In this document: positions 1 through 64,000 of the stretch, piece by piece
Layout: every line of letters starts with the position of its first letter
Position numbering within the stretch: position 1 is the first letter of the stretch
Assembly: GCF_036971445.1 (NCBI RefSeq)
Contig: NC_091477.1
Coordinates: 119,970,001 to 120,034,000, forward strand
DNA: 64,000 bases
Reading direction: 5' to 3'
DNA from: Narcine bancroftii
Taxonomy: Eukaryota
Notes under the pieces: generated by a model
The model's input: only the letters and a program-made list of their open reading frames with translations
Told to the model about the DNA's origin: nothing
Databases searched by the model: none
Translations under genes and position numbers: made by a program

Positions 1-490
1 TCCAATATCGGGTACCTTGGCAGCCAGTTTGGAGCCAGTCTCCAGCACTACGTCGCACGGTCTGAATCCCAGGGCCACAGTGGCCAGCAGCCCGCCGCCT
101 GCATAGATATCTCTCATTGAGTCACCAACAGCTTGTGGATTCTTCAGCCTTAGAATTCCTCATTGGTCCGCCGCCGTGGTCACCGACCCCGTGGGGCGTC
201 TCCTCGGCTTCTCCTTCTCAGAATGGTCACACCGTTTTCTAGTGCCCTGTGCCTATCCTCTACTTCCTTGGAATCTGCAACACTTCGTGGCTGTTGCCTA
301 TCATGGGCGCTGCCATCTTGGTCGCAGACGCTGCAGTCGCGGGATTTCAAATAAAACCACCGTCGGATCCATTTATAGGCGGTTTAAAGCCTGTGCAGTG
401 ATCACAGCAGACGGGCTGGGCGGGTGTGACTCCGCTCATCGCTCTCTGCCGATCCGCACCAGCGACAGCGCTGCCACCACAACAGCTCCG
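1..490 (-). mobile_element. Non-coding interspersed retroposon (same family as 32040-32735, 42030-42205, 44240-44970)
   Basis: Reverse complement aligns by eye to 32150-32430 (cagccacga, ctgagaaggag, gctggagantggctcnaactggctg). Confidence 0.6.
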
Positions 491-742
491 GGAGCACCAT
501 CATTTTTCCTCTGCCCACCTACTCAACAGACTGAGAGAGGTGGGTATATTTAAACTGTTTATATAGCATTTCGACGGGTTCGTAGATAGGAAAGACTTGG
601 AGAGGTGGGGGCAAAGCCAGGAAAATGGGTCTAGTCTGGATAAATGTTTTGGCCGGCATGGATATTGGGCAGAAGGGTCTTGTTTCCGTTCTATGTCCCC
701 CAATCATTCTGATTCCATTTTCTATTGTGGTTGCTTTACCAG

Positions 743-1579
743 GTGAGCTATACGGCCACGTGCACATGCCTCAACAATAAGAGGGACTTTCCTTCCTTCT
801 TCAGAACGATTCCAAATGATTACTTCCAAGCCAAGGCGTTGGCGCAGCTGATCAAGACGTTTGGATGGACCTGGATTGGGACAGTTCGAAGCGACAACGA
901 TTACGGTAACTTTGGGATGCAGGCGTTCACAGAGGCGGTTCAACAGCTTGGAGTTTGCATTGCCTTCTCCGAGTCTTTCCACAGGACACATTCGAGAGAA
1001 AGATTACTTCACGTTATCCAAATCATACGGACATCCTCCACGAAAATAGTCGTCGCTTTTATCGATCCGAACGACATGGCCATCTTATTGAAGGAAATTG
1101 CCAGGCAAAATATATCTGGCATCCAGTGGGTGGGCAGTGAGGCGTGGATCGCCACTGCGCTTCTACCACCCGAAGAGAACAAGCAGTTTATTACAGGGGC
1201 CATCGGTGTTGCCGTGCGTCAAGTGAATATCCCAGGGTTCGAGGACTTTTTAACCCGTCTCCATCCATCCGACTATCCTGGTAACCTTTTAGTGGAAGCA
1301 TTTTGGGAAGAAACGTTCGGCTGTCGCCTTAAAAGGACGGAGCTCATCACAGGGAGCGCAACGTCGACCTCTCAGGCTCCTCAATGCACAGGAAGGGAGA
1401 GTCTACAAACTGTGTCCAACACCTACACGGATGCATCTCAGCTGAGGGTGACCAACAAAGTCTATGAGGCGACTTACGCCATAGCCCATGCGCTTCACAA
1501 TATGTTCACTTGTGAAAGCGGCAGAGGTCCGTTTGCCAATCGATCTTGCGCCAACACTACACATTTCCAGCCGTGGCAG
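743..1579 (+). CDS. V2R gene A exon 3 (Venus flytrap domain)
   Basis: Acceptor tttaccag|GTGAGC, donor TGGCAG|gtaggt; 837 nt, VSYTATC...FQPWQ. Confidence 0.95.
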
Positions 1580-4500
1580 GTAGGTGACTGTCCAGCTCTT
1601 ACAATAATTCATCCACAGTCTGATTTAAAATGCTGCTCTGGGTTAGGTCTGACATTTTTATTTCTCCGTGTCTCTTTACTGAAGGTTTTGCATTACCTGC
1701 AATCGATAGATTTCACAACTAAAGTCGGGGAGAGGGTACGGTTCAACGAAAACGAGGACTCCATGGCGACTTACGACATTGTCAACTGGCAGCTAAATGG
1801 TGAGGGGGAAGCGGTTGTTTTGATCGTTGGACGTTATGACGAATCGGCATCCCCAGAAAGACAGGTCACGATAAATGACGGATCGATTGTTTGGAGCGGC
1901 GGTGGCAGCGAGGTAATTAGTAATAACTTCACTCTTTTTAACAAGACAGTTTTGAAGATTTTAGTTGACGTAAATGTCCACTTACTTTCTGGAAGGTAGG
2001 AACACAGTAAGTTCGGGATGTACGGGAATTTATAAGTAATTCTCCTGGCGCCTGCTCTATCCAATTGGATAATGTCGAAAGCCAACATGAATCTGAAAGG
2101 CATAAATAAGATGGACAACCAGCGCCTTTTTTCCCCCAGGGCGGGAGTACCACACACCAGAAGACATCAGTACAAAATGGATGGAGGAAAGTTTAGGGAG
2201 GCATCAGGGGTGAGTTTTTAAACAGACATTTGAAGTTGCCTGGAATGCATTGCCAGGAGTGGTGATGGAAGCTGAACCATTTGGAGCATTTAAGAGACTC
2301 TTAATCAGGCACATGGACGAAAGAAATGTAAAGGGTTACGAGGCCTTTAAGGGTTCCATTTTTTAGGAATATGTAGGTCGGCACAACATTGAGGGACGAA
2401 GGTCCTGTACTGTGCTGTAGTGTTCTACGCTCTGTAAAATAGACGCTATTTCCTTGAATTCGTCCCGTGTCCTTTGATAATGAAATACGAGTCCCAATAT
2501 TTTAAAGCCTTAATTTTTCCTCCATTTCCCACAATTGTGAGGGAGAGAAATCAAGGTTTGAATTACTCTTTCTGTGTGAGGAAATATTCTCCCTGATTAT
2601 CCTCCGGAACGGACTCGATCTCATGATAGATATCACCATGACTGCACGTTCTACTTTTTGCAGCGAAATAAACGTGGGCTTTCATTTCGGACTGGGAGTG
2701 CAGGGGATTACCGGAGAGGAGATTGATTCGTGGCAGTTGTAGGGAATGGGAATAGCAACGAGGTAAAGTTTAGACGTTTCTCAGCAGCCACGCGAATGTG
2801 CAATGATTGGATGGATGGTGTGAGGTACAGGCGACATCGTGGACCTAAAAGGGAGGTTGTTATGTTGTAAGTACCACAAGGAAACTCCATCGCGTTTGTA
2901 GGGTGCAGCGAAATGAACAAAGAGAAATCGGTGACCATATATATTTCCCAAAAACGAAGCAGACATTAGCAGATGTCGAATTGCAACCATGAGCAGGAGT
3001 CTTAGATGTTATTATTCACCAACATAAAACGCAGAGGTTTGTCCGGACAATAACCAGGGAGACGCCTGATTACTCAAGAAAGAGATATTGCTAAAAATTA
3101 TGATCACGGCTGATTTGCACTTGTACTTTCGTGGAAAGCTCTGCATATCAAGGTGCACGTCAGAGCAAGTAAGTTATGAAAATGTCCTATGACATTTCTT
3201 TGAAAAATGCGACATTGACGCCTCGTTCTTTTCCACTAGGTCCCTCGGGCAGTTTGTTCCAACAGCTGTTCACCTGGTACAAGAAAAGCATCTCGCAGGG
3301 GGCAGCCCATTTGTTGCTTTGATTGCCTCCCGTGCGCCGAGGGGGAAATCAGTAACACCACAGGTTTGTATAAGTTGTATCCATCCCCACTCTATCCAAC
3401 AGACCACCGACCCTCCTTTGTGCAGTACCATCAGCAGGGGCTTCCACGATTCCCCTCCTTCTCCCATTTTTTTTCTCCTGTCCTGTCCAAAGCTTTCATC
3501 TTTAGACCTGTCTTTTTCATATTTTTGATGGAGGGATCGGACCCGAAACATAGATTACCCTTTCATTCGAGTGAATGCTGCGTGGCCTGTGGACATATGT
3601 GCATTGTACAAATCTCTATTTCCTTCCTTTTATTCAGGATGATCCAATCTCTACACAAAGTCCGTTGTTCTTCAACGCTCCCACCACCCCCCCCCCCACC
3701 CCACCCCAATCCAGCTGCCAGTTCTGACCGCTCCACTTTCCTTGGAACTGCCTCTTCCCCCTCTTCTGTCGAGCCTGAAACAGGTTTTCGATCTGACCGG
3801 TTGGCTACCTAATTCCATCCATGAGTCTCTCCAGCTCTTTTTTTTTGGCCCCGGATACCAGCTCCCTCTTGCATCTGCTTAATTTTAGTTATTAGCGGGC
3901 GTCCTCAGATTTAAGACTATTTATTTTCTTCATTCAAGATTCGATTGACTGCAGTAGATGCCCCGACGATTTCTGGTCCAATGCTCGGCAGGACCAGTGC
4001 ATTCTAAAGCAAATTGACTACCTCTCATTTGTCGAGGTCATGGGGATCATTCTGACCTTTCTAGCGATGATTGGAGCTTGCTTCGCTGCAACTGTTGGTG
4101 GTATTTTCATGCGTTACAAAGACACTCCGATCGTCAAAGCCAACAATTCGGAACTCAGCTTCCTCCTTATCGTCGCCCTGGCCCTTTGCTTCCTCTGTTC
4201 AATTGCATTCATTGGTGAACCCACTGCATGGTCTTGCATGTTGCGCCACACATTGTTCGGTATCAGTTTTGTCCTCTGCCTTTCCTGTGTTTTGGGAAAA
4301 ACTATTGTTGTGGTCCTGGCATTTCAGGCAAAGCTCCCCAGCGACAACGTGACCAGATGGTTTGGTCCTGTTCAACAACGTCTGACTGTCTGTCTTCTTA
4401 CTCTAGTACAGTGCTTGATATGCACCGTCTGGCTGATCAAATCACCGCCCCTTCCTGTCAAAAACATGGAATTATTTAAAGATGTGACCCTCCTGGAATG

Positions 4501-4843
4501 TGACGTAGGATCTGATGTTGCATTTTATTGTGTCCTCGGTTACATTGCCTGTCTGTCATTGGTTAGCGTTATGGTCGCATTTCTAGCGCGAAACCTGCCG
4601 GATAATTTCAACGAGGCCAAATACATCTCATTCAGTATGCTCATATTCTGCGCCGTCTGGATATCTTTCTTTCCAGCCTATATCAGTTCTCCCGGGAAAT
4701 TCACCGTGGCCGTGGAAGTCTTCGCTATCTTGGCGTCCAGTTTTGGTTTGCTTTTCTGTATTTTTGCCCCGAAATGTTACATCATATTGTTCAAGCCGGA
4801 GAGAAATACAAAGAAACATTTAATGGGTAAAGTGGCTTCTTAA
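743..4843 (+). CDS. V2R/OlfC-type class C GPCR, gene A (5'-partial): join(743..1579,1685..1912,3240..3363,3939..4843); exons 1-2 lie upstream of the window
   Basis: Venus flytrap motifs ([29 protein letters not shown]), cysteine-rich domain ([13 protein letters not shown]) and 7TM ([25 protein letters not shown]). All junctions GT-AG; exons 837/228/124/905 nt stay in frame. Confidence 0.95.
1685..1912 (+). CDS. V2R gene A exon 4
   Basis: Acceptor ctgaag|GTTTTG, donor AGCGAG|gtaatt; 228 nt, VLHYL...YDIVNWQ...WSGGGSE. Confidence 0.93.
2040..2435 (+). mobile_element. CR1-type LINE 3' fragment
   Basis: 3'-end motifs (gcctggaatgcattgccagg...ggtcctgtactgtgctgtagtgttcta) repeated many times in the window. 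Confidence 0.6.
3240..3363 (+). CDS. V2R gene A exon 5 (cysteine-rich domain)
   Basis: Acceptor ccactag|GTCCCT, donor CCACAG|gtttgt; 124 nt, [41 protein letters not shown]. Confidence 0.93.
3939..4843 (+). CDS. V2R gene A exon 6 (7TM domain)
   Basis: Acceptor ttcaag|ATTCGATT; 905 nt to TAA; seven hydrophobic helices with class C motifs. Confidence 0.95.
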
Positions 4844-4987
4844 AAGCTTTCAATAGCGTTGAAGAAGCCTACTTTAGATTTTTAAAATTAGTTATTTTGT
4901 TTTACTTTATAAAGTTTAATGCCATCGAGGATTGTATTTGAGGGATCTTATCAATTCATTTTTAATGCATTTCTGTTGTTGCTCGGG

Positions 4988-4993
4988 AATAAA
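4988..4993 (+). promoter_or_regulatory. Candidate polyadenylation signal of gene A
   Basis: First AATAAA about 145 nt after the stop, in AT-rich sequence. Confidence 0.5.
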
Positions 4994-6644
4994 TATTTTA
5001 GTTCGTTCCCACTGTTGAGACGTGTATACTTTCTTTCGTTATAGTTGGATACATCAATCAAACGTTGGGAAAAGTATGCATTGCCTGAAATGGCGGGAGA
5101 ACGACATTTAACATCATATTTCAAAATGTATTGGATTGATAATTGGAAAGATAAGCATTATTTTTAAGGCAGCGGGACTAAATGAATATCCCTTTAAAAG
5201 TCCGAGGATAAATACAAAGTTAGGAACGATCCGTGATTTTTTTTTTACTCCACATGTAGAAGGTTCATACTATATATTAGACCGCCCAATATTTCCTTGC
5301 AGTCCAAGTTTCCTACCTAAGCTAGTTCCATTAGCATGCATTTAGCCCGTATCTAAACCCTTCCAATCCTTGAACCTGTCCAAATGACATAAACATTGCC
5401 ACCTTTACTGCATGCTGTGGAACTCGTTCCAAACCAAAATGTGTAAAAGGCTGGTTCTCAGGTTCCCGTTTAAAACTTAACTGTCCTTTAAATCAATACC
5501 TGAGGAAAAAAAATTGAGCACTCACCATAACCATGCCCCCCTCATGACATAAATTTCTACAATTCACATTGACACCCAAGGAATGTGGAATCTTCATCCT
5601 GTCCAGTCTCTTCTTCTTACTCTCCCATCAGAGTGCTATCCGTTTTAACAGTGTACCCTCTCCCCTATCACATCATCTTTTTTTTTCTCTTCTACCCTCC
5701 CAACTATTACGTCTTACCTGTTGCCTATGTTCCACATCTTCCCCCACCTCGCTTCTCTTTTCTCCTCATCACCCCTCACCCATCATTTCAGTCAGGTGTC
5801 TGACTGGTTGTGCACATTTCTGGCAAAGAGCACAGGCCAGAGACATTGACTATAGATGCTGTGTTATCTGCTGAGCTCCTCCAGCAATTGTGTGCCATTC
5901 TCTTCATTTAACTCAAGCCCTCCAGTCACAGTATTCCTTCTACACCCTTTTCCAACTTCACCACAACATTCCTACATCTACGTGACCATAGGTGCACGCA
6001 TGGCCTTGTCCAGTTGTAACATGACATCTAAGATTTTTTTGTAAATGTCCTGACGAAAGAATGCAAGCAGCCTGATTACCCATATTGCCACTTTGTTGGA
6101 ACAACTTGTAGCACGAGGTCTTCCTGCTGTACAATACTCTCCAGGTGGACAAAGTAAGTGGCTCCCCTTGCCACCTTCTGTTTATAGCCTACCCCAGATT
6201 AAGATTCCAACTGCAACACATTGATCCTTTCTCTTGTTATATTTTTCCACAATATATAGGAGGTGGCAGGGGGAGGAGAAAGGGAGACGTGGTAGAAAGG
6301 GAAATGGAGAAAAAGGTTGAAGGATGGAGGGACAAGGAGTATGGATGGACAAAGCCTATATAGACCTGTGGTGCTACTGATCTTGCCTTCGGTGCACTGT
6401 CGCCAATCAAGAAACAAATAAGCTGCCCCTTGCGAGCTTCTTTCCAAATATATTTTGGGATCTCCATTTGCCATCCTGTTCTCCATCTCAAGTGATCTTC
6501 TGGATCTACCAACATCTTCTACAGTTGGTGCTTGCATCCCACATTCTGTATTCAATACCCGGATAGCTGTCAAGTTAGTAAGAACCTCACTGGCGGGAAA
6601 TGAACAACGAACAATGAATATTGTCTCATGACATTCAACATAAA

Positions 6645-9200
6645 ATATAGAAAATAGAAAATAACCGCACAGTGCAGGCCCTTCTGCCCTCGACATTGTG
6701 CCTACCTATATATTCCTGCCAAAAATTAAGGAACCTTTTGCATGTCATTACTCTCTATTTTACTTTTATCCATGTGCCTCTTAAATGCCCATAATGGTTC
6801 AACCGCCAACACCACCCCGGCAAGGAATGCCAACCATCCACAACTCTCTGTGTGAAACAACGTACCCCTGATGTTTGCCCTAAACCTTCCTCCTGTCATT
6901 ATGTACAGCTGTCCTCTGATGCTTGCTATTCATCCCCTGGCAGAAAGCCACTGGTGAAAACCTTATCTGTGCCTTTAAGAATTATTAAGTTTGCTCTCAT
7001 CCTTCTTCGACCAAAAAGGAAAAGTCTCAGATCTGTTAAACTTGCCTCATAAGACCAATTTTCCAATCGAGAAAACATCTTGGTAAATATCCTCTGCACC
7101 TTCTCCATAACTTCCACATCCTTCATATAAGGGGGTAATCAGAATTGAACACAATATTAAACACAAGTGTGGTCTCACCAGAGATTTGTGGAGTTGCAAC
7201 ATGACCTCTCTACTCTTAAACTCAATGCCCCTATTAATGAAGCCCAGCATCCCATCGGCCTTCTTAACTCTCTTAGCAAACTACATGGCAACTTTGAGAG
7301 ATGTATAGATTTGGACCCCACGATCCCTCTGTTCATCCAGACTGTTAGGAATCCGATGATTAATCCGGTTCTTAGTCTCTGGTTTGACCTTCCAAAATGC
7401 ATAACTTCACACATATCCATATTGGACTCCATCTTCCACTTTTCCACATAGCTCTGCATCCTATCTACATACTTTGGTGACATATGGCAAGCTTCAGCGC
7501 TATCTACCACTCCTTTAATCTTTGTATCACCCCCAAACTTACTGAGCCATCTTTCTACTTCTTTTTCTAGGTCATTTATAAAATTTACAAAGAGCAGGGG
7601 TCCCAAAACAGAAACCTGCAGATCTCCATTATTCACTGACATCCAGGCAGAATGCATTCTGTCTGTTACTACTCTCTGCTTTCTACATACAAGCCAATTT
7701 TAATCCACAGAGCAATTTATCCAATATTTCTTGACTTTCTCAATGAGTCTCTCATGGGGGACCTTGTCAAATGCTTTACTAACATCCATGTAACCTCCCT
7801 ACCTTCATCAATTTCTCCTGTTACCTCCTCAAATTTAGGCTCGTGAGGCACGACTTTCCCATCACAAAGACATGCTTACTATCCCTGAGTAGACAGCACT
7901 TCTCCAAATGGTCATAAATCTTACACTTCAGAATGCTCTCCAATAGGTTTTACACAACTGATATAAGACTCACTGGTCTGTAATTCCCAGGATTTTCCCA
8001 GTTACCTTTTTTAACAAGGGGACTACATTTACCATTGTCCAATATTCCAGCACGACCCTTGAGGCCAATGAGGACTCAAATACAGCCAAAGTCCCACCTA
8101 TCTCTTCCCTCCTTTCCCTTAGAACCTTGGGGTATATTGTGTCCGGCCCCTCCGACTTATCATTCACAATATTTTTTTTAATAAGATCCAACACTTCCTC
8201 TTCTTTAGATTTAACATCAACCAGTGTACAAGCTTGTTCTATACCGATTTCACCTTGATCAGGGTTCTTTTCCCTGGTAAATAGTGAAGCAAAGTATTCA
8301 TTTATGACCTTTTCAATCTCGTCTGCCTCCAGGTACATGTTGCCGCTATCAACCTTAAGCGGCCCCACCTTCATTCTTGTCATCCTTCTCATATTCAAGT
8401 ACTCATAGAATGCATTGGGGTTCTCCTTAATCCTACTTTACAAGGTCTTCTTGTGCTTCCCTCGGACTAATTTGTCCTTCCTAGCTACCATATAATTCTC
8501 ATGAGCCCTTAATGTTTCCTGCTTCCTAAATCTAATATTATTCTTATTATTGTTAACTTGCTGCTTCGCCTGTTTTGTCAACCACAATGCCCTCTTCCTA
8601 ATATCTTTTCACTCAGTGGATAAATCTGTCCTGAACCTAGCTCAAGTGGTCCCTAAATATTTTCTACATAATGGTGGTGCTTTCTCCCGTGAACACCTGT
8701 TCCCAGTTTGCTGTCACTAATTCTGCCTCATTCTATTATAATTATCCCTACCACGATTAAACACTTTTCTATTTTGTTTGCATTTATCCTTGTCTATAGT
8801 TATGCTAAAGTTTAGGATCTTAAGATCATCATTAACAAAATGCTCCCCCACTGAGAGGTCAGCCACGAGACCAGGTCCATTACCCGGTTCTAGGTCCTGT
8901 TTGGCCTCTCCTCTATTTGGCTGGTCCACATACTTTGTAAGGAATCTTTCTTGGGCGCACATGACAAATTCTATGACAACTATTCCTCTTGTAGTCATAG
9001 GCTGTCAGTCAATATTAGGGAAGTTGAATTCTCCCATAACAACAACCCTCTAATTTCTGCTCCATTCTGAAAGCTGCCTGCTTGTCTTTTCCTCGCTATT
9101 TCTAGGAATAATTGGGGGAATAGACTCCTCTCAGTAAATGATTTCCCATTTCCTATTTCAGGCCTCCACCTACACTGATTCAATAGATACTTTCTGATAC
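6645..9200 (-). mobile_element. Degraded CR1-type LINE (ORF2 endonuclease/RT fragments)
   Basis: Minus-strand fragments SVLGPLLFVNFINDL, KFGGDTKI, MLGFINRGIEFKSREVMLQLHKSLVRPHL, GPDTIYPKVLRE, NVVPLLKK; many frameshifts. Confidence 0.85.
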
Positions 9201-10245
9201 TTATAGAGACCTATAAGAGAAATGGAATGGTCAAGAGTCATTTGAAATTTTATACTAACAGTGGGCTCCATATTTCAGAAAATGTAAGATATTTATCTCT
9301 TAAATTATAAGTAATCTTCTCAAGTGGAATACAACTCCGAACTTCTGCAAGCCATCTATCCATTCCCAAATCACTATCGGACATCCAAGTTATAGCAAAA
9401 CATTTTATACCTTACCAACATCTTGTACAGCTGCAGTATAATATCCCAATTGCAGTACCCTGTCCAATGAAGGCAAGCACGCCTAATATGATCTTCACCA
9501 CCCTGTTGACCCATGTCACTGCCTTCAGGGAATGATCCACATGAACCCCTAAGTCTCTCTGTTCTATAGAAACCTTTGAATCTCTATAATTCACTGTCTC
9601 GTTTGTTCTATTACCATGTAAGTTTGATTGAAGCGATGAGCAAAAGCAAAACCTGCTTCTTTTGTCCTCTTCCTAGGATGAACATTTCACACATTTACTG
9701 TTCATTTATTAGTAATTATCAACATGCGAATGATAACAAATAAGAGCAGGAGGAGGACAACCGATCCATTGAGTCTGCTCCACCATTTCACAAGATCATT
9801 GTTGATCTGGCCATGGTCTCAAATCCACCTACCTCCCTTGTTCCCATAATCCTTAATTCTATGGCTCATTGAAAATATATCGATCCACTTTTTCAATATA
9901 TTCAACGAGGCAGACACTTACACAGATTCACATTCTCTTGGAAAAGCAGTTCCTCCTCCTCTATATCTTGTATTTGATCAATGGAATCTTGACATGATGT
10001 CCCTTCGCCTTGGTCTCAATGCCAGTGGAAACAACTTCCCTGCCTCAATTTCATCGCCTCCTTTCACAAGGTAATTTTTTTCTATGGGATCCACAGTAAT
10101 TTTTTTTAGAAAATCAAGGTAAAATAACATTTAATTACTACTGCAAATGATGCACATCTCCAGCCCAGTTAACGTTTAAAATGTTCTAAGTAAGGAGATT
10201 AAAAAACATCTGTACCCCTTGAAATGCCCTTGTACTGTTCAGCTG

Positions 10246-11600
10246 TTTCTTTGGCTTGGCTTCGCGGATGAAGATTTATGGAGGAGTAATGTCCACGTCA
10301 ACTGCTGGCTCGTTTGTGGCTGACAAGTCCGATGCGGGACAGGCAGACACGGTTGCAGCGGTTGCAAGGGAAAATTGGTTGGTTGGGGTTGGGTGTTGGG
10401 TTTTTCCTCCTTTGTCTTTTGTCAGTGAGGTGGGCTCTGCGGTCTTCTTCAAAGGAGGTTGCTGCCCACCGAACTGTGAGGCGCCAAGATGCAAGGTTTG
10501 AGGTGATATCAGCCCACTGGCGATGGTGAATGTGGCAGGCACCAAGAGCTTTCTTTAAGCAGTCCTTGTACCTCTTCTTTGCTGCACCTCTATCTCGGTG
10601 GCCGGTGGAGAGTTTGCCATATAACACGATCTTGGGAAGGCGATGGTCCTCCATTCTGGAGACGTGACCTACCCAGCGCAGTTGGATCTTCAGCAGCGTG
10701 GATTCGATGCTGTCGGCCTCTGCCATCTCGAGTACTTCAATGTTGGAGATGAAGTCACTCCAATAAATGTTGAGGATGGAACGGAGACAACGCTGGAGGA
10801 AGCATTCTAGGAGCTGTAGGTTATGCCGGTAAAGGACCCATGATTCGGAGCTGAACAGGAGTGTGGGTATGACAACGGCTCTGTATACGCTAATCTTTGT
10901 GAGGTTTTTCAGTTGGTTGTTTTTCCAGACTCTTTTGTGTAGTCTTCCGAAGGCACTCTTTGCCTTGGCGAGTCTGTTGTCTATCTCGTTGTCGATTCTT
11001 GCATCCGATGAAATGGTGCAGCCGAGATAGGTAAACTGGTTGACCGTTTTGAGTTTTGTGTGCCCGATGGAGATATGGTGGGGGGGGGGGGTGCTGGTTG
11101 TCATGGTGGGGAGCTGGCTGATGGAGGACCTCAGTTTTCTTCAGGCTGACTTCCAGGCCAAACATTTTGGCAGTTTCCGCAAAACAGGACGTCAAGCGCT
11201 GAAGAGCTGGCTCTGAATGGGCAACTAAAGTGGCATCATCTGCAAAGAGTAGTTCATGGACAAGTTGCTCTTGTGTCTTGGTGTGAGCTTGCAGGCGCCT
11301 CAGATTGAAGAGACTGCCATCCGTGCGGTACCGGATGGAAACAGCATCTTCATTGTTGAGGTCTTTCATGGCTTGGTTCAGCATCATGCTGAAGAAGATT
11401 GAAAAGAGGGTTGGTGCGAGAACGCAGCCTTGCTTCACGCCATTGTTAATGGAGAAGGGTTCAGAGAGCTCATTGCTGTATCTGACCCGACCTTGTTGGC
11501 TTTCGTGCAGTTGGATAATCATGTTGAGGAACTTTGGGGGGCATCCGAGGCGCTCTAGTATTTGCCAAAGCCCTTTCCTGCTCACGGTGTCGAAGGCTTT
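10246..11600 (-). mobile_element. RTE-clade LINE, 5'-truncated, young copy
   Basis: ORFs 10890..11627 (KAFDTV, GVKQGCVLAPTLF, LLFADD) and 10298..11104 (FTYLG, LRWVGHVSRM, C-terminal CNRC..H..C); one frameshift at the G-run near 11085. Confidence 0.92.
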
Positions 11601-12270
11601 GACACTATGTGATACTATACTCTGCACTCTTATTTTTCTTGTATTCCTACATTTTTATTCTTACACCATCTGCGGTATGAGTTGACATGAATGGATATCA
11701 TGCAAAAAAAACCCCAAAGCAGGTAACTATGAACAGTTCAATGCAATTCAATGTTCCTGTAACCTCCGGTTGGCCTTTCTGTTAACTACAATCTAAGTTA
11801 GTTCAATCGCTCATTGAAGTCCTGATAGCGCAATTTTACATTTGCGACAGATGAACTAATGTATCCATTCTCGGGGTCTCAGGGAGAAATATTGAGCCTT
11901 CCAGGAATGTCCTGCATTTTTGGGGGAAGGATAGAACCAGAAAGCCAGGGGTTTGGACTATGTATCCAGACTAATCTATTCACTGAGTTCGAGAAGGTTT
12001 TTCGGAAATGTGTTGGATCAGATCTCGTTCTCTCTTCCGTAATATTTATCAGGTAAAGCAAGCAATATATTTATTTTAATCGATAGGTCTTCTCATAATT
12101 CATTACCTGACTTGATGTCCCAGCTGAGAAAACTGCTTGAGGCACGAGATCCCCAAAGGCATCTCTTGCAGTTTAGACAGATGAGCAATAGACGACATCA
12201 CTTTGGGATTTCCAGAGATGGGTCCAAATCGATTAACCTGTTACAGATCCACGTGTGGATATTATCGGCC

Positions 12271-12278
12271 TATTTAAA
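12271..12278 (+). promoter_or_regulatory. TATA-like box upstream of V2R gene B
   Basis: TATTTAAA about 60 nt upstream of ATG 12332. Confidence 0.4.
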
Positions 12279-12331
12279 GCGTCAAATTTGCCCCAGTGTT
12301 TATTAAACGCCGTGCCATTCCATACACTGTA

Positions 12332-12540
12332 ATGTATCACCTGTTTCGATGGATGGTTTACATTGCTCTCCCGTTCCTGGGAGCAGGTGAGTCGACTTGT
12401 AAACTTTTCGGAGAGTTTCACTTACCTGTCCTGCATGAGGATGGAGACATTGTCATTGGAGGTGTATTTCCCATCTATAACAAGGCTTTGGAGGAAGAGC
12501 CGACTTTTAAAAGCAAACCGGTCCCTTCACGTTGCGTCAG
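12332..12540 (+). CDS. V2R gene B exon 1
   Basis: [23 protein letters not shown]...[10 protein letters not shown]; donor GTCAG|gtgagg, phase 2. Confidence 0.88.
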
Positions 12541-15500
12541 GTGAGGTCAGAAATTGGGGCATTAATGCTGATCACTGTTGTTTACAAGTTCCGATTGATG
12601 ATGGTTCATTCTCCATTATTATTGTCTTACTTTTTAAAAACTCCAAGTTTTGTTTCCTTTGATTTTGTAACTATATGAGGCGTGAATATTTTAAATTATA
12701 AATTATAGAAATGTGCTTTTCAATTCGGTTTATTTCATAGACACAGTGGAAATAGCTACTACACTGTGGGTGTTAGGATTATTTTAAAAAGTGATTGCTC
12801 AACATACTCAACAAGTTCAACCAGTCGAGGAGAGAAATCAAGTTTTTTTTCCAGAGAGATGCTGGAGAGACTCAAACTGTATCCATGGCGAGAAGGGTCA
12901 AAATGACAAGATGGGACTGTTTTCAAGATTCTCTAAAGCATAGATGTTGAGTTCATTAGGCATTTTAATCCATATTTGATACCCTATTTACAATATTGTG
13001 GAGCAGGAATTATGACCGATTTGCAATTTCGAGTGTTGGTAGGAAATATAATAATTAGGGTTATATAATGTTTAACCACAACTGTGAAAACGCTCTTCTT
13101 AATTTCCATCTCCGTTCCTCGCCTTCACACTATTCTGTTTCTTCCGCTATAAGTCAGTGTTTTGAGAACGTTCAAGTTCACATTACCCATGGCACAGTGG
13201 AAAGAAAAGTGTTTCGGGGAACAAAGCAGCAGGTCGGCTCTTGCAGACCTACAAAGTAGAACCACAATTCCAGGGTGATCTGCAGGGCTACACAAGCAAG
13301 GCTCCGCAACACTTCCTCTGCTACATCGACAATTACACTGGTGCTGAAATGCACCCATGATGGGATCGTCAACTTTATTCATTTTGCTGTCCTCAAATTC
13401 ACTTGATCCATCTCTAGCAACACTCTTCCCTTTCTCCATTTTTCTGTCTCCATCTTTGGAGACCAACCCTCGACGGACATATTGTAAAAACCCACAACGC
13501 TCACAGGTACTTCGACTACACCTCTTCCCACCCTCTCCCCTGTAAGGATTCCATTCCTTTTTCTCAGTTCCTCCATCTCCTTCGCATCTACTTCCAGGAT
13601 GAGGTCTTCCATGCCACATCATCCGCCATATCCTCCTTCTTTACCCATCAATTAGGCCCTCTCCCGCATATCCTTTATCTGCACATCAGCCCAAATTCCC
13701 CACCCCAAACCTTGTTGACATATCTGTCCATGGTTGAATGCACTGACAAATTGAGAGCATCTGCAAATTAGAAAAAAAAAATCTCTCATTCCATCTGGCA
13801 TCCTCCAACCAGATGGCATTAACATCGACTTCTCCAATTTCCGTTGTATCCACGCCTCCATCTTTCCCGATAACTCCTTTCCTCTACCTCTGTAATTGTC
13901 CCTCTCTCTCTCTCTCTCTCTCTTTTATTTTCTTTCTTTCTCCTTTCCCCAGTTATACTTCAGAGAGAAGCACCCCTCCCCATTCAGTTCTTATGTCTTC
14001 CTATCTATATCCAATAACTTCTTTTATCTGTTGATCTGTTCTTCTCCAGCTGCCCTTTCTTCCCTTCTCCCCAGCCTTGTAATTCAGGTATCTGCCTGTT
14101 TTTCCCTCATAACTTGAAACGTCGGTGATACAGCTTTGCCTCCTCGGCAGCTCTTTCTGAGCTCCTCCGGCATTTGTGGAGAAGAATAGCGAGTTGCAAA
14201 GGGAGGAAAATATCAATTAATTCATAGAAAGTGTGCAGGAGAGCACTGAAGTGGGTTTCGTTCAGCAGCCTGATGAGAGGTGTTGTTTTAATTTTGTGAA
14301 GTTTACAAATCGTGCCCCTGTCTGTCTTGCAGTTTTGACCTCAGGGTGTTTCGCTGGACGCAAATCATGATCTTCGCCATAAAGGAGATAAACCGGGATC
14401 CAACCCTCCTCCCAAATATCACGCTTGGATATAGGATCCACGATTCCTGTGCTTCGCCTTCGCAGTCTCAACGAGCAGCCCTAACACTGATCAATGGTCA
14501 GGAAAAATATATTGCAGAGTTTAAATGCCAGGGAGCTGCTCCCATTCCAGCTATCGTTGGGGAATCTGGATCATCCCAATCAATCTCAATTTCACGCGCA
14601 GTGGCACCCTTTGGAATTTCAATGGTAAGAGACGTTTAAAATCTTTCAGTCACGTAGATATAAGAAAATTGAGGGTTATGAGTGTGAGACGGGAAAAAAA
14701 GTGTTATTGTTTGGAGTAGGTTTACATTGGTCGACACAACGTCGTAGTGCAAGGTTTTCGTTTAATTTTCCATGATCTATGTAACTAAGAGGTCGCACAG
14801 AGTTAAAGATGGAGTTCAAATGGCACAGAACAAAAGCAATATAATTTTGTTATATTGTGTTCGTTCAGATAATGGCAGGAAAGAAACTGTTCTTGAAACC
14901 GGTGGTCCGCTATCACACACTTGATAGGAGGGTAACGTGGAAGGGGTGCGTGTGTGTGGGGGGGGGGTCTTTTAACATGATGGCATATGGTCTCTGTCCA
15001 AGGTGAGGCGGGGTTTAAGGGGAGACATCAGAGGTGCGTTTTTACACCGAGCGTCGTTGGGGCCTGGAATGCATGACCAGCGATGATGATGGAAGTTGGT
15101 AAAATAAGTAAACTTAAAAGATTCTTAAAGATGCAGAGATGGAATTCGGTTGTGGGTCTGAGGTCAGGAATGTTTAGTTTGTTAGGTAGGATTTCATGGA
15201 TCGGACAACATTGTAGGCAGAAGGACCTGTCCGGTGCTGCAATATTCTGTTACGAAATGAAATCCCAACGTCATGTTTGAAAAATGTAAGTGCCACTTCC
15301 AAACATCTTTACTTTGCCATTCACACTAAACAGAAACAATTATTGATTAATACCCATAGCTCCATATGGATAAGAATCCATTGGTTTATATTTTTTTTCT
15401 TTAATTATTTGCAGATCAGTTATTTTTCGACTTGTGCATGCCTTAGCAACAAGAAAGAATTTCCTACATTTTTTAGAACTGTTCCAAGTGATTTATTTCA

Positions 15501-18500
15501 AGCCAAAGCTTTAGCACAGCTTGTGAAACATTTTGGATGGACCTGGATTGCAACCATCGCAGGAGACAATGAATATGGGCGAAATGGAATTCAAGCGTTT
15601 ACTGAGCAGGTAAAGCAAGCTGGAGTTTGCATTGCTTTTTCAGAAACAGTGCTCAGAACATATCCCAAAGAAAGGATACTCACGATCGTGGATACTATAA
15701 AAGCGTCCACTGCAAAGGTTATCCTAGCTTTTGCCTCGGAAGGCGATCTTTACCCTTTGCTGAGAGAAATCGTTCAGCAAAACATTTCTGGGATTCAATG
15801 GATAGCAAGTGAAGCATGGATCACAGCGGCTCGACCATCCGCGATGCAAAATTTCAAATCTCTCGGGGGAACAATCGGATTTGCAAGTCACAAAATGAAG
15901 ATCCCCGAATTTAGAAGATTTCTTTTAAGATTGCGTCCTTCAAATTCAACTGATAATTTTATGAATGTTTTCTGGGAAACATTATTTGGTTGCACTTTTA
16001 AGACAGATCTTCCCAATGCAGTGAGATGTTCAGGGCAAGAAGATTTACTGAAGCTGAATAATTCCTTCTTTGACGTGAGTGATTTAAGAGTGACGTATAA
16101 CGTCCACAAAGCAGTTTATGCCATAGCCCATGGAATGCACAGCTTGCTATTTTGTCGAGATCAATTATTGGGAGTCCGTCTCTGTGCTAATGTATCAAAC
16201 ATTGATCCATGGCAGGTAAGAAAATGTAATGGTAAATAATTCCCTAATGTAATTAATAGAAGTGACGTGGGGTGAATGCCAGCTCAGATTTGCTATTTAA
16301 GAAATATTTAGATGGGTAAATGCAAGGGAGGGGTGTGGAGGGCGCAGATCATCGGAATTCTCCAGAATAGTAGTTCGGCACAGACTAGATGGGTCGAGGG
16401 GCTTGTTTTTGTACTGTAGTGTTCAATGAATATTAGGTTAATCATAAATTGAACATTACTGGAGATGCCTTCTATTTTTAAGAATGTAATGTGAATTAAA
16501 GTATAAGTTAATGCCTTTTAGTCTTATAGATGCATTCATAATTAAATGTTCCTCCAAAATGATTACTGAAAGTACCAAGACAAATGCACAAAACATGGAA
16601 TTTATTTGACCCTGGAGCAGAGAAGACTGGCGCCTAATTTGCTCTTTATTACAAACGAGTTGAGACTTCCCCGCACATCAGCTCCATTCCCCAGGTCACC
16701 TTCATACCTTTATCGGTCTTATCTCAAACAGATCACTGGTTTTTGTCTCATTTGACATTAAAATAATCTGACGTGCTGCGTCTTGCCCAAAAATATTCAT
16801 TATCGCTCGGGAGTGAAACCGATCGCTCATCCATAGGTGATCTTTAGGCGTCACTGTGAATAATTTGAAGCATGAGGTGAGAAACAGAGGCACTCCTGTC
16901 GCTGTCTGTTACTCCACGCAGTCATGAACTTATGTCGACATTGTGTTAGCATTCACCATGTTCAATAAGGGTTTTCTCTTTTCAGCGAAGGGTGGGGGGT
17001 GACTTAATACTACTTAAAAGCTGCTGAGATGCTTGACCATACGGCGGACAGGCAGCCCTTGGTTCTCGGGGCGACAGCAACATATTTATTAGGTGAGGGG
17101 AGGAATGTTTGGAAAAAAGTCAGGGGTCTGGTTGTTTTCAGCAAGGAGTGGTGTGTGCCGGAAATACTTTGTCAGGGATGGTGGTGGAGCCTGGTGCAAT
17201 AGGGATATTTAAAACGCCTAGACAGGCACGTGGATTGAAGAAACATAAGTATGAGGCAAGGAATGTTTAGATTTTGGAGTAAGTTTGTTTAGATTGGCAC
17301 AATATCTGGGGCCAAAGGACTGTACTGTGTTGTAATATTCCATGTTCTATACAACAGCAATCATCGCCCATAATTGAAGATTTGTTGGTTAATCTTCCCC
17401 TACATGACCAACGCCTTGAGAAATATTGCACTAGAAAAGCAAGATCGGTTGAAAACCACAGAGGGAACTGAGAATGTAGAAGATATTAAGGTCAAAAATG
17501 GGAACTTCCCATGCACTCGACGCATCACGATATTTGGGTTTCTTTTTAGGTTTGCCCGCTTAGCAAGATATTTCCCCATCTCTCCTGACGTCCCATCAGT
17601 GTTAATTATTATTTAAATGTTCATATGAAGCACATTGGGGTGTTCTATGTTTTTGCATTGTCTGAATATAGATTGTCATGTTAGATTTTAATTGTTGCAC
17701 TATTAAATAACCTTAACAACCCGTATGAAGAAAATTCTGCTCTGATGTTCTCCTTGTGGCTGCCAGCTCTTCCATCACTTGCAAGCTGTGAGATTTACAA
17801 GCCACCTCGGGGAACATGTCTATTTTGATCCAAATGGGGACCCGCCTGCATTGTACGACATTATAAACTGGCAGTTGAATGACAAAGGGTTTGTCGAACA
17901 TGTGACAGTTGGTTACTTTGATGCATCTGGAGCACCAGGGAAAGAGTTCATGATAAATGAAGAGATTATTCTGTGGCATGGAAACAAAAGTGCGGTAAGT
18001 CTCTGTTTGAAGTGTGGGCTTCATTATAAATGTTGTTATTTGAATAGTGGGTTGGCTGCAGGTGCAGTTATACATTTTTAAAAGTTTGGACCAGTTGGTT
18101 AGCTTCAATTCCAGAACTGAAGGGCATCGATTTAAGGTGAGAGGGGAAAGATCTAAGGGGAACCTGATCCATCACTCATTTCACTCATAGGGCGACTCAT
18201 TTCTGGAACTACCTGCCAAAGGTGGGTGTGGACGCTGCTATGGGCATTTGGGACAATATGGTTTAGAATGCTAAGGATAAATGTAGGCACATAGGACTGG
18301 CGCAGAATTCTATCTTGGTCGTCATGGGCGAGTTGGGTTGATACATGGTCTCTGACTCTTCCAATATTTAGGAAGTAATTCATCGTATAGTGAAAATAAT
18401 GCCATGGATCCTGCTCTTCAGTGTTGATGGGTCAAAAAAGAACAACCGGTGTTCTAAACACCTGGAGATCCTGGCTCTTTTACTATGCTTCATCTACACA

Positions 18501-21071
18501 CAGAGGTCGTGAGACTGAAGTCTGATTTCGTCGTCTATATCAATCAAATAATTCCACGTGATTCCACTGAATCTCTGCACCAAATGGGTTCAGGAATCTA
18601 ACTTCACGCCTTTTAATGTCAATCTTAAACTCTGGTGTTGCCAGTGTGAAGTTTGCGCGTCCTCCCTGTGGCTGCTTAGGACTCCGCCCAGTGCTATGAT
18701 TCCCCCCCCCCCCCCCACATACCAAGTCATGCTAGTTGCTGTATTAATTGGCCACTGTAAATTGAACCAGTTGGAATCTGGAGGGCGCTGATGGAAGCAA
18801 AGCCAAAATTAAATGTCAGGTTAGTGTAAGCAAGTGTCAGAAAGTATTCGATGGGCTGAAAGTCATGTTTCCATGCTTGAAGGTTTCTATGACTCGATTG
18901 ACATTTTTCTTTCCTCACATTACCAAGGTGCCACACTCAGTGTGCAGTGAAAGCTGTCCTCCTGGTAAGTGGAAAGCTGTACAAGATGGACAACCCATCT
19001 GTTGCTTTGACTGCATCCCATGTGCCGAAGATGAAGTCAACAATGCAACAGGTTAGCAAAAATCATTTAGCTGGGAAGGCCTTTAGTCTGATGCTAATTG
19101 TTATTTCCATGACAAAAACACGCCAGGGACGAAATACATGGACCACCTTCCTGGTGGGCACAGCACAGCGGTGCAGCTAGTAGAGTTGCTGCCTCCCAAC
19201 CCCAGAGATTCGGGTTCGATTCCGACCTCTGGCGCTATCTGTCTGTGGAGATTGCCCGCTCTCCCTGTGATTGCGTAGGGTTCCCCCGGGTGCTCTGGTT
19301 TCCTCCCACGTCCCAGAAACGTGCGGAGACGGTATGTTTAACTCGGACTAACGTGTAGGTGAGTGGTAGAACCTCGGATGTGGGAATGAGGGGAGAATAG
19401 ATAACTGTGAGATGGAATGGATTAGAGGGGCTGATTGGCATCCGTCTATGACTTTGAATCCTATGAAAGAGTGACAAAAACGGTTTGCAATAAACACAAG
19501 TGCTGGAGAAACCCAGCAGGTCAGGCATCGTCCATTGGAACTAAAAGGCAATAAATATTTCGGGCCTGGAATACTCGAATTTAAGTACCATAGATATTTT
19601 TCGATTTTACTGAGGTCCAGCAACAGATGCAAGTTAACTGGAAAAGAAAACCTAGCAGAAATTAAGAGGTTTTTTTTAAAACCACGAAGTTTGTTTATTG
19701 TCATGTTTACCAAGATGCAGGATAAACATTCGTCGTGCATTCATACTTACTCATCAACCCCAACCCCCAAAAAATATAGAATTCAGGGTTACAGGTGGAG
19801 ATCGGTGAGAACCGTGCAAATACCAATGGGATAATAACTTGGTGAGTCTGACAGGAGGCGAAAATAAAGTATCCTTGAATCTGGTAGTGGGTTCTCGCAC
19901 ATTCATGAATCTTATTCCTGTAAATGGGGGGGGGGGGGGGGGTTAAACAGAGTATGGTTGGCAAAGGTGAGTTCCTTGATAACGTTGGCTGGTTTCCCGA
20001 GGCGACGAGAAGTCAAGCTAGACCCGTAGGTTCTTACAATCTGAAATACGCAGCTTGAGAGGATGCAGGAGGGAATTTTAATGTCAATGTTTAGAATTAC
20101 ACATGGTATGATTTTAAAGATAAAGCAATTCTCGTTCATTGTTAACACATGGCTGAATTCTCCTAGATTCCGTGGAATGCATGAAATGCCCCTTGGAATA
20201 TTGGTCCAACGATGACAGGCAGCGCTGCGTAATGAAAGACATCGAGTTTCTCTCCTTTCAAGATAACATGGGAGTTATACTGATGACTGTGGCGTTATTC
20301 GGAGTATTTATCACACTAGCTATTGCATGCGTCTTCCTTTATTGCAAGGACACTCCCATCGTTAAAGGCAATAACTCGGAACTGAGTTTCCTATTGCTGT
20401 TTGCCTTGGTGCTTTGCTTTCTGTGTTCGCTCACCTTCATGGGCAGGCCGTCCGTCTGGTCCTGTGCACTGCGCCACACGCTCTTCAGCGTCGCATTCGT
20501 CCTTTGCCTGTCCTGCATTCTGGTGAAAACGATCGTTGTACTCAAGGCGTTCCGGGCGACCGTTCCTCAGAGGGGGACAATGAAGTGGTTCGGGGCTTCC
20601 CAACAGAGATTCACAGTCTGTGCGTGTACTCTCGTCCAGGTTCTGATCTGCTCCATGTGGCTTGCAAGGGCCTCGCCATTCCCAGCGAAAGATATGACCT
20701 ATCACAACACAAAGGTGATCCTGGAGTGCCAGGTGGGGTCTGCACTGGCTTTCTATTGTGCGCTGGGCTACATTGGGGTTTTATCCGGCTTGTGTTTTGT
20801 CCTGGCCTTTCTAGCTCGAAAGCTACCCGGCCATTTCAATGAGGCAAAACTCATAACCTTCAGCATGCTTATCTTCTGTGCTGTTTGGCTGACCTTCATT
20901 CCAGTCTATGTCAGTTCTCCTGGCAAATACGCTGTTACTGTTCAAATCTTTGCCATTTTGTCGTCCAGCTTTGGTTTGCTTTTCTGCATTTTTGTTCCCA
21001 AGTGTTACGTTATCTTGTTGAAGCCTGAGCTAAATACAAAGAAGACTCTGATGGGAAAGATCCCTTCTTAA
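12332..21071 (+). CDS. V2R/OlfC-type class C GPCR, gene B, complete: join(12332..12540,14333..14624,15415..16215,17767..17994,18928..19051,20167..21071), 852 aa
   Basis: Signal peptide, [40 protein letters not shown], cysteine-rich domain, 7TM. Exons 209/292/801/228/124/905 nt sum to 2559 nt with no internal stop. Confidence 0.95.
13170..14170 (+). mobile_element. Penelope-like element fragment in gene B intron 1
   Basis: Degenerate coding remnants ending in [18 protein letters not shown]-like sequence typical of Penelope GIY-YIG C-termini, then a pyrimidine-rich tail. Confidence 0.55.
14333..14624 (+). CDS. V2R gene B exon 2
   Basis: Acceptor cttgcag|TTTTGAC, donor TCAATG|gtaaga; 292 nt. 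Confidence 0.93.
15415..16215 (+). CDS. V2R gene B exon 3
   Basis: Acceptor ttgcag|ATCAGT, donor TGGCAG|gtaaga; 801 nt. Confidence 0.95.
17767..17994 (+). CDS. V2R gene B exon 4
   Basis: Acceptor tgccag|CTCTTC, donor AGTGCG|gtaagt; 228 nt, [17 protein letters not shown]. Confidence 0.93.
18928..19051 (+). CDS. V2R gene B exon 5
   Basis: Acceptor accaag|GTGCCA, donor CAACAG|gttagc; 124 nt, [10 protein letters not shown]...CCFDCIPC. Confidence 0.93.
19157..19455 (+). mobile_element. tRNA-derived V-SINE (HE1-like)
   Basis: B-box gggttcgattcc plus V-domain gggtgctctggtttcctcccac; related copies at 41577-41760, 43445-43655(-), 61294-61515, 63024-63170. Confidence 0.75.
20167..21071 (+). CDS. 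V2R gene B exon 6 (7TM)
   Basis: Acceptor tcctag|ATTCCG; 905 nt to TAA. Confidence 0.95.
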
Positions 21072-21274
21072 ATAGGTCATTTCAAGTTCTTGGCACATTC
21101 TACCTTGTCCAGCGAGAATGGTTCTTCCACAAGCATTTGGGCAAGTCAGCAATAACTTGCATACAGCTGGTCAAAGAGGAAATTCAAGTGTAAAATTACA
21201 CTTGTTGCAGTGAAAGGATCAACTAGTTCATAGCAAGTGCAGCATGAGGTCACTCTCGTGAGGTTCATTCAGGA

Positions 21275-21448
21275 GACCCATCACTCACCGGACACACGTT
21301 CATATTCCTCTTCCACTGGAGAAGGGTTCAGGAGCATGAAGTCAGGCACCAGGAGGTTCAAAGACTATTTCTCCTTATTGAGCCTCTTGGTGCCTGACTT
21401 CACACTCTTGAGCCTCTTTGTGAGGGTGTGTCCGGTGAGTGATGGGTC
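21275..21448. repeat. Nested inverted repeat (fold-back LINE fragment) 3' of gene B
   Basis: Perfect 23-bp arms 21275-21297/21426-21448; 37-bp arms 21325-21361/21378-21414 with a 16-nt loop. Confidence 0.85.
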
Positions 21449-22951
21449 CTTCACATGTTGGCTGCCTATCCTAGGCAGCAGGAGGGTTCGTTAGATGATG
21501 CTGATGGAGGTTGCATGATGTCTGAGTCGCATCCACCACCTTCTGGTGCTTCTTCTGATGTTGGGCGGATCAGGTCCGGTACCACCGTGACGTATCCAGC
21601 TCACCTGCTTTCGACAGTGGAAGTTACGAACGTCCAACAGGAAGCTCAATCAACGGGGAAAATCTCTTCAGAAAGGGTCGAAGGAAATCTTCACATAAAA
21701 GCGCCTGACTTGGGATTTCTGTGCTTCTGAAACCCTTCTAATTAGTCGCTTTAATAATTGACACTCCATCACCACCGGAATGTAGTGGAGACATTACTGG
21801 ATTGGCGACTGTGTATCTGCACCAGCGATTCAGAAATGGCAAATCTCTCAAATGCATCAGAGTAATGAATAAAAGCAGGGGTAGCCTTGAGTTTCCAGGC
21901 ACTAATATGGCAGACTCAATCTTTTCATTTCCCAGTGCAGAGGAAATTACGGGATGGATAGTCCGTGTGATTAAAGTTTTTTTTTTGGTCGTATACGTAA
22001 GTACATCGTGCAATGAAGTTCTTGCTGGCTGCAGCCACACGCATACTGAATGCACACAAAGAAGCAGCAGGCACACATTAAATTAACACTAGAAGGCAGC
22101 AGCGTTATAAAGGAGCACATCCAGCGGTCAAAAAAGTTTTTCTGTTGGCTCTCACTCTCTGGAAACTCTCCACGTTATCTTAAACATCACCAACAGCTAT
22201 TCCAGAAAAGTCAAAAGAACTGTTTTCACTATTGAAATATCTTTTATCTCCAGTTGTGAATATTCATCTATGGATCCTTTACATTTATCATCTCTTTTAG
22301 ACCAGTGTGGCAATTGAATGTCTGGTATATCTTCTGTTCTGTGAGGCTGAAGCAAGTAAGAACGCTGGTGAATGTGTACATTATCCTTATGTTTATGAAA
22401 ATAACCTCTATTTACTCAGCATTGCTCAGTGCAATACGTCAAATCTGATCATAAAAGTACCAGTTCGTCTCATGTGCCACTAATTTGTCACACAATAATT
22501 AGTCACATGACTATTCATTTCATCATGTTCTATATTTTATCCAAAGGTTGAATAATAAGTGTTGATCCAGAGTACAAAACTAATAAAATCAATTTTTGGA
22601 CTATATTGACGTTTTACTGTGGTGTGTTAATCAGGGAATGTGAAGGTTCCAGTCCATTTGGTTTTTTTTTTCTTTAAGGATACACTTGGTTTCCTTTGAA
22701 GACCAGGGATGTTGAAGCCAATTCTAACTGACCAATCAGTTTTCTTGAACTGAAAGCCGGGTTGGTGCTGAGGGCAGCCTGATCTTTATAATCTTCCAAG
22801 GTACATGGAGGTGAAGCACAAAGTAAATCATCAATGGTGGGGTGGTCCTACTGAACAGGAAGATCTCACCCAGCCAGTTTCAAACTTTTCTGACTGCTCC
22901 ACGAAGCCACACTCCCAATCCAAAACCAGTCCTCTGCCTGCCTATTCCCAG

Positions 22952-23600
22952 TGTTACGAGCCCAGAGGACTCCAAAACCCAGCAGCAATAGAAATTCACC
23001 AAGACAATGGTTACTTAAACAAAGGTTGCTTTTAATTATCTTTAAACATAATAACAAAATCAATCTTTAACTTATTTCTATAACTTTAACCTAACTAAAC
23101 CCCCTTCTAATTCTAAGGACATGGGTATGTAATGTTCAGAAAAGTTCTCTGTTTCGCTGTCCAAACATTCAGTTTTCATTTCTCCAAGTTCACTGGCATC
23201 AGGCCATTGTCAGACTGTGCACACAATTTAACATTTATGAATCTTAACCAGGCTCTGATGCTTACCACTCAGGAAGGTTCTTGTTGGTTTCAGAGAGATA
23301 TTTGTTGCTCTTTGGACACACACAAACTGATTTACTCTGATCCGTCATTTCAGTGTCTTGCCCCATCATGGATTTTCCAAATGATAACCTTGTGGTGAGC
23401 CGCCGGATCACCACAGAGTGCCTCTTGTTTCCCTTATTTCAGGAGAAACACTGTAGCCAGCCATTTCCTCCTGTAAGGACTACAAGGGTTTTGAACAGGC
23501 TGAACTCAGAACTCACAATCCATCTTTAAAATGGGGTCTTTCAACAAGCCTGCCATCTTGCCATTTTGAAGCCTCAACTGCTACTGTAGAACTCAGTTCC
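22952..23600 (-). mobile_element. Partial LTR, same family as the solo LTR at 48907-49910
   Basis: Starts tgttacgagcccag...cagcagcaatagaaattcaccaagacaa, the reverse complement of the 49910 end. Confidence 0.75.
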
Positions 23601-25220
23601 TTTCCTACTGTTATTAGACTGTTAAATTGACCTTTAGTTGGTAAAAGCTGGTGCATTAGCACTGTTTTAACTCTACTTTTCTCGATAAGCTTTACCTGAT
23701 TACTTTTGTTGTACTTAAGTATCAGTTAACATGGCTGGACACCATTCAAAGTAAAACTTTTTACTGTTTATTGCTGCAGGTGACAATTGAAAATACAACC
23801 AATAATGTTAAACTAAGTGAGACAATGAGCGATTTTGAAATATTTATGAGTTTAGAAAGTTTCAATCCAGTTTCACTTTCTAACGCTGTTCACACACAAC
23901 ACAAAACACACATTGGAAACAGGCCCTACAAAATTCATCCACTCTGTGCCTCTTTTCACATTTTCAAATATAAGTACACCTCCAGTGACCCTTGGCTTGA
24001 TGTTAGAATTAGTGGAGCAATGCTTACAGTCTAAAGTGTGCTGCCTGTTCAAGTGATTGCATTAGCTGCAGAGACCTTGCTGATACCAAAATTCCAAGTT
24101 CAAGTTAACCATCTCCAGCTATTGCTGGAGAAACAGCCTATGACAGAAACATATTAATTGTAAATGTACAAAACTATGGAAGGGACATGTAAGGTAAAGG
24201 CAGGAAAGTTCTTTCCACTGGTAGCTGAGAGAGTCTCAAGGTTTAAAGGTGTAGATTGAGGATGGAGATGAGGAGGAATTGGGTTTTCCCAGAGAGAAGA
24301 AAATCTGTGTAATTCTCTATCCAAGGAAGCAGCAGATGCTGCCTCATTAAGTGTATTTAAGACTCAGTTGCAGAGATTATTGTGTAGAAGGACAATTAAG
24401 GCTTCCTGAGGGGAAGGTGGTGTTAAGCCATGATCTTATTTAATGGCAGAGCAGGCTCGAAGGGATTGGATGTCCGACTCCTGCTACTGTTTGTTCTGCT
24501 TTTGTATTCCCAGAGAATTGGCACTTCTTCTGCTCTTGAACCATAGGATAAAGGATGACCAAGCTGTAGGGAAGGTGGGACAAACACACAGGGATGTCTG
24601 CATGCACTCATTGAATTCCAATGACCTTCCCATTGTATGAGCTCTTTTGGATTGCGTGGTGTTAATTTAAATGGAGGTAGGCTCTCGAAGGTACACATTC
24701 CCTCAGCAAAGTTTCTTATTTTGGAGACATATTGAAGATGCTTAAATCGAGGGCAAAACACAATTGACTGGAGGAACATAATAGATTGAGCAGTATCAGT
24801 TGGAGAAAAGGAACAGATGACATTCTGGGCCATAACCATTCATCAAGACTCGTTGGGGTCCTGATGAATAGTTTAGGCCCAAAACGCTGACTATTCTTTT
24901 ACTCCCACAGATGCTGCTCATCCCACAGATTGTGATTTGTCCTTTCTTTTAGTCTCTGCCTGAGAAATTCTGAAGCTGTCAATGGAGGAAGGAGACAATC
25001 TGTGCTAAGGAGCTCATGACTTCAGTGGAAAAACCAAAGTAAAGTTGCAGTAATGGGTTGACAAGGTCACTGCACGGGAAAACCAGATGAATCCTTGGTG
25101 CTGCAGGATTTGGTCAGATAAATGGAGAAGAAGGGCTTGTAAGAAAAAAAAAGCAATCAACTTCAGGCATGGACAAATTGGGCCAAAGTAACCATTCTGC
25201 GGTGTGTGAATATTATACGT

Positions 25221-25273
25221 CTTCTTTCTTTCTTTGGCTTGGCTTCGCGGACAAAGATTTGTGGAGGGGTAAA
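25221..25273 (-). mobile_element. RTE LINE extreme 3' end (also 42218-42271 on +)
   Basis: tttctttggcttggcttcgcgga-aagattt-tggagggg, as at 10246 and 46171. Confidence 0.75.
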
Positions 25274-25433
25274 GATGTACTAACTACAGCCGATACTTCA
25301 ACAGAGGAGCAAGGACAAACAAAGATAAATAAAAGATTCCTACACACATTGGAATCACCTTCCTGTTCATTGTAATACAGTCTATCATGGTTAATTTGTA
25401 GAATGTGGTGATATAGATTTAACAATGAGAAAA

Positions 25434-26356
25434 TTATAGCTGAATTGGTTTTTTGGGACAAGTTCGGCTCATCAGATGTTTCTTGGTGTTTTGTTCTGGT
25501 TTTAACAGGATGATGTAACATTTGGGGACAAATATGCAGATAAGCACACCAAAACTCGATGCCAAAATGGCAAAGATTTCGACAGCCACAGCGTACTTCC
25601 CTGGAGAACTGGTGTAGGCTGGGATAAACGCCAGCCACACTGCACAGAAGATCAGCATGCTAAATGTGATGAACTTTGCCTCATTGAAATTATCTGGGAG
25701 TTTTCGAGCTAGGAATGCCAGAACAAAGCTGGCGCACGACAGCAAACCGATGTAACCCAGCACACAGCAGAACGCAGCCACTGAGCCTAAATCACACTCA
25801 TAGATGATCTTCTCCTTGTAATATTTGGTCTGCTTCACTGGGAAGGGAGTGGCCAGGAGAAGCCACAGCAGGCAAGTCACCATCTGGATGGCTGTGCAGA
25901 GCAGGACACTGAGGATCTGCTGCAGGGTCCCGAACCACTTGGTCAGGTTGTGGCCGGGGAGAGTGGTTTTAAATGCCACAAGCACCACCAGGGTCTTGGC
26001 CAGCACGCAGGAGAGGCAGAGAACTGAACTGACGCCGAACATGGTGTGCCTCAGCCTGCAGGACCAGGTGGAGGGTTCCCCGATAAAGGCCAGCGAGCAG
26101 AGGAAACACAGCGCCAAGGAGAAGAGGAGCAGGAAACTGAGCACAGAGTTGTTGGCTCGAACGATGGGGGTTCTCCTGTAGTACCACACCACCCCTGCTA
26201 CAGTCACCACGCTGGCTGTTCCCAGCAGGGACACTGTTGTCAGGGTGATCCCCAGGGTGTCCTCCAACGACAGGTACTCGATGGGTTTGGGGATGCATTC
26301 ATTCCTCAGTGAGTTGGGCCAGTCTTCCGGTGAACACGGGACACAGTTGAGAGAAT
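25434..26356 (-). CDS. V2R gene C exon 6 (7TM)
   Basis: Acceptor cctgcag|ATTCTC; 923 nt to TAA. Confidence 0.95.
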
Positions 26357-29300
26357 CTGCAGGTAACATTTTAAAAGATCAATGTGCAATCAAACAGAAT
26401 TTCAATTATATATAATCAAACATTTCCTTTGGTTTTGCAGTACACAAAACTGTTGGAGAAACTCAACAGGTCGCACAGCCTCAATAGGAAGTAAAGAATA
26501 GCTTATGTTTATGACCCGAGTTCTTAGATCGGCGTCCATTGACCTTTTCAGGCTGCATAATTAAGGTCATAATTTGGTGCCTAAAAATCTACTTCTCTCC
26601 TCAGCCAAATTGTTGTTAGAGGGATTTACTGAGGTATCTAAGCTTAAAAGGGGTGCACATAGTGGGGATAGCCAGCACGTTTATCGTGGGGTGACAATTA
26701 CAATTACCTGAGGACATCTGTTTAAGGTGAGTACAGTCAGGTTCAGGGGAGACATCAGAGGTATGAGATTTACTCAGGGAGTGGTGGGTGCCTGGAATGC
26801 ATTGCCAGGGTTATGGTGAGGTGGTGGTACAATAGGGCATTCAAAAGATTCTTGGATAGGCACAGAAGAAAAATGGACGGTTATGGGTGCGAGTTAGGGA
26901 AGGATTAGATTTTTGTGGACTAAGTTTACATAGGTCAGCTCAACATTGTGGGCTGAAGGGCCTGTATTATGCTGTAAAGTTCTATGATCTATGTAAAACC
27001 CAATCAGAATTGCATACCTGTTGCATTGCTAATTTCACCATCTGCACACAATAAGCAATCAAAGCAGCAAATCTGTTCCCCACTCCGACTCGCTCTCCTT
27101 GTTCCTGGGGGACAGCTTTTACTGCACGATGACAAGGGAACCTGACAGAGCAAAACAAGAAGAGTAAAAAAATCAAATTCTGTCCTGATTTCAGTGGATT
27201 TCCTGATCCAAATCCCCGATGTAACAATGGGGAAGCAACCTTGAAACATATGTTCTGGTCTTGTCGAGGTCTTCAACATTATTGGAGGGAATTCTTTGTG
27301 TTTGTCAATAATATTACATGTTAATCTTGAACTTCATCCTTTAACAGCTTTGTCTGGAGTGTTAGGTGATATTAATGAGCTATGTTCTTCATCTGACCAT
27401 ACTAGCAACTCTCATGGCACCAGGTACTTGGATGGAAAATCCTGTTTCACCCCCTAGAACTCAGTGGTTATGTCATGTCTTAATTTAGAAAAGATCAGGA
27501 GTTCCGCATTGTATATTAACATTAGTTTGAATAACATTTGGAGTCCTTTTATGGACTATTTTCACGGTCATTAAATCTATTTGTTTTGATTATTGAATGT
27601 ATTTATTTATGTACGTGGTTTTAACTTCAGTCAGTCATGTTTTATGGATTTGGAAGAACTATACCACCTTTAGTTTTATGTCAAAACATCCCAGGATTTT
27701 TTCAGAAGAGTGTGAGTTCTTTGGGGTTTTTTTTCTGTCATTTCGACAACATTGTATGGGGAAGGGGTATAATGCTATTGTTTTATTTTTGGAAATATAC
27801 TTGTATTCTTCATATTTGGTAACCTTGCGTTCTCTATACAATGCATGACTGTTCTATAAAACTCAATAAAAAGATTGAAAGAGAGAAGCAGAAAATCTGT
27901 TCCCCACTTCTACTCGCTTTCCTTGTTCCTGGGGGGTGAGGGGCAGCTTTTACTGGAACCTGACATATTAACAAAAAAAAACGAATTCGGGTCTGATTTC
28001 AGAACAGTTCATTATCCGATGAATTGGTTACATTCCATCAATCCTGTGGAAAGGTTTGCCGCAAGTCGTTGCCTTGCTTCCCATTTGTGTAAGACATTGT
28101 GAAATAGATGTGCACCATTATGTCTCCAGTAGTGCAACTCTATGCTCAGGATGGTCACCACTGGATAAAGTTTGTGGTGAGATTTTATTTGTCCTCACGT
28201 GCCTTCGTATAGACTCATTTAAAAGGCAGCCAAAGAGGCACGATTGGGTTCTTCCCTGGAAAATCAAGCTCAGTGTATCTAAAACTGAGATTGTGATTCA
28301 TTTATATAAATCACTTACTGTCACGTGGACTGAAGTAGTGAAAAATATTGTTTTGTGTGCTATTCAGGCAAGTCAGCCTTTATTTCATACATTATATAGA
28401 GCAAGGATGAAAACAAAAGTGCAGGATATATTGTCAACTAAAGGTAGAGTTGGGTTGGAGTTAAAGAGGTAAAAACAGTGCAAGGCAGCATCTTCTACTA
28501 ATGGAGATCCATTGAAGAGTCCAACAACAACAGGGAAAGAAACCCATCTTTGAATAATTAGGTTGGTGCTTTCTGCCCACCGTACATGAATAAAACAAAA
28601 ATACCCTAACGTTATTATCACATCTGTTTCCTCTATTCTTAAAATAGACTCTTTGTAGAACTCTCTAAACTGTTTGTAATGTCATGTGCCCAAATTTATG
28701 TCCAATCCATTGGCTCATGTAATGTTATTTCTGAAAAAATTTGCATAATTACAAATATATAACATCAAGGGCCATCTCAATTGATCAGATTAGGGGAGGC
28801 ATCAGGGGTAAGGTTATTTTTATTCAGAGAGTTGTGGGTGCCTGGAAGGCCTTGCCAGGGTGGGTGCTGGAGGCAGCAACAATAGGGACATTATAGGTCA
28901 GTACAACACTGAGGGCTGAGGGGCCCGTACTGTGATGCAGTGTTCTATGCTCATTTGTTTTCTAGGTAATTGATTTTTTTAAAAAACAAAAACCTACATG
29001 CCTAAAAAATTAATTCAGGGGTTATTTCTGTCATGAGCAGAAAATGTTCCTGTCAAACAGATTTTTACAATAGTGATGAAGTAAGTTATAAGTTTTTGTA
29101 ATGTGTTTTCCCAGAGATTATATATATTAATCGGACTGTTCATCAACAGTCAATTCATATAGTCATAAAACACTACTGCACAGTACAGGCCCTTTGGCTT
29201 TCGATGTTGCGCTACCCATTTATTCCTTTAAAAAAGTACTAAATGCTCCCATACCTCTCTATTTTAAATCCTTAAAGTATGTGCTTTGAGAAAGCTGAAA

Positions 29301-32300
29301 GAATGCCCATGTCGACTCAAAGAGCCACACAAGATGGAATAGGCTCTTTGGCCCAACTTATCCATACTGACCAAGTTGGCAGCCTGGACTAGTCCCACTC
29401 TCCGGCATTTGGCCCAAGCTCTTCCTACCCATCTACCTGGTTTCAACATGGACTCAATGAATGAATAAAAATGCTGATGTAGCTTCAAAGCAGATGAAGA
29501 GTAAGTGGGTTACCTCAGTCTTTCCACCAGCCCAGACGATATCCTTTTCATTTAGTTCAAGGCCAGTTTCTGAAGTGGCATCGAAACGGCCGACGTGCAC
29601 TAATTTGACCGAGTCTTCTTCACTTCCCTGCCAATTCACAATGTCGTACGCTGCGACACTGTCGCCATTTTCATCAAAATTAATCTCTTCTCCCGATTTA
29701 CTGATGAATCTCAATCCCTCAAGATAATGCACAAGCTTCACAAAAGGTGACAGAGTTTAGGGCAAATGGCAATATCTTTACAAAACCAATTGACAGAATC
29801 AGCCTAGGCCATTTCACTTGGAATTTAATCAATAGTTTCAAATCCTTTCAAATTCACAATTATTCATGGAACTGCGTGGAACTTACAGAGCAGAAATGTT
29901 GAACCAATGTATAAGAATCCCCTCGCTTTCATCTCACAATGTGCATATGTGTATTCTTTGGCCCATTAAGCAATTTCCCTTCATATAATCAGACACCTAC
30001 ATTCAGGTACATATCCTAGTGAGAGGTACTCCCAGTTCAAGTTTCACGTACCAAGATGCAGTGAGAAAGCTTTTGCGAGCAGTCTAGCTCATCAAAGCAT
30101 AGAGCGGGTATAACACAGCACAGGGAGTAGCTTTGAGAGATCATCAGTACAGAGCATAGGCAACCTTTTTTCAGTAGTATGGGGTTCATTCAAGAGTCTG
30201 ATAACAGGGGGGAGAAACTGTCTTTGAATGTGGTGGTGCGTGATCTCGCACTCGGGAATCTTTGTGCCAATGGTGATGATAAAGAGAGTGTGGCCAGGGT
30301 GGGATGAGTCTTTTAACATGTGGTTTTTCCAACACTAGAAGAATCAATGGCATCCAGGGAGAAGTCTGTATGGTGGACTGGGCTGCGTGAACAACTCTCG
30401 GCAGTTTCTTCAACTATGCAGTGATGTGCCTTACAGGGTGTTTCCAAAGATGCACATGTTAAAGTTGTTAATGGGTTCAGGTCATATTCCTAATTTCCTC
30501 AGGTTTCTATGGAACATGATCTCCTTTCCAAACACCAGCCCCTTGTGAAAAACCATCACCTTTCCAACACAACCCCCTGCGGAACGCCGTCACCTTTCCA
30601 ATGCAAATCCCCTGTGGAACACCTTCACCTTTCTAAACAATAAGCCCCTATGGAACGCCATCACCTTTCCAATGCCAACCTCCTGTGGAACACCATCACC
30701 TTTCCAATGTCAATCCCTTGTGGAACACCATCACCATTCCAAACATCATCACTTTTCCAAATGCACATGTTAAAGTTGTTAATGGGTTCAGGTCATATTC
30801 CTAATTTCCTCAGGCTTCTATGGAATATGATCTCCTTTCCAAACACCAGCTCCCTGTGAAAAACCATCACCTTTCTAACACCAACCCCCTGTGGAACACC
30901 ATCACCTTTCCAACGCCAACCACCTATGGAACACCTTCACCTTTCCAATGCCAACCCCCTGTGGAACACCATCAGCTTTCCAAACACTAAGCCCCTATGG
31001 AACACCATCACCTTTCCAACACCAACCACCTATGGAACACCATCACTTTTCCAATGCCATCCCCCTGTGGAACACCATCACCTTTCCAAACACCAGCACC
31101 TTGTGAAAGACCATCACCTTACCAAACACTAACCCCCTGTGAAACGCCATCACCTTTCCAAACATTAAGCCCCTACGGAACACCATCACCTATCCAATGC
31201 CAATCCCCTGTGGAACACCATCACCTTTCCAATGTCAACCCCCTGTGGAACACCATCACCTTTCCAAACACCAGCACCTTGTGAAAGACCATCACCTTTC
31301 CAACACCAACCCCCTGTGGAACACCATCACCTTTCCAAACACCAGCCCCTTGTGAAAAACCATCACCTTTCCAACACAACCTCCTATGGAACACCGTCAC
31401 CTATCCAATGCAAATCCCCTGTGGAACACCTTCACCTTTCTAAACAATAAGCCCCTATGGAACACCATCACCTTTCCAATGCCAACACCCTGTGGAACAC
31501 CATCAGCTTTCCAAACATTAAGCCCCTATGGAACATCATCACCTTTCCAATGCTAACCTCCTGTGGAACACCTTCACCTTTCCAATGTCAACCCCCTGTG
31601 GAACACCATCACCATTCCAAACATCATCACTTTTCCAAATGCACATGTTAAAGTTGTTAATGAGTTCAGGCCATATTCCTAATTTCCTCAGGCTTCTATG
31701 GAATATGATCTCCTTTCCAAACACCAGCTCCCTGTGAAAAACCATCACTTTTCCAAACACCAGCTCCCTGTGAAAAACCATCACCTTTCCAACACCAACC
31801 CCCTGTGGAACACCATCATCTTTCCAATGCCAACCCCATGTGGAGCACCATCTCCTTTCCAAGCACCAACCCCCTGAGGAACACCATCACCTTTCCAGAC
31901 ACCAGCACCACTTTTCAGTGCCTTTCCTCCTAAAGAAGTATCTGCATTTATATTTATCCTATCACCGCAATTCTCCACCCTGACTGCAGTCAGTACAAAA
32001 TGTTCACAGTCCCTTGGGGCAGCAGAATGGACCAGTCATAGTCTGGCCCAGGATTAATGAGAAGGCTTTGAATGGCCCATTGAGGGAGGTGACAGTGGTT
32101 TCAATTGAGCTCCCGTGACCGCGAGTCTGTGCCCAAGACAGTGACACCTATTAATCGGCGGCAGCCACGAGGGGCTGCAGACTCCAGGGATGTGGAGGAC
32201 TGGAACAGGGCACCAGAGGACAGGAAGATCATGAACTCTCTGAGAAGGAGTAGTGGAGGAGACAACCCACAAGGTTGGTGATCACGGCAGTGAACCAGTG

Positions 32301-35300
32301 AGGAGGTTCTGCAGCTAAAGGACCAGTATATGCGGCAGGCTGCTGACGACACAAGGCAAGGAACCCGTGGAAGCCGTGGACTGCTGGAGATTGGCTCGAA
32401 CTGGCTGGAGGGGTTCCAGACATCAGAACTGGGAAGTGAGGAGGTGCTGAGGGTGAGAATGTCAGAGGTTTGGATCCGGAACTTGGGTTGCTGATGGTTT
32501 GGACTGGACTTTGTGTGGCTGTGGGGGATGCAGAAGCACTGGAGGCAAATCTACAGACACTCGGTGACTCTGGTGTGATTCTCTTTTGCTTCTCATTCTC
32601 TGACTGTAAATCTGATTGTAAGAGATGGTTAGGCAATTCCTGCCGGTGGCGAATCTGTGCCATGCAGCAGGCAAAAAGAAATTTCATGTAATACAACACT
32701 GTTTTATTACCATGATAATCAATTGAATCTTGAAGCCTTCACAGTAACTGGGGCAGAACTGGTGTCTGTGATTCCCCACACGACCACCCAAACCATGGCC
32801 CTCCAGGTGCCAATCTCACCTTTAATTTACTTCCCTTTCCCTCTGCCCCTCCTCAGATGTGTTGACCCTGGTGCAATGAGCATTCCTGTAAAATGCCTGA
32901 AATACCTTACCTGCCCTGGTCGAAGATTGAAGATATTTGCGCATGTTCCATTGTCAAATGGGCCTCTACTTTGTTCACATGTATGCAAATTGTGAAGAGC
33001 ATGGGCCACAGCATACACTGCCTTGTACACATTATATGAAATCCGTAATTCTGACACATCAGAATATATATTGTAAGTACTGTTTAAATCTTCTAATCCG
33101 CTGCACCTTTTCAGAGATGATGCCACTTCCCACTGCTTCTTCAGTTCAGCTAACGTCCTGAAGGAACATTTAAACGTTGTCTCCCACAATTCTTTCACAA
33201 AGATATTATTTGGAGTCTTGAACGGATGGGCTTCGAGAAGGAAATCCCTCAGGCCTGGGATTTCCCCCCTGTGGATAGCAAATCCTATTGTTCCACTCAG
33301 AGAGAGGAAATTCTCTCTGGTTGCCATTAAAGCTGATGTAACCCATGCCTCACTTGCAATCCATTGCCTGCCAGTGATGTTTTGCTTCACAATTTCTCTG
33401 ATTAAAGGGTACGCATCCCCCTCAATGGCAAACATGACGATGACCCTGGCCGTCGACGCTCTGATTGCCTCCGTGATCTGAAGGATCTTCTGCCGGGAGT
33501 ACACCTTGGGAATGACTTCGGTGAAGGCGATGCACACGCCGAGCCGACTAACCTGCTCACTGAATGCTTGAATGCCGCTGCGGCCATAATCGTCGCTGCC
33601 AGCCACTGATCCCACCCAGGTCCAGCCGAACCGATGTACCAGCTGAGCCAAACCCCGGGCCTGGTGGACATCGCTCGGCATGGTCCTGAAGAAGGCTGGG
33701 AACTCGTTCCTGTTTCCGAGGCAGGTGCAGGAGGAGAAGTAGCTGACCTGGAGGAACACACACATCACCCGTCATATGATTGAGCCCGGTGCGCAGTTCT
33801 GGTGCCCCAGCTACAGGAAGGATGTCACTGAGCTGGAAATGTTGCAGATAAGGTTCACAAGGACATAACTAGAATTGGAGAGTGTGTGAGGGGATTTTCC
33901 CCTGTACCTTCAGAAACTGAAGGCTGACATGGGAAGGGTTTATAAAAATCACGGGGGCATAGATAAATAATCATAGCCTTTTTTCCCCAGATTAAAAAAG
34001 GAATCAAAAACTAGAGGATATTGGATGCCATAGATGCTCTGTGGTTAGTAAAAAATTATTTGAGGTGGTATGTGAGTGGGGAATCACTGAATTGGGAGCA
34101 GGAGCCGGCCTTCTGTCCCATGGAACCTGCTTTGGTATTCCATGAGATCGTGGCTCATCCACCAACCTGCCTTTTCTCCATAACCTTTAAATCCCCCACT
34201 GCAAAATATCTATTTGACTCTGTTTTAAATATATTGATTCAAGAAGGAGCTACTGCTTCATTGCAGAGAGAATTCCACAGATTCACTACCCTCCATGAAA
34301 ATCAGTTCTTCCTCATCCTTCTCTCAAATCTGCTCCCCTGAAACTTAAGGCGATGACCCTGGTTTCTCGTCTCACCTGCCAGTGAAAACAACCTCCCTGC
34401 ATCTTGCTTATCGATTCCTTTAATAATGTCCTTGTCCTTTTGCACAATTGATATTATTGGGAACTTTGAACGGATGGGCTTCGAGAAGGAAGTCCAATGT
34501 ATAGTTACGGGTTACTCGATCTCTCATAAGCAAGCCTCTCATGTCCGTAATCAACCTGGTGAACCTCCTTTGCACCACCTCAAATAAAGAGACCAGAACT
34601 ACGTGCAGTACTCCAGGAGCAGCCTCACCAGGATCCTGGACAGTTGCAGCAGAACCTCCCTGCCCTTAAATTTCATCCCTCCAGCAATGAAGGCCAATAT
34701 CCCATTTGCACCTGCTGACCAGCTTTTCGTTATTCATGCACAAGGACTCCCAAGCACCTCTGCACAACAGAATGCTATAATCTTCCTCCAGAGGAGGTGA
34801 GACCCAGAGTAGGTGAGATACAAAGCAGGGTACATAGGTTAAGGGAGAGAAGCGAAAGGTTTCATGGGAACTTCTTCACACAGAGAGTAGCTCAGTATGG
34901 AATGAGCTGCCAACTGAGAAGGTGAAAACAGGCTCAATTGTAACATTTAATAAGAATTTGGACAGGTACATGGATTTGGAGAGGTATTTAGGGCTATGGA
35001 CTGGATGCAGGTCAGTAGGACTAGGCAGAAAAATGGATCAGCACAGAGGAGAAGGGCCAAAAGGTCTACTTCTGTGCTTCTTTCATGTGGGTCTTTAAAA
35101 CTGTTAAATCAAGGACTTTAAATTAGAAAAAGATGTGTTTCTTGCAGAGCTGCCTTTGACTTGAAAATATTACTCAGTCGTTGGCTTTAGGGAGCCATGG
35201 TTTGTTAGGCCAGAAGTCAGGTGGGCCTCACACTGAAAAAGGTTGAGAATTACTGGATGAATATGAGCCAAACACAGGCAAGTGGAACTTGCTTTGGTGA

Positions 35301-38300
35301 GACAGTTTGGTTGATTTGAACAAATTGGACAAGTGAATGAGTGCAGAGTTAACTGCACATTTGCCCAACAACAAAGGCCACCCATTAAAAGTAACTGTTT
35401 GCCCTGTGATGTCCATAGTCAATTCAATTGCTCATTCCATAATGACCCACATTCAAACATTCACATATGTGCCATTGGGATCTTACCATTGGAACTTTGA
35501 ATGGCATCACTGTGCTTGCAACAACCAGAGATTGAGTGGACCCGGAATCACCAACAATCACAGGAATGGATGAAGCTCCCTTGCACTTGTAATGGGAGAG
35601 ATCTTCAGATGGCCCACTGGCTAACGATAACGTCGCCCTCAGCGAATGAACTGGAGTGGTGCACGTGTCGTAAATATTATAGCCAAGAGTTATATTTGGC
35701 AGGAGAGAAGGGTCTTGGTTTATTTCTTGTACCGTGAAGAGCATTGTCTGCATCCAGCGAAAGGACCTGGAATTGAAGCTAAAATGTTCATTTGGTTAGG
35801 CACTTCCATCATGTTGGCAGATCAGAGCATTTTGAATAACACGTCATGGACTACTGTGGCAAGAAAAGTGAGTACATTGCCATAGAGACTGGATTAATTC
35901 TTTTGAAGGGCAATCCGATTGCGTTCCATCGTCTCCTCATAACACTGACACCTTTTCTCAAGCTAATCAAAATAATTCCTTCAAGTAGCATACCATCGAC
36001 TTGGAAATAGACACTGAGCTAGATATCAGTTCAGATTTATTGTCAGAGTACATTCATGAAATCGCATACAATCCTGAGATACTTATTCCAGCGGGCTGGA
36101 CAGAATTACCAATTATTGGTAATGTAAATTAATAATATTGATATTTTGTCAAACAGAGAGGACTATTTTGGCTAGATTTACCATGTTCTCTCCTTTAAAT
36201 CACAAGAGAAAGATTGATAAATTATTAATCTCAATCGCTGAACACATATTGCCATAGATGTGCAGTGTCAACCCAGCTTCACGCTCTACCTTTTAATCCC
36301 TCTGCATAAAGAGTGTCCCAAAAATTTTTATGGCATTACTTCGATAAGTAATTAAAATGAAAAAAATACTCAGAAAGAAAACTGAACAAAATAACTGGAT
36401 GTGTTTGGTTTTCATTAACTGGCCGTAATGTAGAGAAATGCAGTCCTGCTCAGCTTATTCCTGATGTCTATGCCTGCACATTGCATCTGACATTCCATCT
36501 GATGAATGAACAACAAGCCCAGGCATTGAGTATGGTTATAGTGACTTAGGCACCTGATGCACTTCACATATGTTAGTGAATACACAGCCCCATTCAAATG
36601 GATCAAGACACGAATCTGCTTTGATGTCAATTCCCTCATCTCATCTACCCTTGGTAAGCATTCACGTTATCGATTCTCCTGTTCATATTGTAAAGCTCAC
36701 TCTTCAGCCTCCTACATTAGAGTGAGTAACGCTCTTGAAAACCACGAGGTTAAGAAACAAGTGCTCATGCCACCCAAGTCCATTCCTCCCCATCCTCTCT
36801 ACAACGTAAGCTTAAATAGTTTTCCCTTTCACTCAATTCCAATGGCATAAGCATCCCCTTTGACGTGATCTACCTGGATCGTTGACTGAAGAGGGCATGC
36901 AAAATCATTGAGGACCCTTCAACCCTTGCACACAGCATCTCTCAGCTGCTGCCATTGGGGAAGAGATACAGGAGGATCAGAACCGGCACCACCAGGCAGA
37001 GGAACAGCTTCTTCCCACAGGCAGAGAGAATGAATGCTGAACAATCAAAGGAACTGCTCACACTGACCCTCCGAGACTCTCCTATTCATGAAACAATGTT
37101 GATTTATTTGTATAGATGAAGTACTTGACCTGCATATGCATCATTTGCCTGTCTGGGTGTTATGTCTCATTGTTTGTCTGCATGTTCTACACGGATGGCC
37201 AAACTGTTTCATCGAGTTGTACTTGTGCAATCAGATGATAATAAACTTGACTTAACTCTGCCTCTCTCTCCACAGATGCTGCCTGGCCCTCAGCATGTTT
37301 CCAAAATTTTCTGTTACTATCTCAACTAACAGTACACCTTTTTCCTAAAATTCAGCTTCCCAACTTTAACATTGAGGTCATCAATTTCAAACAATGATCC
37401 TTCAGTTCAACTTTGTACCTCTGTCAGATTCATGTCATTATTTTTACAGATGCCTAATATTTACTTCCTCCTGTATTATTGACATTTTTGTCAATTAATC
37501 TCATGGACCTCCTCCTTTGTTGTTTCCTCCCACTCCCATTCACTTTACATCTTTATCTCTAATGCCCGGACTTCAGGAAATGAGATATAGGGAAAAGTTA
37601 AACAGGTTAGGATTGTATTCCCTGGAGCGTAGAAGAACGAGGGGAGATTTGATAGAGGGGTAGACAGAGTAGGTTGGCTTTTTACAGTGAGGATAGGTGA
37701 GATACATTCCAGACAACATGGGTTAAAGGGGAAAAGTTTAGGGGGAATATGAGGGGGGACATTGTCAAACAGAGTGTGGTGGGAGTGTTGAATGAGCTGC
37801 CAACTGAAGTGGTGAACGCGCGCTCAATTTTAACAATAAATAGTGTCGGATATGATCTGATGGTTCATTGAATGCTGCCTCATTCTGTGAAACCCACATC
37901 CCCTGAATGAATTAAAGATATTACCTGACTACTGAATATTTTCACCACTTCCTGGCCTCATCAATCCCCAGCTCGTTCCTATAACAGATCAGTCATGATC
38001 ACTGGACAGGTGTGAAGAATTTCAATTCCTCAATATCACTTGTGAAAGAATCTCCTCGCCTCTTTGTTGATATTATATAGTTACATTCAGCATGGATTAA
38101 CTAGTTGATTGTAGCTAGTGCTATTTTAATGCCAACTGACCTTTATAATGTCACCCAGAAAATCTACTCCAAAGCAAATCGCAATACCCCCAGGACTTAC
38201 CCATCACAGGGAGGTGGTTTTGGTTCAGCAATGAAGGAGACATTTGATTGAATTATTCTAAAATGTACAGGAAATAATCCATTCAGGATAATATCCCCCT

Positions 38301-38415
38301 GCTTGGAAACTCCAGAAAGGTCAAACTTGGCGTAACGCCTGCACATTACTTCACCCGTTCCAGCAGGACGGCACAACAAAAGAAAGAGACTCAAAGACAA
38401 GAAAGACATTGTCAT
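25434..38415 (-). CDS. V2R/OlfC-type class C GPCR, gene C, complete: complement(join(25434..26356,27018..27141,29514..29735,32911..33747,35487..35778,38201..38415)), about 870 aa
   Basis: Signal peptide [58 protein letters not shown], 7TM with [15 protein letters not shown]. All junctions GT-AG and in frame. Start could be 38409, 38415 or 38439. Confidence 0.95.
27018..27141 (-). CDS. V2R gene C exon 5
   Basis: Acceptor ctgtcag|GTTCCC, donor CAACAG|gtatgc; 124 nt, [29 protein letters not shown]. Confidence 0.93.
27195..27885 (+). mobile_element. L1-clade LINE 3' fragment in gene C intron 4
   Basis: Begins with an ORF2 C-terminal motif ([21 protein letters not shown]); ends aataaaaagattgaaagagag; 3' end matches 44968-45280(-). 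Confidence 0.8.
27886..28002 (-). pseudogene. Duplicated partial copy of gene C exon 5 and its splice acceptor (pseudo-exon or candidate alternative last exon)
   Basis: Direct repeat of 27062-27194 flanking the L1 fragment; 13-nt deletion and 7-nt insertion relative to true exon 5. Confidence 0.85.
29514..29735 (-). CDS. V2R gene C exon 4
   Basis: Acceptor gtgaag|CTTGTG, donor ACTGAG|gtaacc; 222 nt, [17 protein letters not shown]. Confidence 0.92.
30035..30520 (-). mobile_element. Rex/Babar-L2-type LINE 3' fragment
   Basis: LPRVVHAAQ and [12 protein letters not shown] motifs on the - strand. Confidence 0.65.
30448..31912. repeat. 35-36 bp minisatellite with higher-order block duplications, gene C intron 3
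   Basis: Unit ggaacaccatcacctttccaatgccaaccccctgt (starts at 30893, 30928, 30963, 30999); a unique ~75-nt block recurs at about 30448, 30759 and 31638. Confidence 0.92.
32040..32735 (+). mobile_element. Non-coding retroposon copy with (ttgaatc)-type tail
   Basis: Ends catgataatcaattgaatcttgaa; homologous to 1-490(-), 39091-40120(-), 42030-42205(+), 44240-44970(-). Confidence 0.65.
32911..33747 (-). CDS. V2R gene C exon 3
   Basis: Acceptor ctccag|GTCAGC, donor GGGCAG|gtaagg; 837 nt. Confidence 0.95.
33780..35085. mobile_element. Cluster of CR1 3' fragments in both orientations, gene C intron 2
   Basis: gcagttctggtgcccc..aggaaggatgt (+), gaattccacagattcactaccctc (-), ttcttcacacagagagt..gaatgagctgcc (+). 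Confidence 0.65.
35487..35778 (-). CDS. V2R gene C exon 2
   Basis: Acceptor ttttag|CTTCAA, donor CCAATG|gtaaga; 292 nt. Confidence 0.93.
38201..38415 (-). CDS. V2R gene C exon 1
   Basis: Signal peptide plus [12 protein letters not shown]; donor GATGG|gtaagt, phase 2. From ATG 38409 the exon is 209 nt, the same as gene B exon 1. Confidence 0.87.
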
Positions 38416-38456
38416 CTTGGAAAGGCAGATGTGACTCATTCCATATCCCTTTCCTC

Positions 38457-38462
38457 TTTATA
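38457..38462 (-). promoter_or_regulatory. TATA box of V2R gene C
   Basis: TATAAA 42-48 nt upstream of the ATGs at 38415/38409; favours these starts over 38439. Confidence 0.45.
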
Positions 38463-39132
38463 CCCCTTTGCAGGCTTGCTAATGTCAATTGGGTAAACGG
38501 ATGATTTAACATTGCAGGTCAACAAATTTGAACAAATTAGTGCGGCATTAATTACTGAGGCATTCATTACACAGGAGAATAAATAACTGGGGAACGTACA
38601 TTGTATCATCAATGTCTCGATGGGTAAAGACATTTGGGAGGTTGCCTCTAAATTGGGTTTTTAAATCTCATGAAGTAAGATGCGAGGCTCCTCCCGTCTC
38701 ACCTTCAATTGAATACTTTGAAATAGACTTTTGATGGGTAAAGATATGAAGAATTAGGAAAGGTTGGCATTGAACAGAACAATAGAAACAATTTAAGTGC
38801 TGAAACAAGTTCAAGGCCTATTCCACTTCTCCAAATCTTTTGCCTTAATCTCAATCTCAGTAAGAGAACTGATTCAGAATAGTCTCGCTAAGATCAACAA
38901 ACACATGGAGAATTTTGTTTTCTTGGTCAAAATACTGGGAACCACAGTTGGATTAATTTGCCATCAGAGATATCCTGTTGCAACTCAACATGATGCTGGT
39001 GAGACTTGGAATGTTTTACACAGTTCTGATCACTCAGCTCCAGGAAAGGTGTCATTAACCTGGAAAGGAATGATACGGTTAATTTGCAACGCAAGATTCA
39101 AGATTTTATTGTCATGTAATAAAAATGTAATA

Positions 39133-39971
39133 CAGGTACAGAACTTTTTCTATAAAACCTTTGGGATAAGACAATTCAGAATTTTTCAGACAAAAGAATA
39201 TTATTAAGAGCAGTACATTAAGTAATTTTGCTCATTTCAGATTCATACAAAAGAAAGACACACTCCAACTAGAAGAGTCTCTGGATGGGGGATTGCGGTA
39301 ATGGTGATGGACTCGGGAGGGGGGGTTGTGGTGGCAGCACTCGACAGTGGTGCTTGCAGCGGCCATCCGAGTTCCCGACATCCCGACTGTGGGCCCTCGC
39401 CCCAACGGTCCGCCGACTGTAGCTCCTGCTGTCCCAGCCACCCACCTACAGGTGGTCCCGGAGCACCTCACCCCAGCCGTCTGCCCACTGGAGCTTCTGA
39501 CACCTCAGCAGCCCACCCATCCGAACTCCCCAGTGCAGATTCTCACCCTGACGCCTGCCCACGTGAACCCACGATGTCCTAGCTGCCCAACTATCTGAAC
39601 CCCCTGACGCCCCGGCTGCGGGCCCATCCAAACTCCCAACCCTGGATACTTGCCCCAGCTTACTGCCCATCTGAGCTCGAAATTTGGACACTGGATGGGG
39701 GGGGGGGAGGGTCCGTACTTTGAGCCATCTTCGACAAATCGGGCATCTATAAATGGCGAATCAGAGGCGCTGGACTCTGTTTTTCCACTGGCACCTATAA
39801 AGCAAGGATTCCCTAAGGTTCCACTAATTTCCAACATGGGATATTGAAGCGCATGTCATATCAGGCTATGTTTGGTGCCAAATGCGAGCTTTGGTGTGCA
39901 GACAACAGCCATGGAAAAAATGTTCAGTTTTCAGGGGTTTTCAGAATTTCAGATAGAAGATTACTTACCTG
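39133..39971. mobile_element. Tc1/mariner (Tigger-like) non-autonomous DNA element nested in a retroposon
   Basis: TA|CAGGTA...TACCTG|TA termini with TA duplication; interrupts a retroposon copy (39091-39130 and 39972-40120). Confidence 0.65.
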
Positions 39972-40320
39972 TATTCACAAAATCTGCTTTAGTCTGCTGT
40001 AAGGCAAACAAAGAGTCACCATTAATATTGCCTGATGTCCTTTCCAGCAAGAAAAATAGAAGAAAAAGAGAGTCCTTTCACAGATATTGAGTGTCATGGA
40101 TTTGCCTCCAGCTCTCCAACAAGGAGAGGCTGCATCAAATAGCCCTGAATACATTGGAAAATAAGAGAAGATTCATTGATAAAACAAAATGGGCAGGGCT
40201 TGACAAGCTGGCTGTAGCAAGTATGAATACCTGGCTACCAATGTGAAACAGTAGAGTACAGGAGAGGTTTCTTCACACAGAGATGGTGAACCTGTGTAAT
40301 TCATGTCCAAAGAGGGTTCT

Positions 40321-40955
40321 TTTTTTTTTTATTTATTTTTTTCACACCATAAATCACATTAGCCATGATACACACTTTTTCTTTTTCACACATATACAGT
40401 GACTTTTTCTCCCCCACCCCCCCACCCCCCACCCCTCTCATCCATTTTAGGTATACAATCTAGGTTGCATTAAACCAGTCAGACAATGTTGTCATTCAAC
40501 AAAAATACACCAGAAATTCTACTGAGTCCATTCTTTTCTTTCCTTCTCCTTCCATCAACTTAGGTAATGTTTGTCCCCGGTAGGTTTTCGCTGTTGTATT
40601 TAATGTAAGGCTCCCATACTTGTTCGAATATTTCAATATTATTTCTTAAACTATATGTTATTTTTTCTAATGGAATACATTTATTCATTTCTATATACCA
40701 TTGTTGTATTTTCAAATTCTCTTCCAATTTCCAGGTTGACATAATACATTTTTTTGCCACGGCTAGGGCTATCTTAACAAATCTTTTTTGTGCATCCTCC
40801 AAATCAATTCCAAATTCTTTGTTTTTTATGTTACTTAGGAGAAAGATCTCTGGATTCTTTGGTATATTGTTTTCTGTTATTTTATTTAATATCTGATTGA
40901 GATCATCCCAAAATTTTTCTACTCTCTCACATGTCCAGATTGCATGAATTGTTGT
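40321..40955 (-). mobile_element. Young 5'-truncated L1 with poly(A) tail and 17-bp TSD
   Basis: TSD tgtccaaagagggttct at 40304-40320 and 40956-40972; poly-T on +; intact ORF2 C-terminus (40560..40802, KKCIMSTWK...WEPYIKY). Confidence 0.9.
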
Positions 40956-41099
40956 TGTCCAAAGAGGGTTCTGATGGTTAAATCACCGATTATATTTTTG
41001 GAGGCTGAATTCTAGATGTAAAAGGCATCAAGAAGCAAGGGGAGTGCAGACATAAGACATTGAAGTGAAGGATAAGGCAAAATTAGATTGATAATGATG

Positions 41100-42990
41100 A
41101 AAGTTTATTGTCATGTACACCATTGCAATGTACATATGCATTGAAATTCTTACTTGGTGCAGCAAGATGCATCAACTATGATGGTATACATTAAGTTACC
41201 ACACTATTCCAAAACATTAAAAGATACAATAAAGGATGAGTAAATACTCAGTTACAGTTAATGCATGAAAAAAAAAAGTTTAAATAGTGTAGGTAGTCTG
41301 TTGGAGGTTCCGGAGCAGTTTATGGTTATGTAGTATGGAACGGTTCAAGAGGCCGATAGCCTTTGGAGCAAAAATGTTCATGAACCTAGAGGTGCTGGAC
41401 TTCAGGCTTCTGACCTGGGCGAAGGAGATCCTTTATGATGTTGGCTGCCTTCTTCAGGTCGGTGCCCACAAGGAACTTGGCTAGGTCTGCCACCTTCTGA
41501 AGCCTTCTGCACTCCTGGGCACTCACATGTATAGGCCAGGCTGTAATGCAACCAGTTAGCTCACTTTCTACCAAAAGGCAGCACGGTTAGCTGATACCGC
41601 AATGCTGTTACAGTGCTAGCAACGTGGGTTCAAATCTGGTGCTGCCTGCAAGTTGCTTTTTCATTCTCCCTGTGTCTGCAAGGGTTTCCTCCGGGTGCTC
41701 CAGTTTGGTGGCACAGGTTCAAAGGTCAGAATCAGCTTCTCCTATGTTGTAAATAAAATGAAACTGCAGAAATCTGATAAGAGTATTTGACAACATGCCC
41801 AATCTCCTCAAACATCTGCAAAAGTGGAGGTGCTGGTGTTACCTTGTGACATGCTACACTTCTGATGAGAAATTCCAGGAACTTGAAGATAGTAACCCTT
41901 CATCACTGCTGCCCATAAATGAAGGCAGGTGCTTGTTCCCTCATCCTCCCTACCCTAAAGTCCATGATACGTTCTTTGGTCTTGCTGATGTTGAAAGCAA
42001 GATTGTTAGCTGAAAGCTTCATCATCATGTCAGAGCTTTGGATCTGGAGGTCGGGTTACCAATGAATCAAACAGGAGTCTGTGTGGCTGGAGGCAAATTC
42101 ACAGACACTTGTGACTCTCTTTTGCTTCTCTTGCTCTCTTACTGTAAAAGGGCACCAGGCAATTTCAATGGCAACTTTTTGTCTGCCTTACCGCAGGCAA
42201 AGGTATGTTAGGTATATACGTGGACTTTTACCCCCTCCGTAAATCTTCGTCCGCGAAGCCAAGCCAAAGAACTTGACAAGAAAGGGAACCTTCAATGGAG
42301 CAATGGAATAACCTTGAGGTTCCTGTGCTGATGGACAGGAGGTGGTGCTGCAAGTCCACACTGATTGGGGTCTGTTGATGAATAAAATGAGGATCCAGAT
42401 GCAAAGAACCCCAGATCCCCATGTCTGATTATTCGATTTGCAGGTATGTTGAACAGCAAACTGCAATCAATGAACAACATCCTTATATAGGTGTTCCTCT
42501 GGTCCAAGTGATCTAATGCAGAGTTGGGGGAGGGGGTGGAAAACAGTTAAATGGTATCTACAACCCCCATACATTTGGTCTGTTGTGACAAAAGGTAATT
42601 TGAAGTGGGTCCAGGTCCTTCCTTAGATAGTTGATTTGCGCCACAATTAACCTCTCAGAGCACTTCATGCTGGTAGACTTAAGTGCCACTGGCCGATTGC
42701 CATTAAGGCAGGTCATCTTGGACCCTGGTAAAATGGAATCTCCTGTTGAAGAGGGCAAGATTCTCACACAACAGCAGCAAGAGGTTAAAGAAGTTTGCAA
42801 TAATTCCAACCAGTTCACTCAGATTTTATGGGCACGGCCAGGTGAATCGTCTGGGCCATATGCTTTCAGAGGATTTCGAAAGGTTCATTTCACATCAGTG
42901 TCAAACTGTGAGCACAGAGTTACGAGCAACTGTGGGGGCTCAGTAGTGTACATCATAATTTTCCCTTTCGAAGTCAGCAATAAAAGGCTT
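41100..42990 (-). mobile_element. Degraded Rex1/Babar-type LINE with nested SINE, retroposon and RTE pieces
   Basis: RT remnants MTCLNGNRPVALKSTSMKCSERL, DPLQ, YIRMLFIDCS, VESELTGCITAW. Confidence 0.75.
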
Positions 42991-44967
42991 TGAGCTTGAA
43001 GATAGTAACCCTTCATCACTGCTCTCCCATAAATGAAGAGGCATATCACAGTTTACGATACTACCTTACTTTGCCTTATTGGATATGTTGACATGCAAAC
43101 CCTGCCACAGTGTCCGTATGAGACTCTAGCTTGGTCCAGAATTGCATTTTTGCATTGATGATGGCCTTCTAGAGGTTGTACCACCATGTGTCTGAATCAC
43201 CAGATCTGTGCGCCACAGAGCTGGTCTTCAACAGGTTGCACATCTCTTGGCTCATCCGTAATCTCTGGAGAGGGTGTACTTGGATAATCTTAAATTGGAA
43301 TACAAGCACCCAAGTATATTGGAAGATCTATTACCCTTCCTATCACAACAATAAGTATTGCTGTACCTTACCTTTTGAATATAAAAGTGGCATAAGAGCA
43401 TGATGTGTACGTCCACTGCTAATATTTCCTACGTGCATGAAATTATTAAATTTAGCCTTTCCACCCCCGAGCCTATGAACCCCAATGAGCCAATTGACCT
43501 ACAACCCCCATACATTTTTGAAGGGTGGGACGAATCCAGAACAACAGGAAGAAACGCATGGAGGTGACGGAAAAGAACATAAAAAATTCTTTACAGTCAG
43601 TGGCTGATTCGAACCTGGGTCGCTGGTGCTGTGATATTGTTGTACTAACCACCGTATGGTGTCTTCGATTTCTCTCTCTCTTTAGAATTTTTTCAGATGC
43701 TCCAAACCTTTCAGACCAGCAAAAGTTAAATACAATTAATTAAGTAAAAACCTGGCAAATACATAATGGTGATCATAAGACATAAGTACAGGTGCTTCAC
43801 CCACAATATTGTATCAACTTGTGTAAACCAACTCCACAACGATTTAATCCTTCCTTACCATACGTCCATAAACCTCTATTTTTCTTACATCCATATTCAC
43901 AGCTAAGAGTCCTTTATATATCCCTTTTGTACCAGCCTCCATTACTGCCCCTGACAAGGCACACCAGATACTCAACACTCTCTGTGTAAAAGAACCCCAC
44001 CTCTGACATCTCTCCAAAACTCCACTCATCTTAAACAGGTGTCCTCTGGTATCTGTTATTGGCACCTCAAAAAAAATGCTGGCTGCCTGGCCTATCTTAA
44101 GTGCTTCAAAATCTTATATACTTCTGTTAAATTTCCCCTCGTTCTTCTTTGCCCCAAAGACAAAGGCCTTAGCTCTGTTAACCTTTCACATCACCTATGA
44201 GATTACAGAATTGTCAAAAAAAGAATGTTTGATCATTAATGACCTTTATTCACGATTCTTTTATGTCATGTAATAAAACAGAAAATGTAATATTGAATGA
44301 AATTTTCTTTAGTTTGCCATAAGGAAGACAGAGTTACCATTAGTATTGCCTGTTGCCCCTTACAGAAGCAAAAGAAAGTCCCCTCAGAGTTACTGACTGT
44401 CCGTAGATTTGCCTCCAGTGCTTCTGCAGCCTCGAAGACACACAGACCCGTTTGAGCTATTTGGCAAACTCAAGCTCCAAATCCAAACCTCTGATATGAT
44501 CAGGAAGAATTCAGTATTCAAGGTGCTTTGGGGGCTCTTCTTGCCTTGGTATCTTCTCAAATCCTGGCTCTGATCCCTGATTCCCATGAACTAGTAATCC
44601 TGCAGCCTGTATGAGTCCTTCAATCACACAGCCCTTTGATGGTCCATGGCCATGGTCACCATCCTGTGGGGTTATCTCCCATGCTTCTCCTTCTCAATGG
44701 CGAGTATTCTCCACCTTTCAGCTGCCCTGAGCCAGTCCACTGCTTTCCCAGAGTCTACAACCTCTCGAGGTCACTGCGCTGTCATCCAGTTCCAGGATAT
44801 TAAATCAGCTCCTTTGACAGGCCATTTGAAGTTGTGCAGAAGCCATCAGCAGCGGAGCCAGGCAGATGGACCCTGTAGAGCAGCAATGTGTATCTCCCCC
44901 AACATCCCCCTCCCCACCCGTTCTCTCAGGTCCACGCCAGCAGTAGCATGGCTCAGCAGCGCCACCA

Positions 44968-45280
44968 TTTTTTTCTCTTTGTTTTTATTGAGTTTTATAG
45001 AACAACACATTGTATAGAGAACACAAGGTTTCCAAATATGAAGAATATAAATACATTTCCAAAATATTTAAAAAAAATGATGCACCTCTTCCCTTACAAT
45101 GTCAGAATGACAAAAGAACTCTTATCCCCATCGGAAAATAAACCCGGGATGTTTTGACATAAAATTAAACGTGGTATAGTTCTTCTGAATCCATAAATCA
45201 TTACTAACTGAGGGAAAAAACATGTACTTAAATAAATACATTCAATGATCAATACAAACAGATTTAATAAGAATGTGTCA
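44968..45280 (-). mobile_element. L1 3' UTR fragment (same family as 27195-27885)
   Basis: tttttattgagttttatagaaca..cattgtatagagaac matches the reverse complement of 27825-27875. Confidence 0.75.
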
Positions 45281-46170
45281 TTTGTCATCGTCACCTCGTC
45301 TGGCCTATTTACAACTTCAGGTTCGACAAGGTGCTTTGATTTTTTAAATGGCTTCTCAAATGGTGTCCTTGGGGATATAGATAAAATTCTGGATTGTGGG
45401 TGACATGGATGTAGATCTTGCAAATACATGTTTAAAATATACTCATTGTCATTTTTCTAGTGACAATTAGAAATTATTTCTTTCTTTTTACATTAAAGTA
45501 CTTCATGGTTTTGTCAAATCCCTGCAAATCTTCTTTGCTCTGAGAAGTGTCCTGACCATTCCAGTCCATGAAATCATCTGATCACTACTGCAAACCACCT
45601 CCACATCTTTTGCAAACCCTGGGCATTGGAACGATCTGTCCTTACAGATGAAGGATTTTCCATTGTCATCTTGCTTTTGGACTTGATTGTTCCATAGGTG
45701 AAACTACGGGCTTCAGGTTTTCTTTTAAAACTTTGGTGTTTCTGAATCGTGTAGGACAGACACCGTTGTTTTTGGTGAACACTTTAAAACTGTTATATTG
45801 TTGTTCCTAATTTTTAATCTATTGAGTTTCTCCAGCACTTCAGCTTATTAGATTCATCTGCCAAGTGTCTCTCTTGACTCTAAATCTGCTTCACATCATC
45901 GATGAACTTTCAAATTATACTGTTTTCCCACATTCAGAACACTTCTAACAGGAAAAATGTCCTCCCACAAATGATTGCTGATAGACCCCCCCACCCCATA
46001 GTTCCTTCTAATTAAGTGTAAATTCCTAACCCTCGACTAACATGATAAGTATAGTTTTAAAAAAACAGATCTGCTGAAGGAACTCAGCAGATCGAGGAGC
46101 ATCAATGGGAAAAAAGTGGTCGATGTTTCTTGCCGGAACTCTTCAAGATGGTAACTGCTGCCCTTGTCCC

Positions 46171-46777
46171 TTTCTTTGGCTTGGCTTCGCGGACGAAGAT
46201 TTATGGAGGGGGTAAAAAGTCCACGTCAGCTGCAGGCTCGTTTGTGGCTGACAAGTCCGATGCGGGACAGGCAGACACGATTGCAGCGGTTGCAAGGGAA
46301 AATTGGTTGGTTGGGGTTGGGTGTTGGGTTTTTCCTCCTTTGCCTTTTGTCAGTGAGGTGGGCTCTGCGGTCTTCTTCAAAGGAGGTTGCTGCCCGCCAA
46401 ACTGTGAGGCGCCAAGATGCACGGTTTGAGGCGTTATCAGTCCACTGGCGGTGGTCAATGTGGCAGGCACCAAGAGATTTCTTTAGGCAGTCCTTGTACC
46501 TTTTCTTTGGTGCACCTCTGTCACGGTGGCCAGTGGAGAGCTCGCCATATAACACGATCTTGGGAAGGCAATGGTCCTCCATTCTGGAGACGTGACCCAT
46601 CCAGCGCAGCTGGATCTTCAGCAGCGTGGACTCGATGCTGTCGACCTCTGCCATCTCGAGTACTTCGACGTTAGGGGTGTAAGCGCTCCAATGGATGTTG
46701 AGGATGGAGCGGAGACAACGCTGGTGGAAGCGTTCCAGGAGCCGTAGGCGGTGCCGGCAGAGGACCCATGATTCGGA
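46171..46777 (-). mobile_element. RTE-clade LINE, 5'-truncated young copy
   Basis: Open ORF 46226..46789 nearly identical to 10298..11104 (LRWMGHVSRM, FPCNRCNRVCLSRIGLVSHKRAC). Confidence 0.92.
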
Positions 46778-46939
46778 ATCTCCAATCAAGCTGCCTGGAT
46801 TTTTTTCAATATTTTCTCAATGTCCACCTGGCTAATTTCAGTAGAAGGTGGGCATAGTAACAATTAAGAGGCATCTGGACAGATACTTGAATGAGCAGAG
46901 CACAGAGGGAAATCATAGAGGCAGGTGAAATTAACATAA

Positions 46940-47590
46940 CCATTCAGCTCCGCACAGTCTTCCACTCTGATTCTCTAAGGGGCCAATTTTATCCTTCATT
47001 CTCCTTTACCATTTACATATTTGTAAAAACCCTTCAAATTTATTTTCACCCTGTTCGCTATAGCCACCTCGTACCTACTTTTCGCTATCCTAATTTCTTT
47101 CTTATGCTTCTTTTTGCAATCCATGTATTTTCCAAGCATCTCACGTATACCTTGTTTCTTATATTTAATATAGGCCTCCCTTTTAATTCAAACCAAATTT
47201 CTAATCTCCCTTGAAAACCACGGCTCTCTCGAACTTTTATCCTAACAGGAGCATAAAGATTTTGCACCCTCAAAATCTCACCTTTAAAAGACCTCCAATT
47301 CTCCTCTACCTCCTTCCCATAAAATAAATCATCCCAAACCACTCCCTGCAAATCCCTCCTCATCTCTTCAAATCTGGTTTCTCTCCACTCAAAACCCTTC
47401 ACCTTTGGACCAGACCTATCCCTTTCCATAATTATGTTGAAACTAATGGATCCACGATCACTGGATCCGAAGTGCATAATTTTACAAATTTTAATCCATC
47501 CAGCCTCTTCACAGAATGTGTTTCCCAATCTATTAGGAAAATTAAAATCTCCCACTAACATAACCCCGTGCTTATGACAAATCTCTGGGA
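46940..47590 (-). mobile_element. CR1 ORF2 endonuclease-region fragment
   Basis: LVGDFNFPN, HFGSSD, FEEMRRDLQGVVW. Confidence 0.7.
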
Positions 47591-48589
47591 TGATGGTCAG
47601 TGTATACCACAGTGCCTGTTGATATATTTCTGGTGGTTAAAAAAAAGTTTATTAAGTTAGTCAAATACTTCTTTTCAATTGCTTTTGCTCCTTGAGATGT
47701 CAAGATCAGATAGATTGCAGAAGAGAGATGATGTGAAATAGGGACTTCCAGAAAATGAGCAGAAAAGTTCCTCTCATTTGGACATTAATTGTACCGAATC
47801 ACAAGAAGTTTTGGAGAAGCAAATCAGGAAAACCAAATGTCCTTAATTGGCAAATCAACAGGGAACAGACCCAAAGTCATTGCATATGATTGAGGTGTGT
47901 CTCGTCAGAAGCAGAATCAAGGTGGTATTAAAGGAGTTCATCAGGAAAAGGAAGGTATGGGAAACAATAAACAAGTGGGGGTATCAGTGAATGTAATGTG
48001 GTCCCCTCAAACTATTTATAATTATGGCCAAGGTTTTGCCAACCTGGTGCCCCAGCTTGCAATCTCCATTTAGGATCTCCCCACACTTGCACATCACTTC
48101 CTGCCAAGGAGGATTTGCTCGTAATCTGAAGCCACCAAGTCTCCAACAATGTAACCCAAGAAGCAGCATTGGTGACAGTGACAAGGCCATGTTGTTATAG
48201 CTCTGACTGTCTGCAAAGCACTGCCAATGGTAAGAGCTGAGTAAATGTTCCTAGTAGAATGAAACCCAAAAAAGTCTGCAGGTGCTGTATTTATAGTAAA
48301 GACACAGAAATGCAAGAAGAACTCAGCTGCTCCCACAGCATCCACCAGAGGTAAAGATATATCACCAACGTTTCAGGCCTGATTCCCAGTGGCTGACTGA
48401 TCAAAAGGATATTTTTCAATGCTGCTACCAACCCGACAGATGAACCAGAGAACATGACAGCACAGAATTATACCTTTTGGCCCATCTAGTCCATGCCAAA
48501 TCATTATTCTGCATAGTCCCATTGACCATGAAGGTTTTAACCTCGGAGTTGCTTCATTTTCATGTCATTTCATCACTATTCCAGAAATT

Positions 48590-50390
48590 AGCTAGTTAAT
48601 AGATGGTTGTCACAGGTTACAACACATGATACAGACAGGATGCAGAGTTGGGAGAAGTGGTAGATGGAGTTCAATCCAGTTAAGTGATGAGCCTTAGAAG
48701 GTCGAACTTGAAGGCAGAGTACATGGCTAATGGCAAGATTCTTAAGTGTTGAGGAATAGGGTGATCTTGGGTCCAGGCCCATGGATTAGTTGATAGGGTG
48801 GTTAAGAAGGCCCGTGATGTGCTGGCCTTCATTAGTCAGGGACTGAGTTCAAGAATCGTGAGGTAATGTTGCAGCTCTATAGAACTCTAGTTACACCACA
48901 GAGTATTGCGACAGATTGTGCTATATCTTATATGTTTTGAAGGAGATAAATTGTGGCAGGATTTTTTTGGTGTAGATCACATACAAGCACTTCAAAATAG
49001 ATCATTTAAAATGCCAGAGCTCTCCTCAAGCCAAACGGTTCAGGTGCTGGGTGTCTTTTCAAAAACTTTGAAGGATGCCTCTATGGACAAGTCGGTGCTA
49101 ATTGGACATGGATTATTGTTTTGGAAAGCAACAGATGAACCAACTCAGAAGATTAGGTCCGGAGCTGCAGTCTGTCTGAGTGCAGTTGGCTGTTCTAAGA
49201 GGGTCATGTGGTTTTCTCTGAGTGAGAGAGAGAGAATTCAGTTCGACAGTTCAGCAGCACCAGCTGGGACTGGAACAGGACAAGCTGGCAAACTTGTGGA
49301 GAAACCCCATTTGGAAGACGGGTTATGAGTGCTTAGCCCTGGTCAAAGCCCTTGTGCTCCATACGAGAGGACTGGTTGCATAATGTTTCACTTGAAATAA
49401 GGGAAACAAAAAGGAACTCTGTGGTGACCTGAAAGAGGTTAACATCTGGAAAACCCTGATGGGGCAAGTTTCTTCAGCAAGACACTGAAGTAGCTGATCA
49501 AAAGGGATTAGTTGTGGGTGCCCAATGAGCAACAAATCTCTCTCTGAAAACCGACAAGAACCTTCCTGAGAGGTAACCAATTACCTTTCAAGCTCCAAAG
49601 CCTGATAAAATTCATATATGTTAAATTCTGTGCCCAGTATAAGAATTGCCTGATACCGGTGAACTTGGAGGAGTGAGAAGTGAGATTGAACTGTGAATCA
49701 AAGATTTTTTTTGAACTTATATACACATTACATACACGTGCACTTAGAATTAGGGGTTTGTTAGGTTAAGTTAATTTAATAGTAATAAGTTAAAAGTTTG
49801 ATCCTGTTTTCATGTTTAAAGTTAACTAAAAGCAACTTTTGTTTAAGTAACCATTTGTCTTGGTGAATTTCTATTGCTGCTGGATTTTGGGGATGTCTGG
49901 GCTCATAACATTATTGTGTTCAATTCTGGTCACCTCATTACAGGAATTATATAGATGCTTTAGAGAGGATGCAGAGATTTTCCACAATGTTGCCTGGATA
50001 GAATACATCTTATGAAGCAAGGTTAACAGGGCTATTGTTTTACTCTTTGGAGTTACAAAGGATGAGAGGTGACTTAATAGATGATGAGGAGCAAAGATAG
50101 GATGGACAGCCAGCACCTTACTCCATGGGACAACAGTAAGAAATACCAGAGTGGAAAAACGTTTCGGGGAGACTTCAAAGGTATATTTTGCACACAGATA
50201 GTAGGGTGTGGAATACATTGGCAGGGGTGGTAGTGGAGACTGGCACAATAGGGATATTCAAAAGATTCTTAGGCACGTGAATTTAAGAAAAATAAAGGTG
50301 TGAGGTTGGGAAGGATTAGATTGCTGTGGAGTAGGTTTACATTGGTTGATACAAGATCATGGGCCAAAGGGCCTATACAGTAGGTTCGTT
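48590..50390 (+). mobile_element. CR1 3' fragment interrupted by a solo LTR
   Basis: gctggccttcattagtcaggg..gagttcaagaatcgtgaggtaatgttgcagctctat; host sequence resumes tgtgttcaattctggtcacc after 49914. Confidence 0.75.
48907..49910 (+). mobile_element. Solo LTR (~1.0 kb; Gypsy or ERV type)
   Basis: TG...CA termini, 4-bp TSD gtat/ttat (one mismatch), clean interruption of a CR1; second partial copy at 22952-23600. Confidence 0.8.
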
Positions 50391-50752
50391 TATTCTTTTA
50401 AAATAATCAAATTTATTCTGCTTTTGGAAAAAGTCACAATTCCTTGTATGATTTTTTAAAACTTTCAGCTTTATCAATTAACTGTGACTTCCATTTTTGT
50501 AAAAATCCCTTTGTAATATTAAGAACAGCAAATGAATACTATGTAAGCAGAATAAGTCATTAAAATATCACACAGAATTACTTGCAGAGATACAGGACCA
50601 AGACATCCTTCCACTTCTTGGGAGGTTGCGAGCACAAAGGAATGAATTCCTCCTTTATCTACATCCCTGGAGCTCTGACAGTTCTGCTTCCTTTACCCAA
50701 GCAGGATTTTTTCCTTTTAAAGAATGGGGAGGGTACATTGAATACTTTAGAG

Positions 50753-51140
50753 CAGTGATTTTCAAACTTCTTCTTTCCATTCACATACCATTTTAAGTAT
50801 TCCCTATGCCATAGGTGCTCCGTGATTAGTAAGGGGTTGCTTAAGATGGTATGTGGGTGGGAAGAAAAAAAGTTTGAAAATCACTGTTTTAATCGTACCT
50901 CATTGACTCGTTATGTGCACGGTTTCATAACTCCAAAGGAAATGGGCCAATGACAATTTTTCTCAAGCAAAATATTTCAGAAACAATTGAGTCTAGAGCA
51001 GTGATTCTCAATCTTCCCCCCCCCCCCCCACCCAACTCACACACCACCTTAAGTAATCTCTTATTAATCACAGAGCACCTATGGCATAGGATTTACTTAA
51101 AGTGGTATGTGAGTGGAAAGAAAACGTTTAAAAACCACTG
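50753..51140. mobile_element. Composite hAT (Charlie-type) MITE made of two inverted ~135-bp subunits
   Basis: CAGTGATTTTCAAAC...GTTTAAAAACCACTG; 8-bp TSD ctttagag/ctttagaa; subunits 50753-50886 and 50999-51140. Confidence 0.85.
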
Positions 51141-53164
51141 CTTTAGAAGAAGGAAAATGAACCACAAGGAAAGACTGAATAGAATGGCCACTTCACACCT
51201 GGAAGCACAATCTTCTGCTGATGTGGTGCACTCTTGTTTTCCATTTCAAAACAAATGGAATGACATCAGATGTCCCCAAACTCCTTTTTAGAGTCTCCTG
51301 TGCTTTCTGCAGTGTGGCATTTCAGTACAAAACACAAAAATTTAAACTACTGCAGATATTCTCCAATAGTTTTAATCATTTATATTTCAGACCTACTGTG
51401 CATGCAGTTTTGTCTGAAGTTGTTTTGGTTTCAGGTTTTTTTTTCGTTAATCATGGCTTAAATATGGAACCTTACAAAGATAAGCAATGTACAAAAATGT
51501 AAACTATTGGTTACATGCAAAGCTTCAATTATCACAATTTTGGTTCAGTACACTGCTCGTACAAGATTCAGGAAAATAAATACAACAGACATTTTACATT
51601 ACATTAGCTGGGTACTGTACATATGTAAATATTTTAAGTTTACCACTGAATTTATATTGATAAAACAATAGTAAATCTTTATTGGTTTTATGAGGTAAAT
51701 ACTAGGAAAATGTCCATAGAATGATGCAGTTGCAGGCAAACACAAGACTACTTACTTCTTCAGTTGGATGCCTCCAAGTTAAGGTGGCATTGACAGACAC
51801 AATCAAGTGCATCTTTATAATGGCACACAGCATCCACCACATATTAACAAGTATTGCCACTGAGTTCAACTCACCATGAACAAAATATCCCTTTTCTTCC
51901 ACCTCCCAGGTAGATGTAGTCAAAATATACACATATACAATCTAATTTAAAGAAGGACCTGATATAAACAAGGCTTTATCCAACTCTGTTCCCTGACTTT
52001 GTACGAATTCAACCATTTCCTTTTATATACATGTAACTATATGCAATATTTTGAAATATTGTAAAATAACTTTACTATACACAATGTTACATCGCATTTG
52101 TAGAAATGTGTCAATCTCAAAAATGAATTACAAAATATAACCACTGGAATTGAAATATAGAATTATTTCTTTATTTCATGGTGGTGTATCTTTTGAATTT
52201 TCTTGATCCTGATTTTACTTTTTATGCTATATCAACACTACTTTCTGAACTGGGGAAGTAGAAATACCCAGTTATGCAGTGAGTTATTGGAAGCATTTTA
52301 TCACATTGTATATTGGTCGATCTGTCACATGCAATGTGCATCGAATATTCTTAGCTGTGTGGCTCACGTCTAGTGGTTCTCGGATAATTTACTCGGGAGC
52401 TGGGATGCATTACCTGGCCACAAAGAACAAGTCTGGCAATATTTCAATCACTACAGCTGAGTATGATACCCCTTATCCGAAATGCCTTGGACCAGAATTG
52501 TTTCGGATTTTTTTTCTGGATTTTGGAATAATGTGCTTAGGGAAACTAAGCAGCACAGTTGCATCAGCAAAAAACCTGTATCAGCTGTTAAACAGCAACA
52601 ACAAACAACTGCAGGCTTTTTGAGCACCAACATGATGCCACAAGTGGAAAATTTGCATGAAAATAATGTTTTGTACTTACCAAAATATATGCAGCACCAA
52701 ACACTAGAAATTCTGCTGGATGTCTTTTTTTAAATAGTTTCTCCAGAGACATTTGCCTCATTAACACTGGTTTTTGTCTGAGAAGTCTCTTTGATTTCAT
52801 AAGCCGACATGATTTCTTGTTCTGTTATGAATGCATATTGCTCTAGTCCTTCAATAAGTCCATCACACACTTACACCATATCGTCTACAGGCACTTTTTC
52901 TGCAGTGTTAACAAAGTCACGATCACCTTGATTCAGAACCATTTGGCTATTTCACCATCAGTCAGTGAACAACGTTATCGATGCTAAAAATTTCTTCGAT
53001 ATCCACTTCTTCTTCCTGGAGGATGATCAGAACAGATGTCGAGCGTCCAGCTTCCCTGCAGTGAGCACGAGCCACTGGTCCAAAATGTTTGTGAAACCAA
53101 TCAGATGTCCCTGGTGATCCATGCCTTTTTGTTTGCATAATAATGGACTGTTAAGAAATTGACT

Positions 53165-53334
53165 NNNNNNNNNNNNNNNNNNNNNNNNNNNNNNNNNNNN
53201 NNNNNNNNNNNNNNNNNNNNNNNNNNNNNNNNNNNNNNNNNNNNNNNNNNNNNNNNNNNNNNNNNNNNNNNNNNNNNNNNNNNNNNNNNNNNNNNNNNNN
53301 NNNNNNNNNNNNNNNNNNNNNNNNNNNNNNNNNN
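53165..53334. other. N-run, 170 nt
   Basis: Directly visible; lies inside the transposase coding region. Confidence 0.99.
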
Positions 53335-53756
53335 AATCAGCGATGTTTCAACAACAATGATCTTGGCAAACTCGTCACTGAATTTCTCCACTGCTTTGTG
53401 ATCAGCAGATGCTTCATCACCACAAATCCTTAAAAATGTAATGCCGTGTCTTTTCTTAAATTCATTCAACCAGTCTGTTGAATATTCACAGCTCCCTTTA
53501 ATTTTCAGTTCATCATGATAGAGCTTTGCTTGTTTCCTGATCAGAATACTATTAAGTGGCATGTGTTCGCTGCGTCACTGATGGATCCAGTCCTTCAATA
53601 CACGATCGAGATCTTCACTTTTAGCTTTATGCAGCGCTTTTCTATTTTTCATCAACTTCTGTTCATCACTTTCAACAGAGAATTTCAACAGTTTAACCCT
53701 CTATTTCTTCAGGTCATTGATGGTGGTCGTTCCAACATCATATTCCTCTTTAAGAT

Positions 53757-53896
53757 NNNNNNNNNNNNNNNNNNNNNNNNNNNNNNNNNNNNNNNNNNNN
53801 NNNNNNNNNNNNNNNNNNNNNNNNNNNNNNNNNNNNNNNNNNNNNNNNNNNNNNNNNNNNNNNNNNNNNNNNNNNNNNNNNNNNNNNNNNNNNNNN
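53757..53896. other. N-run, 140 nt
   Basis: Directly visible; covers the transposase N-terminus. Confidence 0.99.
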
Positions 53897-54859
53897 AGGT
53901 CTGGTGGGTGACAAACTGGCAGCATCAGAGCCCTACATGGGCAAATGAGGTCAGATGTGGAATTACAGCATCATGTCGATGCTCAAAACGTTTTGGATTT
54001 TCAGATAAGGGATATCAGACCTGTATCAATACACTTTAATGAAAATACTCATTATTACTTCATAAAAACCACTGAACCACAATTCAGTCGTTGGTTGTCA
54101 CGTTTCAGATAAATCCAGGCACTCTTACTAGTTTTTTTTTAAACGTGAAAATGACATAAAATGTGCACTAGTTTTCTAAAATAAGCAAGACTTTAACACA
54201 TTGCCTCCATTGGTATCGAAAACCCCGTGGGCATGCAAAGGTAAATAAGATACTGCAGTTCTATTTTGGGCGTGGAGAAGACATTTTCTGTGGTGGGACC
54301 AGAGGACACAGCCTCAGAATAAAAGGGTGCCCCTTCAGAACAGAGATGAGGAGAAATTTCTTCAATCATAGGGTAATGAATCAGTGAAATTTGTTGCAAC
54401 AGACAGTTGTGGAAGGCATTGGGTAGATTAAAGAGGAGGTGGATAAGTTCTTGATTAGTAAGGGTGGAAAAGGTTAAGGGGAGAAGGTGGGAGAATGGGT
54501 TGAAAGGGAAAATGCATCAGCCAGATTTGAATGGTTGAGCACCACTAATAACACGTACACAAAATGTTACAAATAAAAATATAAATCCTAACAATTATAT
54601 ACTAAACCAGAAGGGAAACAAATGCGGAGAGAGAAAAACAAGGTCAACACCACTGCTTTCTCCACAGATGTTGATCTGCTGAGAGATTCTATTATTTCAT
54701 TTTTGTTTCAGATTTACAGCATCTGCAATTCTTGCTTTTTATCATAAACTAAAATTTTCACAACAGAATTTAAAACTATAGATGTTGTGAGATCTAAATC
54801 AGGAAAATATATTGTGCACATCTACAACTAAATCTGAGAAATTAAATCTTCCTCTAAAG

Positions 54860-57221
<2,362 letters not shown>

Positions 57222-57556
57222 CTCTAAAGTGTCGGCTATATTATCCTACAAGAGTACTTTATCAGTTCCAATATAGCAGCAAAACACATTATCTTACATA
57301 AATAAAACTACGATGGAAAATGCAACACACGAGCAGAAGAAAGGAATATAGTCCAAAAGAATAAAGAATCATAGGGTTAGCTGAAATATTAATACCACAT
57401 GCAAGGATTCAGCAGGGCAATCTAAGGATGCCGGTGCATTAAGAACATTCACAGAAGAATGTTGAGAAATTACCATTCACATTTCTAAACAAGCACAACA
57501 AAAGTAAAGGAGGATGCAGCGTTAGAGCCAAATATTCATTGTAAGATTGGTATATA

Positions 57557-58050
57557 GTATATGTTACTTCTTTCATCAATAGATCTATGTTCTTATATGT
57601 TACTTCTTTCATCAATAGATCTATGTTCTTATATGTTACTTCTTTCATCAATAGATCTATGTTATTATATGTTACTTCTTTCATCAATAGATCTATGTTC
57701 TTATATGTTACTTCTATCATCAATAGACCTATGTTCTTATATGTTACTTCTATCATCAATAGATCTATGTTCTTATATGTTACTTCTATCAATAGATCTA
57801 TGTTCTTATATGTTACTTCTATCATCAATAGATCTATGTTCTTATATGTTACTTCTATCATCAATAGATCTATGTTCTTATATGTTACTTCTTTCATCAA
57901 TAGATCTATGTTCTTAAATGTTACTTCTTTCATCAATAGATCTATGTTATTATATGTTACTTCTTTCATCAATAGATCTATGTTATTATATGTTACTTTC
58001 ATCAATAGATCTATGTTATTATATGTTACTTCTTTCATCAATAGATCTGT
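57557..58050. repeat. 36-bp minisatellite, 14 copies
   Basis: Unit tatgttacttctttcatcaatagatctatgttctta; two copies are 33 bp; contains palindrome ATAGATCTAT. Confidence 0.97.
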
Positions 58051-60607
58051 TATTAAACAAGAAAGTTTTCAGTTGCTGGGTCAAATGCAGTAGACAAATC
58101 ACAAGAAGTAAAGAGTAACAATGTATCAGGCCTGACGAAGAGATCAGGCCCAAAACATCAACATAGAACTTTACTTCCAGTGAACGCTGGAATGAATAGC
58201 ATTCCTCCAGCATTTCGGTGTTTTGAACAAAACGTTGGTTAGCCTTTACTTCCCGTGGATGCTGCGAGGCCTGCTGAGTTTCTCCAGCACATTTGTGTGT
58301 GGTAGGTCTATGCTATTCCGAAGTTTAATGTTAAGTTTAGTGATATTGGGCCATGGGCATCAAAATTAATTGTTAAAAAGGCAAATCAAAAAGTGTTTGG
58401 ATTATTTTTCTCAAAAACACGATTTAAAAGTGTTTGGAAAATTCTGTCAGGTCAGCAGCACCAACAAAAATATATATGAGCAAGATTTAGAATCTAACTG
58501 AATGTGATAAATGGCATTTTAAACTGCTGCGCATCACTGATCTTTACTTTTCCACCGTTTTTCTCAGCGGAAAATAAATCTTCAATCATGAAATGACCAC
58601 ATTGTGGAAAAAAAAACATTTTTAAGTGTGTCCAAGTTGTAAGATATAACCATGCCCAAAATAAACAGTTATAATTTTAGTAAAGCCTACAACTTGACAA
58701 ATACTGGTTAATGATCAGAAACAAGAATGAAACCACTACAGGGCATGGACTCACTTGTCTGATTTTTTTTCCTGATTCTATTTTTATGCTCATGTATTGA
58801 TGAAGGGCTCAGGCCTGAAACATCAGTAATATATCTTTACCTCCTATGGACACTAAGAGACAGGCTGAGCTCCTCCAGTATCTCTGCATTTTTACCTCAT
58901 TCTGATCTCCCTGCTGTCAAGTAGTGCTCTGGGTAACAATTCAATTAGCTCCACAGAGTAAAACAAGATTAAAAACATCAAAATGTTTGTATTTGTCCTT
59001 TTAAACAATCCTCCAATAACAGCTATATCTTCAATCGCTGTACATTCCTGCCCTAGTTACAAAATGTTAGAAGTTTTCACAAGAGCATGGTGAATACTGT
59101 AGTTCCGGACAACTTCTCCCACAGAGTAAATGTAAAAGCACTGTGAATAATCTAACTCCAGTGTTGATTTTTAACATGTGATGTTCCTATTGTTAAGGGC
59201 GCAAGTTCACGATAAAGTATCCCCTTTTTCCATGTGTGTGTATTAAATATACTGAAGCATACAAAGCTGTATCTGCAGTGAAAAGCCAGTGCACCAGAAG
59301 ATTCAAGAGCTGGTTTCACATCATATTTCATAATTTTTGTTTCCAAAAATCTATTCATTCCTTTTTTCATTTTCATTTATTATTTTAGGGAAGCAATCAA
59401 ACTTTTGTCATCAGTCACTGTAAAATCAATTAAAATGCTTTGTTACAGACAACTCCATCCCTCTCCTTACATAGGCCAAGTCAACACTGTTTCAGTGTGA
59501 AACTGTTGCTTTGCTGGCCAAAATCTCCCGGCACACTGAAAGGCAACCTGCAAGCCACTCAGGGATCCACCCCTCATTCATGCCCAATGGCTTTCAATTG
59601 CAAGGGACGTGTCTGGGTGTTGAGAGCACACAACTAAGCTCAAGTAAAGAGTCACATGGCAATGGCTCCCATCCAAGCACCCGAGTAAGTCGGATAGGAA
59701 ACAATGCCTTGAGAGAACTGCCTCAGGAACACGCAAAGTCCATTCAAGAAGATGGGAAATAAATACAGAAAAAAAGCTATCAGATAAAAGGTTGGATTTC
59801 ATATTAAATGATCATCTACAGTAATTTTTAGAAGAAATGATGCAAAACCATAACCATACTTTCTATGGCTTGTATATTTTACACTTTCTGAGAATATATT
59901 ATGGAATGCAATAGAGATCACATCCGTCTTTTGAATAAAAGTGAAATCTGAGGCTTCATCAATAGTTTAGGATGGAATATGCACCCTTCAGGACATTCCA
60001 AAGTTAAATCCCTTGGCCTGCCACTGGAACCATCAGAGCAGAGGAACTTGGAGACAGGAGCATTAAGAAAGAACACATGCAAATCTCGAGAATAAACGAA
60101 GTTGTCCGAACAACTGAACTGCAACAAGTTACAAAAACAGGATTCCTACATGTTGTGGAATTATGAAGTAAACAGGATTCTGTGACAAACAAAGCACTGG
60201 GACTGATGCAATTGGTGATTTTAACAAAAGCCATTTATAAAGGCAATGGGTAAGAGAGCAGAAAACAGATTCTTACAATTGACTGACTCAACATGCATAT
60301 AAATTTTCAAGTTATCAAATAACATCTCCCATGCTTAGCCACTTTATTATGTAGATATTTAACATGTGCATTTTAGATATATATCTATATATATGTATAT
60401 ATACAAAATTCGATTAAACTTCGGTTTCTCGAGTTTTGCTCTAAACTAAATTACAACCATCCAGTCCCGCCGAAACAACTGCCGTTCAGTTGTACCGATT
60501 TCTTTCCAGAGTTGACGTAAAACTTGCATCACCAGTCTCTTGAAAGCAATTCTAAAAAAAAAATGACTTCACGTCAAATCGCTGGTGCCTCAGAGATTTT
60601 GTTTTCA

Positions 60608-60790
60608 TTAGTCTGCTAAAGAGTTCACCTCAGTGCCAGCTTTATTTCTGGAGTTTTCTAAGATCTGAAGCTTCAGTTCTTTTACCATGGCTTCCAGTTT
60701 TTCTCGAGCTTCACGCTCACATCTCAGTTCTTCCTGAAGTTCACGGCGATCTGCCTCTGCTCTGTCCAGCCTTTGTCTCAACTCAGCTAA
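60608..60790 (-). CDS. SKIL: SKIL last coding exon
   Basis: Acceptor atatag|TTAGCT; 60 codons plus TAA; too short and start-less to appear in the ORF track. Confidence 0.9.
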
Positions 60791-63441
60791 CTATATAGCA
60801 CAGTGAAGGAAGGAGAGGAACCAGGTTGGTGGGAAAAAGAAGAAAAAGTAAGACAGTTAATCTGGAATCCCATTCACGTCGATCGACCTCAGAAACATTT
60901 CTGTAGTGACTCGCCAAGGCTATTCCAACCAGCTCACTCACAGTCTCTACAACCTCAAACAGCACAGCATAACAAAGTCTGCATCAATCATTCAAATGAC
61001 TTCCAAGAACTGTACATAACCATGTTTCTTTTAAAAGGAAATGCATGAATTTAATGATGTTCTGCTCCTACTTTATAGTAAGGATTCAAGGTTTTTCTCA
61101 TTTCTCTTTGATGTGGATGCAAAATTGGTTGGCTGACAGGAAGCAAAGAGTGATAATTATGGGTCATTTTCAGATTGCCAGGCAGTTGCTAGTGGGATAC
61201 CGCAATATTTAGTGGGGTATTCAGTTCACAATATTCAGTTATTTACAATATGTATTAACTATTTGGACAAAGGAATTGAATTTAATATGACGAGGGCAGC
61301 ACGGTTAACAAACGCTTTTATAGCACCAGTGATCGGGACTTGGGTTCAAATCCCACACTGTCTGAAAGGAGTTTGTAAGTTCTCCCAGTGACTGCATGGA
61401 TTTTCCCCAGTTTCATCTCACCCTTCAACACATACTGAGGGTTGTGTGTAATTGCGTAGCACAATTTTTTGGGCCGAAATTGGCTGTTACTATTGCTGAA
61501 TATCTAAATTTAACATTTAAATGATGGGTGGTAGTGTGGGCTGTGGGGAAGCTGCAGGGTGACTGGCACAGATTAGGAGTGAGCCAATAGATAGGAGGTG
61601 CAGTGTAATGTATAAAAATGTGAGATTATTCACTTTGGCAGGCAGATTTTTAACTGAATGGTAACAAATTGAAAAGGGAAGGTGCAACAAGATGTGGGGT
61701 GGGGGGGGTGTCACTGAAGGTTGGAATTCAGGTACAGCAAAGTGATGAAGAAGGGAAACAGCATATTGGCCTTAATGGTGAGAGATTCTGAATATAGAAA
61801 AAGGGGGTCTCACTGTACAGGTCTTGGTGAACCCACACATTAAGTATTGTGTGCAGTTTTGGTCTCCAAATCTAAGGAAAGACATTCTGGCTAATGAGGG
61901 AGTGCAGTGAAGGTTTATCAAACTGATTCCTGAGATGGCAGGACTGATGCATGAAGAAAGACTGGATGAACTAGAGTTATACTCACTGGAATTCGGAATA
62001 ACAAGAGGGGATCTCAGAGACTAACAAAACTCCGACAAGACCAGACTGGTTAGATCCTGGAAGAATGTTCCCGACGTTGGGAAGTCTAGAACACAAGTTC
62101 ACAGTCCAGGGATAAGGGGTAAACCATTTTGAACTGAGCTGAAGAGAAACCTCTTCTCTCAGAGAGTTGTGAACTTGTCAACTCCCGACTGTAGAAAGTT
62201 GAGGTCAGTTAGTTGGACATACTCGAAAGGGAAGTGGATGTAGCTGTTATGGCTACTGTGTAAAGCCTCGGAAGAGAGAGCTGAAATAGTGGTCTGAAGT
62301 TGCATGATCAGCCATGACTGCATTGGGTGGCGATGCAGTCTCAAAGGACTGGTTGGGTCTACTCCTACACCTAATTTGTATGATTCCATGTAAATGCCAA
62401 TAATTGCCTTGGCCCTATCAACTTTTAGGTGATGTTTTCTAAATCCATCAAGTTTACAAAGAAGAGTTGGACACAACAGGTATGTACAAGACTACTACTG
62501 TTTCACATGCTCAAATTCAAATATCTCAAGAGTCCAAGAAAATGTGCAGATCCAAAGGATCTTTGGTAACTGATAGAGCTCACTTTCATTAAAAATCAGT
62601 CAGGTGTTTTTCCCAAGACTCTTCTATGGATAAATCAAGCGAGTCAAATACCCAAATCCTGGCAGGGTATCCTATACAATTTGGGGCAGAGAATTAGAAT
62701 GTGCAGCAGGAAAACACAAATTCTTCAAGTTCCAGTACCATGATTTGGAAATTCAAAAACCATTCTTCTGTGCTCAGAATAGTGGGCAACCAAATGATGA
62801 CATGAAACCATCTTACTGCAGCGACTGAATGGAGGAACCCTCCTTGCTGATCTTTTCTCTCCCTGGTTAATGTAAGTTTTTAAATTTAGATATACAGTAC
62901 AAGAACCTTCCGGCCCATCAGCCCATGGCACCCAAAAACACCAATGATTAATTAACCTACTACCCTCTGTACGTCTTTGGAATTTACTGCATGTTTTAAT
63001 CTAAAGTCGAAGTTACATTTTTGGGCAGCGTGGTTAGCCAGTGATTCGGGTTATAATCCAGCACTGTCTGTCGGGAGCATGTTTCCTCCCACATTCCAAA
63101 GACGTACGGGGTTAGCAGGTCAACCTGTACCTTAAATTAATTTTAATAAATTTAGGATTAACAGGGCCCATTTTCTTTGTTTCTGCTGAGGGCAACACCT
63201 TTGACAAATCTACCTGTGCAGTGTACTCAGCCTCTTGGCTCTTTTCTGCTGTACGATCACACAAACAGCCTTGCTTCAGCTGCTCCAGTCGCCATTCTAA
63301 GTCTGCCTGTTCATCGTGAGCTGCACTCATCCGCTGCGCGTGGTCAGATTGCAGAGAATCCAGCTCCTGTTGCAGCCCCAGGTTCTCCACACTCAATTCT
63401 TTGAGTTTCATCCTCTTTGTGACTTGCAATAATTCCACTTC
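60608..63441 (-). CDS. SKIL: SKI-like proto-oncogene (SnoN), last two coding exons: complement(join(60608..60790,63214..63441))
   Basis: [27 protein letters not shown]|[44 protein letters not shown] matches the recalled SnoN C-terminal coiled coil ([47 protein letters not shown]); GT-AG junctions. Confidence 0.92.
61110..62385 (+). mobile_element. CR1 fragment with nested SINE in the last SKIL intron
   Basis: gtattgtgtgcagttttggtctcc..ggagtgcag..ggtttatc..gattcctg CR1 RT motifs; SINE at 61294-61515. Confidence 0.7.
63214..63441 (-). CDS. SKIL: SKIL penultimate coding exon
   Basis: Acceptor gcccag|GAAGTG, donor GCACAG|gtagat; 228 nt. Confidence 0.88.
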
Positions 63442-64000
63442 CTGGGCAGAAAAGAAAGCTGGTCTTAAATCGTGCTACAAAGGGCTTCAAGGGCAGGCTG
63501 CGTTTTCTTCTGCCTGCTCCCGTTTTCTTTATTCACTCACAGGATATGTCTGTGTCTGATTATGCCAACATGAGTAAACCCACTCAGTTTTTAATACCCA
63601 ATAGTCTCATGACTATTGCCACTAGATTAAAACAAAACAAATTTAGTTATTTGAAGCTAAATTCCCCCCAGTTGTACAGAGGGATCCGAACATTAAATAT
63701 TTATCTGTTTCAATGGTCCACATCTTTTGATACCAAGTTTAGAAAATTAGCCACGATGCTACCTCCTACGTACGTGCAGGCATGCACACGAGCACATATA
63801 TGTGCGTACCTCTATAACTATACGTCTACATACCTGCACAGTTGCACTTAGTGCTGCACACTAACCAGGAGGAACAGAAGTTTGAGGAGCATCAAACTCA
63901 TCATTTAATGAGATCGTGAATGGTTACATTTCCTATTCAAATAGGCACCGATTGGCATTGATCGCAAAAATAACCATAGAAGCTAGTTTTGACATTAAAA

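Follow-up and report, generated by a model that had tools for sequence, protein, structure and literature searches.

The fourth intron of a V2R/OlfC-type receptor gene of the electric ray Narcine bancroftii carries a second, partial copy of exon 5, which is probably a mostly skipped, neutrally decaying pseudo-exon that arose when a LINE inserted with a long target-site duplication. The feature is real and its kind, an L1 insertion with a large duplication, is already known. It lies in a stretch of 64,000 nt (NCBI RefSeq assembly GCF_036971445.1, contig NC_091477.1, positions 119,970,001 to 120,034,000), designated the window, to which the coordinates refer unless another contig or locus is named. 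In the original prediction, the copy was regarded as a candidate alternative last exon of an ectodomain-only receptor, and a silent pseudo-exon was given as an equal possibility; this second option is the best fit to the data described below.

Judged by its sequence, the host gene, designated gene C (38415-25434, minus strand), is a V2R/OlfC-type receptor gene and a member of a cluster on contig C21. It is composed of six exons (38415-38201, 35778-35487, 33747-32911, 29735-29514, 27141-27018, and 26356-25434) with GT-AG boundaries and an open frame of 870 amino acids, in which Pfam recognizes an ANF_receptor, an NCD3G, and a 7tm_3 domain. The ANF_receptor domain ends upstream of exon 5, so that exons 1-4 contain all of it in addition to a signal-peptide-like start; the NCD3G domain begins at the first residue of exon 5. 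Exon 4 (29514-29735, minus strand) ends in phase 0 at 29514 and is followed by a donor at 29513; the intact exon 5 (27018-27141, minus strand; 124 nt) encodes the start of the cysteine-rich domain. The only public model of gene C, found in an exon-3 protein search confined to proteins of at least 490 amino acids (which a 483-aa model without exon 1 would escape), is P0021, a 790-aa NCBI model labelled Narcine bancroftii that forms a one-member cluster. Its exon 3 is 100% identical to that of gene C, it is contained within the 870-aa frame, and it splices the downstream, intact exon 5. Exon 1 (38415-38201, minus strand), which encodes the signal-peptide-like start, is absent from P0021 and extends gene C to 870 aa; a TATAAA is located about 45 nt upstream of the ATG. 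The gene C protein is 66-81% identical to 16 aligned proteins of rays, sharks, and chimaeras, and the downstream exon 5 is free of indels and 81% identical to that of the Hemitrygon orthologue.

Several other features of the region were recorded. Two further V2R genes with apparently open exons are located at about 700-4840 and 14290-21070 on the plus strand, the second being convergent with gene C, and V2R exon-3 copies with in-frame stops, i.e. pseudogenes, occur in the neighbouring cluster (L038:8799-8978, G000:C21:120489636-120490351). A minisatellite array with a 35-36-bp unit and higher-order blocks (30507-31933) fills much of intron 3 of gene C, and a tandem repeat of about 36 bp at 57442-58090 is open in several frames.

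The partial copy of exon 5 belongs to a direct repeat (27062-27194 and 27886-28002; 133 and 117 bp). As had been predicted, the repeated segment comprises the exon-5 acceptor together with two-thirds of exon 5 from its 5' end; it reached an anchored score of 105 compared with at most 13 in 14 swapped controls. In the orientation of the gene, the upstream copy (27886-28002, minus strand) consists of 43 nt of intron and 74 nt of decayed exon 5, with the acceptor AG at 27961-27960 and the start of the pseudo-exon at 27959, and in the downstream copy (27062-27194, minus strand), 53 nt of intron with a branch-point-like motif (TTGAT) at -32 end in the annotated acceptor and are followed by the first 80 nt of exon 5. 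The intron parts differ at nine of 43 aligned sites (21%) and by a 10-nt deletion, the exon parts at five of 67 sites and by a 13-nt deletion and a 7-nt insertion, the latter being a tandem slip of CCCCCCA in the upstream copy. An extension of the repeat to 27209/28017 was rejected, because LINE homology already begins at about 27198. The two exonic indels, the T9 tract, the cag|GTT at 27959, the 41-aa peptide that it opens, the stop at 27836-27834, and the AATAAA at 27787-27782 were all found in the sequence as described, and the pseudo-exon shares the phase of exon 4 (phase 0 at 29514; start of exon 5 at 27141). The hypothetical alternative last coding exon would accordingly comprise 41 codons and a TAG (27834-27959, minus strand), the last 15 codons being antisense LINE tail, with the gene-strand AATAAA (27782-27787, minus strand) located within the LINE 49 nt past the stop. 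Overlooked until now were the 10-nt deletion, which lies in the pyrimidine tract of the upstream copy, and the loss from this copy of both branch-point-like motifs, TTGAT at -32 and TTAC at -24; the remaining branch-point-like matches are at -9 and -53. The reported loss of the first cysteines is more precisely a loss of three of the four cysteines in the copied part (exon-5 positions 6, 10, and 25). At one position, the working exon 5 has an arginine where the 16 other aligned proteins have a lysine, which is retained in the upstream copy.

Between the two copies lies a 5'-truncated LINE fragment (about 27198-27885, plus strand, antisense to gene C) composed of the end of ORF2 with a CCHC-like motif, the 3' UTR, an AATAAA at 27865-27870, and an A/G-rich tail. 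The element itself is present as predicted, and its start has to be moved from 27195 to about 27198, positions 27195-27197 being ambiguous. It is called L1-type on the basis of its repeat, tail, truncation, and nick-site features. The element was matched at 41 other places among 40 candidates scored of 499, with 74-89% identity. Its 3' end, ...GATTGAAAGAGAG, is shared with the sister copies, and the family sequence continues further upstream in other copies, which indicates the 5' truncation. Divergence from the family majority amounts to 11.3% for the fragment and ranges from 6.6 to 11.4% among 30 loci. Among eight sister fragments, two gave a zf-RVT match that narrowly missed the curated cut-off (E about 2e-5), and the 42-aa ORF2 piece of the window's LINE gave no match. 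A second copy of the family (44982-45268 and towards 45014, minus strand; 79% identical) is present in the window, and from its antisense end a similar hydrophobic peptide can be read in a frame due to chance. In addition, all three sequencing runs X1-X3 contain a contig from another locus that ends in the 3' terminus of the LINE family (matches 27854-27883; 1457 and 1487 nt in X2 and X3, respectively) and that may represent a host 3' UTR running into a LINE copy.

The long direct repeat is likely to be the target-site duplication of the LINE insertion. It adjoins the 3' end of the LINE without a gap and its 5' end within 3 nt, and this abutment, together with the swapped controls, supports the predicted origin by a LINE insertion whose long target-site duplication copied the acceptor and two-thirds of exon 5. 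The duplication and the insertion appear to be of the same age, since the intron parts have diverged from each other by 21%, roughly double the 11.3% by which the LINE differs from its family majority. At the edge of the repeat, within exon 5, a putative first-strand nick site is found (27055-27066, minus strand; bottom strand CTTT/GA at 27061/27060), which on comparison with the consensus given in the available text of two L1 studies (PMC3219598, PMC5223499) would be a degenerate, TTTT/A-like L1 endonuclease site. A separate tandem duplication, formed for example by break repair and only later entered by the LINE at its junction, would account for a length of 133 bp, far above the usual 5-30 bp, and for the fact that none of 26 sister LINE copies shows a duplication of this size. 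However, the abutment at both ends, the endonuclease-like site at the edge, and the matching ages speak against it, as does the known, if rare, occurrence of large duplications, and we regard it as very improbable. In HeLa cells, duplications of more than 100 bp are reported to accompany at most 10% of L1 insertions (PMC5223499, available part). For zebrafish LINE insertions in wild-type DT40 cells, a large duplication is likewise reported in one of 25 cases in the accessible part of another study (PMC2666801).

The sister copies were inspected for duplications of their own, three of the 30 loci being dropped from these and the family-trait counts below for lack of the 3' end. Ordinary duplications of 13-18 bp are present at four loci (L003, L011, L023, and L024), and six of the 26 copies score at least 20, including L007 and L008 (on G000:C9 and C1, respectively), which are weak candidates for diverged duplications of about 50-55 bp (scores of 24 and 26 compared with at most 13 in controls). 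A general tendency of the family to make long duplications is unsupported, as none of the 26 copies comes near 100 bp and only the two weak candidates reach about 50 bp. A 3' transduction was also rejected, because the segment past the tail is a duplicate of the local target and lacks another tail of its own.

An insertion of this kind suggests the following course of events. The endonuclease would have nicked the DNA inside exon 5 at CTTT/GA, after codon 26, and the second strand would have been broken about 133 bp away in intron 4, so that the acceptor together with 53 nt of intron and 80 nt of exon became duplicated. An ordinary duplication of 14 bp would split exon 5 after codon 26; with the long one, the last 44 nt of the exon and their donor would again be preceded by 53 nt of intron, the TTGAT, the acceptor, and the first 80 nt of the exon. 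In a strict sense, it is the so-called upstream copy that still has the acceptor in its original intronic surroundings, and the acceptor of the gene model is the rebuilt one. We infer that the long target-site duplication, a rare kind of event, restored exon 5 in full on the downstream side of the LINE and in this way spared the gene from a split exon; selection would then keep the downstream copy and leave the upstream copy free.

What the upstream copy has kept was compared with a simulation of neutral decay (20000 runs with the LINE's own mutation rates, in which today's downstream copy stands in for the original sequence). The simulated acceptor had a median score of 7.3-7.9 compared with 7.34 observed, the AG was kept in 74-78% of the runs and the frame in 27-29%, and a score of at least 7.34 and a kept frame occurred jointly in 10-14%. 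An acceptor like the observed one is what neutral decay typically leaves behind, and the kept frame is a mildly lucky outcome. Acceptor strength and kept frame, both offered earlier as hints of function, are consequently matched by neutral decay. Two indels in 80 nt correspond to the neutral expectation (P of two or more = 0.45), the exonic substitutions assignable to the copy number at most four of about 66 where seven are expected (P = 0.12, not significant), and a constraint test on the alternative exon, which has little power on 80 nt, revealed no departure from neutral decay. The hydrophobic tail, the stop, and the AATAAA, likewise offered as hints of function, are traits of the LINE family: an equivalent tail peptide closing at the same stop is present in 18 of 27 family copies, and an AATAAA in the sense of the gene strand is located at the same place in 20 of 27. 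The family carries, in antisense, a ready-made hydrophobic peptide with a stop and an AATAAA. Nor is a restored frame needed for an ectodomain-only product: all three antisense tail frames close within about 36 codons, and the hydrophobic stretch is the only thing whose translation depends on the frame.

Whether the upstream copy could still be used was assessed with a home-made acceptor matrix derived from 69 class C receptor acceptors of this genome, mostly of V2R genes; the splice matrices are built from few sites, and the real donors were scored on a matrix that included them. On this scale, the upstream acceptor scores 7.34 bits compared with 9.44 bits for the downstream one and lies above 61% of the 69 real acceptors. 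It is the best of 136 AGs in intron 4, which makes it plausible as an acceptor, as predicted, and the best of 640 in the introns of gene C; 14 of its 20 upstream nucleotides are pyrimidines, compared with 17 for the downstream acceptor. The best cryptic donor past the copy scores 2.2, lower than 32 of 33 real donors, compared with 8.5 for the true exon-5 donor, so that the copy would be usable only as a terminal exon or as the start of a long exon with a premature stop; its use as a cassette poison exon was rejected on the same ground. In exon definition, an acceptor is favoured by pairing with a strong downstream donor. The downstream acceptor would win by pairing with the strong donor 124 nt further on, and the upstream acceptor, having no good donor, would be open to use only as a terminal exon. 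Intron 4 contains six sense AATAAA hexamers, four of which are located upstream of the copy, so that the hexamer alone says little here; the AATAAA of the pseudo-exon is preceded by a TGTA and followed by a short TGTTGT.

These properties leave some room for a leaky, unselected alternative last exon, with a noticeable minority of transcripts spliced from exon 4 to 27959 and ended at the antisense AATAAA of the LINE. The predicted product would indeed contain the whole Venus flytrap domain without the 7TM part, as originally proposed, and would comprise 563 aa (522 + 41); it would serve no function under selection and might be retained in the ER and broken down. An acceptor score within the real range, the terminal exon as the sole productive route with no competing donor, and an AATAAA 49 nt past the stop would be in accord with such leakage, and skipped terminal exons are described as a common class in human in the available text of PMC5928244. 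The loss of both branch-point-like motifs and of 10 nt of the tract, the four AATAAA further upstream in the same intron, and, as weak evidence, the lack of an annotated protein with the tail speak against it, and we consider it rather unlikely. A search with the 41-aa alternative exon against longer proteins, a weak search, gave nothing at E <= 10. Contigs of the three runs, which are assigned by species label and presumed to be RNA, include an exact 171-nt piece in exon 6 (26114-26284), and a 188-nt contig matches 29737-29691 exactly with its other 141 letters elsewhere, consistent with an exon 3-4 splice if the runs are RNA. At 99% likeness, the contig coverage stops short of the end of exon 4, the acceptor of the copy, and the body of exon 5 and is uninformative on either junction.

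A mostly skipped pseudo-exon accounts less readily for some of these details, namely the acceptor that is still strong (above 61% of the 69 real ones and top AG of 640), the TGTA and TGTTGT around the AATAAA, the frame kept despite two indels, the few substitutions, and a tail as hydrophobic as the weakest helix of gene C. A selected isoform would rest on co-option of the exon: its Venus flytrap domain, secreted or kept at the membrane, would bind odorant or disable dimers in the manner of GABAB1e, the duplication having supplied the acceptor and the first codons and the antisense 3' end of the LINE the hydrophobic tail, the stop, and the poly(A) signal. Exons 1-4 would provide it with a signal-peptide-like start and the whole ANF_receptor domain, its frame, acceptor, and AATAAA have all survived about 11% divergence, and class C receptors offer a precedent in the available text of PMC2987798. 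Yet survival of these features needs no selection, as they are expected jointly in 10-14% of neutral runs or belong to the LINE family, the two indels look independent and would imply a frameshifted intermediate, and no other exon-5 duplicate was found among 17 intact exon-5 matches in the loci examined. The tail, too, argues against it: its hydrophobic core spans only about 14 residues before a Glu-Gln, with a Kyte-Doolittle value of 1.86 over 19 residues compared with 1.84 for the weakest helix of gene C. With an N-terminal signal peptide ahead of it, a hydrophobic stretch acts as a stop-transfer anchor and not as a tail anchor; the tail of the predicted product would do so only marginally. 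GPI anchoring is presumably doubtful in view of the short spacer and the charged residues in the tail. Related ectodomain-only splice forms of class C GPCRs, of the kind named in the title of PMC8577127, reportedly exist. On balance, a selected isoform is very unlikely, and equally so the broader idea that a single retrotransposition built a complete alternative last exon and that the ray uses an ectodomain-only V2R as an odorant-binding or dominant-negative olfactory partner. A literature search conducted mostly on titles and the beginnings of abstracts, with patchy coverage of older V2R cloning papers, yielded no report of ectodomain-only V2R isoforms in cartilaginous fish.

A separate observation concerns a paralogue of gene C, P0055 (L032, G000:C21:119906500-119916499), located about 87 kb away on the same strand. 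Identity between the two genes reaches 99% in exon 6 (97.8% at the DNA level, with 901 nt compared) and 94% in exon 3 as far as its 5' two-thirds are concerned (window 25462-26362 and 32989-33750). It is only 51-59% in exons 2, 4, and 5 and in the remainder of exon 3, and a paralogue pair of Heptranchias behaves alike (99% and 93% compared with 62-76%). In quick unrooted trees, the divergent parts group mostly by paralogue, exon 6 groups by lineage for both same-species pairs with a support of 0.99, and the 5' part of exon 3 groups by lineage for the rays but not for Heptranchias. Judging by this pattern, two ancient paralogues may have undergone gene conversion repeatedly, and only in certain exons, throughout the cartilaginous fish; gene conversion among OlfC genes is reported for catfish in the accessible part of PMC6588630. 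The exon-restricted homogenisation may merit more attention than the pseudo-exon.

The insertion in gene C clearly illustrates, in a natural germline setting, how long the target-site duplication of a LINE can be; here the duplication likely turned an exon-splitting insertion into a tolerated intronic one. In its available part, one genome-wide survey capped target-site duplications at 30 bp (PMC2912911), so that surveys of this type can miss such long cases. A rescue of an exon by a long duplication was not reported in the literature searched, mostly by title and start of abstract and with patchy coverage of subscription journals. If the alternative exon were used and conserved, an ectodomain-only V2R would have arisen in a single insertion step, as a candidate soluble odorant-binding protein in cartilaginous fish.

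Among known systems, gene C resembles the chondrichthyan V2R/OlfC receptors as far as these are described in the available text of PMC10116579, in which the word "isoform" does not occur: it is a clustered six-exon class C GPCR gene with ANF_receptor, NCD3G, and 7tm_3 domains, but differs in bearing a LINE and a partial exon-5 duplicate in intron 4. The insertion shares a 5'-truncated element, a degenerate TTTT/A-type nick, and duplicated flanks at both ends with the L1 insertions with large duplications (>100 bp) of Gilbert et al. (2002, 2005) as cited in the accessible text of PMC5223499 and PMC2912911. Those events arose de novo in cultured cells, whereas the ray insertion is an old germline event, and its duplication, unlike theirs, includes a splice acceptor together with coding sequence, the gene concerned having remained intact. 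With skipped terminal exon or intronic polyadenylation isoforms, as presented in the available part of PMC5928244, the hypothetical exon has in common a new intronic acceptor followed by an AATAAA; its use would leave a product lacking the transmembrane part. Antisense L1 sequence at the end of an exon is also known from L1 exonization in mouse (PMC2176070, available part); there the splice site is L1-derived, whereas the putative acceptor of the ray pseudo-exon, known here from genomic sequence, would be a duplicate of the host's own. The closest functional parallel would be GABAB1e and related ectodomain-only class C GPCR forms, in which, according to the accessible text of PMC2987798, the extracellular ligand-binding part is kept and the 7TM part is absent, as predicted in the ray; GABAB1e, however, is made by exon skipping, is expressed, and blocks heterodimers, whereas the ray form is hypothetical and would possess a hydrophobic end derived from a LINE.
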